A DNA stretch of 64,000 nucleotides, taken from positions 844 to 64,843 of the forward strand of contig JBGPHD010000001.1 of the NCBI GenBank assembly GCA_041484135.1, read 5' to 3'. The position numbers and the translations under genes are program-made. Shown here in pieces: positions 1 to 64,000 of the stretch; within the stretch, counting starts at the first letter, position 1, and the number at the start of each line of letters is the position of its first letter. This stretch comes from Gemmatimonadota bacterium. GTDB taxonomy: Bacteria > Gemmatimonadota > Gemmatimonadetes > Gemmatimonadales > JACORV01. The notes under the pieces are model-generated. The model did no database searches, was not told the DNA's origin, and was given only the letters and a program-made list of their open reading frames with translations.

Positions 1-696
1 CGCGATCTTCATGGCCATCCCGATGATCTTCACCACCGCCTCGCCCACGCCGTCGAGGAACCGGGTCACCGGCTCCGCCTTCTCTTTGGGCAGCAGCGTC
101 AGCGCCGCGCCGAAGATGAGCGAGAAGGTGATGACGCCGAGCATGTCGAGGTCGGCGGCGGACTTGAACGGGTTCCGCGGCACGATGTCGATGAAGGTCT
201 GGATGCCGAAGCGCGCCGCATGCGCCTGCTCGATGCGCTGCGAGGCCTCGGTGCGGTACGTCTCCATCAGCCCGGTGCGTACCGCCTCGCTCAGCCCTTC
301 GCCGGGCCTGATCAGGTTCACCATGATGAGGCCGACGGTGGCCGAGAGGGCGGTGGTGGCGAGGAAGTAGAAGATGGTCTTGGAGCCGACCCGGCCCACC
401 TTGCGCACGTCCCCGAGCCCCGCGACGCCGAGACAGAGCGACGTGAAGACCAGCGGGATCACCGTCATGAACAGCATCCGGAGGAAGATCTGCCCGACGG
501 GGTTCATGACGTACTGGTTGGCGCGCTCGACCAGGATCGCGCCGCTCCCCACCACGGCCCGGAGCGAATCGCCGGAGACGTTGGCCTGCATGAGCCCCGC
601 CGCGCGCGTGACCTCGCCGTTGGTGGCGAGGTTGGCGGTCACGCCCGCCGCGGCCCCGAGGACGAGGCCGAGCAGGATCTTGGTATGGAGCTTCAT
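1..696 (-). CDS. Dicarboxylate/amino acid:cation symporter (DAACS/SDF family), N-terminal 232 codons; gene runs off the left edge
   Basis: Not in the ORF track (no stop inside the window). Own translation of the minus strand from ATG 696..694: MKLHTKILLGLVLGAAAGVTANL...NPVGQIFLRMLFMTVIPLVFTSLCLGVAGLGD...GLIMVNLIRPGEG, a typical GltP/DctA-type N-terminus. The start ATG overlaps the TGA of the upstream permease (ATGA). Confidence 0.75.
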   Translation of the reverse strand, partial: MKLHTKILLGLVLGAAAGVTANLATNGEVTRAAGLMQANVSGDSLRAVVGSGAILVERANQYVMNPVGQIFLRMLFMTVIPLVFTSLCLGVAGLGDVRKVGRVGSKTIFYFLATTALSATVGLIMVNLIRPGEGLSEAVRTGLMETYRTEASQRIEQAHAARFGIQTFIDIVPRNPFKSAADLDMLGVITFSLIFGAALTLLPKEKAEPVTRFLDGVGEAVVKIIGMAMKIA

Positions 697-2168
697 GGCG
701 CCGCGGCGGCGCGCATCCCGCGTACGCGGCTGTGGCGCACGCCGTAGAGGAAGTAGATCACGGCGCCGATCGCCATCCAGAGCCCGAACCTGAGCCAGGT
801 GAGGAGCGGCAGCGCCGCCATCAGGTAGAGGCAGAACAGCACCGAGACGATCGGCAGCACCGGCACCCACGGCGTCCGGAAGGGGCGCGGGCGGTCGGGG
901 TCGGTACGGCGCAAGACGATGATACCCAGCGCCACGAGGATGAAGGCGAACAGGGTGCCGATGTTGGTGAGCTCGAGCACCCAGCCGATGGGTGCGAAGG
1001 CGGCGGAGACCGCGACGAAGACGCCGGTGATGATGGTGGTGACGTGGGGGGTCCGGAAGCGCGGGTGGAGCCTGGCGGCCCACGGGGGCAGCAGGCCGTC
1101 GCGCGCCATGGACATGAAGATGCGCGGCTGGCCGAGCTGGAAGACGAGGAGCACGGACGTCATCGCGGCCACGGCACCCAGCGCGAGGAGGCCGGCCGCC
1201 CAGTCGGCGTGGATGTACTGGAGCGCCACGGCGAGCGGGTCGGGGACGTTCAGCTTGTCCCACGGGATGATCCCGGTCAGCACCAGGGCGATCGCGATGT
1301 AGAGCACGGTGCAGATGATGAGCGACGCGATGATGCCGATGGGGATGTCCCGCTGCGGGTTCTTGGCCTCCTCGGAGGCCGTGCTCACCGCGTCGAAGCC
1401 GATGTACGAGAAGAAGATGATGGCCGCGCCGACACTGATCCCCTTGATGCCGTTCGGCGCGAAGCTCGGCGTGTGCCATTGCTCGGTGCGGACGAACTTG
1501 AGCCCGACGAAGAGGAACAGCCCGATGACGCCGATCTTGATCGCCACCATCAGCGTGTTCACCCAGCTCGATTCCTTGGTCCCGATGACGAGCACCACGG
1601 TGACGAGCCCGACGATCAGGAAGGCCGGGATGTTGAAGACGATGGGGATGGGACCCAGGTGCGGCGCGGACGCGAGCAGGGCCGGATCGCCCAGCGCGGT
1701 GCGGAGGTCGGTGACCATCCACCGCGGCATCGCGATGCCGAGGCCGCGGAGCAACGAGTCAAAGTAGCCGGCCCAGCCGATGGCGACGGCCACGTTGCCG
1801 ACGGCGTATTCCAGGATCAGGTCCCACCCGATGATCCACGCGATCAGCTCGCCGAGCGTCGCATAGGCGTAGGTGTACGCGCTTCCCGAGATGGGGATCA
1901 TCGCGGCGAACTCGGAGTACGTGATGGCCGCGAAGGCGCTGGTGATGCCGGCGAGGAGGATCGAGACGATGATGGCGGAGCCGGCGCCGACGTGGCCGGA
2001 GTCGCCGCTGATGGCGGTGCCGATGGCGGCGAAGATCCCCGCGCCGATGATGGCGCCGATGCCTAGCGCAGTGAGGGCGACGGGCCCGAGGCTGCGCTTG
2101 AGGCCGCCGCCCACCGTACTATCCGCGACGCACTGATCGACCGTCTTCCGCGCGAAGAGCTGGTTCAC
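693..2168 (-). CDS. Amino acid permease, APC superfamily (cationic amino acid transporter-like)
   Basis: 491 aa with about 12-14 hydrophobic segments. LGPVALTALGIGAIIGAGIFAAIG and FSYIGFDAVSTASEEAKNPQRDIP are APC/CAT-like signature stretches. GTG start. Confidence 0.85.
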   Translation of the reverse strand: MNQLFARKTVDQCVADSTVGGGLKRSLGPVALTALGIGAIIGAGIFAAIGTAISGDSGHVGAGSAIIVSILLAGITSAFAAITYSEFAAMIPISGSAYTYAYATLGELIAWIIGWDLILEYAVGNVAVAIGWAGYFDSLLRGLGIAMPRWMVTDLRTALGDPALLASAPHLGPIPIVFNIPAFLIVGLVTVVLVIGTKESSWVNTLMVAIKIGVIGLFLFVGLKFVRTEQWHTPSFAPNGIKGISVGAAIIFFSYIGFDAVSTASEEAKNPQRDIPIGIIASLIICTVLYIAIALVLTGIIPWDKLNVPDPLAVALQYIHADWAAGLLALGAVAAMTSVLLVFQLGQPRIFMSMARDGLLPPWAARLHPRFRTPHVTTIITGVFVAVSAAFAPIGWVLELTNIGTLFAFILVALGIIVLRRTDPDRPRPFRTPWVPVLPIVSVLFCLYLMAALPLLTWLRFGLWMAIGAVIYFLYGVRHSRVRGMRAAAAP

Positions 2169-2236
2169 ACCGACCGGCCTTGACTGAGGGGAACGACGGA
2201 AAAGCAGCGGGAGAAGCTAGCCCCCGCCGGGCGGTT

Positions 2237-3007
2237 TTACAACGTGATCTGGACCGGGAAGATGGCCCTGACGGGCCGGCCGTCGAGCGTGGAGGCCGGG
2301 GTGAAGGTGTAGTGCCGCATGCGGTCCAGGAACTCGTTGCGGTAGCCGCGGTCGCGGATGGGCGGGTCCACCTCGACGCCGAGGACCTCGCCACGCTCCG
2401 AGATCTCGAAGCGGACCGTGAGACGCACGCCCGCGAGCGACGCGGGGCGCCCGGTGGGCGGGAGGATGATGCCCTGCGGTTGGGGCGGGAAGATGCGGCC
2501 CATGCCGCCCGAGTCGGAGCCGACGCCGGGGCCGGTCCCCGAGCCGATGCCGCCGCCCGTGCCGCTCCCCGAACCCGGCCCGGTCCCCGTGCCCTTCCCT
2601 TCGCCCTCGCCGGGCCCCGCGCTCGCCACGGCCTGCGCGGCCAGCTCGGCCGCGGTCGGCGCGTGGACTTCGGCCTCGGGGACCTTGATCACCGGCACCT
2701 GGAGGGAGAGTTGGGTGGGGAGCACCAGCTGGGGTGGCGGGGGCGGCGCCGAGAAGAACCCGGCCGGGAGCGCGAGGACGAAGGTGCGGTCACCGCCGCC
2801 GCCACCGCCGCCGCCCCGTCCCGGCCCGTTTCCCGGCGGGCCGAGCACCTCCTCGAAGGTCGTCCCGGCGAGGAAGATGAAGGCGACCACGGCGGCATGC
2901 GCCGCGGCCGACAGCAACCAGTCGCGGACGGTGCCGCGCTGCCGGAGCTGCCGGCCGAGAGGGTTGGCGAGCGGGATGAGCCGCGTCGCCGCACGAACGG
3001 TGGTCAT
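2237..3007 (-). CDS. TonB-family protein with Gly/Pro-rich spacer
   Basis: 256 aa. N-terminal anchor WLLSAAAHAAVVAFIFLAG. Long low-complexity spacer (GGGGGGGGD, PPPPPQ, GSGSGTGGGIGSGTGPG). C-terminal beta-rich TonB_C-like domain (VRLTVRFEISERGEVLGVEVD...FTPASTLDGRPVRAIFPVQITL). Last gene of the exb block. Confidence 0.6.
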   Translation of the reverse strand: MTTVRAATRLIPLANPLGRQLRQRGTVRDWLLSAAAHAAVVAFIFLAGTTFEEVLGPPGNGPGRGGGGGGGGDRTFVLALPAGFFSAPPPPPQLVLPTQLSLQVPVIKVPEAEVHAPTAAELAAQAVASAGPGEGEGKGTGTGPGSGSGTGGGIGSGTGPGVGSDSGGMGRIFPPQPQGIILPPTGRPASLAGVRLTVRFEISERGEVLGVEVDPPIRDRGYRNEFLDRMRHYTFTPASTLDGRPVRAIFPVQITL

Positions 3008-3055
3008 ACTAGTCCCTACGCCTCACCGCACCGGGATGTTCCCGCGCGAGGGACG

Positions 3056-3478
3056 TCAGCCTCCCGGCGCGGCTGTCTCCGGCGGGGCCAGGCCGAACAC
3101 CTTGACGCCCGCGCCCCGGGCGATGTCGATCGCGTCGATGACGTCCCGGTACTTCCGGTGCTGGCCGACCTTGAGGAACAGCAGCTTCTCGGCGCGCACG
3201 TCGTAGATCTCGTGGAACCGCGCCAGCAGCTGGTCGTGCGGGGTGACCTGGGTGTTGATCGCGTAGGTGCCGTCGTCCTTGATCTCGAGGACGATGTTGT
3301 TCGTCGGCGCGGCGGGGGTCGCGGGCTGCTCCACCGGCACCTGGATGTCGAGCACTTTCCGCAGCATCGGCTGGGTGATCATGAAGATCACGAGGAGCAC
3401 CAGCAGCACGTCGATGAGCGGCGTGATGTTGATGTCCGACTGCATGTTGCCGGAACCGCTGCCGGTCGCCATGGACAT
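3056..3478 (-). CDS. exbD: Biopolymer transport protein ExbD/TolR
   Basis: 140 aa. INITPLIDVLLVLLVIFMIT is the classic ExbD/TolR N-terminal helix. Sits 3 nt after the preceding exbD paralog. Confidence 0.85.
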   Translation of the reverse strand: MSMATGSGSGNMQSDINITPLIDVLLVLLVIFMITQPMLRKVLDIQVPVEQPATPAAPTNNIVLEIKDDGTYAINTQVTPHDQLLARFHEIYDVRAEKLLFLKVGQHRKYRDVIDAIDIARGAGVKVFGLAPPETAAPGG

Positions 3479-3481
3479 GGG

Positions 3482-3940
3482 TCAGTGCGCCCCTTCCCGC
3501 TCCGTGGACACCGTGGGCTCCGTGCCGAGGCGCTGGTCGGTGACCGCGGCGATCACGCGCACGCCGGCGGCACGCGCCATCGAGATGGCTTCCTGGATCG
3601 TCTCCATCGTCAGGTTCACGTCGGCCTTGAGATACAGGATCTTGTCCTTGGTCCGGTTGACGTACAGCGCCTGGAGGCGCGCCTGGACGTCCGCCTTGGC
3701 AACGGGCGCCGTGTTGAGGAAGTAGTTGCCTTCCCGATCGAGCCCGAGGGTGACGTCGTCCGCATCCTCCGGGGCCTTGATGATGTTGATGCCTTCGGGC
3801 ATCGTGGCCACGAACCCCGACGCGAGCAGCGGGGCCGTGATCATGAAAATGATGAGCAGCACCAGCATCACGTCCGCCATCGGCGTGACGTTGATCTCCG
3901 CGTTGGCGGCGCCTCGGGCGCTACTGGTTGATATGGCCAC
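3482..3940 (-). CDS. exbD: Biopolymer transport protein ExbD/TolR (second copy)
   Basis: 152 aa. EINVTPMADVMLVLLIIFMITAP. GTG start that overlaps the exbB 3' end by 20 nt. Confidence 0.85.
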   Translation of the reverse strand: MAISTSSARGAANAEINVTPMADVMLVLLIIFMITAPLLASGFVATMPEGINIIKAPEDADDVTLGLDREGNYFLNTAPVAKADVQARLQALYVNRTKDKILYLKADVNLTMETIQEAISMARAAGVRVIAAVTDQRLGTEPTVSTEREGAH

Positions 3941-4667
3941 TGCTCTTCACCACCTGGGCCGGGAAGTCCTTCGTGAAGGTCGAACGGCCGAACTCGTGCC
4001 CCACGCTCTTGATGAGGTAGTCGATGAGCTCCTTACCGGAGTAGATCATCTCGACGGTGAGGAACTCGATCTTGGTGGCGAAATAGTTGTAGAGCCACAC
4101 CGCCGGGATCGCGACCATCAGGCCGAAGGCCGTCGTGACCAACGCCTCGGCGATACCGCCGGAGACCGCGGCGAGGCCGCCCGAGCCGCCGCCCGAGGCC
4201 ATGCCGACGAACGCGTTCACGATGCCGAGCGTGGTGCCCAGCAGGCCGACGAACGGCGCCGTGGAGCCCACGGTGGCGAGGAGGCCGAGGCCGCGCTTCA
4301 GCTCGGCGATGATGATGATGGTGTTGCGTTCGATGGCCCGTTCACCCGCGTTGATGTCGGCCGCGGTGATCTGATGCCCATCCCGCAGGAGCGGCTTGAT
4401 CTCCTCGAGCGCGCCGGCCAGGGTGCGCGCCACGTGGCTCTTCTTGTACTTCTCCGACAGGCCGATGGCGCCCTCCATCTGCTCTTCCTGGAGGAACCGC
4501 GAGAACTCCGGCGCGAACTTGGCCGTCTCCTTCTGCGCCTTCCGGATCATCCACCACTTCCGGAACGACGTGGCGAGCGTGAGGATCGACATCACCGCCA
4601 TGACGAAGACGATGAACCGGGGGAACCAGCTCATCTGGTTCCAGAGATCCAAGAGCGAGAGCGACAT
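3921..4667 (-). CDS. exbB: MotA/TolQ/ExbB proton channel protein
   Basis: 248 aa. LATVGSTAPFVGLLGTTLGIVNAF and GGIAEALVTTAFGLMVAIPAV match the ExbB/TolQ core helices. Confidence 0.9.
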   Translation of the reverse strand: MSLSLLDLWNQMSWFPRFIVFVMAVMSILTLATSFRKWWMIRKAQKETAKFAPEFSRFLQEEQMEGAIGLSEKYKKSHVARTLAGALEEIKPLLRDGHQITAADINAGERAIERNTIIIIAELKRGLGLLATVGSTAPFVGLLGTTLGIVNAFVGMASGGGSGGLAAVSGGIAEALVTTAFGLMVAIPAVWLYNYFATKIEFLTVEMIYSGKELIDYLIKSVGHEFGRSTFTKDFPAQVVKSSGHINQ

Positions 4668-4733
4668 TACGCGACCCCTCCGAGGGTGGATGCGCGCCGC
4701 GCCGCCGGGCGCGACGAGTGGACCGAACGGCCG

Positions 4734-5435
4734 TTAATGCGTGATGGTGAAATTGACCGGGACCTGGACCCGCACGCGCACCGCGCGGCCCTGGATCCGC
4801 CCGGGCCGGTAGCGGCAGCTGGCGACCGCCTCACGCGCCGGCCCTTCGAAGAGCGAGTGCGTAGAGGACAGGATCCGCATGGACCCGCGCTCGGCATGGC
4901 CGGTCGTGTCGAGCACGACCTCGACCAGGGCGCGTCCCTCGATCCCCGCCTGCCGCAGGATCTCCGGATACCGCGGCGGAACGCACGAGCCGGGGACCTG
5001 GTCGGGACGCTCCTCGACCACGGCTTCCAGGTACGGCTGATCGCTGATGACCGGGCCAGTGCCGCCTTCGACACCGTGCGCGATGCCGCCCTCGACGCCA
5101 ACGCCCGAGAAGTCCGCGGCGTTGAAGTTGTTCTGCGTGGGAGGCGGGATGTCCACCGGGATGTTCACCGGGATGGAGAGCGTCTGAAAGCCCTTGGGCG
5201 GCGGGTTCACCGTCGCGACCTGCTCGGGGGGCGGGGGCTCGTTCTTGGGCTGCTCGGGGGCCTGCATGGTGACGGCGATCTGGTGGATGCGCTCTTCGAC
5301 GGCCGCGCCAGCGTGCGCCGTCGCGATGATTCCGCCCCAGATGATCCCGCCGTGGATCACCATCGACAGGAAGCTGTTCCCGAAGACGGCCTTGAATCCC
5401 CGCTGCGGCCTTGACTCGATCAGGTTCTCGAACAC
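4734..5435 (-). CDS. Energy transducer TonB
   Basis: 233 aa. GTG start with GGAGG 5 nt upstream. Anchor FLSMVIHGGIIWGGIIA, Pro-rich PEQPKNEPPPPEQVATVNPPPKG, and a TonB_C-like end PPRYPEILRQAGIEGRALVEVVLDTTGHAE...GRAVRVRVQVPVNFT. Confidence 0.75.
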   Translation of the reverse strand: MFENLIESRPQRGFKAVFGNSFLSMVIHGGIIWGGIIATAHAGAAVEERIHQIAVTMQAPEQPKNEPPPPEQVATVNPPPKGFQTLSIPVNIPVDIPPPTQNNFNAADFSGVGVEGGIAHGVEGGTGPVISDQPYLEAVVEERPDQVPGSCVPPRYPEILRQAGIEGRALVEVVLDTTGHAERGSMRILSSTHSLFEGPAREAVASCRYRPGRIQGRAVRVRVQVPVNFTITH

Positions 5436-5503
5436 CTGCGCCTCCGGATCATGCTTCCACCCAGAAGATACACGCCGGCTCTAACTCCGCGATGAGCCCG
5501 AGA

Positions 5504-6973
5504 TTACGATTCCATGACAGCCGGGAGGCTCCCTGGGGCCCTCGGCAGCGTCACCGTGAAGGTACTGCCCCGGCCGGGTCGGCTGGTCACCGCGATCGAG
5601 CCGCCGTGGGCCTCGGCGATCCACCGGCTGATGGAGAGGCCGAGCCCGATGCCGGGCCGCTCGCCGGTGCGCGACCTTGCCCCATCGGCCCGCCAGAACC
5701 GGTCGAAGACCCGGCCCACGTCGCCGGGCGCGATCCCTATCCCGGTGTCGCGGACGGATATGCTCGCCGTCAGGGGCATCGCCGTCAAGGCGAGCCAGAC
5801 GCGGCCCCCGGCGGCGGTGTACTTGACGGCGTTGGTGGCGAGGTTCATCGCCAGCTGCCGGATGCGCCCACGGTCGGCGTCCACCATGACGGGATCGGCG
5901 GGAAGCTCCAGCTCGACCGCCACTCCCGCCGCCTCGCCCAGCATCTGGGCCGTCTCGTGCACCTCGCGCAGCAGCTCGCCGAGGTCCACCGGCTCCCGGT
6001 GCAGCTCCATCCGTCCCTCGTCCACGCGCGCGAGGGTGAGCAGCCCGTCCACCAGCTCGGTCATGCGGCGCACCTCCTGGAGCGTCTCCTCGAGCGGGAT
6101 GAGCGCCTCGGGAGGCGTGTCGCGCTGGGTGAGCGCGCGCTCCACGCCGGCGCGCATCACGGTCAGCGGCGTCTTGAGCTCGTGGCTGGCGTCGGCGACG
6201 AAGCGCCGCATGGACGCGAAGCTCGCCTCGAGACGGGCGAGCAGCGAGTTCAGCGAGGTGGCGAGGCGGCCCACCTCGTCGGAGGCGGCGAGCGGCGCGG
6301 GGAGGCGGCGGTGGAGGCTGCGGCCGTCGGTGATCGCCTCCAGCTCGTCGATGATGCGGCCGACCGGCTGGAGCGCGCGGCTCGAGAGCAGGTAGCCGAT
6401 GGCGGCGGCGAACACGATCATGAGCGGAGCGACGAGCAGCATGGACGTGGCGAGCCGGGTCGGCGCCACCTCCAGCTCGCGGGTGGGCTCGCCCACCGCG
6501 GCGGCGACGATCGCGGGGCCGGCCTCGGTGACGCGGCGCACCACGAACCGCACGCCGGTGCCGTCGAGGTCCAGCGTGAAGGCCTCGTGGGGCGCGACGA
6601 TGCGGAAGATCCGGCGCCGCAGGATGTCCGAAGCCTGGGGCGTGAGGCGGCGGATCTCGGCGGAGCTGTAGACGCCGCGCGCCGCCGAATCCACCACCAT
6701 CAGCCAGCCGGGGACGGGGTCGAGACGCTCCTGCACGTCGAGCCGGAGCGCGGCGACGAAGGGGTCGCTGGTTTCCTCGATCAGCCGCCCGCCGCTGGTC
6801 CGCTCCTCGGCCAGCACGTTGCCCACCACGTCCGCGACGGCGCCGAGGCGCCGGTCGAGGGCCTCGAAGTTGGAGCGCCGCTCCAGGACCGAGATGGTGA
6901 CGCCGAAGGCGAGGACGGTCGCCGCGAGGGCGACCGTGTACCACAGGGTGAGGGTGGCCCGGATGCTGCTCAC
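5504..6973 (-). CDS. Membrane sensor histidine kinase (two TM, HAMP, HisKA, HATPase_c)
   Basis: 489 aa. H-box ADASHELKTPLTVM; N/G boxes NLATNAVKYT, DTGIGI, GIGLGLSI. GTG start one nt after the RR stop. Confidence 0.85.
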   Translation of the reverse strand: MSSIRATLTLWYTVALAATVLAFGVTISVLERRSNFEALDRRLGAVADVVGNVLAEERTSGGRLIEETSDPFVAALRLDVQERLDPVPGWLMVVDSAARGVYSSAEIRRLTPQASDILRRRIFRIVAPHEAFTLDLDGTGVRFVVRRVTEAGPAIVAAAVGEPTRELEVAPTRLATSMLLVAPLMIVFAAAIGYLLSSRALQPVGRIIDELEAITDGRSLHRRLPAPLAASDEVGRLATSLNSLLARLEASFASMRRFVADASHELKTPLTVMRAGVERALTQRDTPPEALIPLEETLQEVRRMTELVDGLLTLARVDEGRMELHREPVDLGELLREVHETAQMLGEAAGVAVELELPADPVMVDADRGRIRQLAMNLATNAVKYTAAGGRVWLALTAMPLTASISVRDTGIGIAPGDVGRVFDRFWRADGARSRTGERPGIGLGLSISRWIAEAHGGSIAVTSRPGRGSTFTVTLPRAPGSLPAVMES

Positions 6974-6974
6974 G

Positions 6975-7639
<665 letters not shown>

Positions 7640-7643
<4 letters not shown>

Positions 7644-9220
7644 GCGACGGGCAGAAAGACCTTGAAGGTGGAGCCGCGCCCCAGCGTGGAGTCCACCTCG
7701 ATGCGGCCGTGGTGGTCGGCGACGATGCCGTAACAGATGGAGAGGCCGAGCCCGGTGCCGCGGCCCTGCGGCTTGGTGGTGTAGAAGGGCTCGAAGATCT
7801 TCTTGAGGTCGCCGCGGGGGATGCCGGCGCCGGTGTCCGAGAAGGAGACCACCAGCTCGTCGGCGCGGTCGGGATTGCGTTCGGTGCGCACCGTGAGGGT
7901 GCCGCGCGCCTCCATGGCGTCCGCGGCGTTCAGCATCAGCGCCATGAAGACCTGGATGAGCTGGTCGGCGCTGGCGTTCACGGGCGGCAGGTCCGAGCCC
8001 AGCTCGCGCCGGAGCTCGAGCCGCTTGAAGCGGTCGTGGTGCTTGAGCAGCAGCAGCGTCTCCTCGACGATCCGGTTCACCTCCTGCCGGGTGCGCACGC
8101 CCGCCTTGGGCCGCGACAGGTCGAGCAGCTCCGAGACGATGCGTTTGCAGCGCTGCACCTCGCTGTCCATGATCTTGAGGTACTCGGCGATGCCCTGCGC
8201 GACCTCCGGCGAGGCGTCCTCGGCGCGCGCCGCCACCGCCTCCACGCACGCCCCGATGGTGGCGAGCGGGTTGTTGATCTCGTGCATGACGCCCGCGGCG
8301 AGCTGGCCGACCGCGGCCAGCTTCTCCGACTGCGCGATCTGCCCCTGCACTTCCTTCCACTCCGTCACGTCCTCGCCGATGGTGATGAGGTGCGTGATCT
8401 CGTCGTCGTTGAGGCGCATCGGGATCTTGGTGATGCGGTAGTGCCGCCCCTCGGCGCCGCCCGACTCGTAGACCTGGAGGCGGCCGGCGGTGAACACCTC
8501 GTCGAACTCGCGGCGCAGCAGGTCGCGCGGCTGGCGATGGAGCACGTCGAAGATGGGGCGACCGATGGCCTCTTCGCGCGGCACGCCCTGGGTACCCGTC
8601 TCGCGCTTGCGGTTCCACGCCTGGATGCGGTAGTCGCGGTCGATCACGTACAGCCCGACCGGGAGCGAGTCGATCACCTTGGCGGTGAAGCGGCGCTGCT
8701 CCTCGATCTCGCGCGAGCGGCGGGCCACCTCGAAGGCCAGGTCCTGCGACAGCTCCTTGGAGGCGAGGAGCGGGGAGAGCACGTTCGCCACCACGGTGAG
8801 GACGTCGCGCGCCATCCCCTCGCGCCCGTCGCGCGGGACGCGCACCTCGATGAGGCCGAGCCGCTCACCCTGGTGCGCGAGCGGCACCCGGAGGTCGATG
8901 GTGTCCCAGGTCTCGGTCGGCGCGGCCCCGCCGGTCCTGATGGTCGCCGAGATCCGCTGCGCCTCTTCGTCCCCCGGCTTATCGCCCGCGCCGGCCACGG
9001 CGCGGAACGCGGGGCCGTCGGCGTCCTTCACCCAGAGGCGGCAGAGCGAGGCACCCAGGCCGCGGCGGAGCGACGCGACCACCGAGTCGAGCGCGCCCTC
9101 GGAGACCACGCCGGCCGAGACCGCGGAGGTCACCTCGGCAAGCAGCCGCAGCCCCGGATGGGTCGGGACCGGCGCCTCGGGAGACCCCGTATTGGGCCGT
9201 TCGGATTGGGGTTGTGCCAT
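7640..9220 (-). CDS. Cytoplasmic GAF/PAS sensor histidine kinase
   Basis: 526 aa with no TM segment. PAS-like LPVGLYVIDRDYRIQAWN. H-box AAGVMHEINNPLATI. ATPase boxes NAADAM, DTGAGIP, GTGLGLSI. Confidence 0.85.
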
Positions 9221-9288
9221 CGAATTCGAAGCTAGAGCCGCCCGCGGGTGGCAGCAAGCAGCGGGCGCGGCGCGGGGTCTCGGGACGC

Positions 9289-9861
9289 CTACGTCTGCTG
9301 GGGCGGGCCCCCCCGGCGCCGGCGGCCGAGCGGCGACTGGAAGCGCATGGTGACCTGGGCGTGGGTGTTCGTCGCGTCACCGACGAACCACGCGGGCCCG
9401 GCCAGAATCGCGAAGTTCTGGTCGAGCCGCCCGCCGCCGCCGAACGAGAGGCCGAGGAGCACGGCGCCGGTGCCGCGGACGTTCCCCTGAGGGAGCGGCG
9501 AGTTGAAGTCCTTCGACACACCCACTTCGAGGACGCCGACCAGCCGCGCGTAGGAGAGGTCGTTCTCCTGCCCCACCGAGGCGATCGTGGCGAGCGGACG
9601 GCGGAAGGTGCCGACGACGGAGGTGAAGAACCCGGTGGACCCACCCACCAGCACCGCCTGGTCCTGGACGAAGCCGCCCACGCGCAGCATCGCGCCGACG
9701 GTCTGCCCCGGCGTGCCGCCCACCGCGCGCAGCAGGCCGATCTCGACCCCGGACGGCTGCCAGTTGCCGCCGGTGAAGCCGGTGACCCCGACCGTGTAGC
9801 CGCGCTGCTGGGCGGCGAGCACGGAAGGGATGATCAGGGCGAGCACGGCGAGTCGGGTCAT
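9289..9861 (-). CDS. Hypothetical secreted beta-rich protein
   Basis: Track ORF trimmed to the ATG at 9861, which gives the signal peptide MTRLAVLALIIPSVLAAQQ. The rest is Gly/Val/Thr-rich with alternating patterns suggesting beta strands. No family recognised. Confidence 0.45.
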   Translation of the reverse strand: MTRLAVLALIIPSVLAAQQRGYTVGVTGFTGGNWQPSGVEIGLLRAVGGTPGQTVGAMLRVGGFVQDQAVLVGGSTGFFTSVVGTFRRPLATIASVGQENDLSYARLVGVLEVGVSKDFNSPLPQGNVRGTGAVLLGLSFGGGGRLDQNFAILAGPAWFVGDATNTHAQVTMRFQSPLGRRRRGGPPQQT

Positions 9862-10036
9862 GGCGGCCTCGGGATGAGTCCGCGCGGCGCGCGGGCACCG
9901 GAAGATACCTCGGAACGCCGGGGCGAGTTCCGCGCCGCGCGCCTTCAGGCGAGATTCCGGGGAACCGGGCGCGCCGCGGCGTCGTTCCGGCAAGGCATGG
10001 AGCACGAGCGATCATCCGGGGATCGAGGTCAGCGAC

Positions 10037-10732
10037 GTGAGGATCCGCAGTCTGCTGCTGGTGGTCGCGTTCGTGGGCCTGGTCCTGGCCGGCCGGTATC
10101 TCGGCCGCTACCTGCCCGGCTTCGCCGAGTGGGTGAACGGCTTCGGTCCGTGGGGCTGGCTGGTGTTCATCGCGGCGTACACGGCCGGCTGTGTGTTGCT
10201 GGCGCCGGCCTCGCTGATGATGCTCGCCGCGGGCGCGGTGTTCGGCGCGGCGCAGGGGGTCGTGGTGGCGTGGCTCGCCGCGTCGCTGGGCGCGATCGCG
10301 TCGTTCCTGGTGGCCCGCCATGTCGCGCGGGGCGCCGTCGAGCGGTACCTGGCGCGCCATCCCCACTTCGCCGCGCTCGACGAGGCGCTCGCGCGCGAAG
10401 GATGGCAGCTGGTCATCCTGCTCCGCCTCTCGCCGGTCTTCCCCTACAACCTGCTCAACTACGCGCTCGGCCTCTCACGGGTCTCGTTCGGCGCGTATGT
10501 GGTGGCGCTGCTCGGCCTGATCCCCGCCACCTTCCTGCTGGTGTCCTCGGGCGCCATCGCGGGCGACGTGGCGGCGGTCGCGGGCGGCGTGCGCCTGACG
10601 CACGGGTGGCCGTACTACACCGTGCTCCTCCTCGGCATCGCCGCGACGGTCGTCGCGAGCTTCCGCGTCACCCGCGTGGCCCGCCGGGCGCTCGCCGCCA
10701 CCCCCGGCGCGGAGGCCCCTCCGCGCGCCTGA
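10037..10732 (+). CDS. TVP38/TMEM64 (DedA/SNARE-associated) family membrane protein
   Basis: 231 aa with 5-6 TM segments. Carries the family-typical LRLSPVFPYNLLNYALGLS stretch. Confidence 0.8.
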   Translation: MRIRSLLLVVAFVGLVLAGRYLGRYLPGFAEWVNGFGPWGWLVFIAAYTAGCVLLAPASLMMLAAGAVFGAAQGVVVAWLAASLGAIASFLVARHVARGAVERYLARHPHFAALDEALAREGWQLVILLRLSPVFPYNLLNYALGLSRVSFGAYVVALLGLIPATFLLVSSGAIAGDVAAVAGGVRLTHGWPYYTVLLLGIAATVVASFRVTRVARRALAATPGAEAPPRA

Positions 10733-10779
10733 GCCCGGCGTTTCTTGCGCTTTCCCGGCGGCCCGCCGATGATGCGGAC

Positions 10780-11385
10780 GTGGCATCCCCCCTCGAGTTC
10801 GAAGCGCTCCTCGCCCCGCTGCTCGACCGGGCGTACGGACTCGCGCTGCACCTGACGCGGGACCGCGCCGACGCGGAGGACCTGGTGCAGGAGGCCGCCC
10901 TGCTGGCGTTCCGCGGCTTCCAGGGCTTCACGCCGGGAACGAACTTCCGCGCCTGGTTCTTCCGCATCCTCACCAACGCCTTCATCACGTCGCACCGGCG
11001 GAAGAAGCACGAACCCGAGACGGTGCCGCTCGACGACGCGCCGAATGCGTACCTCCAGCGGCGCGCGCACGAAGTGGTCGCCGATGGCACCGGACGGCCG
11101 GGCCTCACCGGCGGCGAGCTGGCGTCGGCGGTGATCGGCAAGCTGGAGACGGAACAGGTGGAGGCGGCGATCGCGGCGCTGCCCGAGGAGTTCCGGGCGG
11201 CGAGCGCGCTCTACTTCCTGGCGGACCTCTCCTACCGGGAGATCGGCGAGAGCCTCGGCGTGCCGATCGGGACGGTGCGCTCGCGGCTGCACCGCGGCCG
11301 GGCGCTCCTCCAGCGGCAGCTGTGGCGCCTCGCGGAGGACCACGGCCTGGTGGCCGCCGCCGCGAGAGGAGGCGGGGACCGATGA
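10780..11385 (+). CDS. ECF-type RNA polymerase sigma-70 factor
   Basis: Only the last 201 codons of track ORF 9214..11385 look real. First in-frame start is GTG 10780. Region 2: DAEDLVQEAALLAFRGF...NFRAWFFRILTNAF. Region 4: YREIGESLGVPIGTVRSRLHRGR. Confidence 0.85.
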   Translation: MASPLEFEALLAPLLDRAYGLALHLTRDRADAEDLVQEAALLAFRGFQGFTPGTNFRAWFFRILTNAFITSHRRKKHEPETVPLDDAPNAYLQRRAHEVVADGTGRPGLTGGELASAVIGKLETEQVEAAIAALPEEFRAASALYFLADLSYREIGESLGVPIGTVRSRLHRGRALLQRQLWRLAEDHGLVAAAARGGGDR

Positions 11386-11621
11386 GCCCGAGCCGGCTGA
11401 CTTGCGCCGAGACCTTCGCGCGGCTCGACGACTACGTGGACCGCGAGCTCGCGCCCGACGAGGTGCGCGAGGTGGTGGCCCACCTGGAGTCGTGCGTGGT
11501 GTGCGCGGGGGAGTTCGAGATCGAGCGGCGGCTGCTGGACGACATCCGCGGGAAGCTGCGCCGCGTCAGGGCGCCGGCGGACCTGATGGCGAAGGTGTCC
11601 TCGCGCCTGCGGGCGGAGTAG
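11382..11621 (+). CDS. Small soluble zinc-binding anti-sigma factor (ZAS, RsrA-like)
   Basis: The ATG at 11382 overlaps the sigma TGA (ATGA), with GGAGG upstream. 79 aa and no TM segment. Cys8...His34-x3-Cys38-x2-Cys41 (LTCAETF...AHLESCVVC). Confidence 0.75.
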   Translation: MSPSRLTCAETFARLDDYVDRELAPDEVREVVAHLESCVVCAGEFEIERRLLDDIRGKLRRVRAPADLMAKVSSRLRAE

Positions 11622-12927
11622 CGCCGCCGGCGATCGTGTCGGCAACGCGCTCCAGGATGGCGGGGGTCCGGTAGTACTCGCTGTGCTGGGGATGGATCTC
11701 CAGGAAGGTCTTCTTGAGGCCGAGGCCGAGACTGTGGCGGAGCGAGGCGACCCGCCGCTCCACGCCCTTGAGGCCCGCCGCCTCGGCCGGATGGGGAGGC
11801 CGGAGCGGGGCGCCGGCGAGGTGGACCTCGAGCATCGCCTCGGTGAAATCGGCCCGCTCGATCAGGGTCGTGGGGTAGGCGCGGCTGGTGTCGAGGTCCG
11901 CCATCTCGTGGTCGAAGAAGAGCACCCGGAGCCACGGGAACCCGAAGGCGATCCGCTCCATCACCGTCTCGAGCACGCGCAGCAGGACGCCCACCACCAC
12001 CGGGCGCACGAACAGCCATTCCATGGCCCGGCCCCAGCCCGAGAACGCTTCGCCGATCCACTCCTCGTAGACCTTGCGCGGCGCCGCCGACGCGTGGAAC
12101 AGCAGGTCCGCCTCGTCCTGGTGGCTGGTGACGAGGAGCACCCGGTGGCCGTCGAGGCTGGCCAGCAGGCGCTGCGGCTCGGGGCCGTACGCCTGGCCGT
12201 ACCGGCGCCCGCGCGCGACCTGCATCGGGTAGTACGCGGCCCGCCAGAGCAGATCGCCTAACGCCGCGAGGATGGCGAAGACCCAGCGGGACACGACCAT
12301 CACCCCGAACAGCGCGGCCACCAGCCAGGGCCAGCCCACCACGGCGCCGACGTGCACCTCGGCGCAGGTGCCCATGAGCGGGCAGATGAGACGGGGGAAG
12401 TCCGGCAGGAAGAGCCGCGAGAGGATCACGGTGGTGAGGCCGAGCGCGGCGGCGAGGATGAGGAAAGCGACGAGGAACCGGAACGGCCGCAGCGAGGCCT
12501 TGAACTCGAGGAGCGGCGTGCCCAGGCAGACCACGCGGCGGAACCGGACCTCCGGCACGCTCGCGAGGCGCCGCACGGCCTCCAGGACGACGTTGCCCCC
12601 GTGCGAGTGCGCGACCGCGCTCACCTCGAGCGGCGCCTCCGCCGTCGCGCCCACTCGGCGCGCCGTCTCGCGCAGGGCGTCGGCGAGACGCTTGGACCCC
12701 GCGACGCGCGCCGCGTGGGTGTTGTCCCCCGACCAGGCGAAGGCATCCGGCGGGAGCCCCACCACCGCGGCCGGGCGCCACACCGTGCCCGTCATCCCGC
12801 GCCGGGCGAGCGCCTCCTCGAGCTGGTCCGCGAACGACGGGCCCCCGCCCGCCGGCGAGGGCCGCCACCACGACGACTCCGCCGCGAAGGCGCCGTGCAC
12901 GACGATGGTGAGGGTGGAGGTGTTCAG
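11566..12927 (-). CDS. Membrane-anchored alpha/beta-hydrolase (lipase/PGAP1-like) with unknown C-terminal domain; start codon unresolved
   Basis: The frame is open to 13293, but protein-like sequence begins at LNTSTLTIVVHGAF. There is no ATG/GTG/TTG at that point. The CTG at 12927 overlaps the upstream TGA, and the nearest canonical in-frame start is GTG 12993. Nucleophile-elbow-like SAVAHSHGGNV. Two hydrophobic helices (FRFLVAFLILAAALGLTTVILSRLFL; VGAVVGWPWLVAALFGVMVVSRWVFAILAALG), then about 230 aa of unknown type. The 3' end overlaps the convergent anti-sigma gene by 56 nt. Confidence 0.5.
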   Translation of the reverse strand: MNTSTLTIVVHGAFAAESSWWRPSPAGGGPSFADQLEEALARRGMTGTVWRPAAVVGLPPDAFAWSGDNTHAARVAGSKRLADALRETARRVGATAEAPLEVSAVAHSHGGNVVLEAVRRLASVPEVRFRRVVCLGTPLLEFKASLRPFRFLVAFLILAAALGLTTVILSRLFLPDFPRLICPLMGTCAEVHVGAVVGWPWLVAALFGVMVVSRWVFAILAALGDLLWRAAYYPMQVARGRRYGQAYGPEPQRLLASLDGHRVLLVTSHQDEADLLFHASAAPRKVYEEWIGEAFSGWGRAMEWLFVRPVVVGVLLRVLETVMERIAFGFPWLRVLFFDHEMADLDTSRAYPTTLIERADFTEAMLEVHLAGAPLRPPHPAEAAGLKGVERRVASLRHSLGLGLKKTFLEIHPQHSEYYRTPAILERVADTIAGGATPPAGARTPSPSGPPAP

Positions 12928-13496
12928 GGTCGGCGCGCGGCCAGCGGGCGCCCGGCGATCTCGTTGGTGAAGGTGAGGCCCGCGATCCGCCACTCGCCGC
13001 GCTGCTGCATGAGGTGGAAGGCGTCGACCCCGTAGTGGGTCCGCACCGAATCGCGGGTGGCGCCGAACCGCGCCTCGACCACCACCCACGCGGTGGCCAG
13101 CGGGCCGTAGGTCGCGACCTCGATGCGGACCGGCTCCTCCGCGAAGACGGCCAGGCGGTCCGGCCCCGCGGGCGCCCGCCGGATGAACTCCTCCGCGGTC
13201 ACGACCTCCACGCGCTCGGCGGACTCGCCGGGCGGGGTCCAACTGGTGGTGATGACCCCGCCGCGCCAGAAGCTCTCGCGGAGGCCGGCCCAATCACGCG
13301 CGCTGAGGCGCCGGTAGTACGCGCGCACCGCCTCCTCGACCTCGCCCGCCGCGATCGAATCGCGTTCGACGGCCGCCAGCGAGTCGGCCACGGTCCGCGC
13401 GCCGGGCGGCCGGCCCGAGGCGGCGCGCTCGACGCGCACCAGCTTCCCGCAGCCGGAGAGCGCGAGGGCGAGCAACAGAGGACGTGCGGTTCGCAT
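12924..13496 (-). CDS. Lipoprotein, NTF2-like/SnoaL (DUF4440-type) fold
   Basis: Trimmed to the ATG at 13496, giving MRTARPLLLALALSGCGK (lipobox LSGC). EEAVRAYYRRLSARDWAGL...DAFHLMQQRGEWRIAGLTFT resembles NTF2-like small proteins. Confidence 0.6.
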   Translation of the reverse strand: MRTARPLLLALALSGCGKLVRVERAASGRPPGARTVADSLAAVERDSIAAGEVEEAVRAYYRRLSARDWAGLRESFWRGGVITTSWTPPGESAERVEVVTAEEFIRRAPAGPDRLAVFAEEPVRIEVATYGPLATAWVVVEARFGATRDSVRTHYGVDAFHLMQQRGEWRIAGLTFTNEIAGRPLAARRP

Positions 13497-13503
13497 CCGC
13501 GCG

Positions 13504-13513
13504 GAATATATTC
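13504..13513. promoter_or_regulatory. AT-only 10-bp palindrome GAATATATTC in a 46-nt divergent intergenic region
   Basis: Perfect palindrome read directly from the sequence. It contains TATATT in both orientations. It lies 8 nt from the minus-strand ATG (13496) and 30 nt from the plus-strand ATG (13543). Confidence 0.25.
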
Positions 13514-13542
13514 GCGTTCGACCCCACCGCGAGGCACCGCTC

Positions 13543-14847
13543 ATGCTCGACCGCCGCGCCTTCCTCGGCTCCGCCGCTCTCAGTGCCCTCGCCGCCGGCC
13601 GCGGCCGCGCCACGCCGGCGCCCCAAGCACCCCAGGCACCCCGCGGGCAATGGCCGCCCGCCGTCTTCCAGGACGACGAGGCGTATTGGCGGACCCTGCG
13701 CCGGGAATTCCTCATGCCGCCTGACGAGGCGTTCTTCAACACCGGGACCATCGGCAGCTCGCCGCGCGTCGTGATCGACGCGGTGACGAACCACATGACC
13801 CAGGTGGACGCCACGGTCGCGCACTGGGACTACCGCCCGGAGCACCCGGATTACTTCGCCGGTTACCGCCCCGAGCTGGAGCTGCGCGGGAAACTCGCCA
13901 CCCTGGTCGGCGCGAGCGCGGAGGAGGTCGCGCTCACCCAGAACGCCACCTTCGGGGCGAGCTACGTGGCCAACGGCCTCGATCTGCATCCGGGCGACGA
14001 GGTGATCCTCACCAACCAGGAGCACGTGGGGTGCGAGTCGCCCTGGCAGCTCAAGGCCAAGCGGTACGGCATCTACGTGAAGAAGGTGGTGGTCCCGGTC
14101 CCGCCCCAGAATCCCCAGCAGCTGATCGACCTCTTCGTGAACGCGACCACGCCGCAGACCAAGGTGTGGGCCATCCCGCACCTCACCTCGCAGCTCGCCA
14201 TCCGCTTCCCGGTGGTGGAACTCTGCCGCCTGGCGCGCGAGCGGGGGATCATCTCGGTGATCGACGGGGCGCAGTGCTGCGGGCATCTCGAGCTCGACCT
14301 GCACGCGATGGGGTGCGACACCTACTTCGGGTCGCCTCACAAGTGGCTGCTCGCCCCGCAGGGATGCGGGTTCCTCTACGTGAGCCGGGAACGCCTGCCC
14401 CACCTCTGGGCGACCATCGCGTCGGGGCAATGGGACAACTATCACGACGGCGCGTACCGGCTGATGCAGGTGGGGACCGGCAACCTGTCGCTGCTCAAGG
14501 GCTACGAGGCGGCGATCGACTTCCACACCCGGATCGGTCCCTCACGCGTCGCGCAGCGCATCCTCGCGCTCGCCGACCGGTTGCGGGCAGGCCTGCGGCA
14601 GATCCCCCAGGTGACGATCAACTCGCCGCAGCATCCGGAGCTGGTGTCGGGGACCACGGTCTGGAGCCTCGCCGGCTATCACGCGCCGGAACTGATGGAC
14701 CAGTTGTGGACGCGGACCAAGGTGCGCTGCCGGTCGATGGGGGATCCCTGGGGGGTGCGGCAGTGCTGTCACATCTACAACGCGCCCGAGGAAGTGGACC
14801 GGACCCTGGAGACGGCGCGGCGCCTGGCCACGGAGCGGCGCGCCTGA
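13543..14847 (+). CDS. Class V aminotransferase (isopenicillin-N epimerase/cysteine desulfurase-like) with twin-arginine signal
   Basis: 434 aa. N-terminus MLDRRAFLGSAALSALAAG. FNTGTIGSSP. PLP-lysine context SPHKWLLAPQGCGFLYV. Confidence 0.85.
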   Translation: MLDRRAFLGSAALSALAAGRGRATPAPQAPQAPRGQWPPAVFQDDEAYWRTLRREFLMPPDEAFFNTGTIGSSPRVVIDAVTNHMTQVDATVAHWDYRPEHPDYFAGYRPELELRGKLATLVGASAEEVALTQNATFGASYVANGLDLHPGDEVILTNQEHVGCESPWQLKAKRYGIYVKKVVVPVPPQNPQQLIDLFVNATTPQTKVWAIPHLTSQLAIRFPVVELCRLARERGIISVIDGAQCCGHLELDLHAMGCDTYFGSPHKWLLAPQGCGFLYVSRERLPHLWATIASGQWDNYHDGAYRLMQVGTGNLSLLKGYEAAIDFHTRIGPSRVAQRILALADRLRAGLRQIPQVTINSPQHPELVSGTTVWSLAGYHAPELMDQLWTRTKVRCRSMGDPWGVRQCCHIYNAPEEVDRTLETARRLATERRA

Positions 14848-14861
14848 ACTGACTGGAGAGC

Positions 14862-17831
14862 TCAGGCCTCCTCCTCGAACCGCGCGTCGTGCTCGCCCGA
14901 GGCCTGGAACGAGACGGCCGCGCGCACCCCGGCGCCCCACGCCGACACGTCCGCCTTGACTGCCTGCGCATCCACCAGCGTCTCCTTCGGCGGCGCGCGG
15001 AGCCACGGTGCGACCGTGATCCAGAGCGGCGGCCCGACGCGGCGCCGCACCCCGATATCGAGCACGCCCTTCCGCCGCCGCAGCCGGAGGTCGTAGACCG
15101 TCTCGCCGCATCGCAGGCCACGGACGATGAGCGGATCCCAGGTGCCGGGGAGCTGCGGCGCGATGGTCATCCGTCCGCCCGGTGCATCGGGCCGCACCCC
15201 GAGCAGCCCTTCGACGAGCGGCGCCAGGACCATCGCCGCCGAGGCCGCCTGGTCCGGGCAGACCCCGGCGGCGCGTTCCGCGAGCCCGTTCAGCGCCTCA
15301 TCGAAGACACCACCCTGCCGCGCGAAGGCGAGGCCCACGTTCGCGGCCAGGTGCCGGCCACCGGCCTCACCCCATCCGGCCCGGTACTCCGCGAGCGCCG
15401 ACCAGCCGGTGACGAGCGGCCACACCGTCCCCGCGTAGGCGCCGGCGGGGTCGAAGTGCGGGTCGTCGGAGGGGAGGAGCCGCACGCCCCAGCCGGTCGT
15501 GAAGCGCGCGCCGGCGAGCGCGTCGAACCAGCCACGCGCGCGGACCGGGTTGGCGGCGCCGAGGAGCAACGGCAGGCTCGCCATCGCCGTCAGGGACCAG
15601 GACACCGATCCATCCCGCTGCCGGTCGAGCGCATAACGCCCATCCTGCTCGCGGAAGAGATCGCGCTCGATGGCTGTGCCGGCCCGGGCGGCGCGGGCCC
15701 AGCAGTCGGCGGCGAAGCGGGCCTTGCCGAGCACCTCGGCGGCGTGGGCCAGGTCCTCGAGCGCCGAGCGCCAGATGGCGGCCAGCGCGAGCGTGACGTC
15801 CGCGCCGCCCAGGGGCCCGGACTCGATCCACCCGTGCCCGACCCCGGCGTTCTCGATGAGGCCGTCGCCGTCGGTGTCGGTGGACAGGCAGAAGGCGAAG
15901 GCGCGCTCGACGTGCGGCCAGATGGAGCCGACGAACTCCGCGTCGCCGGTCCACGCGAGGTAGCGGGCGACCAGCAGCAGGTAGAGGGGGGTGGCGTCCG
16001 CGGCGTCGTAGTGGAACTGGCCGGAGGTGCTCGCTTCGTGGAGCACCTTCCCGGTGACGTCCTGCCGGTCGCCGAGGAAGCGGATCACCTGCCTGACGAC
16101 GGAGTGCTCGCCCGCGGCGAGCAGCGCGAGCGCGGACCAGCAGGCGTCTCGCGTGACGAACCACGCGTGGCCCGGCCGGCCGGCGCCCCACCCCGGCCGC
16201 GAGGACGCGTAGCCGGCGGCGAGCGACCGGCCCACGCCGGGCGCGTCCACCACGAACGCGTCGAGGCGGCGCTTCGCCCACTCGACGGCGCGCCCCAGGT
16301 GGTCGTCCTCGGCCACGACCGAGAGCCGGGCCTCCCGCACCGTGGTGGCGCGCTGGGCGCGCTGCCGCACGAGACCCGCGACGCCGAGCCGCCGCACCGC
16401 GCGCAAGGACCGCTCGAACTCGGCGCGTGACGCGCCGCCGGCGATGGCGAGCCGGAACGGGCCCCCGAGCGGGGCGGTCACGGTGCACTCGACCACCGGC
16501 ACGCCCTCGACGTGGAGCGCCTTCATCTGGATCGCGGCGGGCCCGCCCGCGAAGAGCACCGCCACCCCGTCGTCGCTCTCCGACTCCACCACGGCCACCA
16601 GGCCCTGCGCGCTGCGCCGGAACCGGAGGTTCCCGCCGCATCCCGCGGGAAAGGGCCAGGTCCGCCGAAGATCCAGCCGTAGCGTGATCTCCACGCCGGC
16701 GGCGGAGCGGCCCACTGACGCTCGGCCCTTGCGGGCCGCGTGGTACTCGACCAGCACGATCGGGTGCTCGAGCGCGACGAACGTCGTCTCGCTGATCCGG
16801 TGGCGCGGCGTCTCCAGCGTGCGCACCGCGACATCGGGCGTCACGGTGATGCGGGTGCCGGTCGCGGGTTCCCCGTCCACCGCCACGTCCCACGCGGCGA
16901 CGGCGCGGTGCGGGTGGATCCACACCTCGCGGATGCCGAGCCGGTCCCCGCCGACCAGCAGCGCACGGCGGCCGGCGAGGTCGAACCCCTCGTCCGCCTC
17001 GACCGCGCTCTCGAGCGCGATGGGGTCGGTGGCCGGGTCGGGGAGGGCGCCGTCGAGGTCGAGCGGCTCGGGCAGCACCAGCGCCTCCGAGGGCGCGGCG
17101 ATCGTGCCCGGCTCCGGCCAGTAGGCGCGCTCGGTGCTCTCGGCGGCGCCGGCCGCGAGCGCGTTGCGCACCAGACGGCCCAGCTGGGCCCTGAGCCGCG
17201 GATCCTGGGCCGCGAAATGGACGAACGCGCCGACGCAGACCACGTGGCCGCGGCCCAGGGCGTACTCCCACGCGACGATGCGGTCCGCGTTCTGCAGCGC
17301 GAAGGCCCGCTCGACCGCCACGACGCGTCCTTCGGCGGGCCGGACCCCGCCCGCGTAGCAGGCCCACGTGTACGCCTCGCCCGCGGCCGGCGCCCAGGTG
17401 TAGGTCCCGTTATGCAGGCCGGCGACCAGCGGATGCGGACCGTAGGTCGCGAGGCCGCGGACGTGCGGATAGGCCTTGAGGGCGCGGAAGGCGCCCTGGT
17501 ACCAGGGGTCGGCGTCGTCGTCCCAGCGGCCGTCGCCGATGTCGTTAGGCGGGGCGGACTCGAGCCCCAGGGCCGTCACCAGCGCCGCGGCCCGGAGGGT
17601 GAGGAGGACCTGGTGCCCCGCCGCGGCGAAGGTGCGCAGCGGCTCGGCCGCGAGCTCGCCCAGGGGGACCGACGCGTGCACCCAGACCGCGTCCGACCGC
17701 GCCACCGCTGCGCCCAGCTCCCGCGGCTCGTACCGCCTGGCCTCGAGCCCCTCCTCGCCCTGGAGCCACGACCAGGCCGCGGCCTCTTCGGCGGGGCCGT
17801 TCCGGGCGATGAACGCGACCCGCAACGTCAC
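14862..17831 (-). CDS. Amylo-alpha-1,6-glucosidase/GDE_C-like six-hairpin enzyme with N-terminal GATase1-like domain
   Basis: The frame is open to 18539, but the first 236 codons are shadow sequence. The GTG at 17831 overlaps the upstream TGA (GTGA). 989 aa. VTLRVAFIARNG...GHVVCVGAFVHF at the N-terminus. C-terminal (alpha/alpha)6-like stretches DATPLYLLLVARYLAWTGD, DGDGLIENAGVGHGWIE, GTVWPLVTGW. No signal peptide. Confidence 0.7.
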   Translation of the reverse strand: MTLRVAFIARNGPAEEAAAWSWLQGEEGLEARRYEPRELGAAVARSDAVWVHASVPLGELAAEPLRTFAAAGHQVLLTLRAAALVTALGLESAPPNDIGDGRWDDDADPWYQGAFRALKAYPHVRGLATYGPHPLVAGLHNGTYTWAPAAGEAYTWACYAGGVRPAEGRVVAVERAFALQNADRIVAWEYALGRGHVVCVGAFVHFAAQDPRLRAQLGRLVRNALAAGAAESTERAYWPEPGTIAAPSEALVLPEPLDLDGALPDPATDPIALESAVEADEGFDLAGRRALLVGGDRLGIREVWIHPHRAVAAWDVAVDGEPATGTRITVTPDVAVRTLETPRHRISETTFVALEHPIVLVEYHAARKGRASVGRSAAGVEITLRLDLRRTWPFPAGCGGNLRFRRSAQGLVAVVESESDDGVAVLFAGGPAAIQMKALHVEGVPVVECTVTAPLGGPFRLAIAGGASRAEFERSLRAVRRLGVAGLVRQRAQRATTVREARLSVVAEDDHLGRAVEWAKRRLDAFVVDAPGVGRSLAAGYASSRPGWGAGRPGHAWFVTRDACWSALALLAAGEHSVVRQVIRFLGDRQDVTGKVLHEASTSGQFHYDAADATPLYLLLVARYLAWTGDAEFVGSIWPHVERAFAFCLSTDTDGDGLIENAGVGHGWIESGPLGGADVTLALAAIWRSALEDLAHAAEVLGKARFAADCWARAARAGTAIERDLFREQDGRYALDRQRDGSVSWSLTAMASLPLLLGAANPVRARGWFDALAGARFTTGWGVRLLPSDDPHFDPAGAYAGTVWPLVTGWSALAEYRAGWGEAGGRHLAANVGLAFARQGGVFDEALNGLAERAAGVCPDQAASAAMVLAPLVEGLLGVRPDAPGGRMTIAPQLPGTWDPLIVRGLRCGETVYDLRLRRRKGVLDIGVRRRVGPPLWITVAPWLRAPPKETLVDAQAVKADVSAWGAGVRAAVSFQASGEHDARFEEEA

Positions 17832-20053
17832 AACCGCACCTCGATGGGTTCGTCCATGCGCCCGCGCGCGGCCTCGTTCCCGTTCACGCGCACCAGCAAC
17901 CGGTCCGCCTCGCGGATGACGTCCACCACGGCCCCCTGCATCGGCAGCCCCAGCGCCTCGAAACCGTCCAGCGGCAGCGGCATGGGATCCACCACGCACC
18001 GGCCCTCGGCGGCGGGCCTGAGCCCGATCACGTACGACACGACGAGGTCGTTCACCCACGAGTGCTGATGATCGTCGATGCCGCGGTACGCGGACGGCCG
18101 GCCCGTCACCGGATGGTAGTGCTCGAAACCGTTGGGCCGCGCCATGTCCCCGTCCCAGAACATCATCCGCACGAACTTGCTCAGGAACTCCGCCAGGTGC
18201 GCGCGCAGCGCCGGCAGGTGCTCCCGCGCGACCCGCGCGATCGCCTCGGCGATGTGGCTGTTCGTCATCGGCCAGACGCGCCCGTTCCCCGGGGCGTCGT
18301 GCCGCCTGCCCTTCCACGCCCCGCCCGCGTCGTACAGCGGATCGGTGCCGCTGGTCGACGGCACCGGGAACGGCTTCCAGAACTGCCGGGGGTCGAAGAG
18401 GTGCTGCACGAACCCCGCGAGGTAGTCGGGCATGATGAGATCCGTGGCGTACGGAAGGAACGCGACCGCCGAGCGCGCCGCCGTCCGCCGCCCGGTGGCG
18501 GCGTTGACGTCGCTGAACATCCCGGCCCTCGCGTCCCACATCTTCTTGCGGACCGCCGTCGCCACCAGCTCGGCGTGGGCCCGCCAGCGCTCGCCGTCGA
18601 GCCCCGCCCGCGGCGCGAGCCGCGCCAGGACGCGGAAGAGCCGGTACGCGTAGGTGGTCGCGTCCACGCCCTTGAGCCGCAGGCGCCCCTCGCCGGCGCC
18701 GCGGTCGGCGTCCGGGTCCACGGCCAGGAAGCGGGAGCCCGCCGCCTGCCCCGTCTCGTCACGGTCCACCACGTCGGTGAGCCCGGAGCCCTCGCGATCG
18801 CACGCGGACCGGAGCCACTCCGCATAACGCTCGAGCACCGGCACCGCCTCGCGCAGGAACGCGTCGCTGGGATGCACCGCGTCGAGCGCGAGGAGCGCAC
18901 CGCCCCAGTCCGCGTGACAGGCGTCCGTCCCCTCCAGCGGGCCGGCGTGGACGCTGGCCGGGAGCGATCCGTCGGGACGCTGATGCGCCAGGAAGGTGCG
19001 CAGCACGCCGCGCGCCCACTCGGGGTCGCGCGACCAGCGGAGCTCGCGCACGTGGGCCGGCGCGCTGTACGCGTGGGCCTGGTGGCGATCGGCGATCCCC
19101 TCGGCCACCGTCGGCGCCAGGTAGTGACCCCATCCCGGCGCGATGCCGTTCAGGCGCAGGCCGTACCATCGGTACGCCCAGTAGCGCTCGAAGTACGGGT
19201 CCGAGCAGCGGAATCGCGGCACGCTCTCGAAGTACTCCTGCCAGGAGGCCTTGCTGGCCGCGGCGAACGAGGACGCCTTGCGCGGCGGGCCCGGGTCGGC
19301 CCGCGGGGCCGACGAGGCGAGGGCCGGCTCGACCCGCAGCGCCACCGCGAGGCGCGCCGCGCCGCCCGGCGGGATCTCGATGGCGCGATGCACCCCGAGG
19401 TACGCCAGCCCGCCCGGCCCGCCGCCGTCGAGCGCGGCCTTGCTGGCCAGCCCGCCGCGGGTGGGATCCCAGCGATCCCAGAACGGCGTGTACCGGAACC
19501 GCGGGTGGTCGGCCGTGGCGTCGGAGCGGATCGCGCCCCAGCTGTCGGTGCCGCGCGCCAGCGCGAGCTGGAGACGCGCCGTGAGCGCGTGCCCGTCCCG
19601 GTCCCTGAGGACCCGCGGCCACTCCAGCTCCGCGCCCGTCCATACCACGTCGGCGCCGGTGAGCTCCGCGCCGGGCGCGGTCGTCCACGCGACGGCGTGC
19701 ACCGTCATCGGGATGACGCCGAGGTTCACGAGCTGCCACTCGCTGCCGAGGACGAAGCCCGGCAGGACCATGCGCGTCTCGATCACGTCGAGACCCGCGC
19801 TGCTCTTGTAGGGCACCTCGAGCGCCGCCGGCGTCCAGCGCCGCGTGCCCGGCTGCAGGACGATCTCCCGGCCCGCCTCGTCCACAAAGCCCACGGTGAA
19901 GAGCGGGGCCAGCGGATACTCGAACAGGTGCGCCTCGTCCCAGAATCCCGGCGCGTCGAGCCAGACCGGGAAGGGCGGCGCCCAGATGAGCCCCTCCCCC
20001 GCCGACAGGTACCACTTGTCCCCGCGCGCCAGCAGCTCGAGCGGGTCGCTCAC
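17828..20053 (-). CDS. GH63/MGH1-like (trehalase-like) six-hairpin glycoside hydrolase
   Basis: The frame is open to 20305. Start taken as GTG 20053 (GGAG 7 nt upstream; 26 nt after the kinase stop). 741 aa. YWAYRWYGLRLN, RPDGSLPASV, GRVWPMTNSHIAEAI, FEHYHPVTG. No signal peptide. Confidence 0.7.
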   Translation of the reverse strand: MSDPLELLARGDKWYLSAGEGLIWAPPFPVWLDAPGFWDEAHLFEYPLAPLFTVGFVDEAGREIVLQPGTRRWTPAALEVPYKSSAGLDVIETRMVLPGFVLGSEWQLVNLGVIPMTVHAVAWTTAPGAELTGADVVWTGAELEWPRVLRDRDGHALTARLQLALARGTDSWGAIRSDATADHPRFRYTPFWDRWDPTRGGLASKAALDGGGPGGLAYLGVHRAIEIPPGGAARLAVALRVEPALASSAPRADPGPPRKASSFAAASKASWQEYFESVPRFRCSDPYFERYWAYRWYGLRLNGIAPGWGHYLAPTVAEGIADRHQAHAYSAPAHVRELRWSRDPEWARGVLRTFLAHQRPDGSLPASVHAGPLEGTDACHADWGGALLALDAVHPSDAFLREAVPVLERYAEWLRSACDREGSGLTDVVDRDETGQAAGSRFLAVDPDADRGAGEGRLRLKGVDATTYAYRLFRVLARLAPRAGLDGERWRAHAELVATAVRKKMWDARAGMFSDVNAATGRRTAARSAVAFLPYATDLIMPDYLAGFVQHLFDPRQFWKPFPVPSTSGTDPLYDAGGAWKGRRHDAPGNGRVWPMTNSHIAEAIARVAREHLPALRAHLAEFLSKFVRMMFWDGDMARPNGFEHYHPVTGRPSAYRGIDDHQHSWVNDLVVSYVIGLRPAAEGRCVVDPMPLPLDGFEALGLPMQGAVVDVIREADRLLVRVNGNEAARGRMDEPIEVRL

Positions 20054-20078
20054 CGCGGGGCTCCGTCGCGCGCCGGAC

Positions 20079-23000
20079 TCACGGCCGCACGCCGAGCGCG
20101 ACCAGGGCCGAGCGCGCCGAGTCGCGGACCGCCGTCCACGGGGGCTCCGCGTAGAAGAGGAGATCCTGCGCCCGGCGGAAGTAGCGCGTCGCGCCCTCGG
20201 TGTCACCGTGCGCGGCGAGGAGTCTCCCGTGCAGCAGCCACGCGGGTCCGCGCACGACCTGGTCCGCGAACGCGGCGAGGAAGTCCTGCGCTTCGAGGAG
20301 CGCAAAAGCGCCGGCCGTGTCCGCCGCGGCCAGCCTGAGCCGCGTCAGGCGGAAGCGCGGGATCGTCTGCGCGAAGAGCAGCGTGAACGGCGCGCGCGCG
20401 GGATCCAGGGCATTGAGGCCCGCCGCGTACGCCGCCTTGGCCCGCGCGGTGTCCCCTTCCGCCTCCGCGATCCTCCCCGCCAGCGCCGAGCGCAGGCCGC
20501 CCACGGCGGGCGGGCCCGTGCGCGCGAGACCCTCGAGCGCGTTGAGCTGCGCGCGCGCCGCCGCGATGTCGCCCCGCTCGACGGCCACCGCGCCCGCGAG
20601 CCAGAGATCGGCGGCGCGCTCCTTGGCGTCGGCGGGCGGGGCCGACAGCCGGGTGCGGACCGCGCGCGATGCCGCGTCCGCCGTTCCATACCCGAGCAGG
20701 AACGCCCAGGAGTGCACCGGCTGCAGCTCCGCTTCGCCGGGCTGCGCGGTCGTGTGCCCGGCGAGCCGCTGCTCGGCATCCCGCCAGCGCCCCTGGGACA
20801 GCAGCGCAGCCACCAGGAAGCGCGCGCCTTCGCTGCGCACCCTGGGGTCGCGGCCCCTGCGGGTCATCTCCTCGAGCGCGAGCTGCGCGCTGGCCAGATC
20901 GGCGCGGTCGCGCGCCGTCTGCGCGCCGGAGATCGCGCCGAACTCGAGCACCCTGTCGGCGAAGGTGCCCACCCGCGCCAGCATCGCGCGCTTCTCGCCC
21001 GTGGTGCCGAACAGCACGACCCGCCCGATCGCCAAGGTGCGGCCGATGGGCGACGTCGAGTCCGCGGCCAGGTAGCGGCGGATGTGTTCTTCCGCGTCGG
21101 TCCGTCGGTCGAGCCAGAGGTCGAGCGAGACGAGGTGCATCACCGCCGGCGCCGCGTCGGGCCACAGCTCCAGCGCGCGGTTGAACGCCGAGACGGCGGA
21201 GTCCGGTGGCAGGCCCGCCTGCGCGCCGAAGTGGTAGCGGACCTCGCCGAGGGCGAACCAGCCGTCGAGGAACGTGGAGTCCTCCGCCACGATGCGGCGC
21301 AGCTGGTCTTCGGCCTCCGCCACGCGGCCGCTGTCGAAGAGCATGAGGTAGGCGGCGATGAGCCGGCCCTCGAGGGACCCCACCCGCGGGAGGACGCCCT
21401 TCACCCCGCGCACCGCCTCGCGCACCCGGTCCTCCGTCGGCTCCTGCTGGAGGTCCGCCAGGAATCGCTTGTACCGGGCCGGTGCGAAGGTGGAGTCGAG
21501 CGCCAGGACGCGGTCGTACTCGCGCACCGCCGCCGCGTAGTCCGCGCGGCGGAAGGCGTCGTCGGCGGCGTCGAAGGCGCGCACCGCTTCCAGCGACGCG
21601 GGCGCCTGGCTGGCGCCGCCGGCGAGGCCGAGTTCGCGTCCCGCGCGGCCCTGCGTCAGGCGCAGCACCACGGAGTCGGCGACCGCGAGGTCGAGCCCGG
21701 GCGCGACGAGGCGGCCCAGGTCGAGGGCGTGCCCGGTCGCCACTTCCACCAGCCGGAGCTGGACCTCCCGGCCGGCGCCGGACCGGCCGACGAAGCCGTG
21801 CAGGATCCACGACGCGCCGGCCCGCCGTGCCGCCGCGCGCACCTCCGCCGACGCGGGGTCGCCGCCCGGCGGCGCGAAGACCCGCGGATCGGCGACCCGC
21901 ACCGCGGTGAAGCCGCCTAACTGATACCGGAGCAGCGGGAGGAGCGAGTCCGCCGCCGCCGTGTCGCCATCGAAGCGCATGATGGCGATGCCGTGCGTGG
22001 CCGGCCCCGCCGCCGCCGGGGTCGGCCCGGCGCGACCCTTGGCGAGCACGCCCATCCGGATGGCCGCCGCCACCACCACCCCGGCCGCCGCGACGCCCCA
22101 CCAGAGCCGGTGCCGCCAGGGCACGCCCCCGGCCGCCGATCGGGCCGCGAACGGCTCCAGCGCCGCGAGCAGCGCGTCCACGCTCGGCCAGCGGTCCTCG
22201 CGCCGCGGCGCGACCGCGCGCGCCACCACTTCCGCGAGCCCGTCAGGCAGGTCCGGCCGCAGGCGGCGGGTCGCGCGCCGCGCCTCCGACGTCGCGATGG
22301 GCCAGCCGCCGGAGTCCTGGTCCTCGAGCCGCTTCCCCGTCAGCATCTCGAACGCCACCACGCCCAGCGCGTACACGTCGACCCGCCCGTCCACGTCGGA
22401 CGTGCCGGCCGCCTGCTCGGGCGCCATGTAGCCCGGCGTCCCGATCGCCACGCCCGAATGCGTCATCCGCTCGGCCGCCGCGGCCCGCGAGATGCCGAAG
22501 TCGGCCACCAGCGCGCGGCCGCCCTCACGCTCGAGCAGGATGTTCTGCGGCTTGATGTCGCGGTGCACCACGCCCTGCCGGTGCGCGTAGGCGAGCGCGC
22601 TCCCCACCTCGCGCATCACGCGCAGCGCCTCGGCCACCGGGAGCGCCCCCGCCTTGATGCGCTCGGCGAGCGATTCACCCTCGACGTAGGCCATGGCGAA
22701 GTAGGGAGTGCCCATGTCGCCCCCGGCGCCGTACACCGGGACGATGTGCGGATGCGAGAGCCGCGCCGCCGTCTCGGCTTCGCGCCGGAACCGCTCGACG
22801 CTCGCCGGACGCATCGCATCGAGGGCGGGCAGCACCTTCAGCGCGGCGAGCCGGCCCAGCTTGCGGTCACGGCCGAGGAAGACCCACCCCATCCCGCCGC
22901 GGCCGATCTCGCTCACCACCTCGTACTCGGCCCGCGCCGCATCGGCCAGGCGTGCGCGCACCGTGTCGCGCGCCTCCCGCTCGTCGGTCCCGGTGAGCGA

Positions 23001-23087
23001 CGCGGCGACGGGCGCCCCGCATGCCGGGCACGTGCCGGCCCACGGCGTGAGGGACGCGCCGCATCGCGTGCAGTTGGTGGTCGTCAT
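20079..23087 (-). CDS. Ser/Thr protein kinase with N-terminal zinc ribbon, one TM and C-terminal TPR-like region
   Basis: 1002 aa. CTRCGASLTPWAGTCPACG. Hanks motifs GRGGMGWVF, AALKVL, HRDIKPQNILL, DFGIS, GTPGYMAPE. TM LWWGVAAAGVVVAAAI. Confidence 0.9.
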   Translation of the reverse strand: MTTTNCTRCGASLTPWAGTCPACGAPVAASLTGTDEREARDTVRARLADAARAEYEVVSEIGRGGMGWVFLGRDRKLGRLAALKVLPALDAMRPASVERFRREAETAARLSHPHIVPVYGAGGDMGTPYFAMAYVEGESLAERIKAGALPVAEALRVMREVGSALAYAHRQGVVHRDIKPQNILLEREGGRALVADFGISRAAAAERMTHSGVAIGTPGYMAPEQAAGTSDVDGRVDVYALGVVAFEMLTGKRLEDQDSGGWPIATSEARRATRRLRPDLPDGLAEVVARAVAPRREDRWPSVDALLAALEPFAARSAAGGVPWRHRLWWGVAAAGVVVAAAIRMGVLAKGRAGPTPAAAGPATHGIAIMRFDGDTAAADSLLPLLRYQLGGFTAVRVADPRVFAPPGGDPASAEVRAAARRAGASWILHGFVGRSGAGREVQLRLVEVATGHALDLGRLVAPGLDLAVADSVVLRLTQGRAGRELGLAGGASQAPASLEAVRAFDAADDAFRRADYAAAVREYDRVLALDSTFAPARYKRFLADLQQEPTEDRVREAVRGVKGVLPRVGSLEGRLIAAYLMLFDSGRVAEAEDQLRRIVAEDSTFLDGWFALGEVRYHFGAQAGLPPDSAVSAFNRALELWPDAAPAVMHLVSLDLWLDRRTDAEEHIRRYLAADSTSPIGRTLAIGRVVLFGTTGEKRAMLARVGTFADRVLEFGAISGAQTARDRADLASAQLALEEMTRRGRDPRVRSEGARFLVAALLSQGRWRDAEQRLAGHTTAQPGEAELQPVHSWAFLLGYGTADAASRAVRTRLSAPPADAKERAADLWLAGAVAVERGDIAAARAQLNALEGLARTGPPAVGGLRSALAGRIAEAEGDTARAKAAYAAGLNALDPARAPFTLLFAQTIPRFRLTRLRLAAADTAGAFALLEAQDFLAAFADQVVRGPAWLLHGRLLAAHGDTEGATRYFRRAQDLLFYAEPPWTAVRDSARSALVALGVRP

Positions 23088-23140
23088 CAGCCTAGAGATT
23101 TACGACAGGAAAGCTGGTGCAGCCAGTCGCATTGCCCGCC

Positions 23141-24262
23141 CTAGGGCACGAAGATGCGGCGGATGACGTGATGGCCGGCATCGGCGGCGTAGAGGAATCC
23201 CTGGGCCTGGGCCAGCCCGGCCGGCACCGACGTGGTGGTGAGCCCCGCCTCCAGGAGGTCGGGCCCGATCACCGAGTCGCCGTTCCCCATGAAGGTGCTG
23301 ATCCGTCCCGACGCGAGCTGGATGGCCCGTACGCGGCGGTTCTCGCGATCGGCCACGAGCAGGACCTGGCCCACCAGCACGATGCGGACCGGTTGGTTGA
23401 ACTGGCCCGACAGCGCCGGCCCGCCGTCGCCCCCGAAGGCCGCCAGCCCGCTCCCGGCCACGGTGGAGATGCGGCCGTCGGCGGCGACGTGCCGGATCAC
23501 CTGGTTCCCGGTGTCGGCGACGTACAGCTCGCCGTTGACCACCGCGACGCCGCGCGGCGCGAAGAGCCGCGCGCTCACGGCCGCGCCGCCGTCGCCGCTG
23601 TATCCGCCTTCGCCGCGCCCCACCGCGGGCCGTACCGTGAATTCCCCGGTCGCCCCGTCCCGCGCGATCGACACGATCCGGTGGTTGGCGACCTCCGCCA
23701 CGTAGACCGTTCCGTCCGTTCCCACCGCGATGTCGTCGGGCTCGCTCGTCGGCGCGGTGCGGGCCACGGCGCCGGAATCCGCGAGGCCGCGCACGCCGGT
23801 CCCGAAGAAGGGCCGCGCCGAATCCGCCAGGAGGTCGATCAACCACACCGCGTGTTCCCGCGAGTCCACGACGAGCAGCGAATCGCCGCTGGGGAAGGCG
23901 GCGATGGCGCTGGGCAGCTGGAAGCAGAGAGCGCGCGCGGGGACGGGGGCGAGCACGGTCTGGAGGCAGCCCGCCTCCCCGGCCACGATGCGCTCGGTCC
24001 CGGTCGCCGTCACGACGCGCACCACGCGGTTGCCGGTGTCCGCGATGTACAGCGTTCCCCCCGGCAGCGCGGCGATGCCCGACGGATCGGCGAGCGCCTC
24101 GCTGCGCGCGTCCCCCTCCGCGGCGCCGAGTCCGGACTCGCCCGGCACGCCCGCGACGACGCGCGCGAGGCCCGGCTGGTCCCCCACCACGATCTCGGTG
24201 GGACCGCAGGCCGGCAGCAGCGCCGCGAGCGCCAGGGCTACGGCGAGAGGTCGACGGTCCAT
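23141..24262 (-). CDS. NHL-repeat lipoprotein
   Basis: Trimmed to the ATG at 24262, giving MDRRPLAVALALAALLPACGP. Six NHL-like blades (GTLYIADTGNRVVRVV, GTVYVAEVANHRIVSI, GELYVADTGNQVIRHV, and others). Overlaps the upstream gene by 25 nt. Confidence 0.8.
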   Translation of the reverse strand: MDRRPLAVALALAALLPACGPTEIVVGDQPGLARVVAGVPGESGLGAAEGDARSEALADPSGIAALPGGTLYIADTGNRVVRVVTATGTERIVAGEAGCLQTVLAPVPARALCFQLPSAIAAFPSGDSLLVVDSREHAVWLIDLLADSARPFFGTGVRGLADSGAVARTAPTSEPDDIAVGTDGTVYVAEVANHRIVSIARDGATGEFTVRPAVGRGEGGYSGDGGAAVSARLFAPRGVAVVNGELYVADTGNQVIRHVAADGRISTVAGSGLAAFGGDGGPALSGQFNQPVRIVLVGQVLLVADRENRRVRAIQLASGRISTFMGNGDSVIGPDLLEAGLTTTSVPAGLAQAQGFLYAADAGHHVIRRIFVP

Positions 24263-25383
24263 ACGTCCTGGTTGCCGGCGGCCCGCGATACGTACGCGGC
24301 GCGACGCCCGTCCAGCGACACGGCGGGCTCGGCGGCGCCGGCGGTTCCCGGGATCAGCTGTTCGATACCGGTGGTGAGGTCGATCAGCACGAGACCGGTG
24401 CCGCGGCGGACGAGCAGCGCGTTCGACGACGGCATCCAGGCCGCCTCCTCGCCCGGCCCCACCCGCGTCAGGCCCGAGCCGTCGGGCGCGACCACCCACA
24501 CGTCCGGTTCGACCGTGGTGTAGGTCGTGTGGCTCGCGTAGCAGGCCCGGGCACCGAGGAAGATGAAGACGCACGCGCTGGTGCGAACGCTATCCCGCGC
24601 GTAATGCGCGAACGCGATGCGCGCGCCGTCCGGCGACCAGTGCGGGAAGCCGGCGTCGCTCAGCCCCGGGATCATGACGAGTGCGTCGGTGCTCGCCTCC
24701 CAGATCCACAGCGCGTTCCCGTCGCTGACCACGAGACGCGTCCCGTCGGGCGACCACGACGGCCCGAACGCGGCCGCGCGGTCGTCGCGGCGCCGGGCGA
24801 AGATAGGATTGAAGATGACGCGCACCAGACCCAGCCCCAGCGAATCGGCGTACTCGATCCCGTACAGCGTGAGGCTGAGCGTCGGCAGCCCTGACGCCGA
24901 TCGCAACGGGACCGGAAGGTCCACGAGCACGACCTCGAGATCGGACACCGAGGGCCATGGGTCCGTGCCGCACGGGCAGAGCGCCCCGGCGGTGAACAAG
25001 AACCCGACCCCGGCCCGCGTCCCGACCGGCGCACGCTCAACGGGGAGGGCCTCCGTGCCGAAGGGCGACGCGTACCCCGGGGCTTCTTCGACCGCGGTGC
25101 CGCCTCCGACCGGTACCGTCACGCGCAACCACTGGCCGGGCGCCGCGGGCGGGAGCCCGCGCGTCGCGTACGAGACGGCCTTCCCGTCGGCGGACCAGAT
25201 CGGCGTGACGTCGGGTCCGAGATTGTAGGTCAGGCGGCGGAAGCCGCCACCGGTCACGAACCTGGGCTTGGGCGCGACGAACCCGTCGTCGGAGGCGCCG
25301 CACGCCGCCGCACTCACGGCGAGGAGAAGCAGGACGCCTCGGCGAGCCGCCGAGGCGTGATGGGAAAGCCGTTGATGACGCAA
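24238..25383 (-). CDS. PD40/TolB-like beta-propeller lipoprotein (copy 1)
   Basis: 381 aa. TTG start, signal LLLLAVSAAACG. Repeated SPDG/SADG blade motifs (WSPDGTRLVV, HWSPDGARIAFA). Confidence 0.75.
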   Translation of the reverse strand: MRHQRLSHHASAARRGVLLLLAVSAAACGASDDGFVAPKPRFVTGGGFRRLTYNLGPDVTPIWSADGKAVSYATRGLPPAAPGQWLRVTVPVGGGTAVEEAPGYASPFGTEALPVERAPVGTRAGVGFLFTAGALCPCGTDPWPSVSDLEVVLVDLPVPLRSASGLPTLSLTLYGIEYADSLGLGLVRVIFNPIFARRRDDRAAAFGPSWSPDGTRLVVSDGNALWIWEASTDALVMIPGLSDAGFPHWSPDGARIAFAHYARDSVRTSACVFIFLGARACYASHTTYTTVEPDVWVVAPDGSGLTRVGPGEEAAWMPSSNALLVRRGTGLVLIDLTTGIEQLIPGTAGAAEPAVSLDGRRAAYVSRAAGNQDVWTVDLSP

Positions 25384-25447
25384 GAGGCTAGTGTACTTCT
25401 TCCGCCGCGCCCCAGCAAGCGCGCCACACCATGAGACCGAAACAACG

Positions 25448-26593
25448 CTACGGCGAGATCTCCACCGTCCAGACGTCCTGGTTGCCGGTGGCCCGCGACA
25501 CGTACGCCGCGAGACGCCCGTCCGCCGACACCGCGGGCTCGGCGGCCCCGGCGGTTCCCGCGATCGGCTGCTCGATGCCGGTCGTGAGATCGATCAGCAC
25601 GAGACCGGTGCCGCGGCGCACGAGCAGCGCGTTGGAGGACGGCAGCCAGGCCGCCTCCTCGCCCAGCCCGACCCGCGTGAGGCCCGAGCCGTCGGGCGCG
25701 ACGACCCACACGTCCGGAGCGATGGTAAAGGTGGTCGTCGTGCGCGCGCGGCACACGATGTCACCCTGGAAGATGAAGGTGCAGAAGTTGGTGCGCACGG
25801 TGTCGCGTGCATAGTGCGCGAAGGCGATGCGCGTGCCGTCCGGCGACCAGTGCGGGAAGCCCGCGTCGCTGACGCCCGGCACAGGCTGGAGCGCGGCAGT
25901 GCCAGGCTCCCAGATCCACAGCCGGTCGCCGTCGCTCACGACGACGCGGCTCCCGTCAGGCGACGTGGACGGCCCGAAAGCGGCCGCGCGGTCGTCGCGG
26001 CGCCGCGTGAAGACCGGGTTGAAGAGGATGGTGTAGAGCGGGTCCCCGAGCGAGTCCGCCACCTGGCGTCCGGCCAGCGTCAGGTTGAGCGTCGGCAGCG
26101 ACGACCCCGACCGGGGCGGGCCCGCGAGGTCCACCGCCGTGACCACGAGGGTGGACACCGTCGGCCACGGGTCCGTGCCGCACGCGCAGTCCTTGCCCGC
26201 GGGGACCATGAACGCGACCGCCGCTTGCGTCCCGATCAGCGCGTGCACGGCCGACAGCGCCTCGGTGCCGAACACCGGCCGGTAACCCGGGGCGTCCTCG
26301 ACGGCGGTGCCGCCCTCGGCTGGCACGGCCGCGCGCAACCACTGATCCGACGGGGCGGGTGGCAGTCCCAGGGTCACGTACGAGAGTGTCCGCCCGTCGG
26401 CCGCCCAGGTGGGCGAGAGATCAGGACCGGAGTTGTACGTGAGGCGCCGGAAGCCGCCGCCGAGCGGGAACCGGGGTTGAGCGACGACGAGCGCGTCGTC
26501 GGAGGTGCGGCACGAAGCCGTGCCGAGCGCGAGGAGCAACAGCAGACGCCGGCGCGTCGCCAAGGCTTGACAGAACAGGCGGAAAGAGCGCAA
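25448..26593 (-). CDS. PD40/TolB-like beta-propeller lipoprotein (copy 2)
   Basis: 381 aa paralog of the gene 1210 nt downstream. Signal RRRLLLLLALGTASC. TTG at 26593, or an inner TTG at 26563. Confidence 0.75.
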   Translation of the reverse strand: MRSFRLFCQALATRRRLLLLLALGTASCRTSDDALVVAQPRFPLGGGFRRLTYNSGPDLSPTWAADGRTLSYVTLGLPPAPSDQWLRAAVPAEGGTAVEDAPGYRPVFGTEALSAVHALIGTQAAVAFMVPAGKDCACGTDPWPTVSTLVVTAVDLAGPPRSGSSLPTLNLTLAGRQVADSLGDPLYTILFNPVFTRRRDDRAAAFGPSTSPDGSRVVVSDGDRLWIWEPGTAALQPVPGVSDAGFPHWSPDGTRIAFAHYARDTVRTNFCTFIFQGDIVCRARTTTTFTIAPDVWVVAPDGSGLTRVGLGEEAAWLPSSNALLVRRGTGLVLIDLTTGIEQPIAGTAGAAEPAVSADGRLAAYVSRATGNQDVWTVEISP

Positions 26594-26594
26594 G

Positions 26595-29375
26595 GTGGCG
26601 CTAGTGTACTTGTTCCGCTATTCCCCGGCAAGCACCATCGCGCTGCTGCTCGCCGCCACCGTCGCGGCCCCCTCCGCAGTCCTTGCGCAGGGGAGCGGGC
26701 GCGTGATCGGTGTGGTGCGGGACCGCGAGACGGGCCAGCCGGTGGACGGAGCCAACCTGCTCCTCGCCGGCACGCCGCGCGTCCAGCTCACCGACAACGC
26801 CGGGCGCTTCGTCTTCCTCGGCATGACGCTCGGGGAGTTCGTGCTGGTGGTGCGGCGGGTGGGGTACGAGGCCCTGTCGGTCCGCGGGCGGGTCTCCGGC
26901 GCGGCCCCGACCGAGCTCACGATCCAGCTCCACGCCACGGCGACCCCGACGCTCGGCGAGATCGAGGTCTCCGCCAAGCCGTTCCAGCGCACCGACGAGC
27001 CCGCCAGCGTGCAGACGGTGGACCGCCAGCAGCTCCGGATGGCCCCCGTCACGACCCTCACGGACGTGATCGACATCCAGGCGGGCGTCTCGGACGGCCA
27101 CTTCCGCGGCGGCCGCACCGGCCAGGCGATCCTGATGATCGATGGCCTCGACGTGCGCGACCAGTTCGCCCTGAGCGAGCTCGGGACCACGATGGACCTC
27201 TCGCCCACCGCGATCGAGGAACTCAGCGTCGTCACGGGCGGCTTCGGGGCGCAATACGGGAACGCCCTGTCGGGCGTGGTGGACGTGGCGACCCGCAGCG
27301 GCTCGCCTAACCACTGGGAGTCGCGCGCGTCGCTGAACGGCGGCCAGCTGCTCCCCGACCGCCTCGGCTACGGCCAGTCGCGGACCGAGCTCTCCGCCGG
27401 CGGCCCGCTGCGGTTCCTCGGCAGCGGCGTCACCCTGTTCATGGACGCCACGGCCTCCACCGCGGAGGACGCGGAGCCGCGCCTCCACGGCCTCACCTGC
27501 CTCACGCCCAGCCCCGGGGACAGCTGCCTGTTCGCGCGCGCGATCATCCCGCACCATCGGGGCGACCAGCTCACGGCATTCTCGCGGATCGACTTCCCGG
27601 TCTCGCCCGTGACCTCGTTCACGCTCACGGGACTCTGGACCCGCGGCCAGCAGGAGCTCTACTCCACGCGGTTCAAGTACGATCTGGACAACTACCTCGC
27701 CGAGCGGCGCACCTCGGCGCACGTCGCCTTCAGCGCCCAGCACCAGGCCGGCGGCGGCTCGCGCGCCGCGCTGCTGACGGCCCGCGTGGCGCTCACCCGG
27801 ACCGCCAGTTACCTCGGCGTGCCGGTGGCGGGAGACCGGCCCGGCACCGGTGGCCTGCCGTGGCGGCGGCTGCGCTTCCGGGGCGAGGACTTCGTGGCCG
27901 AGCCCGTGGAGCAGCAGATCCAGGAGGCGAAGGGCGTGCCGGGCTACGTGCTCGCCGATGACTTCACCGGGCCCGTCTACGGCGCGTGGGGCCGCGGCCT
28001 CTTCGTCACGAGCGGCACCAGCGGCATCGTCCAGCGGCACCAGACCGACATGCTCACGGTGGACCTCTCGAGCACGACGCAGGTGAGCCCGCAGCATCTG
28101 CTCGTGATCGGCGGCACCTTCAAGCTGATCCACGTGCAGGCCTACGAGCGGACCGCCGCGGCGCTCGCCGCCGCCTCCCCCAGCGCGGCGTCGTTCTTCC
28201 CCCGGGTGGCCTCGCTCTACATCACCAACACGCTGAAGCCCCTGGGCGGCGCCACCCTGACCCTCGGCGCGCGCCTCGAAGCCTTCAACCCGCGGATCCA
28301 GTTCACCACGGACCGGCGGACCGTTGGTGCGCCGATCGAGAACGCGAAGTGGAGCACGCTCGTGATGCCGCGGATCGGCTTCGTCATGCCGCTCACCGAC
28401 GTCGGTCTCAGGCACACCGTGGCCCGGTGGAACTTCGGCATCTCCAGCCAGCCGCCGGCGTTCCAGTTCTTCTTCGATTCGGGCGTCGATGACAGCCTGA
28501 ACACGACGCTCCGGCGCCAGGGGAATCCGGCCCTCGGCTTCGAGCGCGCCACCTCGTACGAAGCGGGGATCACGCAGCTCCTGACGCCGGACCTCCTGGT
28601 CGGCGTCACGGGCTACTACAAGGACCTGACCGGGCTGGTGACGAGCGGCGTGCCGTTGGCGGCCGCGGGACGGCTCTTCTCGAACCTCGACGGGGGGCGG
28701 ATCTACGGCGTGGAAGCGAGCCTCGACCTGGGGAGTCATCTCGGCCGGAAGCTCCGCCTCTCCTACAGCTACCAGCAGGCGCAGGGGACCGTGTCCACGC
28801 CGTTCGATTCGACCTCCGCGACGCCCGGGACGCGCGGGCTGGAGATCCCGCTGGCGTTCGATCGCCGGCACGCGATCGACCTGCTCGCCATCTGGGCGCC
28901 GCCCGAAGGGCGCTGGAACGCTTCCCTCTCCGGCACCGCGGGGAGCGGTTACCCGATCCCGGGCCGGACCGACGGACAGCGGCTGCCGTGGAGCGTGCTG
29001 GTGAACGGCCGCCTGACGATGACGGCGCACTGGCGTGGGCATTCGGTCGAGTTGTACGCGGAGGGGCGCAACCTGCTCGCCTGGCGGACGCTGCGCACGG
29101 CGCGTCCCGAGACGGGCAACGAGACCGTGATCCTGGATTCGCTGGAGGCGCGCGCCTCGCGTGAGACCCAGGGCGCGCTCACGATCCCGAAGGAGTCGTC
29201 GCTCTACACGCCGATCTTCGACCTCGACAACGACGGGCTCCTGAGCGCGGCCGAGCAGTATGCGGCGCGCCGCGCCGCCCTCCTCGATGCCGCCGATCCC
29301 ACCCTCTACTTCGGGCCGCCGCGCCTGGTGCGGGTGGGCATCGTGATATCGCTCCCCGGCGCTATAACGCCTTGA
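26595..29375 (+). CDS. TonB-dependent receptor with N-terminal carboxypeptidase-regulatory-like domain
   Basis: 926 aa. Signal STIALLLAATVAAPSAVLAQG. CarboxypepD_reg-like GRVIGVVRDRETGQPVDGANLLL...GRFVF. Plug region VQTVDRQQLRMAPVTTLTDVIDIQAGV...AILMIDGLDV. Long beta-barrel. Start ambiguous (GTG 26595, GTG 26604, TTG 26610). Confidence 0.85.
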   Translation: MALVYLFRYSPASTIALLLAATVAAPSAVLAQGSGRVIGVVRDRETGQPVDGANLLLAGTPRVQLTDNAGRFVFLGMTLGEFVLVVRRVGYEALSVRGRVSGAAPTELTIQLHATATPTLGEIEVSAKPFQRTDEPASVQTVDRQQLRMAPVTTLTDVIDIQAGVSDGHFRGGRTGQAILMIDGLDVRDQFALSELGTTMDLSPTAIEELSVVTGGFGAQYGNALSGVVDVATRSGSPNHWESRASLNGGQLLPDRLGYGQSRTELSAGGPLRFLGSGVTLFMDATASTAEDAEPRLHGLTCLTPSPGDSCLFARAIIPHHRGDQLTAFSRIDFPVSPVTSFTLTGLWTRGQQELYSTRFKYDLDNYLAERRTSAHVAFSAQHQAGGGSRAALLTARVALTRTASYLGVPVAGDRPGTGGLPWRRLRFRGEDFVAEPVEQQIQEAKGVPGYVLADDFTGPVYGAWGRGLFVTSGTSGIVQRHQTDMLTVDLSSTTQVSPQHLLVIGGTFKLIHVQAYERTAAALAAASPSAASFFPRVASLYITNTLKPLGGATLTLGARLEAFNPRIQFTTDRRTVGAPIENAKWSTLVMPRIGFVMPLTDVGLRHTVARWNFGISSQPPAFQFFFDSGVDDSLNTTLRRQGNPALGFERATSYEAGITQLLTPDLLVGVTGYYKDLTGLVTSGVPLAAAGRLFSNLDGGRIYGVEASLDLGSHLGRKLRLSYSYQQAQGTVSTPFDSTSATPGTRGLEIPLAFDRRHAIDLLAIWAPPEGRWNASLSGTAGSGYPIPGRTDGQRLPWSVLVNGRLTMTAHWRGHSVELYAEGRNLLAWRTLRTARPETGNETVILDSLEARASRETQGALTIPKESSLYTPIFDLDNDGLLSAAEQYAARRAALLDAADPTLYFGPPRLVRVGIVISLPGAITP

Positions 29376-29817
29376 TCCGGGAGATCAGCTCCTCGTCCTG
29401 GCGCCGGTGCCCCAGCTCCGCCTCGGTGTGGGTCCAGCGCAGGATCCCCGCCTTGTCGATCAGGAAATAGGCCCGCTTCGAGAAGAACTTGTCCAGGAGC
29501 AGCGTGTCGTAGCTCCGGCAGACGTCGCGCTTGAAATCCGAGAGCAGATCGATCGACATCCGTTCCTTCGCCTTGAACTCCCGGAGCGAGGGGACGGCGT
29601 CCACGCTGATCGGTAGCACCCGCGTCCCCAGCGCCTCGAACTCCGCGTAGTCGGCCGAGAACGAGCACAGCTCGGCCGTGCACGTGCTGGTGAACGCGAG
29701 CGGGAAGAACGCCAGCAGCACGGTCGAATCGCCGCGGAACAGGGAGAGCGTGACGTCGGACCCGGAGGTCGAGGGGAGGGTGAAATCGGGCGCGGGCTGG
29801 CCGATGATCGGAGGCAC
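29362..29817 (-). CDS. Peroxiredoxin (AhpC/TSA, Bcp/PrxQ-like)
   Basis: 151 aa. GTG start with AAGGA 7 nt upstream. PAPDFTLP...VLLAFFPLAFTSTCTAE (PxxxTxxC peroxidatic Cys context). Confidence 0.9.
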   Translation of the reverse strand: MPPIIGQPAPDFTLPSTSGSDVTLSLFRGDSTVLLAFFPLAFTSTCTAELCSFSADYAEFEALGTRVLPISVDAVPSLREFKAKERMSIDLLSDFKRDVCRSYDTLLLDKFFSKRAYFLIDKAGILRWTHTEAELGHRRQDEELISRIKAL

Positions 29818-29889
29818 GAGCCGGTCCTTTCGAGCGACGCGTTGAGGGTGTCCGATAAGGTACTGGGGCCCGGACAGGACACCAAGCGG

Positions 29890-31293
29890 CTAGAGGATGA
29901 GGCGTGCGAGCGCCGCCGCGCCGCGATCGAGCGGGCCGTGGGCGAGACCGGCGAGCACGAGCAGCAGGGCGAGCAGCCAGGCCACCGCCAACGCCCCGCG
30001 GCCGGGCCTCGGCGCCGCCACGGAGACCGGGCGCCCGACGCCGAGCACGCTCAGGATCTCCCGGAGCAGGAGCAGCGCGAGCAAGGCGCCGGCAGCTGCG
30101 CCGGCGAGCGCCATCACCACCCACCCCTCGCGCCAAGGCGCGAGGAAGAGCTGCCGGCGCACCACGAAGCCCGCGGTCCCCGGGAGCGCGATGAGAGCGG
30201 CGAGCCCCACGAGGTAGGGCCCGGCCGCGGCCGGTCCGGGTGCGGGTCCGCCGGCGTCGGGCGCCGGAAGGTCCGGCCCCTCGTTTCCCACGCCGATGAG
30301 GGTCAGCAAGACGGCCGACTGGGCCGCCGCGACCACCAGGACCGCCGCCAGCGCCGCCGACCCGGCCGAGAGGCCCGGCACGACGAGCGCCGTCACCACC
30401 AGTCCCGCCTGCACCACCGACACGTACGACAGGAGGCAGCGCGCGTCGCGGCGCGGCGTAAGGCAGGCCACGCCGAATCCCAGCGCCGCGGCCGCCGCCG
30501 CGGACAGCAGCAGCGCGAGCGGCGCGCCTGACGGCGCGAACGCCAGCACCAGCCGCACCAGCACCGCGCCGACCCCCGCCCACAGCGCCGACGCCGCGAA
30601 CAGCGCGACGAGCGGCGAGGGGTCCCGCATCAGCCACGGGCACCAAGCATAGAAGGGCGCCGCCCCCCAGCGGACCAGGAGCCCCGCCAGCACCAGCGTC
30701 GCGCCCGCGAGCGCCGCCGGCTGCGCGGCATCGGCCGTGAGCGCGGCGGTGATGTCGGCGAGACGGGTGGCCCCGGTGGCGCCCGTGAGCAGCGCGAGCC
30801 CCAGCGCGCCCAGCGCCGTGGGCGCGAGACTGGTCCGCAGCAGCCGTCCCCAGCCCCGGTGGCCGTTCGCCAGGCTGCCCAGGCCGGCGAGGACCACCAT
30901 CGCGGCCGAGCTGATCTCCAGGGCGAGGAAGAGGCCGAGCGTGTCGGCGAGGCTGGCGGCGGCGACGAGGCCGAGCGCCGCGACCACCAGGAAGAAGCCG
31001 TCCTCCGCCAAGGGCTGCGGGCGCGCCGCCCGCCCGCCCACCAGCGAGGCGAGCACCAGTCCCGCGAGGACGACCACCTTCACCGCCTGCGAGAAGGCGT
31101 CCACGCGGTAGGCCGTGTAGAGGAACTCGTCCGCCACGCCGAGCGTGGCCAGCGCGGCGGCGAGCGCCGCCATGCCGCCCGCGGCCGTGACGATCAGCGG
31201 CGCGCGGCGGCCCTGGCCCGGCATCATGGCGAAGAGCGCGAGCGCGGTAAGGGCGAGGACGAGCTCGGGAGCGAGCGCCACGAGGCGGCTCAC
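29890..31293 (-). CDS. NuoN/ND2-like antiporter-type membrane subunit (divergent)
   Basis: 467 aa with about 13-14 TM segments. YRVDAFSQAVKVVVLAGL, LGLFLALEISSAAM and VRWGAAPFYAWCPW resemble NuoN signatures. The GTG start overlaps the upstream TGA. Confidence 0.7.
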   Translation of the reverse strand: MSRLVALAPELVLALTALALFAMMPGQGRRAPLIVTAAGGMAALAAALATLGVADEFLYTAYRVDAFSQAVKVVVLAGLVLASLVGGRAARPQPLAEDGFFLVVAALGLVAAASLADTLGLFLALEISSAAMVVLAGLGSLANGHRGWGRLLRTSLAPTALGALGLALLTGATGATRLADITAALTADAAQPAALAGATLVLAGLLVRWGAAPFYAWCPWLMRDPSPLVALFAASALWAGVGAVLVRLVLAFAPSGAPLALLLSAAAAAALGFGVACLTPRRDARCLLSYVSVVQAGLVVTALVVPGLSAGSAALAAVLVVAAAQSAVLLTLIGVGNEGPDLPAPDAGGPAPGPAAAGPYLVGLAALIALPGTAGFVVRRQLFLAPWREGWVVMALAGAAAGALLALLLLREILSVLGVGRPVSVAAPRPGRGALAVAWLLALLLVLAGLAHGPLDRGAAALARLIL

Positions 31294-31586
31294 CGTGGCA
31301 CCGCTCCGCCGCCACCTTCGCCCCGGCCCGCGGCGCCCGCGAGATGCGCGCCGATCACCAGCACGCCGGCCGCCATGGCCGCGCCGACCAGCACGGCCGC
31401 CACGACCTGACCCAGCGCGCTGCGGGACCCCGACAGCGTGGTGAGGGCCGCCACCGCGAGGACGGCCGAGGCCATCATGAGCTCGAACGCGAGGAGCGCG
31501 CCGAGCACGGTGCGCCGCCCGATGAACGCGCCGAGCCCGAGGGAGAACAGCGCGGCGGCGACGATGAGCGTGGTGGTCAGCGTCAT
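31290..31586 (-). CDS. NuoK/ND4L-like membrane subunit (divergent)
   Basis: Trimmed to the ATG at 31586 (ATGA overlap). 98 aa with 3 TM segments. LFSLGLGAFIGRRTVLGALLAFELMMASAVL parallels the NuoK RRN...IELML region. Confidence 0.65.
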   Translation of the reverse strand: MTLTTTLIVAAALFSLGLGAFIGRRTVLGALLAFELMMASAVLAVAALTTLSGSRSALGQVVAAVLVGAAMAAGVLVIGAHLAGAAGRGEGGGGAVPR

Positions 31587-32095
31587 GTCACGCGGTCCGC
31601 GTCGCCGCGCGGCCGGCCGGCGGCCCGCGCGAGCACCAGCGCGCCGATCCCGCTGACGGCGAGGAGCACGCCGAGGAGCTCGAACGCCGCGACCCCGTCG
31701 GTGAGCAGGCTCCAGCCTAACCACGATGCCGCCACTTCCCTCGCGCCTCCGGCGGCCGGCCACGGCGTGCGCACGATGACCGTCACCAGGGCCCCGAACG
31801 CGATCAGGCTCACGAGGGCGGCGGCCGCCAGGCGGTACGGGCGCGGCGGGCGCGGGGCGATGGGCGCGAGCTTCGCGGCCGCCAGCAGAACCGCGGGAAG
31901 CACGGCCGAGAGCAGCAGCACGATGAGGATCGCGAGGAAGTCGTCGCCGAGGGCCAGGCAGACCCCCGCCACCCCGAGCATCGAGAGCGCGAAGCCCGCG
32001 ATGGCCGGCGCGGCGCCACGCGCGACCGCCACGACCACGGCGCCGAGGATCGCCAGCGTCGCGGCCGCGCCGAAGACGAAGCCGGCCCAGTTCAC
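31583..32095 (-). CDS. NuoJ/ND6-like membrane subunit (divergent)
   Basis: Trimmed to the GTG at 32095 (GTGA overlap). 170 aa. The helix layout and the C-terminal FELLGVLLAVSGIGALVLAR parallel NuoJ. Confidence 0.6.
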   Translation of the reverse strand: MNWAGFVFGAAATLAILGAVVVAVARGAAPAIAGFALSMLGVAGVCLALGDDFLAILIVLLLSAVLPAVLLAAAKLAPIAPRPPRPYRLAAAALVSLIAFGALVTVIVRTPWPAAGGAREVAASWLGWSLLTDGVAAFELLGVLLAVSGIGALVLARAAGRPRGDADRVT

Positions 32096-32790
32096 TGCGG
32101 GCGCCCCACCACCACGAGTGTGCCGACGAGATTGAGCAGCGCGACCGGCGCGAGCGCGCGCCACGCCAGCGCGCGGCGCCGCTCGTCCGTCAGGCGCCCG
32201 ATCCGCCGGGCCACGATGAGCACCACGGCCATCAGCGCCACCGTCTTCCCGAGGAGCCACACCGGACCCGGCAGCCCGGGCCCGGCGTAGCCCGCGAGGA
32301 AGAGCGTGCTCCCGACCGCGCACCCCGTGAAGAGATGCAGGCCCTCGGCGAAGCGCCGCACGCCCGAGGCGCCCCCCGGCGGCCGCACCCCGTGGCTCCC
32401 CACCGCGGCGAGCGCGACGACGAACACCAGGGCGGCGACCGGCTGCAGGAGGGCGAACGGCAGTGTGTTCCGCTGGGCGAGCACGATGTTCCGGAGATCG
32501 AGGGTCTGCGCGGTCAGGGCCACCGCCGCCAGGGCGAGCAGCATCGCGACCCCGCACCCCGACCACGACACCGCGGCGCGCAGCCGCGCGGCCACCGCCT
32601 GCCAATCGTCACCGGTGGTCCCCGTGACCGCGAGGGTGAGCGCGATACCGGCGTAGCCCGCGAGGAGGATGAAGAGCCCGTACGGCAGCGCCGCCAGCGG
32701 CTCCGCGGCCGTGAAGGGCACCAGCGTCGCCAGGATCAGGGCCGCCGCCGCGAGGCCCACGCCTTCGGCGAGATCGTCGCTCGAGGTCAT
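32092..32790 (-). CDS. Truncated NuoH/ND1-like membrane subunit (divergent)
   Basis: 232 aa, against about 320 or more for NuoH. LRAAVSWSGCGVAMLLALAAVALTAQTLDLRNIVLAQ and the C-terminal GKTVALMAVVLIVARRIGRLTDERRRALAWRALAPVALLNLV parallel NuoH. The N-terminal part and the acidic loop are absent. Confidence 0.55.
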   Translation of the reverse strand: MTSSDDLAEGVGLAAAALILATLVPFTAAEPLAALPYGLFILLAGYAGIALTLAVTGTTGDDWQAVAARLRAAVSWSGCGVAMLLALAAVALTAQTLDLRNIVLAQRNTLPFALLQPVAALVFVVALAAVGSHGVRPPGGASGVRRFAEGLHLFTGCAVGSTLFLAGYAGPGLPGPVWLLGKTVALMAVVLIVARRIGRLTDERRRALAWRALAPVALLNLVGTLVVVGRPQ

Positions 32791-32803
32791 GGAGCTTCGC
32801 GGG

Positions 32804-33139
32804 TCAAAGGGCCCGGATCCGGATCGCGTACCCCACCGGCGCGGCCGCGACCACGACGAACACGACCAGGTACACGACGGCCTGCCAGGAGTGGAAGAAG
32901 CGGAACACGATGCCGGCGGGAAGGAGGAAGATCAGCGCCGACGACACCGCCACGGCGACGAGCAGCGCCATGACGTCGCGCCACGGACTGAACCGCGTCG
33001 CGTCCTCCGGCGCTCCCGCGGCCTTGCCCGCGCCGGCGCGCGTGCCCCGCAGCAGGGCCACGGCCACCACCCCCGCCACGAAGCCGGCGCCAAGGAGGAC
33101 CAGAAGGAAGCGGTACTGGAGGATCGTCGCGGCGTCCAT
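32804..33139 (-). CDS. NuoA/ND3-like three-helix membrane protein (weak call)
   Basis: The track ORF 32804..33253 runs through the tRNA, so I trimmed it to the ATG at 33139. 111 aa with three hydrophobic helices, ending in GYAIRIRAL. Position and topology fit NuoA, but the conserved acidic motif is not seen. Confidence 0.4.
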   Translation of the reverse strand: MDAATILQYRFLLVLLGAGFVAGVVAVALLRGTRAGAGKAAGAPEDATRFSPWRDVMALLVAVAVSSALIFLLPAGIVFRFFHSWQAVVYLVVFVVVAAAPVGYAIRIRAL

Positions 33140-33144
33140 GAGGA

Positions 33145-33217
33145 TGGAGCGGAAGGGATTCGAACCCTCGACCCCCTGGTTGCAAACCAGGTGCTCTCCC
33201 AACTGAGCTACCGCCCC
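33145..33217 (-). tRNA. tRNA-Ala: tRNA-Ala (anticodon UGC), CCA not encoded
   Basis: Minus strand: GGGGCGGTAGCTCAGTTGGGAGAGCACCTGGTTTGCAACCAGGGGGTCGAGGGTTCGAATCCCTTCCGCTCCA. Folds as a cloverleaf: 7-bp acceptor stem with the G3:U70 Ala identity pair, D-arm GCTC/GAGC, anticodon loop TTTGCAA, T-loop TTCGAAT. Confidence 0.9.
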
Positions 33218-33231
33218 GGACCGGCGGGCGG

Positions 33232-33261
33232 AATCTAGCGGCGCCGCGATCACCCGGGCAA
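33232..33261 (-). promoter_or_regulatory. Candidate sigma70-like promoter for tRNA-Ala and the downstream nuo-like genes
   Basis: Minus strand TTGCCC (33261..33256), an 18-nt spacer, then TAGATT (33237..33232), ending 14 nt before tRNA position 1. Weak -35. Pattern match only. Confidence 0.25.
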
Positions 33262-33281
33262 TCGGCCGGGTGCCAACGCCG

Positions 33282-35150
33282 TCAGTCGAGCTGGGCCAGG
33301 ATCCGCGCCTCGAGCTCCGCGAGCTCGATGGGCTTGGTCAGGACGCGGCCCGCTTCGATCTCCGAGGCCCCGAGCGCGGCGAGCTGGGCCACGTCACCGG
33401 AGAGGAAGAGGACCCGCCGGGCCAGTGACGGCCGCCGGAGCTGCATCTCCCGATAGAGGGTGATGCCGTCCATCGTCGGCATGCGCAGATCGGTCAGCAC
33501 CAGGTCCGGCTCTTCCTCGGCCAGGGCATCGAGCGCGGCGTGGCCGTCGCCGGCTTCCCGCACCACCGCGCCGCGCCGCGTGAGGAACTTGGCGATCGGC
33601 TTGCGGACCGTCGGCTCGTCGTCCACCAGCAGGATGCTCAGCCCCTCGAGCCCGCGCCCCGAGCCTGGGGGCCGCGGCGCCCGGTCCGCCGCCTGCCCGG
33701 TGGCGGGGACCAGGGGGAGCCAGAGCGCGAAGGTCGCGCCCGGCTCGGTGGAGGCGCGATACTCGGCCTCGCCCCTCGACTCCCGGAGGATCACGCGGGA
33801 GGTGTAGAGCCCGAGTCCGGCGCGGCCGTCGGGTTGCGTGGAGAAGAAGGGACGGAAGAGCTGGTCGCGGATCGAGTCCGGCACGCCCGGACCGTTGTCG
33901 GTCACCACCGCGGTCGCCCGCCCGTCCTCCACCAGCGTCCGGAGGACGATGGTGCGCGGCGGCCCGCGGCGCATCACCGCCTGGTGGGCGTTCCCCAGCA
34001 TGTTGACGAACGCCTGCTCCAGCTTCTGCTCGACCCCGATCACCGGCAGCTTCCCCGGCACCAGCTCGACGCGCCCCAGCACGCCGTCCGCCTTGAACTG
34101 GAACCAGACCAGGTCCCACGCGTCCCGCGCGACCTCGTTGAGATCGACCGGACGCGACGGCCCCGTGCCCGGCCGCGTGAAGCGGATGATCCCCTGCAGC
34201 AGGTGCCCCGCGCGATGAGCCTCGCCCATCATGCTCTCGAGGTCGGTGCGGACCGCGCCCGGCAACCCCGCATCGGCGAGACGCGTCTCCGCGAGGGCGA
34301 CGATCGCCATCAGCGGATTGTTGACCTCGTGCGCCACTCCCGCGATCAGCTCGCCGGCCGCGGCCAGCCGCCCCTGCCGTTCCGCCCGGTCGCGGAGCAC
34401 CGAGGTCATCTGGTTGAAATGCCCCACCACCTCCCCGATCTCGTCCTGCGCGGGCGCGGCCACCGCGACCGAGAGCTGGCCGCGCTCCACGTCCTCGAGG
34501 CCCTGCCGGAGCGCGTTCATCGGCCCCGTCACCCGCTGCCCGATCAGCACCAGGGCGCTGAACGCGAGGGTCAGGGTCACGATGAGCCAGATGACGAAGG
34601 TGAGGAGCACTTCATGGCTGGTGGCCTGGAGCGTGCCGCTGACCTCGAGCACGTCGTCGAGCCCGCGGACGAGGGCGTCCGCGAAGACGGCGTCGAACCG
34701 GCCCATCAGGCTGTCCGCGCCCGCGAGCAGGCGCGCGGCCTCGGCCCGGTCACCCGCCTCGGCGAGGGACGCGATCTCGTCGAAGGTGACGATGAGCCGC
34801 GCCGCGAGGTCCTCGGCGCGCGCGATGGGGACACGCACGCCGCGCGGGACGTCCGCCAGCGGCAGGTCCCCCACCAGCCGGTCGCGGTTCGTGAGCGACG
34901 CCCGGAGCCGCGCCGCCGCCGCCGCGTCCCCCGACGCCACCACCCGTGTCGCCGACGTGTAGGCGCTCGTGAGCCAGCGGTCGTCCTCCGCCAGCCGGCC
35001 GTACAGCCGCCCCAGCGAGGACGTCGCCGCGCTCAACTGGCCGATCTTGGGGAGGATCTTGAACCAACCGTAGAAGCCGGCCCCGGAGACGCTGAGCAGG
35101 ATCAGCGCGAACATGATCCACGCCAGCGTGCGGAGACGGAGCGCCCTCAC
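33282..35150 (-). CDS. Hybrid sensor histidine kinase (TM, HAMP, HisKA, HATPase_c, C-terminal receiver)
   Basis: 622 aa. The GTG start overlaps the upstream TGA (GTGA). H-box AGVAHEVNNPLMAI. GPGVPD, GLGLYTS. Receiver SILLVDDEPTVRK...DLVLTDLRMPTMDG. Confidence 0.85.
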   Translation of the reverse strand: MRALRLRTLAWIMFALILLSVSGAGFYGWFKILPKIGQLSAATSSLGRLYGRLAEDDRWLTSAYTSATRVVASGDAAAAARLRASLTNRDRLVGDLPLADVPRGVRVPIARAEDLAARLIVTFDEIASLAEAGDRAEAARLLAGADSLMGRFDAVFADALVRGLDDVLEVSGTLQATSHEVLLTFVIWLIVTLTLAFSALVLIGQRVTGPMNALRQGLEDVERGQLSVAVAAPAQDEIGEVVGHFNQMTSVLRDRAERQGRLAAAGELIAGVAHEVNNPLMAIVALAETRLADAGLPGAVRTDLESMMGEAHRAGHLLQGIIRFTRPGTGPSRPVDLNEVARDAWDLVWFQFKADGVLGRVELVPGKLPVIGVEQKLEQAFVNMLGNAHQAVMRRGPPRTIVLRTLVEDGRATAVVTDNGPGVPDSIRDQLFRPFFSTQPDGRAGLGLYTSRVILRESRGEAEYRASTEPGATFALWLPLVPATGQAADRAPRPPGSGRGLEGLSILLVDDEPTVRKPIAKFLTRRGAVVREAGDGHAALDALAEEEPDLVLTDLRMPTMDGITLYREMQLRRPSLARRVLFLSGDVAQLAALGASEIEAGRVLTKPIELAELEARILAQLD

Positions 35151-36298
35151 GGAGCGGTCGAGTCCACCGGGACCAGACTGTTCCCGCGCACCACGCCCAT
35201 CACCAGCCGCGGCGGGCCTGCCCCGTCCCCGAGACCGATCTCGCCCGTCACGCCGCGGAAGCGCGGTCGGGACCGGCCGAGCGTCATGAGGTACGCGCGC
35301 ACCGCCGCCGGATCGTCCCCGACCTCGCGCACCGCCGCCGCGACGAGGTTGACCGCGTCGTACACCAGCGCGTCCGGCGATGTCGCCTCGCGCTGCAAAC
35401 GTCCGGTCAGCGCGCCCCCGAAGCGCTGGCTGGCGCTGTCACGGGCTGTCGCGAGCCAGAAGGTCGCGGCGTAGAGACGGCCCGCGGCCCAGGGGCCCGC
35501 GTCACGGGAAAGATCGGGCAGATTCACGGCGCCGTCACCCACCACCATGCGCGCGCCCGGGGCGCGCTGCGCCAGGCGCAACGCGATCCGGACCGCAGCC
35601 ACCGTCCGGCCGGCGACGATGACGACGTCGGGGACCTCATGCCGTACGGCGATGTCCACCAGCGGCTCGAGGTTGCTGCTGAGATCGTACCGCTGGTCGC
35701 GTAGGACCCGCACGCCGCTCCCTAGGGCCGCGAGGATGCCGTCGCGGAGGCCGACCCCATACTCATCGCTCACGTAGAACAGCACGACCGACCGCGCCCG
35801 CAGCGAGTCCCTCACGAAGCGCGCGATGAACGCCCCCTCGACCGAATCGTTCGGGGGCATCGCGAACGTCCATTGGCCCGCCCGCGCCAGGAGCCGGCTG
35901 GTGCCGTTCGGCACGATCTGCACTACGTGCGCGTCGTTGTAGACCGGCGCGGCGGCGAGGCTGCCGCGGCTCCCGCCGTGGCCGATCACCGCCACCAGCG
36001 GCCCCGCGGCGACGAGCCGCTGGGCGCGCTGGATCTCCACGTCGGCCGGCTCGGCCGCCACCGGGATCGTGTCCTGGACCAGCTGGAGGACGCGGCCGCG
36101 GAGGCCGCCGGCGCTGTTGATCTCATCCGCCGCGAGATATGCCGCGGCGATGTTCCGCCCCGTGAACGCGACGCCGATCTTGATCGGCGTGCGGGACGCC
36201 CGGCAGCCGGCGGCAAGCAAGACCGCGCCGGCCAGACACGCGAGCGCTGTGCGGGACACCCCGGTCGGACGACGGGAGACGTGGTGGACTCTCTGCAA
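35147..36298 (-). CDS. Periplasmic ligand-binding lipoprotein (LivK/Peripla_BP_6-like)
   Basis: The frame is open to TTG 36340. I prefer TTG 36298 (GGAGG 4 nt upstream); GTG 36259 is also possible. Lipobox AVLLAAGC. IKIGVAFTGRNIAAAYLAADEINSAGGLRGRVLQLV is typical of branched-chain amino-acid-type binding proteins. Confidence 0.7.
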   Translation of the reverse strand: MQRVHHVSRRPTGVSRTALACLAGAVLLAAGCRASRTPIKIGVAFTGRNIAAAYLAADEINSAGGLRGRVLQLVQDTIPVAAEPADVEIQRAQRLVAAGPLVAVIGHGGSRGSLAAAPVYNDAHVVQIVPNGTSRLLARAGQWTFAMPPNDSVEGAFIARFVRDSLRARSVVLFYVSDEYGVGLRDGILAALGSGVRVLRDQRYDLSSNLEPLVDIAVRHEVPDVVIVAGRTVAAVRIALRLAQRAPGARMVVGDGAVNLPDLSRDAGPWAAGRLYAATFWLATARDSASQRFGGALTGRLQREATSPDALVYDAVNLVAAAVREVGDDPAAVRAYLMTLGRSRPRFRGVTGEIGLGDGAGPPRLVMGVVRGNSLVPVDSTAP

Positions 36299-36349
36299 GG
36301 AACCTCCACCATCCCTGGTGGCGGGTAGACGGCGCCCCAATCTACGTCG

Positions 36350-38707
36350 CTAGCCCCCGCTGCGCATCGCTCCCTGGCCCAGGAGATTGGTGTCGAACAG
36401 GCGCAGGATCCGCTTGTACTCGTCGGCCCAGCTCGACGCCAGCCGAAAGCCGTGCGGTTCGACCGGGTATACCGCGATCTCCCAGTTCTCCTTCCGCAGC
36501 TCGATCAGCCGCTGCACCAGCCTCACGGCATCCTGGAAGTTCACGTTGTCGTCCACCATGCCATGACAGATGAGGAGCGCGCCGCGGAGCCCCTCGGCGA
36601 AGTAGATGGGCGAGGACTGGCGGTAGGCGGTGCTGTCCTCCTGCGGCTCGTTCAGGATCGCCGCCGTGTACCCGTGGTTGTAGTGCGCCCAGTCGGTGAC
36701 GGGCCGCAGCGCCGCCCCGGCGCGGAAGACGCCCGGCGTCGTGAACATCGCCATCAGGGTGATGAAGCCGCCGTAGGAGCCGCCGTAGATCCCGATCCGC
36801 GCCGAATCCACGCCCAACGTCCGGACCATCCAGCGGGCGCCGTCCACGTTGTCGTCGAGGTCCGGGCCGCCCATGTGGCGGTAGATCGCGGTCCGCCAGT
36901 CGCGCCCGTGGCCGGCGCTGGCCCGGTAATCGAGGTCCAGCACCGTGTAGCCGCGGTCGGCGAGCAGGTGGTGGAAGAGGTACTCGCGCGAATATGAGGC
37001 CCACCACTTGTGCACGTTCTGCGCGTAGCCGGCGCCGTGCACGAAGATCACGCCCGCGCCGTTCGGCGTCCCCGTGGGCCGGTACAGGCGCCCCGGCACC
37101 TGGGCCCCGTCCCGCGCCGGCACCATCACCAGCTCGGGGACCCGCCAGGCATAACGCCGGAACTCCTCGGTGGTGGACTCGGTCACCTGCCGCCACGCCG
37201 CCCCGGCGCGGTTGGGCTGGAGGTACAGCTCGGGCGGGTGGTTCGCCGTCGAGTACAGGATCGCGAGCCAGCGATCGTCGGGGCTCACCACCGCGTCGTG
37301 CCGCCCGTCGCCGCGGGTGAGCTGCGTCTTCCCGCCCCCGTCGGTGCCCATGGTGTAGAAGTGGTGCTCGCCCCAGTGCACCTCGCTCGAGTGGAAATAG
37401 AAACGCCGCCGGTCGGGCGAGAGGTCGATGTCCTGCACCTCCCAGTGACCGCTGGTGAGCGCGCGCGGGGTGCCGCCCGTCGCGGGCACCGTGTAGATGT
37501 GCGCCCAGCCCGAGGCCTCCGACGTGAAGTACACGGTCTCGTCGTCGGGGAGCCATCCGGCGTTGCGCGAGAGCTGCCCCACCCAGGCGCTGTCGTGCAG
37601 GTCGTCGAGCTGCCGCACGGCGAAGCCGGGCACGTCCACCACCCAGAGCCAGCGGTCGTTGAAGTCCGCCGACTGGCCGCGCACCAGCGCGCGGTTGCCG
37701 GAAGCGGACCAGCCCACGCCGCCCAGACTCGCCCGGCGCCGGCCGAGGCCGGGATCCACCCAGTTCACCGCGCCGGAGGAGAGCTCCATGATCGCGGCGC
37801 GGGTCTGCGCCTGCTCGTCGCCCACCTTGGTGCGGTTGGGCTGCGTCTCGATGTAGCCGGTGGCGGTGACCCAGATGGGGAGCGTCTGCACCTGCGCGCC
37901 CGCGGCGCGGTCGCTCACCGTCATCAGCAAGTACCGGCCGTCCGGCGAGACGTCCCACGACTGGATGTTCTGCGCCTCGGTGAGGAAGAGGGGCCGCTGC
38001 GTCGTCGAGTCCGAGTCGGGACGCGCGAAGGGATCGGTCTCGGCGCGCGGCGGATGCACGATGAAATCGAAGAGCCGCCGCTGCTCGGCCCGGAGGAACG
38101 CGCGCTGGCCGGTGGTGTCGCGCGCGGCGCGCGCCGGCGCGGGGCCCCGCCGGATGTCGGTGAGCTGCCGCAGCGGGCCGCCCTCGAGCGACATCGCGAA
38201 GAGGTTGTTCTCACGCACAAAGGTGACGGTGCGCGCGTCCCCCGAGAGCTGGACGCTGCTCTCCTGCGCCGGCGTATCGGTGAGGCGGCGGCGCTGCCCG
38301 CGCGCGGCGTCCCACACGTACACGTCGCCGCGGAACAGGAACGCCTTGGTCCGCAGGTCGCGGGACCAGGCGCCCGGCTGCGGGTAGAGGCTGTCCTGCG
38401 GGGAGACGAGCCGCTCCGGGTCCCCGCCCGTCACGCTCACCCGGTACGACACCTCGGCGGTGTCCACGCCCGGCCGTATCCAGCGGAAATAGACGTAGCG
38501 CGAATCGTCGGAGAACCGGACCCGCGAGGGGGGCGTGCCGTAGAGGTCGGGGCCCCGCATGATGTTGTCCACCGTCATGTCGAACGCGGGCGAAGCGGAT
38601 GGTGCGGAGGGCGGGGGCGCGGATGGTCCGGTGCGCTGCGCGCTCAGGGGCGCGGCGGCGATCCCCCCGGCGAGCGTCGTCGCCAGGAGCACGAGGGTAC
38701 GGCGCAT
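36350..38707 (-). CDS. S9 family serine peptidase (dipeptidyl peptidase IV/prolyl oligopeptidase-like)
   Basis: 785 aa. Signal MRRTLVLLATTLAGGIAAAPLSAQ. Beta-propeller N-terminal half. Catalytic elbow GIYGGSYGGFITLMAM, then LLICHGMVDDNV and YPVEPHGF. Confidence 0.9.
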   Translation of the reverse strand: MRRTLVLLATTLAGGIAAAPLSAQRTGPSAPPPSAPSASPAFDMTVDNIMRGPDLYGTPPSRVRFSDDSRYVYFRWIRPGVDTAEVSYRVSVTGGDPERLVSPQDSLYPQPGAWSRDLRTKAFLFRGDVYVWDAARGQRRRLTDTPAQESSVQLSGDARTVTFVRENNLFAMSLEGGPLRQLTDIRRGPAPARAARDTTGQRAFLRAEQRRLFDFIVHPPRAETDPFARPDSDSTTQRPLFLTEAQNIQSWDVSPDGRYLLMTVSDRAAGAQVQTLPIWVTATGYIETQPNRTKVGDEQAQTRAAIMELSSGAVNWVDPGLGRRRASLGGVGWSASGNRALVRGQSADFNDRWLWVVDVPGFAVRQLDDLHDSAWVGQLSRNAGWLPDDETVYFTSEASGWAHIYTVPATGGTPRALTSGHWEVQDIDLSPDRRRFYFHSSEVHWGEHHFYTMGTDGGGKTQLTRGDGRHDAVVSPDDRWLAILYSTANHPPELYLQPNRAGAAWRQVTESTTEEFRRYAWRVPELVMVPARDGAQVPGRLYRPTGTPNGAGVIFVHGAGYAQNVHKWWASYSREYLFHHLLADRGYTVLDLDYRASAGHGRDWRTAIYRHMGGPDLDDNVDGARWMVRTLGVDSARIGIYGGSYGGFITLMAMFTTPGVFRAGAALRPVTDWAHYNHGYTAAILNEPQEDSTAYRQSSPIYFAEGLRGALLICHGMVDDNVNFQDAVRLVQRLIELRKENWEIAVYPVEPHGFRLASSWADEYKRILRLFDTNLLGQGAMRSGG

Positions 38708-38720
38708 GGGTCGTCTCCGT

Positions 38721-39119
38721 CTAGGGCTTGATGACGGAGAGAACGTAACCCGTGGTGTCGAGGGGCGTATAGTCCGCGGCGATGACGTCCAGGACCCGCG
38801 CCGAGAAGGACGCGGCCTTGGAGACGTCGCTCACCCGGATGCGCACCAGGCTGCCGGTGGGGAGCGTCTGGCCCGCGGGCGCGATGAGCGTAACGTGGGC
38901 GCTGTCCCCGGCGAACAGATGGAACACGATGGCGTAGGTCGCGCCGGCGGGCACCGTGACGGCCGATACCCTCCCCTTCACCGACACGAGCATCGCGCGC
39001 TCGAGCCCGGTGTTGGGCGAGGTGAGCCGCACCGAGAGATCGCCCGCGGTGGGGCCGCTGTCGGAGCAGGCCGCGAGCCCGGCGAGGAGCGCGGCGGCCG
39101 CATAACGCTTCGGGTTCAC
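38721..39119 (-). CDS. Small lipoprotein of unknown function, coupled to the M6 peptidase
   Basis: Trimmed to the GTG at 39119, which overlaps the peptidase TGA (GTGA). Signal KRYAAAALLAGLAACSDSG. About 110 aa of beta-rich mature protein. Confidence 0.5.
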   Translation of the reverse strand: MNPKRYAAAALLAGLAACSDSGPTAGDLSVRLTSPNTGLERAMLVSVKGRVSAVTVPAGATYAIVFHLFAGDSAHVTLIAPAGQTLPTGSLVRIRVSDVSKAASFSARVLDVIAADYTPLDTTGYVLSVIKP

Positions 39120-41371
39120 CGGCGCACCCTCCCCAGCACCCGCGCCATCACTGCCGCGTTCACCGTGGTCCCCGAGCGGTCGAGCCACGCCACGAAGTCA
39201 CCGAGATCGAAGGTCCCGTTGGCGTTCCCCTGGCTGTCCAGCAGCTGCCGCTGGATGTCGGTGAGGCCGGTGCCCTGGAGGAGCTGGGCCACCGCGCTGT
39301 CGAGGAGCAGCGGCGCGAAGGTCACGGTGACGGCGTACGGCCGGCTCGCGCTGAGCACGAGGCTGGGATCGAAGCCGGCGGCGTCGCCGTCCCACTCGAC
39401 GAACATGTTCTGCGGGGAGGGGTGCGCCGTCAGGGTGATGGTGGCGGTCGAGAGCACCATCGCCGTGTCGGCGGCCAGCGCCGCGGGTGACCCCGTCACA
39501 GTGCCGTTCCCAACCCGCGTGACGGCGACCCGGTTGAACGTCGCCAGCTGCGCGATCAGCGTCACCGGCGCGCTGGGCGTCACGATGACCGTCTGGGTGC
39601 GCGTTCCCGCGTTGCTCCAGCTGCGATACTCGAAGCGCGTGGCTCCGGCGGCGATCGACTGCACCGAGTCGATCGAGACGGTCAATGTCTCCGTCGCGAA
39701 GAGCGGGCTCTGGTAGTCGCTGTACGCCACGCCGTTCACCTTCACCATCGCCGAGGGGTCGCTGGCGCGGATCCGGCTGCCCAGCACGAGCCGGAAGGCC
39801 ATCGCGCCGAACGGGGTCACCTGCCGGATCGAGTCGATCTGGATGCTCGTCGGCAACCCGGAGTTGAGCTTCGCCGCGGGATTGGTCGTGGCATCGAACA
39901 CGGTGTTGCCGGACGAACCGGGGAACGGATCGCCCGCGTCGCCCCGGTTGGCGCCCAGGCCGAGATGGTCGAAGCCGTCGGCCTGCATGAGGCGGAGCGC
40001 GTTAGGCTGGACCGCGTTCACGGTGTTGGACCCGAGACGCTGGCGCATGAGCAGGGAATCCACGTGCCAGATCAGCAGTCCGGGGCCCGCGAGGTTGGTG
40101 TCCGAGCCCAGGCGCTGCCGGTTCTCCAGCAGGAAGTACTCGTTGCTCGCGGGGATGGGGACGATGAAGGCCGTGTCGTTGGTCTCGATCGGGCTCGCCT
40201 GGGTCGTCCCCGGCGAGGTGAGGGGCACCTCGGTGATCCAACCCAGATCGGCGCGCGTCCAGGCGCTCATGTGTGCCGGCCGGTCCCAGAGCTGCTGGTT
40301 GCCCGACGCCATCAGGTCCCAGTGCCCGTCGCCCTCGTTGGCGTCGTTCGGGTTGGTGTCGTAGAGGTCCGGCAGGCCGAACAGGTGTCCCGTCTCGTGC
40401 GTGATGGTCCCGATCGCGATCGGCGCGCCCGGGGTGCAGCCCGCCGACCCGCCCTCGTAGCTCTGGATGATGTAGTCGTCGATCTTGATGAACTGCCCCT
40501 GGCGCTGCGGGTCGGGATCGTTCGTCTGGAGCGGCGCGCCCGTCCAGCCGCTGTAGCTGAAGCGGTGCGACCAGATACTCCGGGCCGCCAGCGAGGTCCT
40601 GAGGTAGCACTCACCGCCGACGATCGGATGCAGGAACGCGGTCGCATCCACGTAGCCGTCGCCGTTCAGGTCGTACTGCGCGAAGTTCACCTGCGCGTCC
40701 ACTGCCGCCACCGCCTCGGCGATGAGCTGCGAGACCTTGCTGCCCCCGAAGCAGAGGCCCTGGCACGAGCCGGGGCCCGAGTACACGGTGTCGTTCGCGG
40801 CGAGGCGGATCCCGCGATTGACGACCGTGCCGGTCACGGTCATCCGGTTCCGCGACACCTCCTGGTAGTACGTCGTCACCGAATACGGCGGCGCCGGCGC
40901 CGTGCCCCAGAGCCGGTTCTGCGCGGTGGCGCTGTCGAAGCTCGTGGTGTCGATGGTGTTGGCGTACCACACGATGAACGTGGGCATCTTGAGCGTGCCC
41001 GTGACCGCGGTGGCGCCGGGAGCGAGCACGGTGCGCGCCGCGGACGGGCCGGGCGCGCGCGAAGGCGCAGGACTGGCGTTGAGGAGGTTCCACGCGCGGC
41101 GCGACCGCAGCGCCTGTCGCCGGTCCCTCACGCGCTGCGCCTGCTCGAGCCAGCCGTGACGGAAGGCGAACGCCCGCGGGTCGCGCGTGACCATGTCGAA
41201 GAAGCCGGGCCCCGGCCGCGCCCCGCCATTGTCTCGGCCGCGGCGCAGGATGTCCGCCACGCCCGACTGCGCGTGCGCCGGCGCCGCGCCGACCGTCAAA
41301 GCGAGGAGCACGCCCACCGCGACGCCGTGCCGCGTCCGTCCCAAGACCCTCGGGCGACTACGCTGCTTCAT
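39116..41371 (-). CDS. M6 family metallopeptidase (immune inhibitor A-like)
   Basis: 751 aa. Signal VAVGVLLALTVGAAPAHAQ. Zinc site GTITHETGHLFGLPDLYD. C-terminal Ig-like region and a dockerin/EF-hand-like DSQGNANGTFDLGDFVAWL. Confidence 0.85.
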   Translation of the reverse strand: MKQRSRPRVLGRTRHGVAVGVLLALTVGAAPAHAQSGVADILRRGRDNGGARPGPGFFDMVTRDPRAFAFRHGWLEQAQRVRDRRQALRSRRAWNLLNASPAPSRAPGPSAARTVLAPGATAVTGTLKMPTFIVWYANTIDTTSFDSATAQNRLWGTAPAPPYSVTTYYQEVSRNRMTVTGTVVNRGIRLAANDTVYSGPGSCQGLCFGGSKVSQLIAEAVAAVDAQVNFAQYDLNGDGYVDATAFLHPIVGGECYLRTSLAARSIWSHRFSYSGWTGAPLQTNDPDPQRQGQFIKIDDYIIQSYEGGSAGCTPGAPIAIGTITHETGHLFGLPDLYDTNPNDANEGDGHWDLMASGNQQLWDRPAHMSAWTRADLGWITEVPLTSPGTTQASPIETNDTAFIVPIPASNEYFLLENRQRLGSDTNLAGPGLLIWHVDSLLMRQRLGSNTVNAVQPNALRLMQADGFDHLGLGANRGDAGDPFPGSSGNTVFDATTNPAAKLNSGLPTSIQIDSIRQVTPFGAMAFRLVLGSRIRASDPSAMVKVNGVAYSDYQSPLFATETLTVSIDSVQSIAAGATRFEYRSWSNAGTRTQTVIVTPSAPVTLIAQLATFNRVAVTRVGNGTVTGSPAALAADTAMVLSTATITLTAHPSPQNMFVEWDGDAAGFDPSLVLSASRPYAVTVTFAPLLLDSAVAQLLQGTGLTDIQRQLLDSQGNANGTFDLGDFVAWLDRSGTTVNAAVMARVLGRVRR

Positions 41372-41450
41372 CCGTCAACTCTAGCAAGACCCACCGGCAC
41401 CGAAAAGGCTCAGAAACGCCGGTGTGGTCCGCGTCACCGGCGCGCCGTGA

Positions 41451-42206
41451 TCACTGCACCGCGTGCCACCGCGGCGCCGTCCAGCCGATCGCCGTGCCCA
41501 GCGCCGCGCCCGCGATCACGTCGGTCGGGAAATGCTCGTGCGCCGCCACGCGGAACACCCCGGTGGCCGTCGCCGCCACGAAGAGCGCCACGACCTCGGT
41601 CCGATGCCGCCGGAGCACACCCCGCCGGTGCAGGATGGACGCGACCGCCGCCGCCGCCGCGAAGGCCTGGCTGGTGTGTCCCGACGGGAACGAGAGCCCG
41701 TTGCCCGCTGCCGGGTAGCTGAGCGCCGCCGACGAGTAGCGCAACGGCCGAGGCCGGTGCACCAGCACCTTCGCCCACGCGGTCGCCGCTGAGGCGAGCC
41801 CCATGGCTTCCGAGAACACGACGAGATCCTCGACCCTCGCCGCGCTCGGCTCCCCCCGGCGGCTGGTGAGGAGCAGCCCGATCCCGCCCAACGTCGCGCC
41901 CGCGAGCGCGATGTCGCTCCCGAGCGCCGGCCCCGACTTGAAGGTGCCGATCGAGCCGCGGTCGATGCCCCACAGATTCGCGGGGTTGCAGGGCGCGCAG
42001 GTCGCGTGCGGGAGGCTGTTCCGGAAGACCATCGGCACCAGCGTGAGGGCCGCCTCGCCCCCGAGGATGGCGGCGTCGGGCCAGCGGTGGACCTGGAACC
42101 GCAGAGGCGCGGGAACCTGTTGTGCCCATGCAGGTAACACGGCACCCAGGAGGACGATGAATCCCGCCGCGGCGGTGTTCCGTAACTTGATAAACCGCAT
42201 CGTCAT
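41451..42206 (-). CDS. Secreted/membrane PAP2 (type 2 phosphatidic acid phosphatase) family protein
   Basis: Only the last 251 codons of track ORF 41451..43388 are real; start at ATG 42206. Signal MTMRFIKLRNTAAAGFIVLLGAVLPAWAQQ. PAP2 motifs KVLVHRPRP, SFPSGHTS, RVAAHEHFPTDV. Confidence 0.8.
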   Translation of the reverse strand: MTMRFIKLRNTAAAGFIVLLGAVLPAWAQQVPAPLRFQVHRWPDAAILGGEAALTLVPMVFRNSLPHATCAPCNPANLWGIDRGSIGTFKSGPALGSDIALAGATLGGIGLLLTSRRGEPSAARVEDLVVFSEAMGLASAATAWAKVLVHRPRPLRYSSAALSYPAAGNGLSFPSGHTSQAFAAAAAVASILHRRGVLRRHRTEVVALFVAATATGVFRVAAHEHFPTDVIAGAALGTAIGWTAPRWHAVQ

Positions 42207-42215
42207 CGGTACAAT
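42187..42215 (+). promoter_or_regulatory. Sigma70-like promoter TTGATA-N17-TACAAT for the spt operon
   Basis: TTGATA at 42187..42192, exactly 17 nt, then TACAAT at 42210..42215, 22 nt before GTG 42237. Lies inside the 5' codons of the divergent PAP2 gene. Best consensus match seen in the window. Confidence 0.45.
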
Positions 42216-42236
42216 CCGCCCAGTCCGTCTCATCGT

Positions 42237-43460
42237 GTGGAGGAGTCCGTGGCCACGACGCATGTCGCGCACGACGTCGCGTTGTTCGAGAAGTGCAAGA
42301 ACTTCACCCGGGCTCGCGAAGTCCAGGCGATGGGGCTGTACCCGTACTTCACGCCGATCCACGAGTCGGAAGATACGATCGTCAAGATCGACGGCAAGAC
42401 AAAGGTGATGATGGGGTCGAACAACTACCTCGGCCTCACCCACCATCCCAAAGTGCTCGAGGCCGCCGAGGCGGCCCTTCATAAGTATGGCTCCGGCTGC
42501 ACCGGGAGCCGGTTCCTCAACGGCACCCTCGACCTGCATGAGATCCTCGAGGCGAAGCTCGCCGAGTTCCTTGGCAAGGAAACCTGCCTCGTCTTCTCGA
42601 CCGGGTACCAGGCCAACCTCAGCCTCGTGTCGGGACTGGTGGGCCGCGGCGAGAACATCTATCTCGACAAGCTCGACCACGCGTCCATCGTGGACGGCGC
42701 CAAGCTCTCGCACGGCGAGGTGCTGCGCTTCAACCACGGGGATCTCGGCAACCTTGAGCGCAAGCTGGCGCGCGACGACCGGCCGAAGGGCGCGATGATC
42801 GTCGTGGACGGCGTCTATTCCATGGAAGGCGACATCGCCGACCTGCCGCACCTGGTGCCGATCGCGCAGCGCTACGGCGTGGCGCTGGCGGTGGACGACG
42901 CCCACTCGGTGGGCGTCCTCGGCCCCACGGGCGCCGGCACCGCCGAGCACTTCGGCATGACCGACGAGGTGGACCTCATCGCCGGCACCTTCTCCAAGTC
43001 CCTGGCCTCCATCGGCGGCTTCGTGGCGGGCGCCGACTACGTCATTCACTACCTCAAGCATCACGCGCGGCCGCTGATCTTCACCGCGGCGCTGCCGGCC
43101 TCGAACACGGCGGGCGTGCTGGCGGCGCTGGAGATCCTGCGCACCGAGCCGGAGCGCCGTGCCGCGCTCTGGGAGAACACCCGGCGCCTCCAAGACGGGC
43201 TCCGCTCGCTCGGCTTCGATATCGGCCACACCTGCACGCCGATCGTGCCGGTGCTGATCGGCCCGCTGGAGAGGACCTTCGTCTACTGGCGGAAGCTCTT
43301 CGACGCCGGCGTGTTCACCAATCCGGTGGTGCCGCCCGCGGTGCCGCCCTCGCAGTGCCGGCTCCGCGCCAGCGTCATGGCGACGCACACCGCGGACCAG
43401 GTGGACTTCGCGCTGGACGCCTTCGGGACGATCGGCCGCGAGCTGGGAGTGATCTCCTGA
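42237..43460 (+). CDS. spt: Alpha-oxoamine synthase, serine palmitoyltransferase-like
   Basis: 407 aa (GTG 42237 or GTG 42249). NNYLGLTHHP, GSRFLNGT, VVDGVYSMEGDIADL, VDDAHSVGVLG, PLP-Lys GTFSKSL. The C-terminal RASVMATHTADQV...GVIS tracks Sphingomonas SPT as I recall it. Confidence 0.8.
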   Translation: MEESVATTHVAHDVALFEKCKNFTRAREVQAMGLYPYFTPIHESEDTIVKIDGKTKVMMGSNNYLGLTHHPKVLEAAEAALHKYGSGCTGSRFLNGTLDLHEILEAKLAEFLGKETCLVFSTGYQANLSLVSGLVGRGENIYLDKLDHASIVDGAKLSHGEVLRFNHGDLGNLERKLARDDRPKGAMIVVDGVYSMEGDIADLPHLVPIAQRYGVALAVDDAHSVGVLGPTGAGTAEHFGMTDEVDLIAGTFSKSLASIGGFVAGADYVIHYLKHHARPLIFTAALPASNTAGVLAALEILRTEPERRAALWENTRRLQDGLRSLGFDIGHTCTPIVPVLIGPLERTFVYWRKLFDAGVFTNPVVPPAVPPSQCRLRASVMATHTADQVDFALDAFGTIGRELGVIS

Positions 43461-43468
43461 CCCAGGCC

Positions 43469-44584
43469 GTGACGGTCCGCCGCGTCGAGACCGCGGCCGA
43501 CCTCAAGCGCTTCATCGCATTCCCGTACCGGCTGCACCGGGGCGATCCCAACTGGGTCGCCCCGTTGCGCATGGACGTGAGGACGATGCTCTCCCGGGAC
43601 AAGAACCCCTTCTTCGCGCACGGCGAGGCGGACTATTTCCTCGCCGAGCGGGCGGGCGACGTGGCGGGGCGCATCGCCGCCATCCGGAACGACGCCCACA
43701 CCGCGTTCCACCCCGACGAGCCCACCCTCGGCTTCTTCGGGTTCTTCGAGAGCGTGAACGACCAGGCGGTGGCCGACGCCCTGATCGCGGCCGCGGCGGG
43801 ATGGCTGCGCGCCCGCGGCCTCACCGTGATGCGCGGCCCCGCCAGCCTCTCCACCAACGACGAGTGCGGCCTCCTGGTCGAGGGCTTCGACACCCCGCCC
43901 ACGATCCTCATGCCCCACAACCCGCCCTACTACGCCGAGCTGTTAGGCAGGGCCGGCTTCGTGAAGGTGATGGACCTGCTCGCCTACCAGGGCTCCGGGG
44001 ATGCCCCGCCCGCCCGCCTCCTCGAGGGGGCCCGCCGGCTCGCCGAACGCCACCGGATCACCCTCCGCCCGATGGACATGAGCCGCTACTGGGAGGACGT
44101 GGAGAAGATCCGGCAGCTCTACAACAGCGCCTGGGAGAAGAACTGGGGCTTCGTCCCGATGACGGACGAGGAGATGAACCACCTCGCCCGGCAGCTCAAG
44201 CCGGTGGTGGTCCCGGACCTCATCGTCTTCGCGGAGATGGACGGCGCGGTCATCGGGTTCGCCATCACGCTCCCCGACTTCAACCAGGCGCTGGCGAAGA
44301 ACCCGGACGGCCGGCTCTTCCCGTTCGGGCTCCTCAGGCTCCTCTGGCACAAGCGCCGGATCCGCCGCGCGCGTACCCTCACCCTGGGCGTGCTGCCGCG
44401 GTACCGGCGTCTGGGGGTGGACGCGCTGATGTACGAGTGGACCTGGCGCCACGGCAACGCGCACGGCCTCTTCTGGTGCGAGGCGAGCTGGCTCCTCGAG
44501 ACCAACCACGCCATCCGCAACGGCATGGAGCGGCTGGGATTCCGCGCCTACAAGACCTACCGGATGTACGACCGGCCGGTATGA
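43469..44584 (+). CDS. GNAT-fold acyltransferase, about 370 aa (candidate bacterial ceramide synthase)
   Basis: Real part of track ORF 43355..44584. Start GTG 43469, or the CTG 43457 that overlaps the spt TGA. FFGFFESVND...MRGPASLSTNDECGLLVEGF...LGVLPRYRRLGVDALM...EASWLLETN (acyl-CoA N-acyltransferase-like). Confidence 0.6.
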   Translation: MTVRRVETAADLKRFIAFPYRLHRGDPNWVAPLRMDVRTMLSRDKNPFFAHGEADYFLAERAGDVAGRIAAIRNDAHTAFHPDEPTLGFFGFFESVNDQAVADALIAAAAGWLRARGLTVMRGPASLSTNDECGLLVEGFDTPPTILMPHNPPYYAELLGRAGFVKVMDLLAYQGSGDAPPARLLEGARRLAERHRITLRPMDMSRYWEDVEKIRQLYNSAWEKNWGFVPMTDEEMNHLARQLKPVVVPDLIVFAEMDGAVIGFAITLPDFNQALAKNPDGRLFPFGLLRLLWHKRRIRRARTLTLGVLPRYRRLGVDALMYEWTWRHGNAHGLFWCEASWLLETNHAIRNGMERLGFRAYKTYRMYDRPV

Positions 44585-45540
44585 GAGCCTTCGTCACCGG
44601 CGCCACCGGATTCGTGGGCAGCCATCTCGCCGAGGCGTTGCTGGCGCGGGGGGACGCGGTCGTCTGCCTGGCGCGCCGTCCCGACGCGGCGGCGGCGCTG
44701 GCGGCGCGGGGCGCCGAGATCGTGCGCGGCACGCTCGAGGACGAAGCGGGCCTGGCGGGCGCGCTGGCGGGCGCCGAGGTCGTGTATCATGTCGCGGGGC
44801 TCACGGCCGGCAGCGAAGCCGAGTACGTCGCCGTGAACGAGGCCGGCACCCGCCGCCTAACGGAGGCGGCGCAGCGGCAGGCGCCCGCCGCGCGGTTCGT
44901 GTATGTGTCGAGCCAGGCGGCGGTGGGCCCCGGGCCGATGCTCGACGAGGACGCCCCGTGCCGGCCGGTGAGCCCGTACGGGCGGAGCAAGCTCGCGGGC
45001 GAGGCGGTGACGCGGGGATCGGGGCTGGCCTGGACGATCGTGCGGCCGTGCTCGGTCTACGGCCCGCGCGACCGTGCCTTCCTGACGGTCTTCAAGCTCA
45101 CGGCGAAGGGCCTGGCGCCGGTCTTCGGTCGAGGGAACCAGGAGTTGTCGCTGATCTACGCCCCCGACCTCTGCGGCGCGATCATCAAGGCCGGCACGCA
45201 GCCGGGCGCCGGCGGCCGTATCTATCATGTGGCGCACCCCGGCACCGTGACCTCTCGGGCGCTGGCCCTGGCCGTGGGCCGGGCGATGGGCCGGACCCCG
45301 TTGGTGATCCCCGTGCCGCGGCTCGCCGTGGAAGGACTGCTCGGCGTGGCGACGATGGTGCGGGCTTTGGTGCGGAAGCGTAGCGTGGTCAATCTCGGCA
45401 AGATCGACGAGTTCTTCGCGTCGGCCTGGACCTTCGACGTGGGCCGCGCCGAGCGGGAGCTGGACTGGCGCGCCGCGCACGACCTCGCGTCGGGCCTGGG
45501 CGAGACGGCGGCGTGGTATCGGGCGGAGGGATGGCTGTGA
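44581..45540 (+). CDS. NAD(P)-dependent epimerase/dehydratase-family SDR (candidate ceramide reductase)
   Basis: Real part of track ORF 43801..45540. The ATG at 44581 overlaps the upstream TGA (ATGA). MRAFVTGATGFVGSHL Rossmann motif. Catalytic YGRSK. Confidence 0.75.
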   Translation: MRAFVTGATGFVGSHLAEALLARGDAVVCLARRPDAAAALAARGAEIVRGTLEDEAGLAGALAGAEVVYHVAGLTAGSEAEYVAVNEAGTRRLTEAAQRQAPAARFVYVSSQAAVGPGPMLDEDAPCRPVSPYGRSKLAGEAVTRGSGLAWTIVRPCSVYGPRDRAFLTVFKLTAKGLAPVFGRGNQELSLIYAPDLCGAIIKAGTQPGAGGRIYHVAHPGTVTSRALALAVGRAMGRTPLVIPVPRLAVEGLLGVATMVRALVRKRSVVNLGKIDEFFASAWTFDVGRAERELDWRAAHDLASGLGETAAWYRAEGWL

Positions 45541-46400
45541 CCGGACGCCGGGGCGTGACCGCGACCGACAAGGTGATGCTCGCCTTTCTCGCCGCGAACA
45601 CCGCGGTCGTGGTCTGGCACGCCCCGGTGATCGGGGCCTGGCCGTGGCTCCTCGTCGGCAACGCGCTGGCGGTGGCGCTGATCGTGCTGCTCCAGCGCGC
45701 GCCGGTGACGCCGTTCCTCGCGTTCATGGGCGGCGGCTACGGCCTGATCCTCACCCTGGCCTTCTACACCCAGCTCGGCATCATCGAACTGGACGTGGCC
45801 AGCGTGCGCGACGCGATGGTGCAGCGGTGGGAGGCGGCGCTCTTCGGGGGCGAGGTGAGCGTGACCTGGCACGCGCTGATGCCGAACCTCACGCTCTCGT
45901 GGATCCTGCATTTCTGCTACGGCGCGTACTACTGGATCGTGGCGGCGGCGACCTACTGGCTCTTCTTCCGCGCGCCGCGGGGCGCCTTCGAGCGGGGGAT
46001 GTTCCTGCTGACGCTGGGATTCTACGCCTGCTACGTGATCTACTCGCTGCTCCCGGTGGCGGGCCCGCGCTACTTCTACGGCAGCGCGACAGGACCGATC
46101 ACCACGGTGCTCCCCGCGCGCATCGTCCACCGGCTCCTCGAGGGCGGGTCCGCGTACGGCACCGCGTTCCCGTCCTCGCACGTCACGGCATCCTGGTGCG
46201 CGGTGCTGGCCCTCTGGCGGGACGCGCGGAAGGTCGCCCTGCTGCTCGCGCCGGTGGCCCTCGGACTGGCGTTCGGCACCGTGTACGGCCAGTTCCATTA
46301 CGGCGTGGACGCGATCGCCGGCGCCGCGCTCGCCCTCTTCCTCTACTTCGTGAGCGAGCCGCTCAGACTGGCTTTGCGACCGGCCGTTCCACCGTCGTAG
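45531..46400 (+). CDS. PAP2_3/Aur1-like integral membrane phosphotransferase
   Basis: About 289 aa with 6 or more TM segments. Start ATG 45531 or GTG 45537 (GGAGG upstream; overlaps the SDR stop). Motifs FPSSHVTASW and GQFHYGVDAIAG fit the PAP2 C2/C3 boxes of inositol-phosphorylceramide/sphingomyelin synthase-type enzymes. Confidence 0.65.
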   Translation: MAVTGRRGVTATDKVMLAFLAANTAVVVWHAPVIGAWPWLLVGNALAVALIVLLQRAPVTPFLAFMGGGYGLILTLAFYTQLGIIELDVASVRDAMVQRWEAALFGGEVSVTWHALMPNLTLSWILHFCYGAYYWIVAAATYWLFFRAPRGAFERGMFLLTLGFYACYVIYSLLPVAGPRYFYGSATGPITTVLPARIVHRLLEGGSAYGTAFPSSHVTASWCAVLALWRDARKVALLLAPVALGLAFGTVYGQFHYGVDAIAGAALALFLYFVSEPLRLALRPAVPPS

Positions 46401-47460
46401 CCAGCGCGGCGTAGGTCTGCCCGCCGTACCGCTCGCGCATCTGCCCCACGGCGCCCGGGTCCCCCATCACGATGAGCGTCACGCCCTCCTGCACCATCAG
46501 GTCGTCCTTGGGCTTGAAGTGGTAGCGGCCCTCCTTGCCCTCGATGAGGGCGAGGAGCAGCAGCCCCGGGGTCGCGTTGATGTGCAGGGTGCCCAGCGCC
46601 TTCCCGATCGCCGGCGAGCCCCGACCCACCGCGATCTCCTCGATGCGGAGGTTCCGGTCGCGGTCGCGGAGCATCTGGTCGAGGAAGGTGACCACGGCGG
46701 GACGCAGCATCTCGGACGCCATGCGCAGCCCGCCGATGGAGAACGGCGACACCACGCTGTCGGCCCCGGCGCGCCGGAGCTTCGACTCGTTCTTGGGCTC
46801 CACCAGCATCGAGACGATGCGCATGATCGGATTGGTCTGCCGGGCCGTCAGCGTGCACAGCACGTTCTCGCGATCCGACTCCATGGCGGCGACGAGCCCG
46901 GCCGCCCGCATGATGCCCGCCTCGCGCAGCACCTCCTCGTCGGACGGGTCGCCCTCGATGTGGAGCAGCTCGCCCTCGCTGGTCACCGCGGGTGCCGGCG
47001 TGCCGGCGGGATGGACCGAGACCACGGCGCGTTTCACCCGTCGCATCTCGTCGATCACGTGGCCCGCCACGACGCGATCGCCGCACACGATGACGTGCTC
47101 CTTGAGTTCGCTGATGGCCTTGCGCATGCGCTTCCTCCAGAACACCTGCTCGAGCTGTCCTTCCACGAAGAACGCCGTCACCGTGGACGCGAAATAGACC
47201 AGGATCCCCATCCCGAAGATGAGCAGGATCATAGTGAAGACCCGGCCCGACGACGTGAGCGGGAAGACCTCCCCGTAGCCCACGGTCGTGAGCGTGATGA
47301 CCGTCATGTAGAGGCTGTCGAGGAGCCGGTGCTGCCCGTGCCCGAGGATCGTGTAGCCGGTCACGCCCACCAGGAACACCACCAGCGTCCCGGCCGCCGC
47401 GGTGAAGAGGCGACGACGGACTTCGGCGAGCTGCTGGTCGGGCGACGAGAGCGGCGGCAT
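46363..47460 (-). CDS. 2TM potassium channel with RCK (TrkA_N/TrkA_C) domains, MthK-like
   Basis: Trimmed to the ATG at 47460. Selectivity filter TLTTVGYGEV. RCK Rossmann HVIVCGDRVVAGHV. The 3' end overlaps the convergent PAP2_3 gene by 38 nt. Confidence 0.85.
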   Translation of the reverse strand: MPPLSSPDQQLAEVRRRLFTAAAGTLVVFLVGVTGYTILGHGQHRLLDSLYMTVITLTTVGYGEVFPLTSSGRVFTMILLIFGMGILVYFASTVTAFFVEGQLEQVFWRKRMRKAISELKEHVIVCGDRVVAGHVIDEMRRVKRAVVSVHPAGTPAPAVTSEGELLHIEGDPSDEEVLREAGIMRAAGLVAAMESDRENVLCTLTARQTNPIMRIVSMLVEPKNESKLRRAGADSVVSPFSIGGLRMASEMLRPAVVTFLDQMLRDRDRNLRIEEIAVGRGSPAIGKALGTLHINATPGLLLLALIEGKEGRYHFKPKDDLMVQEGVTLIVMGDPGAVGQMRERYGGQTYAALATTVERPVAKPV

Positions 47461-47555
47461 GGGCGGTTCGCGTGAAGCTATACGGTTGACGCCCGGGCCG
47501 CCAAACCCCATTCTCCTAGCCGACGAGAATCCCTGAGCACCCCACCGGAGCCGCC

Positions 47556-49436
47556 ATGACGCTTGCCGATCTTCCCGTCCTGAACCCGTCCACCCCAGGG
47601 CGTGAGGCCAAGCGCGCCGCGCTGGTCGCGGCGCTCTTCCTCGTCTTCGGCGTGTTGTACGCGCTGGCGCGCGCCGCCGCTGCCGCGCCGCCGGACCTCT
47701 CCGCCTCGACGGACGTGGTCTTCGGGTTCGCGTTCCCGCGGGGATGGGGCATCATACCGGCGCTCTGGACCGGCTCCGCCACCTGGCCTGGCCGGCTCGC
47801 CGCCGCCGGGCTCGAGACCACGCTGGCCGTGACGGCCACGGTGATCATGGCGGTCGCCATGGTGATCGTCATGCACCCCGACATCCTGTCGCGCCAGGGA
47901 CCGCAATACGTCTCGCCGGCGCGGCGCATCGCGACGGTCGTGATCGCGTTCGCGCTCGCGTTCCTGCTGTTCCGCGGCACCCTCGTCATCGACGGGCTCT
48001 TCTCGACCGACCTCGCGCAGGACCCCGACAAGGCCCGCCGCCAGCTCATCGGCATCGGCGCGATCTCGGCCGTGCTCTTCGGCGGCATCTGGTCGTTCAT
48101 CGGCCCCAAGGACTTCGGGCGTCGCGTCCCGCTGCGCATCTCGCACGGCGCCCTGGGCGGCATCGCCGTCTGGGCGGCGGTCACCTTCGCCACGCTCCTC
48201 TCCAGCGAGCCCCGGAGCTTCCTCTCCAGCTCGCTCGACACCTTCTACTCGCTCCTCACGATCGACGCCGCGTCCGGGAGCCCCGGCGCCACGGCCGGCT
48301 GGGCGATCTCCTCCGACGTGATCACCGCCGGGGTCGCCATGGCGGTCGCCGGCGCGTTGCTCATCGTCACCGCGCCGCAGTCCCTCGGGCCGGGGAACCG
48401 CCGCGGGAGCACCATGGTGGCCGCGATCCTCGGCACCCTGCTCGCCGTCGTCGCGTTCACCACCTACAGCACCACGAGCCGCCGCGCCGGCGACGTGAGC
48501 GTGAGCGTCGTGGACGCGCTCGGGCTCGACCGCACCGCCCCCGCGCGCACGCCGATCCTCCTTTCCGGGCAGACCGCCACGCTGTCGCAGCGCCTCGTGA
48601 CGCGGACCCAGACCTCTCCCACCGCCACCGCCGACGACTGCGCCCACGCCCCCTCGGGCGACGACCGCGTGCTGCCGGCAGCCACCCAGGCCAACGTGCA
48701 GAAGCTCGGTGCCTGGCTCGACGCCCACCGCGGCGAGGTCACCGGCACCGCCATCCGCGTCGCGAGCTGCCGCACGGCGCTCCTCGCGCTGCGCTGGGAT
48801 CCCGAAGCCGCGCGCGCCGGCATCTTCCTCAGCGACCGGCCCGAGCGCATCGGTCCCATCACGTACCTGTTCGCGATGTCCGGCCTCAGCAGCCCGAGGC
48901 CCGCCGCGTTGAGCCGCATCCTGGCGGCGCTCGGCGACGCCACCCGGTTCCAGCAGGGGAGCGAGGCCCCGATGCGCTTCGCGACCTACGCGCGCCTCGC
49001 CGGCGACTCGGCGGCGGAGGCGTTCTGGCGGCAGCGCGTCGACCAGCCGGCGGACCTGGCCACCCTCCGGCCCCGCCCGGCCTATACCGACGGCACCGTC
49101 AGCGGCCGCATCGTCTCGGCGCGGAGCGGCTGGCGGATCGGCCTGCTCGTCGCCGATGACCCCTCGACCGGTCTCGATCCCACGATGCTCGCGCCGCGCA
49201 ACGAAGGCTCCGTGCTCACCAACATGGTGACCGCCGCCGATGTCGGCACCGACGGCCGCTTCAGCTTCAACGGCCTGCGCGACGGGTACTACATGCTGGC
49301 CCTGCTCTCCCCCGAAGGCACCGCCGTCGCGGCGCTGTCGGCCCTCCGGGTCCGCGGCGACCCCGGGATCGTCCGGCTCGACGCGACGCACAAGGCGCTG
49401 GATGTCGGGGCGGTGACGGTGGATTACGAGCGTTGA
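47556..49436 (+). CDS. Hypothetical polytopic membrane protein with extracytoplasmic C-terminal region
   Basis: 626 aa. About 8 hydrophobic segments in the first 330 aa. The C-terminal end has a carboxypeptidase-regulatory-like strand pattern (GTVSGRIV...TDGRFSFNGLRDGYYMLAL). No family recognised. Confidence 0.55.
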   Translation: MTLADLPVLNPSTPGREAKRAALVAALFLVFGVLYALARAAAAAPPDLSASTDVVFGFAFPRGWGIIPALWTGSATWPGRLAAAGLETTLAVTATVIMAVAMVIVMHPDILSRQGPQYVSPARRIATVVIAFALAFLLFRGTLVIDGLFSTDLAQDPDKARRQLIGIGAISAVLFGGIWSFIGPKDFGRRVPLRISHGALGGIAVWAAVTFATLLSSEPRSFLSSSLDTFYSLLTIDAASGSPGATAGWAISSDVITAGVAMAVAGALLIVTAPQSLGPGNRRGSTMVAAILGTLLAVVAFTTYSTTSRRAGDVSVSVVDALGLDRTAPARTPILLSGQTATLSQRLVTRTQTSPTATADDCAHAPSGDDRVLPAATQANVQKLGAWLDAHRGEVTGTAIRVASCRTALLALRWDPEAARAGIFLSDRPERIGPITYLFAMSGLSSPRPAALSRILAALGDATRFQQGSEAPMRFATYARLAGDSAAEAFWRQRVDQPADLATLRPRPAYTDGTVSGRIVSARSGWRIGLLVADDPSTGLDPTMLAPRNEGSVLTNMVTAADVGTDGRFSFNGLRDGYYMLALLSPEGTAVAALSALRVRGDPGIVRLDATHKALDVGAVTVDYER

Positions 49437-49499
49437 AAGAGGAGAAGCGTTGAAGGTTGAATAAAGAGAGGCGTTGAAAGGGGTTACCTTCAACGCCTC
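49430..49499 (+). repeat. GCGTTGAA repeat cluster (3 direct copies, 1 degenerate, 1 inverted)
   Basis: gcgttgaa at 49430, 49447 and 49471. ggttgaa at 49455. The inverted copy ttcaacgc at 49489. Relatively AT-rich intergenic island that starts on the stop codon of the upstream gene. Confidence 0.8.
49468..49499 (+). terminator. Hairpin, candidate intrinsic terminator
   Basis: GAGGCGTTGAA (49468..49478) pairs perfectly with TTCAACGCCTC (49489..49499) across a 10-nt interior. It is followed by TCTTCTTCGTTCC and lies 32 nt after the stop at 49436. Confidence 0.45.
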
Positions 49500-49578
49500 T
49501 TCTTCGTTCCCCCCTCCGTGTGCAAGTCCCCGCCACCCAGGCGTCCCCCTTCCAGACACTCAACTGGGAGGTTTCACC

Positions 49579-51831
49579 ATGTTCCGACGTCTGCTGCTCA
49601 CCACCGCCCTGGCCGTTGCGACGGCCGGGACCCTGAACGCCCAAGGCTGGATCGAGCTGGAGCGGCCCATCAGGCCCGGGATCAATCCCGGGTCCGTGGT
49701 GCGCATCAGCTCCAACGTGCGCACCCGGATCGAAGGCCGGGTCGCCAGCGTGGAGGTCGAAGAGCAGTTCCGCAACGCCGGCGGCGGCATGGCCGAGGGG
49801 ACGTACATCTACCCGATGCCGGGCGAGGCCGTGTTCCAGAACTTCTCCCTCTGGATCGGCGAGAACGAAGTTCGCGGCGAGATGATGAACGCCGAGCAGG
49901 CGCGCGGCATCTACGAGGAGATCGTCCGCCGGGTGCGCGACCCCGCGCTCCTGACGCTCGAGGGCTACGGGCTGATCCGCGCCCGCGTCTTCCCGATCCC
50001 GCCCGGTGAGACGCGCCGGGTGGTCCTCCGCTACACCCAGCTCCTCCAGCGCAACGGCGACGCGCTCCGGTTGCGGTACGCCATCGGCAGCCGCGACGCG
50101 GGCTCCGGCACCGGCGCGCTGAACGAGGCCGGCGGGCTCCGGGACAACTTCCGCTACCGCGTCACCGTGCCGAACGCCGACATCTACGGCACGCCGTACT
50201 CCCCGACGCACCGCATCACTTCGCGGCGCTCCGGCGACGACCTCCTGATCACGCTCGACTCCAACGCCACCGGCGACGTCGAGCTCTTCATCCCGGTGCG
50301 CCGCGGCCTGGTGGGCACCAGCCTCGTCACCTACGCGCCCGGGAGCGAGAACGGGTACTTCATGCTGCTCGTCTCGCCGCCGCAGACCGAGGACGGTGCC
50401 GTGCAGCCCCGGGACCTCACCCTCGTGGTGGACGTCTCCGGGTCGATGTCGGGCGACAAGATCGAGCAGGCCAAGGCCGCGCTCCGTCAGGCGCTCGGCA
50501 CCCTGCGCGCCGAGGACCGGTTCCGGCTCATCAGCTTCTCGAGCCGCGTGACCAACTTCCGTGACGGCTTCACGGCCGCGACGGCGGAGAACCTGTCGGC
50601 GGCCCGCGCCTTCGTGGACGGGCTCATCGCCGACGGCGGCACCAACATCGCCGGCGCGCTCGAGGCGGCGCTCGGCAGCACGGTGGCCGAGGAGCGGCTG
50701 CCGATCATCGTCTTCGTGACCGACGGCATCCCGTCCGTCGGCGACCAGGCACCCGAGCACATCGCGCAGACGGCGGGGAGCCACATCGGCCGCGCGCGCA
50801 TCTTCACCGTGGGCGTCGGCAGCGACGTCAACACCTATCTCCTTGACCGGCTCGCCACCGAAGGCCGCGGCACGGCGGAGTACGTCGCGCCCGACGCCAA
50901 CGTCGAGGTGGCCATGGGCGGGTTACTGGGCAAGATCGCGCATCCGGCGCTCACCAACCTCAGGATCGAAGGCGCGCCGGTGACGTTGCAGCAGACCTAT
51001 CCCTCGCGCCTCCCCGACGTCTTCTTCGGCGAGGAGCTGGTGATCTTCGGCCGGTATCAGGGCGAAGCGAACGGCCAGATCACGGTGGTCGGCCAGCGGA
51101 ACGGCCGCACCGAGCGGTTCACCACCGACGCCGCCTTCCCGGCGAGCGAGACCGACAACGCGTTCATCCCGCGGCTCTGGGCCTCGCGCCGCATCGGCGA
51201 GCTGACCCGGCAGATCCGCATCGAAGGCGCCACGCCGGCCCTGATCCAGGACGTGCGTGACCTCGGCCTCCGGTACGGGATCCTCACGGAGTACACGTCG
51301 TACCTCGTGCAGGAGCCGACCCCGAGCGTCGGAATGCGTCGCGACGCCCGGCCCAACGAAGCGCCTTCGGCGATGCCCGCCAGCCCGGCACTCCAGGGCG
51401 GCGCCGGCGCCGCGCGCACCCAGACCGGCCTCGACGCCTTCCAGCGCGCCCGCGCCAGCTCTTCGATGATGGGAGCGGGCTCCCTCGCCGCCGCCGACCA
51501 GGCGGCCGAGACGCGGTTGGGCGAACTGGCCAGCGGCCCCAACCACGGCCGGAACGTCCGCCGGGTGGGGGGTAAGCTGTTCGTGCAGATCGGGACCGTC
51601 TGGACGGACGTCGCGCACCAGGACAGCTTGAGAGTGGAGCAAGTCGCTCCGTTCAGCGAGGCGTACTTCCAATTGGTGCGCGTCTTGCCGCAGATCGCGC
51701 CGTACCTCAGGATCGGTGACGAGGTCCTGGTGGCCGGCCGGCACGCCAGCATCAAGTTGACGCCCACGGGTGCCACCACCTGGCGGCCGGGGCAGTTGCA
51801 GACCCTGGTGAGGGCGTTCCGAGGAGCGTAA
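49579..51831 (+). CDS. Secreted VIT + von Willebrand factor type A domain protein
   Basis: Trimmed to the ATG at 49579 (GGGAGG 7 nt upstream). Signal MFRRLLLTTALAVATAGTLNAQG. VIT-like RVASVEVEEQFRN...FQNFSLWIGENEVRGEMM. vWA MIDAS LVVDVSGSMSGDK...ADGGTNI. Confidence 0.85.
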   Translation: MFRRLLLTTALAVATAGTLNAQGWIELERPIRPGINPGSVVRISSNVRTRIEGRVASVEVEEQFRNAGGGMAEGTYIYPMPGEAVFQNFSLWIGENEVRGEMMNAEQARGIYEEIVRRVRDPALLTLEGYGLIRARVFPIPPGETRRVVLRYTQLLQRNGDALRLRYAIGSRDAGSGTGALNEAGGLRDNFRYRVTVPNADIYGTPYSPTHRITSRRSGDDLLITLDSNATGDVELFIPVRRGLVGTSLVTYAPGSENGYFMLLVSPPQTEDGAVQPRDLTLVVDVSGSMSGDKIEQAKAALRQALGTLRAEDRFRLISFSSRVTNFRDGFTAATAENLSAARAFVDGLIADGGTNIAGALEAALGSTVAEERLPIIVFVTDGIPSVGDQAPEHIAQTAGSHIGRARIFTVGVGSDVNTYLLDRLATEGRGTAEYVAPDANVEVAMGGLLGKIAHPALTNLRIEGAPVTLQQTYPSRLPDVFFGEELVIFGRYQGEANGQITVVGQRNGRTERFTTDAAFPASETDNAFIPRLWASRRIGELTRQIRIEGATPALIQDVRDLGLRYGILTEYTSYLVQEPTPSVGMRRDARPNEAPSAMPASPALQGGAGAARTQTGLDAFQRARASSSMMGAGSLAAADQAAETRLGELASGPNHGRNVRRVGGKLFVQIGTVWTDVAHQDSLRVEQVAPFSEAYFQLVRVLPQIAPYLRIGDEVLVAGRHASIKLTPTGATTWRPGQLQTLVRAFRGA

Positions 51832-52332
51832 ACGAGCGACATCGGTGAGCTGTACACGAAGTATCACGGTTCGCTCGTCCGGCTGCTGTACCGCCGGACG
51901 GGCGACCGTGACCATGCGGAGGACCTGGCCCAGGAGGTGTTCGTCAGGGCCATGGAAGCGCCGCCCCAGAACCCGAAGCCGTGGCTCTTCGCGGTGGCGC
52001 TGAACCTGGTGCGCGACGACGGACGTCGCGCGGTGCGGCAGGAACGGAAGCTGGCGCTGCTCAAGGGCGAGCAGGGTGAGGCCTCGGCGCCGGCCGCGGA
52101 TGACGAAGTCGAGCGAGGCGAGCGGATCGAGGCGGTGCGGGCGGCGCTGGCGCAGTTGTCGGAGAACGACCGTGAGGCGCTGCTGCTCAAGGCCGAGGGG
52201 TTCAACTACGACGAGATCGCGTCGGCCCTGGGGCTCGCCAAGGGCGCGATCGGGACCACCCTGGCGCGCGCGCGACGCCGCCTGGTGGAGGCGTACCGCG
52301 CAAAGGGAAGGATGAGGGATGTCGCACGTTGA
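51832..52332 (+). CDS. ECF-type sigma-70 factor; start codon unresolved (coordinates give the open frame after the upstream TAA)
   Basis: Own translation from 51832: TSDIGELYTKYHGSLVRLLYRRTGDRDHAEDLAQEVFVRAMEA...PWLFAVALNLVRD (region 2), then ENDREALLLKAEGFNYDEIASALGLAKGAIGTTLARARRRL (region 4). The first canonical start (GTG 51937, used by the track) would delete region 2.1/2.2. Confidence 0.7.
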   Translation, partial: TSDIGELYTKYHGSLVRLLYRRTGDRDHAEDLAQEVFVRAMEAPPQNPKPWLFAVALNLVRDDGRRAVRQERKLALLKGEQGEASAPAADDEVERGERIEAVRAALAQLSENDREALLLKAEGFNYDEIASALGLAKGAIGTTLARARRRLVEAYRAKGRMRDVAR

Positions 52333-53779
52333 CGATGGGCAGCTGAACGCGCTCCTGGACGGAGAGCTCGCCCCGGCCGATGCCCAGGCGATCGAGGCGC
52401 ACGTCGCCTCGTGCGCCGTGTGCGCCCGGCGGCTCGAGGAGGCGCGGCAGTTCCTGGCCGAATCGTCGAGCCTGCTCGATGTGCTCGTCCCGCCGGAGCT
52501 GCCCGTGGCTCGTCCCGAGGTCCCGGCGCCCGCGGCAGGTCTCGTCGGCGCCACGCCGGTCGCGCCCGCCCTGGACCTCGCGCCCGCGGTGCCCGCGCCC
52601 GCCGCGGGCGGCGAGCGCCGCCCCACCAGGACGGCGAAGGAGGTCGCGCTCGACATCGACGGCTCCACCCAGAAGAGCCCGGCGATCCGGCCCATCTTCC
52701 CGCGCGAAGTGGAGCGCCGCGCCGCGGCCGCCGCCGAGGAGAGCACGAAGGGCGCGCCCAAACGGCGCGTCGATTGGACGCAGCTCGCCTGGGCGGCGAC
52801 GGTCGTGCTGGCCATGGGCGTCACGTGGATGGTGAGCGAGATCCGCCACGCCGGCGGTGCGCCTTCCGCCGAGCGGGTCGCGGTGAACGACGGTGCCTCA
52901 ACAGCGACGGCGGCGCGCGAGCCGGCGGCCGCGGTCGCCACCGGCCCTGCCGCGGGTGCCGGCGCGCACCGGCGCGCGGCGCCGCCGCCGCGCGCGGTGG
53001 CCACCAAGCCACCTAACGCCCGGGGCAACAAGCCGCTCCCGGCCGAGGACGCGACCCCGATCGGCCGGACGGGCGCGCTCGCCAGCAGGGCGCGCGACCA
53101 GGCCGGATTGGACCGTGCCAGCGCGCCGGCAGCCATGGGCGCGATGCAGGCCCCCGCCCCGCCCGCGCCGGTCGCTCCCACCACGCCTCGGCAGCAACCG
53201 CCGACCGCCGCCGCGAACCAGGAGCGTGGCGAGCGCCTCGCGCCGCCCACCGCCTCGCCCCTGGCCGGCGCGGCGGGCGTCGGGGGCGCGGGCGCCCCGG
53301 CGGCTCCGGCGGCCCGCGCGCCCTCCGCGGACCTGCTCGGACGCGCCGTCCGCCGCGACACCGCGCGCGAGGAGGTGCTCACATCCTTCCGCCGTATCAC
53401 GCTCGACCAGGCGGCGCGCCGCCTTTCCGGCGCCATCCGCCTCATCGACGGGCGTCCCTGGGACCACGTCGAGGTGGGGCCGGGCCGGCTCGTCCCGGGC
53501 TCCGACCGGCTCCATGACGTGGTCCGGGTCTTCTATTTCGACGATCGGGGCCGCCCGCTGATCCTTGATCAGCAGCGCATCCCCGCGCCGGCGGACACGG
53601 CGGGCGAGGCGCGGGCCGCCATCGGGACGCTCGGCATGGCGCCCGGCGACACGTTGGTCACGACCGCGCCGAGCGGCCTGACGCGCATCCGGTGGCTCGA
53701 CCGGAAGTACTTCTGGCTGAGCTTGTCGGGGAACATGCCGGCGGACAGCCTGCGCATGCTGGTGGTGCGGGTGAGATAA
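52319..53779 (+). CDS. Membrane anti-sigma factor (zf-HC2 N-terminus, long Ala/Pro-rich region, C-terminal domain)
   Basis: 486 aa. The ATG overlaps the sigma 3' end by 14 nt. MSHVDDGQLNALLDGEL...HVASCAVC. TM WAATVVLAMGVTWMV. About 200 aa of Ala/Pro-rich low complexity. Confidence 0.7.
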   Translation: MSHVDDGQLNALLDGELAPADAQAIEAHVASCAVCARRLEEARQFLAESSSLLDVLVPPELPVARPEVPAPAAGLVGATPVAPALDLAPAVPAPAAGGERRPTRTAKEVALDIDGSTQKSPAIRPIFPREVERRAAAAAEESTKGAPKRRVDWTQLAWAATVVLAMGVTWMVSEIRHAGGAPSAERVAVNDGASTATAAREPAAAVATGPAAGAGAHRRAAPPPRAVATKPPNARGNKPLPAEDATPIGRTGALASRARDQAGLDRASAPAAMGAMQAPAPPAPVAPTTPRQQPPTAAANQERGERLAPPTASPLAGAAGVGGAGAPAAPAARAPSADLLGRAVRRDTAREEVLTSFRRITLDQAARRLSGAIRLIDGRPWDHVEVGPGRLVPGSDRLHDVVRVFYFDDRGRPLILDQQRIPAPADTAGEARAAIGTLGMAPGDTLVTTAPSGLTRIRWLDRKYFWLSLSGNMPADSLRMLVVRVR

Positions 53780-53802
53780 CTCCCTTCAACGCTTTTCTTG
53801 CT

Positions 53803-55008
53803 TCAGCTCTTTTCCGGGACCGTCCCCGCCACGATGTGCTTCTGCAGCAGATCGAACTCCGCCGCCCGGTCCTGCGAATTCAGGTTCACCATCACCGCGC
53901 CCGTCAGCCGGAAGCCCCGCATGTAGAGCGCCGTGAAATTCGGCTCCTGGACGTCGGGGGAACCCCGGATCTCCACGCTGTCCGGGTTGTCGGTGTCACC
54001 GAGCACGTTGATGGTGATGTCGAGCAGGTCGGAGAAGAACGCCGACTGGTGGGTGTACGCTTCGCCGGCGCCCGCCATGTTCCGTCCCGCCTGCTTCCCC
54101 TGGGCCTGCGCGTTGTCCCAATGCTCGAGCCGCTTGGGCTGCTTGGTGATGGGGTCCGGGAACCGGGCGATGTCGCCGGCGGCCCAGACGTTCTTGCCCG
54201 GGGTCTCGAGCCGGAGATTGACGATGACGCCTCCCCGGTCGATCGAGAAGCCGGAGGTCGCGAGCCAGTCGGTATTGGGCTCGGCGCCCACCCCCACCAC
54301 CGCGAGCTGCGCCGGGACCTGCTCGCCGTCATCGGTGATGACCGCCGCGAGCTTGTTGTCCTGCGCCCGGAACCGCGCCACCCGCACCCCCGTGCGGACC
54401 TTGATCCCCTGGCTCTCCAGCAGCTGCTGGAAGAAGGCCGAGAGGCTCGGGTCGGAGAACCGGGGGTACACGGTCGGCCCGACCTCCAGGACCGTGACCT
54501 CGGCGCCCAGATGGCGGATCGTGGCGGCCACCTCCATGCCGATGAACGAGCCACCCACCAGCACCACTCTGGTCCCGGGCTTCACCGCCGTCCGGAGCGC
54601 ATAGCAGTCCTGGAGGGTGCGCAGGTAGAGCACGCCCGGGGTGTCGGCGCCGGGGACGGTGAGCTTCCGCGCCCGGCACCCGGTGGCGAGGAGGAGCCGG
54701 TCGTAGGAGAGCCGTTCCCCGTTCTCGAGGGTGACGCCCTGCTTGCCGATGTGGACCGACTTGGCGGTCTGATTGAGCCTGACGGTGACGTGGTTCTTGG
54801 GATACCAGGCCGCCTCGTGGATCCGCACGGCCTCGACCTGGTCCTTGCCGGCCAGGAAGGTCTTCGAGAGGGGGGGCCGATGGTAGGGAAGCTCGCGCTC
54901 GGCGGTGAGGAGGGTGATCGGCCCTTCCTCGTCGACCTCGCGGATGCCTTCGATGGCGCTGGCGGCCGCAAGGCCTCCACCTACGATGATGTACGGCGTC
55001 GCTGCCAT
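53803..55008 (-). CDS. FAD-dependent pyridine nucleotide-disulfide oxidoreductase (ferredoxin reductase/AIF-like)
   Basis: 401 aa. YIIVGGGLAAASAIEG, a second Rossmann motif VVLVGGSFIGMEVAA, and VWAAGDIARF. Confidence 0.85.
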   Translation of the reverse strand: MAATPYIIVGGGLAAASAIEGIREVDEEGPITLLTAERELPYHRPPLSKTFLAGKDQVEAVRIHEAAWYPKNHVTVRLNQTAKSVHIGKQGVTLENGERLSYDRLLLATGCRARKLTVPGADTPGVLYLRTLQDCYALRTAVKPGTRVVLVGGSFIGMEVAATIRHLGAEVTVLEVGPTVYPRFSDPSLSAFFQQLLESQGIKVRTGVRVARFRAQDNKLAAVITDDGEQVPAQLAVVGVGAEPNTDWLATSGFSIDRGGVIVNLRLETPGKNVWAAGDIARFPDPITKQPKRLEHWDNAQAQGKQAGRNMAGAGEAYTHQSAFFSDLLDITINVLGDTDNPDSVEIRGSPDVQEPNFTALYMRGFRLTGAVMVNLNSQDRAAEFDLLQKHIVAGTVPEKS

Positions 55009-55135
55009 GCCGGCTGGTCCGCCCTGAGGGTGAGGTGGGCACTAACTTACGATGGAGACGGCGGATAGCCAAGACGGGGAAACCGGTGGCCGACCCCCGT
55101 CCCCGGACCCGTTTCGTGACCCCGACCCTTCCCTG

Positions 55136-55145
55136 CCCCCCCCCC
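55136..55145 (+). repeat. Homopolymeric C10 tract
   Basis: Ten consecutive C read directly at 55136..55145, 6 nt upstream of TAGAAT (55152..55157) and 23 nt upstream of the kinase ATG. Confidence 0.9.
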
Positions 55146-55168
55146 GCGCAGTAGAATGTACGGCCCCC

Positions 55169-57040
55169 ATGCCGACCGAACTCAAGTGCCCGCGCTGCAA
55201 TGCAGCGGTCCCGGAGACGAGCCGATTCTGCTCGACCTGCGGGGCGGCGGTCACCAATCCGGGCGATACGGGGGGGTCCTCTTCCGACCGTCTCAGTGAT
55301 TCCGGCGCGCTCCAGCTCAAGATCCTGCTGCTCGAGGAAACCAAAGGCGAGTACGAGATCGAGGACGAGCTCGGCCGCGGGGGCATGGCGGTGGTCTACA
55401 AGGCGCGCGAGGTCCACCTCGCGCGTGAGGTCGCCCTCAAGGTGCTGCCGCCCGAGCTGACCTTCGGCAAGGGCGCGATCGAGCGCTTCAAGCGTGAGGC
55501 AAAGACCGCGGCCGCGCTCGATCATCCCAACATCATCCCGATCTACCGCATCACGCCCGGCGGCCGGCTCTTCTGGTACGCGATGAAGTTCCTCGAGGGC
55601 CACTCGCTCGCGGACATCCTCGAGGAGAAGGGCCTGCTCACCGTCCCCGAGACGGTCGCCATCCTCGAGCAGGTGGCCGAGGCGCTCGATTACGCCCACC
55701 AGCGCAGCGTCATCCACCGGGACGTGAAGCCCGGCAACGTCATGCTCGACGCCCGGGGCCGGGTCATCATGACCGACTTCGGGATCGCCAAGGAGCTGCA
55801 GAGCGGCGCGCTCACCGGCTCGGGCGCGATCCTCGGCACCCCGTATTACATGTCCCCCGAACAGTGTCGCGGCGGGACCCTCACCGGCGCGGCGGACCAG
55901 TACTCACTTGGCATCATGGCGTACCAGATGCTGAGCGGCCACCTGCCCTTCGAGGCCGAGTCCGCGATCGACCTCTTGCACAAGCACTGCGTGGAGCCGC
56001 CGCCCCCGCTCGAGGCGCTGCTGCCTTCGCTCCCCAAGCACGTCATCGCCGCGGTGAACCGCTCGGTGTCGAAGAAGGCGGAGGAGCGCTACCCCACGGT
56101 CACGGCGTTCGTGAACGCGATGAAGGGCCAGGCCACGGTCGGCCAGGGGGACGCGACGCTGATCATGCACCGGCGCGCGTCGGTCAAGGCGAAGCTCAGC
56201 GAGCTCGCGACGGCCCAGAAGAAGCCGTCGAGGCTCAGGTCCATCGGGCAGCTCGTGGTCGGGATCGTGGCGGTGGGCGGTCTCGTGGCCGGCAGCGTCT
56301 GGTTCGCCACGCGCGGCCAGGAGAGCGCGCCCCAGGCCGGCGCGCCGGCGCCGCAGCGGACCGACAGCGCGACCCCGGCGCCGGTGCCGGCCGCCCCGAC
56401 GACGGGCCTGGTCACGGTCGAGAGCCTGCCCGCCGGCGGCAAGGTCACGATCGACGGGCGCGACACGACGGGCGCGTCGTTCACGTTGAGCAAGGGCCCG
56501 CACGTTCTCGGTCTTTTGGCGACGGGCTTCGAACCGATGGTTGATTCGGTGACGCTGGCCGGCGGCGATACCAGCCGGGTGGTGTTCAACGCGCGCCGGC
56601 TCACGCCGCCGCCGGCGCCCAGGAACGACCGTGCCGCCGCGGACCGCGCGGCCGGCGCGCGCCGTGACTCCATCAACCGGGCCAACAGGCTCGCTGCGAC
56701 GGCACGCGCCGAATCGGTCCGCCGCGCCAACCGCACCCGCGATTCCCTCGCCGCGATAGCGACGCGGGCCCGCCGCGACTCCGCCACCGCCCCGCCGGTC
56801 GCCGCCGGGAAGGGTTACGTGCGCGTGACGCTGACCGGTGGCTTCGGCGACATCACGGTGGACGGCGCCCCCCGGCGTTCGGGCCTCGGTTGGGCAGACT
56901 CCCTCCCCGCTGGCGGCCACGTGATCTCGGTCACTCGCGCCGGCGGGTGGACCGCTGAGCCGGCGTCGCGCCGGATCACCGTGCGCGCGGGCCAGGACCA
57001 GACCTTCACTTTCGTTATGCGCCCGCCGAGCACTCCGTGA
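55169..57040 (+). CDS. Ser/Thr protein kinase with N-terminal zinc ribbon, one TM and extracytoplasmic PEGA-like domains
   Basis: Trimmed to the ATG at 55169. CPRCNAAVPETSRFCSTCG. GRGGMAVVYKA, VALKVL, HRDVKPGNVML, DFGIAK, GTPYYMSPEQ. TM LVVGIVAVGGLVAGSVWFA. PEGA-like GLVTVESLPAGGKVTIDG and GYVRVTLTGGFGDITVDG. Confidence 0.85.
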   Translation: MPTELKCPRCNAAVPETSRFCSTCGAAVTNPGDTGGSSSDRLSDSGALQLKILLLEETKGEYEIEDELGRGGMAVVYKAREVHLAREVALKVLPPELTFGKGAIERFKREAKTAAALDHPNIIPIYRITPGGRLFWYAMKFLEGHSLADILEEKGLLTVPETVAILEQVAEALDYAHQRSVIHRDVKPGNVMLDARGRVIMTDFGIAKELQSGALTGSGAILGTPYYMSPEQCRGGTLTGAADQYSLGIMAYQMLSGHLPFEAESAIDLLHKHCVEPPPPLEALLPSLPKHVIAAVNRSVSKKAEERYPTVTAFVNAMKGQATVGQGDATLIMHRRASVKAKLSELATAQKKPSRLRSIGQLVVGIVAVGGLVAGSVWFATRGQESAPQAGAPAPQRTDSATPAPVPAAPTTGLVTVESLPAGGKVTIDGRDTTGASFTLSKGPHVLGLLATGFEPMVDSVTLAGGDTSRVVFNARRLTPPPAPRNDRAAADRAAGARRDSINRANRLAATARAESVRRANRTRDSLAAIATRARRDSATAPPVAAGKGYVRVTLTGGFGDITVDGAPRRSGLGWADSLPAGGHVISVTRAGGWTAEPASRRITVRAGQDQTFTFVMRPPSTP

Positions 57041-60000
57041 GGCTGCGGCACGCCCGCGTGGTGCCCGCCGTCCTCTTCATTCTCGCTCTCATCCTGTCTC
57101 CGGTGGGCATCGCGCGCGCGCAGGGCGCGCGCGACTCCCTCCGGGCGGGCCACGCGGCCTACGACCGCGCCGACTTCACGAACGCGGCACGGCTCCTCGC
57201 GGCCGGTCTCGACCCCGCCGCCGGCCCGCGTGACAGCCTCTGGATCTCCGGCGTTCACAAGCTGACCGACGCGTTGCTCGAGCTTCAGCGCGACACCCTC
57301 GCCGGCCTCTGGCTCCGCTGGGCCAACCGGGTGGCGCCGGGCTTCGCGGTGGACTCGAACAACTTCACGCCGCGGGTCACCTCCGCGATCCTCGCCGCAC
57401 GGGCCGCGCTCCGCCCGGTGGGCGACGACAGCCTGGTCGAGACGACGTGGGAGTTCACCGGGGAGACCTCGCCGGGCCGGGGCGCGCTGCGCGTCCAACG
57501 CGGCCCGGTCAACTTCGTGGGCGCCGCCATCGACAGCGTCATCACGGCGCTGCCGGGCGAGCGGACGACGCTGGCCGCCGGCATCCACACCGTCCGGGTG
57601 GCGGAGACCGGGTACCGTCCCGTGCGCGTGGCGCGCGAGGTCCTGCCCGGTGTGACCACGAACGTCCGCGTCCGGCTGGTACGGATCGCCCCGGCGCCGG
57701 TCGTGCCGCCCGTGGCGGTCAACGGAACGCCCGCCACCCCGGCGACGCCCGTCACCGTCAGCGGGCCAACCCTGAGCGCCGGCGGCGGCGCCACATGCGA
57801 CGCGTTAGGCGCGGGGACCTTCTGCTGGGGCGCCAACGGGGCCGGCCAGCTCGGCGCGGGGACGAACGAGGCCCTCGTGGCGCCGGTCCTCGTCGCGGGG
57901 ACCCAGGTCTTCGTGACCGTGAGCATGGGGACGTCGCACGCCTGCGCGCTCAACCGCACCGGCAACGCGTTCTGCTGGGGCGCGAACGCCGCCGGCCAGC
58001 TCGGCAGCGGGCAGACCACCAACAGCGCCTCCCCGGTGGCCGTCGCCGGCACCCAGGTCTTCCAGGCCATCGCGGTCGGCGCCGCCCATAGCTGCGGCCT
58101 CACCGCCGCCGGCGCGGTGTTCTGCTGGGGCGCGAACACCGCCGGCCAGCTCGGGACCCGCACCACCACCAACAGCAACATCCCCGTGGCCGTGCCCCTC
58201 GCCGCGGGCCTCTCGTTCCGGTCGATCGTGGCGGCGGGCGGACACACCTGCGCGCTCACCGCCGCCGGAGCCGCTTGGTGCTGGGGCTCCAACACCAACG
58301 GTGAGCTGGGCATCGGGACCGTGGCCAACGCCAACACCCCGACCGCCGTGGCCGGCGGCGTGGTCTTCAAGGCGCTCACGGCGGGCACCAATCACACCTG
58401 CGGCCTCACCCGCGAGGGCGCCGCGCACTGCTGGGGCTCGAACGCGAACGGCCAGCTCGGCGTCGGGCCGATGTCCGCGAGCCCCCGGCCCGCGCCGGTC
58501 CAGGACGCGCTCGTCTTCCAGAGCCTCCAGGCCGGCGAGGCCCACACCTGCGGCATCACGACCACCGGCGCCACCTATTGCTGGGGCGCCAACCGCTCCG
58601 GGCAGCTCGGCAACGGCCAGACCGCCGACAGCCCGAGGCCGGTGGTGGTGGCGGGGGGCCAGACCTTCGTCGCGCTCGCAGCGGGGACCGCGCACTCCTG
58701 CGGCGCCACCGCGGAGGGCGTGGTCTGGTGCTGGGGCGACAACGCGTCCTCGCAGCTGGGGCAGATGGCGGGCAGGACGAGCGGTGCCGCCGTGCCCATC
58801 GTCACGCGGACGACCGCGCGGGCGGGCGGCACGGTGCTCCCGGTCAACGCGTGGAACGCGCTGCGGATCCCGGCCCCGGTGCGCCTCGAGCGTGTCTGGG
58901 CCGCGCCCGGCGGCGCGGGCGGCCAGTACGCGGTGGGCGAGCGCGGGACCATCGTGCGCTCCACCGACGGCGCCACCTGGACGCCGATGACCAGCGGCTC
59001 GAGCCTGCCGCTCTTCACCGTGTGGGGGGCCTCGGCCACCGACGTGTTCGCGGGGGGCGAGAGCGGCACGGTGCTGCGGTTCGACGGCCGCGCGTGGACC
59101 TCGGTGCGCTCGGGTGACGCGGGCGAGGCGATCTACGAGCTGTGGGGCACCGACGCCTCGTGCGTGTACGGCGTGGGGCGGCACGGGCTCGTGGTCAAGT
59201 TCGACGGCTCGAGGTGGCGGACCATCCCGAGCGGCACGACCCAGGACCTCTGGGGCGTGTGGGGCGCCTCGTGCAACGACGTCATCGCGGTGGGAGCCGC
59301 CGGCACCATCCTCCGGATCGACGGCACCGCGGCGCGCGCGATGCCGAGCGGCACGACCCAGCTGCTCGAATCGGTGTGGGGCACCTCGGCGACCAACGCG
59401 ATCGCCGTCGGCGACGGCGGCACCGTGGTGCGCCTCCTCGGCGCGGCGTGGGCCGCGATGCCGGGCGTCACGACCCAGAGCCTCCTCGGGGTGGCCGGAT
59501 CGTCCTCCACCGACGTCTACGCGGTCGGCGCGGGCGGGACGATCCTCCGGTTCAACGGATCGTCGTGGAGCGCGCTCACCAGCGGCAGCACGCAGACGCT
59601 CTGGAGCGTGGTCGCGGCCGGTGACGGGTCGGTCTATGCCTCGGGAGACGCCGGCACCATCCTCAAGGGCACCCGCGGCGCGGCGGCGATCGGTGCGAGC
59701 GTGCGGGAGGACTTCGCGGACGGCAACTACACCGCCGGCCCGGTCTGGACCCCCGACAGCACCGCCGGCGTCCGGCTCGAGGTCGTGGGCGGCGAGGCGC
59801 ACGTGGCGCGTGCCGGCTCGCGCGGCATCACCGGCACGGCGGGGCTCACGCTCGCCATGCTCGCCCCCGTGACGCCGGCGACCGCCATCCAGTTCGACGT
59901 CAAGGTAGGCGCGAGCGGCGTGCCGAACGGATGCGGCCTCAACTGCGCCGCGTATCCGGCCGTGGTGCGGGTGCGGGTCCGCAACAACAACCAGACCGAG

Positions 60001-60594
60001 TCCGAGGCGTGGTACGCCTTCAACGACGACGGCGGCCGCAGCCAGAGCCTCGCCAACGTCGTGATCGTGGCGCGCGGCGACGCGCCGGCCGGCCAGTGGC
60101 TCCGCAACCAGCGGTTCGTGATCCGGGAGGCGCTGCCCCGCGCCGACTCGATCATCCAGGTCTCGCTGGGGGGCGTCGGCACCGACTTCGACGGCTGGTT
60201 CGACAACCTCGTGTTTCCGGCGCCGGTCGTGGAGGCGCCGCCCCCGCCGCCGGTCCAGCCGGTGGCCCCGCCCCAGCCGGCCGGCCCGGTGCTCACCACC
60301 GTGGTCGTCACCCCGGACACCGCGACCTTCGTGGAGGCCGGCGCCACGCGGCGCCTCGCCGCGAGCGGCCAGGACCAGAGCGGCGCGCCGATGAGCTTGG
60401 CGCAGCCGGTGGTCTGGTCCAGCAGCGACACGGCGGTCGCGCTGGTGACCCCGACGGGACTCGTGATGGGAGTGACGAACGGGACGGCGACGATCCGGGC
60501 CAGGGTCGGCACGGTGACCGGGACGGCCACGGTGACGGTGCGGCTCCCGCGCGGCCGGCCCACCCGCCGGCCCACGCGCAGGCCTTCACCCTAA
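57037..60594 (+). CDS. Secreted multidomain protein: PEGA, 7-blade RCC1 propeller, second 7-blade propeller, jelly-roll-like domain, Big_2
   Basis: 1185 aa. The GTG overlaps the kinase TGA (GTGA). Signal VVPAVLFILALILSPVGIARAQG. Seven CWGxNxxGQLG repeats. Seven GxxGT(I/V)(L/V)RxDGxxW blades. C-terminal VVVTPDTATFVEAGATRRLAASGQDQSGAP...GTATIRARVG (Big_2). Confidence 0.8.
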   Translation: MRLRHARVVPAVLFILALILSPVGIARAQGARDSLRAGHAAYDRADFTNAARLLAAGLDPAAGPRDSLWISGVHKLTDALLELQRDTLAGLWLRWANRVAPGFAVDSNNFTPRVTSAILAARAALRPVGDDSLVETTWEFTGETSPGRGALRVQRGPVNFVGAAIDSVITALPGERTTLAAGIHTVRVAETGYRPVRVAREVLPGVTTNVRVRLVRIAPAPVVPPVAVNGTPATPATPVTVSGPTLSAGGGATCDALGAGTFCWGANGAGQLGAGTNEALVAPVLVAGTQVFVTVSMGTSHACALNRTGNAFCWGANAAGQLGSGQTTNSASPVAVAGTQVFQAIAVGAAHSCGLTAAGAVFCWGANTAGQLGTRTTTNSNIPVAVPLAAGLSFRSIVAAGGHTCALTAAGAAWCWGSNTNGELGIGTVANANTPTAVAGGVVFKALTAGTNHTCGLTREGAAHCWGSNANGQLGVGPMSASPRPAPVQDALVFQSLQAGEAHTCGITTTGATYCWGANRSGQLGNGQTADSPRPVVVAGGQTFVALAAGTAHSCGATAEGVVWCWGDNASSQLGQMAGRTSGAAVPIVTRTTARAGGTVLPVNAWNALRIPAPVRLERVWAAPGGAGGQYAVGERGTIVRSTDGATWTPMTSGSSLPLFTVWGASATDVFAGGESGTVLRFDGRAWTSVRSGDAGEAIYELWGTDASCVYGVGRHGLVVKFDGSRWRTIPSGTTQDLWGVWGASCNDVIAVGAAGTILRIDGTAARAMPSGTTQLLESVWGTSATNAIAVGDGGTVVRLLGAAWAAMPGVTTQSLLGVAGSSSTDVYAVGAGGTILRFNGSSWSALTSGSTQTLWSVVAAGDGSVYASGDAGTILKGTRGAAAIGASVREDFADGNYTAGPVWTPDSTAGVRLEVVGGEAHVARAGSRGITGTAGLTLAMLAPVTPATAIQFDVKVGASGVPNGCGLNCAAYPAVVRVRVRNNNQTESEAWYAFNDDGGRSQSLANVVIVARGDAPAGQWLRNQRFVIREALPRADSIIQVSLGGVGTDFDGWFDNLVFPAPVVEAPPPPPVQPVAPPQPAGPVLTTVVVTPDTATFVEAGATRRLAASGQDQSGAPMSLAQPVVWSSSDTAVALVTPTGLVMGVTNGTATIRARVGTVTGTATVTVRLPRGRPTRRPTRRPSP
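57790..58800 (+). repeat. Seven tandem RCC1-type coding repeats, period about 150 nt
   Basis: Recurrent tgctggggc(g/t)c(c/g)aac...ggccagctcgg near 57823, 57973, 58123, 58279, 58432, 58580 and 58730. Confidence 0.8.
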
Positions 60595-60606
60595 CGCAGC
60601 TGCTTC

Positions 60607-61902
60607 CTAGTGGGAGCCGTGCGCGTGCTTGCGCCGCTCTCCCCGCTCCAGGTAGGTCGGGCTGACGATCGGGAACCGTTCCGCGAACCACGCATGCGAC
60701 AGCCCCCACACGCCGAAGAACCCCGCCGTGACCAGCAGCTCCTGCCAACCTAACGGCGCTCGCGTCGCGCTCTGCGTGATGGACGGCGCCACCATCACGT
60801 AGCGGTCGAGCCAGAGGCCGCCCAGCGAGACCAGCGCGAAGACCGTGAAGATCGCCGGCGTCTGCTTCGGCTTGGCGCCGATCAGGCCCCAGAACGGCAC
60901 CAGGAAGACCAGCACCACCATCGTCGTCGAGATGGTCCGCCACGCCGGCGTGGCCATCCGCAGGAAGAGGAAGCTCGTCTCTTCCGGCATGTTGCCGTAC
61001 CAGATGACGAGGAATTGCGAAAAAAACAGGTACGCCCAGAACACGGTGAAGCCGAAGCACAGCTTGCCGATGTCGTGGAGCGTCGCGGTGGTGATCAGGG
61101 ACTCGAGCTGGAGGTGCCGGCGCCAGAACATGGTGAGGAGCGCCAGCGACATGAGCCCCGCCAGCCACGACGCCATGAAGAAGGAGCCGCCGAGCAGGTT
61201 GGACACCCAGTGCGGCGCGAGCGACATGATGAGGTCGAAGGCCAGCAGGCTCATCACCACCGCATAGACCAGGATCAGCGCCGGGGCGATGTAGTTCTGG
61301 CGCTCTTCGGAGAAGTCGGCGCCGCGGCCCGGCTGGTCGGAGCCGCGCGCGAGCCACGCGTAGAGCTTCCGGACCCGTTCCGGGGCCCCCGCCTGGAGGA
61401 GCGCCGCGTCGGGCCTGAGCGAGTGATAGAGGAACCAGAAGCTGATCCCGTAGAGCAGCAGCATGCCGGCGATGTCGCGGCCGAACATGAACCCGCCGCG
61501 AAGCCAGAACGCCTTGACGGCAGGCTCGGCGATGGGCGCGGCGATCCACGGGAAGATCTGCGCCCGGCCGATCCACAGCACCAGGAACAGCACGAACGAG
61601 ACCGGCAGGAACGCCGCCTGCGCCTCGGCGATGCGGCGGACGTTGTAGCTCCACCGCCCCTTGGCGGTCTTGACGACGGCGCTGAAGAGCAGGCCGCCCT
61701 GCGCCAGGCCGGTCCAATAGAGCCAGTTGATGTGATAGGCGCGCCAGGCCCGCGCCGAGTCGGCGCCCAGGGCGAGGAGGATGAAGGTCGCCGCTCCGAC
61801 GAGCGCCGTCCCATAGCAGAGCGGGCGCACCCAGCCCGGCAGGGGCCGGTCGAGCCGGCGCAGGACGGCGTCGCGGCCCAGGATCGCGTGGTCGCTCATC
61901 AC
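60607..61902 (-). CDS. actF: Alternative complex III subunit ActF (NrfD-like membrane protein)
   Basis: 431 aa with about 10 TM segments. GTGATGA junction with the preceding cytochrome gene. Position after actC-D-E plus NrfD-like helices (HINWLYWTGLAQGG, FGFTVFWAYLFFSQFLVIWYGNMPEE). Confidence 0.8.
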   Translation of the reverse strand: MMSDHAILGRDAVLRRLDRPLPGWVRPLCYGTALVGAATFILLALGADSARAWRAYHINWLYWTGLAQGGLLFSAVVKTAKGRWSYNVRRIAEAQAAFLPVSFVLFLVLWIGRAQIFPWIAAPIAEPAVKAFWLRGGFMFGRDIAGMLLLYGISFWFLYHSLRPDAALLQAGAPERVRKLYAWLARGSDQPGRGADFSEERQNYIAPALILVYAVVMSLLAFDLIMSLAPHWVSNLLGGSFFMASWLAGLMSLALLTMFWRRHLQLESLITTATLHDIGKLCFGFTVFWAYLFFSQFLVIWYGNMPEETSFLFLRMATPAWRTISTTMVVLVFLVPFWGLIGAKPKQTPAIFTVFALVSLGGLWLDRYVMVAPSITQSATRAPLGWQELLVTAGFFGVWGLSHAWFAERFPIVSPTYLERGERRKHAHGSH

Positions 61903-62441
61903 ATGCCCTGCAGCTGCCGCACGTAGTTCACGACGTGCCAGCGGTCCACGCCGCGGATCTTGTCGCCGTAGCGCGGCATGATGCCGCGGCCCTGGCGGAT
62001 CATCGCGTAGAGGTAGCCGTCGCTGCGCTGCTTGGTCATGTCGGTGACGAGCGGCGGGACGTAGCCCATCTTGCCCGCCACCGTGCCGTCGCCGGCCCCC
62101 GCCGGGCCGTGGCAGACGATGCAGTAGGTGTCGTAGATGCGGCGGCCTCGCGTCAGCGAGGCGGTCGTGCGGGCGGCCGGGTTCACGATCTGCCTGAGAT
62201 CGGTGGAGATGTCGAGCGAGTCCTCATGACCGGTCACGGGCACCGAGCCCACCGGCAGGGTGAGGGGGCGCGCCGCGCCGGGCGGCGCCTCGAAGGGCCG
62301 CGTCACCACCTGGTCCCGCATGGTGGTGAACCACGGCACCTTGCCGACCGCGTTGTCGAGCGTGGTGCATCCCGCCGCGCCGAGCGCCAGGCACACGGCG
62401 AGCGCCCCGCGCCCCGCGCCCCGCCCCGGCCGCTCAGACAT
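61899..62441 (-). CDS. actE: Alternative complex III monoheme cytochrome c lipoprotein ActE
   Basis: 180 aa. Lipobox LGAAGC. Single heme motif CIVCHG. Distal MPRYG. Confidence 0.8.
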   Translation of the reverse strand: MSERPGRGAGRGALAVCLALGAAGCTTLDNAVGKVPWFTTMRDQVVTRPFEAPPGAARPLTLPVGSVPVTGHEDSLDISTDLRQIVNPAARTTASLTRGRRIYDTYCIVCHGPAGAGDGTVAGKMGYVPPLVTDMTKQRSDGYLYAMIRQGRGIMPRYGDKIRGVDRWHVVNYVRQLQGM

Positions 62442-62958
62442 CGTTCACCTCTTCGGCGCCCGCGGCCCGCATGATGGACTCGGCCGTGGCCACCTGCGCC
62501 GGCCCACCGAAGGCCACGATGCCGAACTTGTCGTTGCTGAAGCGCGGATCGTAGCCGGCGGCGCGGCGGAGCTTGGGGAGCCGCGCGTTGATGAACATGC
62601 CCGCCACCGTGGACAGTGCACCGATCAGGATGGTGCACTCGAAGCCGATGATCACGAAGGGCGGGAGCGAGACGATCGGCTTGCCGCCGGTGACCAGCTC
62701 CCAGTCGAGGGACGTCGAGATCGCGTACGCGAAGCCGAGCGCGCAGCCCGTCAAGCCGCCCACCAAGGTGAAGAGCCGCACCGGGCTCTCCTTCTTCGCC
62801 AGCACCTCGTCGAACTCGTGGCACGGCGCGGGTGCGTAGGTCGTGAGGTTGGCGTAGTCGTGCGCCTTGAGCTCGCGCAGCGCGAGGACCGCCGCGTCGA
62901 GGGATCCGAAGACGCCCACCACGCCCGGGCGGCTGGAGGTCACGGGAGGCGTGGCCAT
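62434..62958 (-). CDS. actD: Alternative complex III subunit ActD (DUF3341-like)
   Basis: Trimmed to the ATG at 62958, which shares one nt with the actC stop (TGATG). 174 aa. GVVGVFGSLDAAVLALRELKAHDY, then two TM helices. Confidence 0.75.
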   Translation of the reverse strand: MATPPVTSSRPGVVGVFGSLDAAVLALRELKAHDYANLTTYAPAPCHEFDEVLAKKESPVRLFTLVGGLTGCALGFAYAISTSLDWELVTGGKPIVSLPPFVIIGFECTILIGALSTVAGMFINARLPKLRRAAGYDPRFSNDKFGIVAFGGPAQVATAESIMRAAGAEEVNDV

Positions 62959-64000
62959 CAGTGCGCCCCTCCCGCCCGCTTCGTCCCGGGCGGCGGCAGC
63001 GACTCCTTGATCTCGGAGATCGCCATCGACGGGAAGAACTTGATGAACAGCATGAACCACATCGAGAACCAGCAGAAGCTCCCCAGGATGATCCCCAGCT
63101 CGTTCCAGTTGGGCCGGTAATACGCCCACTGCCACGGCTCGAACTCATGCGAGAGGCTCGTCACGATGATGACGAACCGCTCGAACCACATCCCGATGTT
63201 GATGAAGATCGAGATGACGAACAGGGTCGGGATGCTGGTGCGGATCTTCTTGAACCAGAGCAGCTGCGGGATGAAGGAATTGCACGTGATCATCGTCCAC
63301 GTGGCCCACCAGTAGTCCCCGAAGGCGCGGTTGTAGAACGTGGCGCGCTCGATGGGGTTCCCGCTGTACCAGGCGACGAAGTACTCGGTGGCGTAGGCAT
63401 AGGTCACGATCGACGCCGTCAGCAGGCACAGCTTGGCCAGGTTCTCGAAGTGCCGCACCTGGAGGTAGCGCTCGAGCTGGAACGCCTTGCGGAGCGGCAC
63501 CAGGATCGTGATCACCATGCCGCAGCCCGAGTAGATCGCGCCCGCCACGAAGTAGGGCGCGAAGATCGTGGCGTGCCAGCCGGGCACGATCCCCATCGCG
63601 AAATCCCACGACACCACGCTGTGCACCGAGAGCACCAGCGGCGTGGAGAGCGCGGCGAGGAACAGGTACATCCGCATGAAGTGATGCCACTCGCGGTCCG
63701 AGTTGCGCCACCCGAACGAGAGGATCCCGTAGAGCTTCCGGCGCCACCCCACCGCCTGGTCCCGCACCGCGGCGATGTCGGGGATGAGCCCCATGAACAG
63801 GAACGTCGCCGACACGGTGAGGTACGTGGAGATGGCGAAGACGTCCCAGACCAGCGGCGACTTGAAGTTGGCCCAGAGGCCGCGGGTGTTGGGATACGGG
63901 AAGACCCAGTAGGCGAACCACGCGCGGCCCAGGTGCAGCACCGGGAAGAGGCCGGCGGTCATCACCGCGAAGACCGTCATCGCCTCCGCGGCGCGGTACA
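62958..64000 (-). CDS. actC: Alternative complex III subunit ActC (NrfD/PsrC-like quinol-interacting membrane protein), C-terminal 347 codons; runs off the right edge
   Basis: The frame stays open to 64000 (YRAAEAMTVFAVMTAG...). LHLGRAWFAYWVFPYPN, WDVFAISTY, HATIFAPYFVAGAIYSG, NIGMWFERFVIIV are NrfD-family stretches. Confidence 0.85.
   Translation of the reverse strand, partial: YRAAEAMTVFAVMTAGLFPVLHLGRAWFAYWVFPYPNTRGLWANFKSPLVWDVFAISTYLTVSATFLFMGLIPDIAAVRDQAVGWRRKLYGILSFGWRNSDREWHHFMRMYLFLAALSTPLVLSVHSVVSWDFAMGIVPGWHATIFAPYFVAGAIYSGCGMVITILVPLRKAFQLERYLQVRHFENLAKLCLLTASIVTYAYATEYFVAWYSGNPIERATFYNRAFGDYWWATWTMITCNSFIPQLLWFKKIRTSIPTLFVISIFINIGMWFERFVIIVTSLSHEFEPWQWAYYRPNWNELGIILGSFCWFSMWFMLFIKFFPSMAISEIKESLPPPGTKRAGGAH

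Follow-up and report, generated by a model that had tools for sequence, protein, structure and literature searches.

How has a group of five complex I-like membrane genes come to stand at a locus with none of the other complex I genes around it, and what can such a group still do? The question is raised by the window, the 64-kb stretch of Gemmatimonadota DNA analyzed here, in which the initial annotation had described an orphan module of NuoA/H/J/K/N-like genes and had suggested a repurposed ion-conducting function. We propose that the five ORFs are probably a catalytically disabled, non-pumping paralogue of the proximal membrane module of an 11-subunit NDH-1/complex I. As judged from its genes, the module appears unable to work as a proton pump, but it is not mere junk either, being retained as a set of real genes.

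Gene Organization and Family Assignment

All five ORFs lie on the minus strand and will be referred to by primed letters: A' (32804-33139, 111 aa), a NuoA paralogue with three predicted helices; H' (32092-32790, 232 aa), a truncated NuoH paralogue; and J' (31583-32095, 170 aa), K' (31290-31586, 98 aa) and N' (29890-31293, 467 aa), paralogues of NuoJ, NuoK and NuoN, respectively. A' and H' are separated by a 13-nt gap, and the three other junctions are 4-nt overlaps: GTGA at 32092-32095, with the J' start on the H' stop, ATGA at 31583-31586, with the K' start on the J' stop, and GTGA at 31290-31293 between K' and N'. With GC3 values of 0.91-0.95 against GC2 values of 0.48-0.57, the five ORFs display a normal coding pattern. 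Upstream, a tRNA-Ala(tgc) gene (33145-33217, minus strand; ARAGORN and Rfam, 71.5 bits) ends only 5 nt upstream of the A' ORF, leaving no room for a Shine-Dalgarno sequence between the tRNA and the A' ATG, while downstream a peroxiredoxin of the AhpC/TSA family (29362-29817, minus strand, 151 aa; PF00578, 110.6 bits) follows. The coordinates, junctions, homology and flanking genes given by the initial annotation have all been confirmed.

Regarding the family assignment, H', J' and N' clear the Pfam thresholds (PF00146 with 73 bits, but over profile positions ~100 to the end only, i.e., the C-terminal two thirds; PF00499 with 40.3 bits; PF00361 with 60.5 bits). K' falls slightly under the cut-off of PF00420 (22.8 versus 26.1 bits) and scores 25 bits with the NCBIfam NuoK model. 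In the Pfam scan, A' matched neither PF00507 nor any other family, and it was assigned by tblastn only, with 34-35% identity to the bona fide NuoA of the related loci L007 and L021 (E values of 3e-9 to 9e-12). For H', J', K' and N', the best Pfam and NCBIfam matches are the corresponding Nuo subunits (NuoH, J, K and N) and not Mrp-type proteins. All the NCBIfam equivalog cut-offs are nevertheless missed widely by the proteins of the module, N' reaching 85 bits with the NuoN equivalog models for a cut-off of 519. The AlphaFold model of N' (pLDDT 89.6, pTM 0.92) contains breaks in TM7 and TM12 and has NuoN chains as its best solved matches (TM-score 0.85-0.89), with MrpD also among the structural matches (0.82-0.87); according to this model, N' retains the 14-helix antiporter-like NuoN-type fold.

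The search for partner subunits covered the window, i.e., 64 kb of the 68-kb contig. In agreement with the initial annotation, nothing beyond the five ORFs was found there by tblastn with intact B, C, D, I, L and M queries from a related operon, and no other Nuo family when 41 additional ORFs (90 codons or longer, with GC3 support) were scanned with Pfam.

Loss of Catalytic Residues and Docking Loops

Alignments confirm that H' has lost its N-terminus and acidic loop, A' its acidic motifs and K' one of its two glutamates. Residues 16-228 of H' align with residues 92-320 of E. coli NuoH, TM1 and the TM1-2 loop being missing; the TM5-6 loop (ETNRAPFDIPEAESE in intact orthologues) is ~14-16 residues shorter, with all its acidic residues gone and the PFDxxEAESE stretch deleted. 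A' contains neither the YESG loop motif nor the TM2 Asp, J' has a Leu in place of the Tyr of the TM3 'YVGA' motif, and the K' copy of the window retains the first membrane Glu ('AFELMM') with the second one replaced by Gly. N', which had been treated as intact, is actually disabled: Glu126 of TM5 is retained in the window copy, but lysines are replaced by arginine in TM6 (Arg150), TM7 (Arg208), the 'DxK' motif (Arg285) and TM12 (Arg379), the TM8 Lys by Leu and the TM7 His by Tyr215.

In complex I structures, the quinone cavity and the interface to NuoB/D/C/I are built from TM1 and the TM1-2 and TM5-6 loops of NuoH, together with the NuoA loop. Because H' is devoid of TM1 and of both cavity loops, and A' of the loop motif, the module is predicted to be unable to dock a quinone module. 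Arginine at former lysine sites is unable to cycle protons. As the N' lysines are replaced by Arg or Leu, and as the second K' Glu and the J' Tyr are gone, the canonical proton relay would be impossible as well.

Across the family alignment, none of the canonical membrane-core ionisable residues is conserved. In N', the TM5 Glu is absent from L169, L167, L168 and L169 have an uncharged residue at the TM7 position, no member retains the TM8 Lys, and the TM8 and TM12 positions are uncharged in some members, while the first Glu of K' is a Gln in L167 and a Leu in L168. Inside the window's clade, E126, R150, R208, R285 and R379 of N' and the first Glu of K' are invariant. The composition of N' has shifted with respect to an intact orthologue (Ala 114 vs 86, Lys 1 vs 8, Tyr 5 vs 15).

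Origin of the Module

The orphan status proposed for the module has to be abandoned, since relatives carry at the same locus an 11-gene nuo operon of which the module is a lineage-specific paralogue. Indeed, Gemmatimonadales possess a fixed locus, found in at least 20 instances (all the relatives compared being metagenome contigs or MAGs) and Pfam-verified in L007, in which a tRNA-Ala is followed by a nuoABCDHIJKLMN operon and then by a peroxiredoxin. The tRNA-Ala, present upstream of nuoA in the full-operon loci L006, L007, L008, L013, L019 and L041 and also upstream of the reduced loci L021, L001-L003 and L169, is a conserved upstream landmark, and genes for a histidine kinase, S9 and M6 peptidases, a TonB receptor, PD40 and NHL proteins flank the loci in common. 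The peroxiredoxin of the window shares 60-73% identity with those following nuoN in full-operon loci and 77-85% with those following other primed modules; lost or truncated in L001, L085, L167, L168 and L171, it is a conserved downstream neighbor of the operon or module and not an obligate partner. Of note, a second reduction to A-H-J-K-N, which is recent and took place independently, is seen in L021.

In the tree, all 12 primed N' sequences cluster together (100% bootstrap), and this cluster groups with intact Gemmatimonadales N, again at 100%, against the outgroups. A'H'J'K'N' is a monophyletic paralogue family of Gemmatimonadales, for which an exhaustive HMMER search of 1.84 billion representatives retrieved no more than about six clusters of module type at 50% identity. 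It is also very fast-evolving, several-fold above intact complex I genes: N' shares 37% identity between lineages in which the peroxiredoxins share 82%, and has diverged down to 57% identity within the window's clade.

The locus L089 contains an intact D-to-N run followed by A' (119 aa), H' (231 aa), J', K', N' and the peroxiredoxin, a tandem state seen in one co-assembled contig for which a chimeric join is possible, the 87%-identical L171 being cut off upstream. Its H' is 52% identical to that of the window, and the spacer past its nuoN stop resembles the spacer that follows the tRNA in L041. In the window's clade, the module stands alone at the locus. These arrangements suggest that a nuoA-N unit was duplicated in tandem behind the tRNA-Ala and that B, C, D, I, L and M then disappeared from the second copy. 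L089, with the full operon, A'H'J'K'N' and prx, would be a surviving intermediate, and a later deletion of the parental operon in the window's clade would have left tRNA-Ala, A'H'J'K'N' and prx.

Selection and Erosion

J', K' and N' are in frame and of full length in all 12 lineages examined, with synonymous divergence near saturation. For the concatenated J'K'N' genes of two close pairs, dN/dS is 0.49 (95% CI 0.37-0.63) and 0.40 (0.30-0.54), both bootstrap intervals lying below 1, versus 0.15-0.16 for intact N at similar dS; the values are 0.36-0.55 for J' and 0.47-0.69 for A', the latter to be compared with 0.15-0.19 for intact genes in three close pairs and with a median of 0.23 when all the intact pairs are taken. 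As the NG86 method is distorted at 95% GC3 and yields 0.15-0.4 on intact genes, these figures are to be read as a contrast of about three-fold and not as absolute values. J', K' and N' thus appear, from these comparisons, to be under relaxed but real purifying selection, in line with the initial argument against simple decay.

Absence of the cluster from close relatives, which had been named as a sign of decay, is found for one part of the module only. H' is deleted in L001 and L084; in L002 and L003, H' is shortened and A' absent or truncated, these two loci, 99.5% identical, differing in what is left of A'/H' by an in-frame indel of 237 nt; and A'-H' fusions occur in L166, L168 and L169. A' and H' would therefore be dispensable and eroding, but J', K' and N' remain in every lineage examined. 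In 10 of 11 loci, the J' start overlaps the stop codon of the preceding ORF.

Alternative Explanations

That the whole module is a decaying remnant, made of genes without a function of their own that persist through slow decay, is a minority reading, to which we would give about one chance in four. The constraint would then come from avoiding toxic misfolded membrane proteins, or from the flow of transcription or translation to downstream genes. Consistent with it, every catalytic residue has been lost, by changes that differ between lineages, at a dN/dS about three times that of intact genes and with an amino-acid composition drifting to GC-rich codons; gene content varies down to the strain level, and the peroxiredoxin is often lost too. 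Moreover, long open frames are weak evidence because stop codons are rare at 75-77% GC, a range in which the ORF list contains many spurious long ORFs. However, a mere relic hardly accounts for frameshift-free J', K' and N' genes of full length in every lineage, for dN/dS intervals excluding 1, for intact GC1/GC2/GC3 periodicity and for 4-nt overlaps kept across lineages. Even the truncated H' has held its length (231 vs 232 aa) between L089 and the window despite 52% identity, and the module has persisted after its parent operon was deleted, throughout a clade in which N' is so diverged.

A repurposed ion-conducting or transport module with another partner, forming a minimal Mrp-like path from E-channel subunits and one antiporter-like subunit, is unlikely. 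The retained NuoN-type fold, in which TM7 and TM12 are broken, the similarity to MrpD, the NuoN/K/J-like parts of Mrp complexes, the purifying selection and the charged N' positions and first K' Glu that are invariant inside the window's clade would all suit it. However, no canonical core residue is conserved family-wide at TM5, TM7 or TM8 of N' or at the K' Glu, the Lys-to-Arg changes are not only inert for protons but also expected from GC-driven drift, and the E-channel half, A' and H', is dispensable; Pfam scans of the 64-kb window found no MrpB, E, F or G-like gene. A split operon, in which the module would supply alternative membrane subunits to a Q-module and NuoL/M encoded elsewhere, is very improbable. 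Complex I is encoded by two operons in Gemmatimonas aurantiaca (Spero et al., 2015, PMC4453560), making a second complex plausible in the window's genome, and the L089 module is co-oriented and directly behind a complete operon. However, the missing parts of H' and A' are precisely those of the quinone cavity and interface, several close relatives that retain J'K'N' have no A' or H', and no partner lies within the window, which spans most of the contig.

The disabled paralogue remains the preferred reading. The module is probably still translated, and J', K' and N' most likely assemble as a small NuoJ/K/N-like membrane body with a non-energetic role, either structural or regulatory. A' and H' may owe their persistence mainly to serving as an in-frame leader ORF that brings ribosomes to J' by translational coupling. 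Against this reading, the very fast evolution and the absence of a conserved polar core would also fit an outgoing relic.

Comparison With Known Systems

The subunit set and gene order of the module match those of the complex I proximal membrane (P_P) module (NuoA/H/J/K/N = ND3/ND1/ND6/ND4L/ND2), with which it shares the NuoN-type fold of N', and the module derives from a true nuo operon of this locus. Unlike the P_P module, it has no Q-module or NuoL/M partner in the window, its proton-path Lys, Glu and Tyr are replaced, the cavity parts of H' are gone and A' and H' are dispensable. Its direct evolutionary parent is the 11-subunit partial NDH-1 operon without NuoEFG of Gemmatimonadales, a type regarded as encoding functional enzymes that use alternative electron donors; partial NDH-1/complex I operons have been discussed previously (Spero et al., 2015, PMC4453560). 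Operon and module have in common the upstream tRNA-Ala, the downstream peroxiredoxin and the 4-nt gene overlaps, but the operons retain B, C, D, I, L and M as well as the catalytic residues, whereas the module is devoid of these 6 of 11 genes and of those residues.

Mrp (Mnh/Pha) cation/proton antiporters likewise combine a NuoN/M-like MrpD, a NuoK-like MrpC and NuoJ-like elements with no redox module. However, the module is Nuo-type by its best HMM matches, MrpA, B, E, F and G genes are missing from the window, and the Lys/Glu relay that Mrp retains has been lost. Paralogous complex I-type subunits are also known elsewhere, such as the cyanobacterial NdhD/NdhF paralogues and the complex I variant that contains an additional NuoM. 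Like the module, they arose by lineage-specific duplication of membrane subunits from a complex I-type operon, but they retain their charged residues and join a complete enzyme, whereas here a five-gene sub-module has been copied, has lost its catalytic residues and has outlived its parent operon.

Gene content and predicted fold

The five ORFs resembling NuoA, NuoH, NuoJ, NuoK and NuoN, hereafter A', H', J', K' and N' as members of a divergent paralogue family, were recovered on the minus strand with exactly the coordinates and lengths proposed in the initial annotation, and the GTGA, ATGA and GTGA overlaps that it described, together with the 13-nt gap between A' and H', were read in the sequence. 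A' (32804-33139, 111 aa) has no Pfam match; H' (32092-32790, 232 aa) matches NADHdh with 73 bits for a cut-off of 27, over the C-terminal two thirds of the profile only; J' (31583-32095, 170 aa) matches Oxidored_q3 (40.3 bits, cut-off 33.2); K' (31290-31586, 98 aa) scores 22.8 bits with Oxidored_q2, just under the cut-off of 26.1; and N' (29890-31293, 467 aa) matches Proton_antipo_M (60.5 bits, cut-off 21.5). The top-ranked NCBIfam models are NuoH, J, K and N, with all equivalog cut-offs missed by far (85 versus 519 for NuoN, 70 versus 305 for NuoH), and the homology of A' and K' was established through intermediate sequences and synteny. The codon-position GC of the five ORFs matches that of real genes, with a GC3 of 0.91-0.95.

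A tRNA-Ala(tgc) gene (33145-33217) lies upstream of A', and an AhpC/TSA peroxiredoxin gene (Prx; 29362-29817, minus strand) downstream of N', its 3' end being convergent with that of a TonB-dependent receptor gene (26595-29375, plus strand), with an overlap of 14 nt at 29362-29375. Scans of 29200-33500 for consensus promoters and terminators found none, such scans saying little for this phylum. The contig was placed in the Gemmatimonadales by its neighbours and by the clustering of an S9 peptidase with a protein named Gemmatimonadales bacterium. The claim that the 64 kb contain no other Nuo gene held: tblastn with the intact NuoB, C, D, I, L and M of L007, a related locus with the full operon, gave no further match within the window, and Pfam detected no Nuo family in its other confident ORFs. 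Elsewhere on the minus strand, genes for an NrfD-like polysulphide-reductase-type membrane protein (62958-63980), a cbb3-type/class I cytochrome c (61899-62441) and, beside it, an unassigned 431-aa ORF (60607-61902) form a stretch (60607-63980) with the appearance of an alternative complex III-type cluster cut off by the window end. The window also encodes a Pyr_redox_2/Reductase_C flavoprotein (53803-55008), ferredoxin-reductase-like or possibly a type II NADH dehydrogenase, a TrkA-domain K+ channel (46363-47511) and two long MGH1-like glycoside-hydrolase ORFs (14862-18539 and 17828-20305, minus strand), which overlap by ~700 nt as listed, the upstream start of the first being probably over-extended.

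Regarding the fold of N', the AlphaFold2 model (pLDDT 89.6, pTM 0.92) contains 14 helices, with the TM7 and TM12 helix breaks typical of the NuoN-type antiporter-like fold at residues 209-217 and 367-374, and its best solved matches in Foldseek are NuoN chains (TM-score 0.85-0.89), ahead of NuoM, NuoL and MrpD. N' is predicted to keep the antiporter-like 14-TM fold of the NuoN type. Assignment to an Mrp-type cation/proton antiporter was rejected in view of the HMM ranking, in which NuoN, H, J and K come best, and of the lack of Mrp-specific genes. NCBIfam models of Mrp subunit D score far lower than Nuo models do (E-values of 1.6e-8 to 6e-4), and neither MrpA (NuoL-like with a C-terminal extension) nor MrpB, E, F or G is found in the cluster, which holds no further membrane genes. 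With best HMM matches to Nuo and not to Mrp, the Nuo assignment has thus withstood the Mrp/Mnh alternative raised along with it in the initial annotation.

Loss of conserved residues and segments

Losses were assessed against intact orthologues and solved structures, the relay positions scored being the TM5 Glu and the TM7, TM8 and TM12 Lys of NuoN, both Glu of NuoK, the TM2 Asp/Glu of NuoA and the TM3 Tyr of NuoJ. H' aligns to residues 92-320 of E. coli NuoH, TM1 and the TM1-2 loop being missing, and the segment ETNRAPFDIPEAESE of its TM5-6 loop is deleted with respect to intact orthologues. The alignment also reveals the loss of the YESG loop motif and of the TM2 Asp in A' and, in the window K', a retained first Glu with Gly at the second, matching what had first been read from the sequence for H (short N-terminus, acidic loop), A (no acidic pair) and K (second Glu). 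J' carries Leu in place of the Tyr of the TM3 'YVGA' motif, and the window N' keeps TM5 Glu126 and has Arg at the TM6, TM7, 'DxK' and TM12 lysines, Leu at the central TM8 Lys and Tyr at the TM7 His. Only Glu126 of N' and the first Glu of K' hence remain of the canonical ionisable relay in the window, and in the primed family as a whole no core ionisable position is conserved: among related loci, the TM5 Glu is missing from N' of L169, TM7 is uncharged in L167, L168 and L169, and the K' Glu is replaced by Gln in L167 and by Leu in L168. From what is established on complex I, a module without these elements can neither form the quinone cavity and the interface with the Q module nor run a Lys/Glu proton relay. 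The residues that the family does conserve include 'YRVDxxSQxxK', 'GGxRE' in J' and 'RRS' in K'.

Compared with their intact orthologues, the window proteins contain more Ala and less Lys, Tyr and Glu; since relaxed constraint under GC pressure would give such a composition, the Lys-to-Arg changes need not be adaptive. In L172, a Gemmatimonadota MAG (GCA_043816545.1), a NuoN-like protein (P0221, 1910-3361) has no TM5 Glu and carries Arg for the TM12 Lys; its gene follows a NuoM-like gene in another genomic context, and it may be a separate instance of residue loss in the phylum.

Origin of the module

Among 5.8 billion clustered proteins, N' has only five close relatives (55-68% identity), the next matches being ordinary NuoN at no more than 30% identity, and an exhaustive profile search of 1.84 billion representatives returned about six 50%-identity clusters of the divergent N' type, in (A'/H')-J'-K'-N' contexts and mostly with a peroxiredoxin next. 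Peptide patterns specific to the window clade found no match in a scan of the contigs of GTDB species-representative genomes, implying that the clade is not among these representatives or that the sequence was masked. A metagenome scan uncovered a related group, with an N 34-38% identical to N', that bears a complete 11-gene operon at the same position, with tRNA-Ala upstream and a peroxiredoxin 60-73% identical to that of the window downstream. The order nuoA-B-C-D-H-I-J-K-L-M-N was checked gene by gene in L007, where the genes are linked by 4-nt overlaps, and the operon is present in seven Gemmatimonadales MAGs of the GTDB set. Moreover, the window and the full-operon loci have upstream and downstream flanks in common, with histidine kinase, S9/M6 peptidase, TonB receptor, PD40 and NHL genes. 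A tRNA gene stands directly upstream of the module in the window, in the related loci L001-L003 and in L169, where a histidine kinase RR domain and tRNA-Ala precede the module, and two further loci (L084 and L166) start within that tRNA sequence. The window module sits at the tRNA-Ala/11-gene nuo/prx position and descends from that operon.

As for the operon itself, the nearest NuoN relatives beyond the Gemmatimonadales (L093-L165) belong to Desulfobacterota/'Deltaproteobacteria' MAGs (about 41-50% identity), and another Gemmatimonadota nuo operon (L152) has a NuoN just 43% identical to that of the Gemmatimonadales 11-gene type; this hints at a possible lateral acquisition of the operon type. 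In the full-operon locus L008, ARAGORN called a tRNA-Ala(cgc) inside the nuoL coding region (7330-7403), probably a false positive.

Both copies are found on one strand in L089 (CAYHQJ010000027.1). An intact run from D to N, with N at 6055-7476, is followed after ~35 nt by another, divergent copy consisting of A' (119 aa), H' (231 aa), J', K' and N', also with 4-nt overlaps, and then by a Prx 77% identical to that of the window. Its H' has the length of the window H' and is 52% identical to it, versus 32% to intact NuoH. The short spacer past the nuoN stop of L089 (TGCTCCCCGGTCC) is similar to the one found after tRNA-Ala in L041, a locus with the full operon (TGCTCCCCGAGTCC). Had the whole unit been duplicated in tandem, such a likeness would be expected, although the stretch compared is short and no more than suggestive. 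Neighbour joining places the 12 N' sequences in a single clade with 100% bootstrap, a value that long-branch attraction could have inflated, their branches being several times longer than the intact ones, and N' groups with intact Gemmatimonadales N in a 100% clade relative to Desulfobacterota-type and other NuoN. The monophyly of N' is likewise argued by derived characters common to the primed family, namely the H' truncation, 'WAG' in place of the TM8 Lys and Arg at TM6, TM7 and 'DxR'.

A partial duplicate A'H'J'K'N' would thus have arisen beside its parent operon, the latter being later deleted from the locus in the clade of the window. In-place reduction of the resident operon is made less likely by the divergent module downstream of an intact operon in L089; to be retained, it would need a subsequent re-insertion of the full operon there, which we regard as a minority alternative.

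Selection on J'K'N' and erosion of A'/H'

J', K' and N' are present and full length, with neither frameshift nor stop, in all 12 lineages. As most lineage pairs approach saturation at synonymous sites, dN/dS was estimated by NG86 instead of YN00, with bootstrap and intact-gene controls treated by the same method. For concatenated J'K'N', the two closest pairs gave 0.49 (bootstrap 95% CI 0.37-0.63) and 0.40 (0.30-0.54), versus 0.15-0.16 for intact nuoN at comparable dS. Constraint on J'K'N' is relaxed about three-fold, with dN/dS still clearly below neutrality; the marks of a pseudogene, i.e., frameshifts or premature stops and a dN/dS of ~1, are absent from these genes.

A' is more relaxed than J'K'N' (dN/dS 0.47-0.69). 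L001 and L084 have no H', L002 has lost most of A' along with part of H', and L003, 99.5% identical to L002 over J'K'N', is short of a further 237 nt (79 codons, in frame), while L166, L168 and L169 carry in-frame A'-H' fusions of differing extents. Of the decay that the initial annotation had envisaged, with the cluster absent or frameshifted in close relatives, A'/H' bear the signs, being deleted, shortened or fused; J'K'N', always present, do not. At 10 of 11 loci, the J' start codon and the stop of the upstream remnant overlap, and in the window the ATG of A' comes 5 nt after the tRNA, leaving no room for a Shine-Dalgarno sequence; A'/H' may now serve mostly as a leader ORF providing translational coupling into J'K'N'. 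The Prx gene has frequently disappeared from beside the module (L001, L085, L167, L168 and L171), making it a neighbour rather than a partner. In L083, the adjacent Prx (2034-2489, 81% identical to that of the window) is interrupted by an in-frame stop and split into two gene calls (60 and 85 aa), reflecting either a recent pseudogene or an assembly error.

A second reduction to A-H-J-K-N

Across the genes for the S9 peptidase, J-K and N, L021 is ~94% identical in nucleotide sequence to L041, a locus with the full operon. L021 nevertheless lacks 2.2 kb with B, C and D; its nuoI is without the initial 270 nt and survives as a 62-aa relic, and only small relics are left of L and M. Two in-frame deletions in its nuoH take away 17 aa in the TM1-2 loop and the 15-aa acidic loop also absent from H'. 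Every canonical residue is retained in its A, J, K and N. These junctions, with nuoI and L/M relics instead of clean 4-nt overlaps, are unlike those of the primed modules, which makes this an independent and recent event reaching the same A-H-J-K-N set; gene conversion by a primed module was rejected on the same difference. HipA-family toxin, RelE-like and Xre/HTH antitoxin-like genes are inserted between nuoN and the peroxiredoxin gene (11953-14221). The two A-H-J-K-N cases could reflect either a reproducible path of decay or selection for that subset.

Discussion

On the basis of these comparative data, we consider it probable that A'H'J'K'N' is a paralogue module that lacks catalytic activity and evolves under relaxed purifying selection, its products most plausibly still forming a small NuoJ/K/N-like membrane body with a non-energetic role, A'/H' being in the course of erosion. 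That the genes would be a functionless relic, their frames kept open through weak selection against toxicity, is a clearly less probable reading, since conserved frames, omega below 1 and preserved overlaps all speak against it. The repurposed ion conductor suggested in the initial annotation appears improbable for a family without any conserved polar core. Least probable of all, we would give very little credit to alternative subunits for another complex I: Gemmatimonas aurantiaca has two complex I operons (PMC4453560), but the interface elements of H' and A' are lost here.

A bolder proposal, which we put forward as doubtful, is that selection maintains J'K'N', alone or together with A'H', as a non-catalytic 'pseudo-pump', a self-contained membrane body that stems from the proximal module of complex I and has a role unrelated to redox-driven proton pumping, and that reduction to A-H-J-K-N, including removal of the NuoH cavity loop, occurred at least twice independently in the Gemmatimonadales, i.e., in the old primed family and in the recent L021 derivative of an L041-like operon. 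If true, this would imply a reproducible selective advantage in keeping the sub-module once the enzyme is redundant. The module has outlived its parent operon, and the locus provides a rare stepwise series of dismantling, from the full operon to the tandem copy, the module alone and J'K'N' alone, alongside a recent deletion derivative of independent origin. Provided that they are produced, the proteins would represent a natural 'dead' paralogue of an energy-converting membrane complex and a test of which membrane-arm parts fold and assemble alone. Moreover, proteins automatically named 'NADH-quinone oxidoreductase subunit N/J/H' in Gemmatimonadales MAGs may not mean a working complex I.

Finally, surveys recognise 'partial' operons without NuoEFG and a catch-all 'incomplete' complex I class (PMC4453560; bioRxiv 10.1101/2025.03.13.643058). 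Our literature search found such generic 'incomplete complex I' categories only, and no description of a duplicated and disabled module limited to A/H/J/K/N or J/K/N. On sequence evidence, A'H'J'K'N' is a derivative of a known system rather than a machine of a new kind. Complex I is considered modular in origin, and the partial operons described so far, which to our knowledge lack nothing but the NADH-oxidising subunits, are taken to encode working enzymes. The module reported here is the opposite case, in which a copy of the proximal membrane module sheds every catalytic feature and yet stays coding.

Follow-up and report, generated by a model that had tools for sequence, protein, structure and literature searches.

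Does a compact gene cluster in the genome of a Gemmatimonadota bacterium encode a complete route from serine to a phospho-sphingolipid? The ceramide pathway of Caulobacter crescentus comprises Spt (CC_1162), bCerS (CC_1154) and CerR (CC_1164) (Olea-Ozuna 2021; Stankeviciute 2022). An orthologous cluster is present in E. coli BL21 (spt, ECD_02854; epi, ECD_02852; yghO, ECD_02850), for which yghO/ECD_02850 is listed with CC_1154 and ECD_02852 with CC_1164, and the E. coli SPT was shown to be active (Padilla-Gomez et al. 2022; PMC9386255). Here we report a computational analysis of a four-gene operon in a 64,000-nucleotide stretch of Gemmatimonadales DNA (the window), for which an earlier note had proposed a four-gene route of this kind. 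The proposal is supported by homology, fold, gene linkage and a gene fusion; the conditions that the note named as refuting it, so far as sequence and structure analysis could address them, all turned out in its favour. The operon probably represents the bacterial Spt-bCerS-CerR ceramide pathway together with a dedicated head-group enzyme.

A literature search found no paper or lipid data on sphingolipids of Gemmatimonadota, which agrees with the earlier view that these lipids are uncharacterised in the lineage. Spt, bCerS and CerR have, however, already been predicted bioinformatically across many phyla, so the claim is less novel than had been implied.

Locus organization

Four closely coupled genes occupy positions 42249–46400 of the plus strand, with boundaries that agree with the public gene calls, and an exact-sequence look-up in the public record gave products of 403, 371, 319 and 287 aa for genes 1 to 4. 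The open reading frames and junctions are as described before, except for the start of gene 1 and the first gap. Gene 1 ends at 43460 as described, but in the public record it begins at 42249, with a GTG preceded by GGAGGAG (42239–42245), and not at 42237. Its TGA (43458–43460) is followed by a gap of 8 nt, not 9 nt, and then by gene 2, which starts with GTG at 43469. The other junctions are present as claimed: genes 2 and 3 overlap in ATGA (44581–44584), and the TGA of gene 3 (45538–45540) is overlapped by two starts of gene 4, ATG at 45531 (289 aa) and GTG at 45537 (287 aa; public call). All motifs quoted earlier from the translations were found, namely RFLNGT, VVDGVYSMEGDIA, DDAHSVG, GTFSKS and the C-terminal GVIS in gene 1, GATGFVGSHL and YGRSK in gene 3, and FPSSH and HYGVD in gene 4.

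A sigma70-like promoter candidate (TTGATA-17-TACAAT; 42187–42215, plus strand; 10 of 12 consensus matches) sits 34 nt upstream of gene 1, with a -35 hexamer that reaches into the region around the start codon of the divergent PAP2 gene. It was the sole site on both strands of the whole window that passed the scan criteria, in line with the earlier claim that the best such promoter precedes the operon. Shuffled sequence yielded about 0.4 qualifying sites per 12 kb, so the existence of the site does not exceed chance; its position alone is suggestive, and the sigma70 consensus may not be that of Gemmatimonadota.

Conservation of gene order

Synteny was analysed in 81 related loci, with counts taken over the assessable ones. 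The gene 2 homologue is immediately preceded by a gene 1 homologue in 73 of 74 loci and immediately followed by a gene 3 homologue in 74 of 75, and a gene 4 homologue comes next in 65 of 69. About 70 Gemmatimonadota genomes, as well as Ca. Eisenbacteria, retain the four-gene order, and the first three genes, encoding an alpha-oxoamine synthase (AOS), a GNAT and an SDR, occur in the same order in Streptomyces and Rubrobacter. The four-gene arrangement is far beyond chance. A natural AOS::GNAT fusion (P0124) joins homologues of genes 1 and 2 and is flanked by SDR and PAP2_3 genes.

The divergent gene (41451–42206, minus strand; 251 aa on the public record) exists as noted earlier, but does not form a conserved part of the unit, as just 17 of 69 related loci have it next to the operon. 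Its product matches PF01569 (E 6e-21), has a signal-peptide-like N-terminus, and contains all three phosphatase motifs (K-x6-RP, PSGH, R-x5-H-x3-D). It is a canonical PAP2 lipid phosphatase that is loosely linked to the operon, either ancillary or a mere neighbour.

Putative genes for N-acylation and reduction

Gene 2 (43469–44584, plus strand; 371 aa) encodes a tandem-GNAT N-acyltransferase of the YghO/CC_1154 (bCerS) family. Its AF2 model (pLDDT 87.5) has a tandem GNAT fold, and its sequence aligns over the full length with E. coli YghO (37% identity, E 3e-77). It is also a full-length homologue of GNATs in Sphingomonas and Roseomonas that are encoded beside lptF/lptG paralogues, Spt, AcpR, AasR and the reductase, with 36% identity to the Sphingomonas N-acetyltransferase adjoining lptF/lptG.

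Gene 3 (44581–45540, plus strand; 319 aa) encodes an extended SDR of the epimerase/dehydratase family (PF01370, E 1e-38) with GxxGxxG and YxxxK motifs and no signal peptide, and is a putative CerR-like 3-keto reductase. Extended SDRs are promiscuous. The best matches of gene 3 are SDRs within AOS-GNAT-SDR clusters, among them those of Rubrobacter (38%, E 1e-44) and Streptomyces (41%, E 9e-39). The E. coli CerR orthologue (epi), also one of these matches, shows an identical pattern of NCBIfam hits and 30.5% identity at E 2e-26, which just misses the 1e-30 threshold of Ding et al. The relationships of genes 2 and 3 to bCerS and CerR, as postulated in the earlier note, are thus borne out via the E. 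coli orthologues, whose sequences came from strain PN43 and not from BL21, as well as via synteny.

The putative head-group transferase

Gene 4 (45531–46400, plus strand) encodes a polytopic protein that, among Pfam models, best fits the Aur1 family PAP2_3 (PF14378; 62.7 bits, cut-off 27), in line with its previous description as Aur1-like, and that may transfer a phospho-head group to ceramide. In a Foldseek search of the PDB with its AF2 model (pLDDT 92.6), only inositol phosphorylceramide-type (IPC) synthases were matched at E <= 0.001, namely 9vj4_A (TM 0.65) and Aur1-Kei1 (9ivc_A). Identity in the structural alignments is 17–18%, and sequence searches, among them one with a profile, matched none of the solved IPC synthases. 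The residues S215-S216-H217 and H256...D260 are unchanged across 32 homologues. Homologues of gene 4 are linked to those of gene 2 or gene 3 in four other lineages; in Cloacimonas a PAP2_3 gene adjoins the GNAT, and in Bacteroides and Prevotella, two known makers of phosphosphingolipids, it adjoins the SDR. That an Aur1 homologue can act as a PI-dihydroceramide synthase in bacteria has a precedent in BT_1522.

PAP2 proteins can be hydrolases, as most bacterial members of the superfamily are, and genes 1 to 3 might make dihydroceramide while gene 4 acts as a lipid phosphate phosphatase on ceramide-1-phosphate or long-chain-base-phosphate, or in a housekeeping role. A weak match of gene 4 to PF01569 (E 8e-6), the presence of PgpB, LpxE and acid phosphatases among its lower-ranked fold matches, and four related loci that lack the gene are consistent with such a role. 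The PAP2_3 assignment, the restriction of significant fold matches to IPC synthases, the linkage to ceramide genes in five lineages, and the absence from gene 4 of the hydrolase motif K-x6-RP, which the divergent PAP2 retains, argue against it, and we consider a phosphatase unlikely and a transferase the preferred assignment.

The serine palmitoyltransferase-like enzyme

Judged from its sequence, gene 1 (spt; 42249–43460, plus strand; PF00155, E 1e-53) is an SPT-like alpha-oxoamine synthase that is clearly distinct from BioF and Kbl. Its best NCBIfam match is SerpalmtaseCFB (523 bits) and its best PDB match the SPT of Sphingobacterium multivorum (425 bits, against at most 290 for KBL and BioF). 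In a neighbour-joining tree, the SPT clade was split from BioF and Kbl with a bootstrap value of 98, and gene 1 fell within the SPT group, with S. multivorum SPT and the cluster-linked AOS genes. The earlier assignment to SPT rather than BioF or KBL is upheld, but gene 1 is closer to the Bacteroidota type (51% identity to Sphingobacterium SPT) than to the Sphingomonas enzyme (38–41%) to which it had been likened.

The score of 523 bits falls short of the equivalog cut-off of 640; gene 1 therefore lies outside the curated family and serine specificity is not guaranteed. The AOS of the E. coli cluster, used as a control, clears the NCBIfam SPT cut-off. Use of alanine, glycine or cysteate instead of serine, giving 1-deoxyceramides, a sulfonolipid or another N-acylated amino-lipid, would fit this shortfall, and bacterial SPT pathways are known to form 1-deoxyceramides from alanine. 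Such a substrate is nevertheless improbable: cysteate-C-fatty acyltransferase is a recognisable relative in the PDB but reaches only 247 bits against 425 for SPT, gene 1 clusters with the SPT of S. multivorum and the cluster-linked AOS genes, its partner genes are homologous to bCerS and CerR, and an Aur1-like transferase requires a C1 hydroxyl, which only serine supplies. A reading of gene 1 as a standard BioF or Kbl with functionally unrelated neighbours is very hard to credit, since the bioF (387 bits) and Kbl (368 bits) scores are below their own cut-offs and below the SPT models, identity to E. coli BioF and Kbl is only 31–35%, biotin or tdh genes were not found among the neighbours, its synteny with the GNAT and SDR genes hardly varies, and a fusion protein is known, although JGI automatic annotation names a member of its cluster (at least 90% identity) '8-amino-7-oxononanoate synthase'.

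Proposed pathway

For the serine-based route, the substrates, the order of reactions, the topology and the head group are all inferred. Gene 1 would condense L-serine with a long-chain acyl thioester to 3-ketosphinganine, gene 2 would N-acylate the long-chain base, and gene 3 would reduce the 3-keto group to give dihydroceramide; in Caulobacter, the order of the last two steps is disputed. The His/His/Asp site of gene 4 is predicted to lie on the periplasmic side, and the enzyme would take a phospho-alcohol head group from a glycerophospholipid and attach it to the ceramide C1 hydroxyl, setting diacylglycerol free. Our best guess for the head group is phosphoethanolamine, taken from PE, with phosphoglycerol and phosphoinositol as possible alternatives.

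The operon contains no gene for a dedicated ACP or acyl-ACP synthetase, as noted previously, and AcpR and AasR were found neither in the window nor in the flanks of about 80 related loci; acyl-CoA is therefore the likely acyl donor. The earlier note had left the donor open on account of this absence, but it is usual for the SPT subgroup of gene 1 and for the actinobacterial clusters, the Bacteroidetes/delta-proteobacterial subgroup being distinct from the AcpR-dependent one.

Comparison with known systems

The operon shares with Caulobacter and E. coli an alpha-oxoamine synthase, a YghO-type tandem GNAT and an NDUFA9/epimerase-type SDR, with identities to the E. coli orthologues of 43%, 37% and 30.5% for genes 1 to 3. 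In contrast to Caulobacter, where these genes are spread over several operons, they are contiguous and translationally coupled here; dedicated AcpR/AasR, LptF2/LptG2, and the ceramide kinase and phosphoglycerate transferase head-group genes are absent, and the SPT belongs to the Bacteroidota-type rather than the Rhodobacteria subgroup. The best solved relative of gene 1, S. multivorum SPT (PDB 3a2b, 8guh; about 51% identity over the full length), has the PLP lysine (FSKS), DDAHS and DHAS motifs in common with it, but gene 1 remains below the CFB-SPT cut-off.

With the Aur1-type IPC synthases (yeast Aur1-Kei1, 9ivc; IPC synthase-ceramide complex, 9vj4; Bacteroides BT_1522), gene 4 shares the Pfam family, the fold, the catalytic motifs C2 (SxH) and C3 (H..D) and a genomic association with ceramide synthesis; it differs in the lack of detectable sequence-level similarity to the solved enzymes and of inositol-synthesis genes nearby. 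Its nearest Bacteroidales homologues are SDR-adjacent PAP2 genes of Bacteroides finegoldii and Prevotella, likewise outside a BT_1522-type inositol-gene neighbourhood.

Among the loci examined, the closest partners are the AOS-GNAT-SDR clusters on plasmids of Streptomyces sp. NBC_01001 and Rubrobacter radiotolerans (gene 1, 48–53%; gene 2, about 42%; gene 3, 38–41%), which have the identical gene order and likewise no ACP. Their fourth gene encodes a condensation-domain protein (Streptomyces) or an LTA-synthase-family protein (Rubrobacter) instead of PAP2_3. We regard the operon as a further, well-supported case of a pathway that is already known, and not as a system of a new kind.

Results

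The operon lies on the plus strand of a window with a G+C content of about 72%, whose nearest relatives are Gemmatimonadales metagenome-assembled genomes. Gene 1 (42249-43460, 403 aa; GGAGGAG stands ahead of its GTG start codon), gene 2 (43469-44584, 371 aa), gene 3 (44581-45540, 319 aa) and gene 4 (from 45531 or 45537 to 46400, 289 or 287 aa) are joined in this order by a gap of 8 nt, by an overlap in ATGA, and by the overlap of the start of gene 4 with the TGA of gene 3. Identical products are called on a public 68-kb contig, and the agreement of reading frames, junctions and public calls confirms the four-gene operon described in the earlier note. The unit stops at gene 4, because the end of this gene falls within a convergent K+ channel gene. 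TTGATA-17-TACAAT (42187-42215), which overlaps the start of the divergent PAP2 gene, was the sole site in the whole 64 kb that passed the sigma70 scan; since shuffled sequence is expected to yield about 0.4 sites per 12 kb, only its position is suggestive.

The gene order is strongly conserved among 81 related loci. The homologue of gene 1 stands beside and before that of gene 2 in 73 of the 74 assessable loci; gene 3 comes next after gene 2 in 74 of 75 loci, and gene 4 after gene 3 in 65 of 69. Gene 4 is lacking from four loci, and in the two of them that were examined (L040 and L077) no substitute head-group gene was found downstream. The scan of genome contigs that gave the related loci yielded matches solely in Gemmatimonadota and Eisenbacteria. 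The divergent PAP2 gene (41451-42206, minus strand), whose product starts with a signal-like N-terminus and has the complete set of three phosphatase motifs, was rejected as a core component because it is adjacent in just 17 of 69 loci. Homologues of ACP, acyl-ACP synthetase, LptF2/G2 and desaturase were found neither in the window nor in the flanks of the related loci, which bears out the earlier remark that no ACP or acyl-ACP synthetase gene accompanies the operon.

The surroundings of the operon show several further features. Genes of secreted M6 (immune inhibitor A-like) peptidases lie upstream of the PAP2 gene and the operon (38721-41371), with small genes without Pfam match between them; this neighbourhood is conserved in L001 (2512-7891), a relative whose gene 2 is 64% identical. 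The gene of an ECF sigma factor, paired with that of a zf-HC2 anti-sigma factor and possibly forming an envelope-stress regulator with it, lies a few kilobases 3' of the operon (51832-53779), and such a pair lies directly 3' of the three-gene cluster in L077 (6413-7865). An AT-richer intergenic stretch (49437-49578), immediately 5' of the likely start codon (ATG, 49579) of a gene for a secreted VIT/vWA protein, contains four copies of GCGTTGAA, two of which make a 14-bp inverted repeat (AGAGGCGTTGAAAGG...CCTTCAACGCCTCT) that was scored as terminator-like on the minus strand; the repeats may act as operator or as terminator. Further downstream (56959-60594 and 60607-63998), a 1,211-aa RCC1-repeat protein with a Big_2 domain is encoded after a Ser/Thr kinase that carries PEGA and zinc-ribbon domains, and the window closes on its 3' side with genes of alternative complex III (ActD, NrfD-like, cytochrome c).

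The product of gene 1 belongs to Pfam Aminotran_1_2 (PF00155, E 1e-53) and is a PLP-dependent fold-type I alpha-oxoamine synthase (AOS); its motifs for the catalytic lysine and for PLP binding by histidine and aspartate (GTFSKS, DDAHS, LDHAS) align with those of the serine palmitoyltransferase (SPT) of Sphingobacterium multivorum. Among the NCBIfam models, the two for SPT scored highest (SPT-CFB 523 bits, SPT-beta 415 bits), followed by bioF (387), Kbl (368), ALAS (250) and CqsA (228). The SPT, bioF and Kbl scores were each below the respective cut-off (523 vs 640 for the CFB model and 415 vs 500 for the beta model), and the protein is therefore termed SPT-like, outside the curated clades; as a control, the AOS of the E. 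coli cluster exceeded the NCBIfam SPT cut-off. The best match in PDB was the SPT of S. multivorum (425 bits), ahead of the Sphingomonas SPTs (about 303 bits), KBL and BioF (at most 290 bits) and cysteate acyltransferase (247 bits). In a small neighbour-joining tree of 12 sequences, gene 1 and its orthologues grouped with the S. multivorum, assayed E. coli-type and Sphingomonas SPTs and with AOSs of actinobacterial clusters, and were separated from the BioF and Kbl of E. coli with a bootstrap value of 98.

Together, the NCBIfam ranking, the PDB scores and the bootstrap value place gene 1 on the SPT side, as the earlier note had proposed, and not with BioF or Kbl. The note's more specific assignment to the Sphingomonas type did not hold; the NCBIfam, PDB and tree results point instead to an SPT-like enzyme of the Bacteroidota/delta-proteobacterial subgroup set out in PMC9386255. 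By these comparisons, the SPT-like product of gene 1 resembles characterised SPTs more than it does BioF, Kbl, ALAS or CqsA, and its predicted activity is the condensation of L-serine with a C14-C18 acyl thioester. In the cluster of at least 90% identity that includes gene 1 (42249-43460), a protein carries the JGI name '8-amino-7-oxononanoate synthase', which probably misnames an SPT-like enzyme; the operon would correct this automatic annotation in the public record.

Gene 2 gave only a weak GNAT match in Pfam (PF00583, C-terminal lobe), no match in NCBIfam, and none in PDB by sequence or profile search, and its family comprises 1,676 clusters (50% identity, E <= 1e-30). Its AlphaFold (AF2) model (pLDDT 87.5) is a tandem GNAT, and the top PDB folds were tandem GNATs, MshD, FemX and N-myristoyltransferase. 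[quoted passage not shown] The link of genes 2 and 3 to the Caulobacter proteins was made through the yghO cluster of E. coli and through synteny in Sphingomonas. In E. coli, the neighbours of yghO encode an AOS, an ACP, an epimerase-family short-chain dehydrogenase/reductase (SDR), a fatty acyl-AMP ligase and paralogues of lptF/lptG, and Padilla-Gomez et al., who assayed the E. coli SPT, list 'aca: CC_1154, yghO ECD_02850' and 'epi: CC_1164, ECD_02852' (PMC9386255). An N-acetyltransferase of Sphingomonas parapaucimobilis with 36% identity to gene 2 (E 2e-71, database size 1e8) is encoded next to lptF/lptG, Spt, ACP and reductase genes, and a Roseomonas locus repeats this pattern.

The activities of genes 1 and 2 are tied to one pathway by P0124, a natural protein of 780 aa in which an SPT-like AOS is fused to a tandem GNAT of the YghO/bCerS type, like that of gene 2, and whose cluster has three members of this length. 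The predicted activity of gene 2 is the N-acylation of 3-ketosphinganine or sphinganine. The complete Caulobacter-type set (lptF/lptG paralogues, spt, acpR, reductase, aasR, yghO) is also present in E. coli PN43 (L083, 1343-9122), where it adjoins the glc operon; the 354-kb 'plasmid' of PN43 and two further 'plasmid' records of 4.8-4.9 Mb in PLSDB look like mislabelled chromosomal sequence.

Gene 3 encodes an extended SDR of the epimerase/NDUFA9 type (PF01370, E 1e-38) with the motifs GATGFVG (GxxGxxG) and YGRSK (YxxxK). Its best matches in the plasmid database, ahead of HpnA, were SDRs within AOS-GNAT-SDR clusters of Rubrobacter (E 1e-44) and Streptomyces (E 9e-39). The identity to the E. coli CerR orthologue of the ECD_02852 type was 30.5% over 311 aa, with an E value (2e-26 at a database size of 1e8) that falls slightly short of the threshold of 1e-30; membership in the CerR family is therefore probable but not clean. 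Gene 3 and the E. coli orthologue have a common NCBIfam pattern, with about 100 bits for HpnA, far under the cut-off. BT_0972, the KDSR of Bacteroides, was rejected as a model for gene 3, since it is a classical SDR of about 31 kDa and gene 3 is an extended one.

Gene 4 scored 62.7 bits against the Pfam family PAP2_3 (gathering score 27), in line with its initial description as PAP2_3/Aur1-like, and had no match in PDB by sequence or profile search. Its structure was modelled with confidence (pLDDT 92.6), and Foldseek returned just two PDB matches at E <= 0.001, both of them inositol phosphorylceramide (IPC) synthases (9vj4_A, TM 0.65, and Aur1-Kei1, 9ivc_A), with phosphatases ranking after them (E >= 0.07); as modelled, gene 4 has the fold of a solved IPC synthase. 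The residues S215-S216-H217, H256 and D260, which comprise the C2 histidine and the C3 histidine and aspartate (H256-x3-D260), are invariant across 32 homologues, and the hydrolase motif K-x6-RP is absent from gene 4 but present in the divergent PAP2. Helix order and charge distribution suggest that the catalytic residues face the periplasm. The predicted activity is the transfer of a phospho-alcohol (phosphoinositol or another) from a glycerophospholipid to ceramide.

Related genes were also found outside the phylum. On an 819-kb metagenomic contig (L091), an extended SDR gene is followed by the gene of the AOS::GNAT fusion P0124 (8001-10343) and then by a PAP2_3 gene. In Candidatus Cloacimonas (L092, 7335-10074; L093, 5730-8469), genes of PlsY (G3P acyltransferase), a bCerS-like GNAT and a PAP2_3 protein form a row that stands apart from any Spt gene, which may explain why Ding et al. 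found no bCerS near Spt in Cloacimonadota. The only matches of gene 4 among 72,556 records of the plasmid collection were SDR-adjacent genes of Bacteroidales: a conserved pair, in which the gene of an extended SDR (homologous to gene 3) precedes and overlaps a PAP2_3 gene (homologous to gene 4), occurs in Bacteroides finegoldii (L094, 5979-7942) and Prevotella sp. oral taxon 299 (L095, 4675-6618), and the C-termini of the two SDRs are nearly identical (AWY(K/R)xEGWL). No inositol genes were present near these pairs, and no functional description of them was found.

Discussion

Gemmatimonadota are abundant soil bacteria, and the conserved, compact operon predicts that they produce sphingolipids, for which no report was found in the literature searched. 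The results support the interpretation first drawn from the sequence, namely a ceramide pathway combined with an Aur1-like gene, with the chemistry predicted from homology. The four genes, without an ACP, would be a handy cassette for heterologous reconstitution.

Gene 4 offers the more useful lead, and of the whole operon it is this Aur1-like member that merits experimental work; the literature searched contained nothing relevant on a PAP2 gene linked to spt. The recurrent linkage of gene 4 with genes of ceramide synthesis, seen in Gemmatimonadota, Eisenbacteria, Cloacimonas and Bacteroidales, makes one specific PAP2_3 subfamily the candidate head-group transferase of bacterial phosphosphingolipids. 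BT_1522 shows that PI-dihydroceramide can be the product of a bacterial Aur1 homologue, and the PE-dihydroceramide of gut Bacteroides persists when BT_1522 is deleted; the SDR-adjacent PAP2_3 subfamily is therefore a candidate for other head groups, and its proposed products include this PE-dihydroceramide. Tentatively, and with somewhat less than even confidence, we propose that gene 4, together with the related genes found next to the GNAT in Cloacimonas, to the SDR in Bacteroides and Prevotella and to the fusion in L091, forms an uncharacterised PAP2_3 subfamily distinct from BT_1522 that would be the long-missing bacterial synthase of non-inositol phosphosphingolipids (e.g. ceramide phosphoethanolamine or phosphoglycerol), that the true CerR of FCB-group bacteria would be the extended SDR encoded beside it, and that Gemmatimonadota would be unrecognised phosphosphingolipid producers.

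The yghO-type neighbourhoods of E. coli, Sphingomonas and Roseomonas match the gene layout reported for Caulobacter CC_1154 to CC_1165. The missing ACP and acyl-ACP synthetase genes of the present operon fit the use of acyl-CoA, as in the non-Rhodobacteria SPT subgroup (PMC9386255). The CerR of Caulobacter is reported to be periplasmic (PMC11087976), whereas the Rossmann motif of gene 3 begins at residue 7, so that this protein has no signal peptide. Judged by sequence homology, the operon core is a further member of the published bacterial Spt-bCerS-CerR system, for which earlier bioinformatic predictions cover dozens of phyla (Ding et al.).
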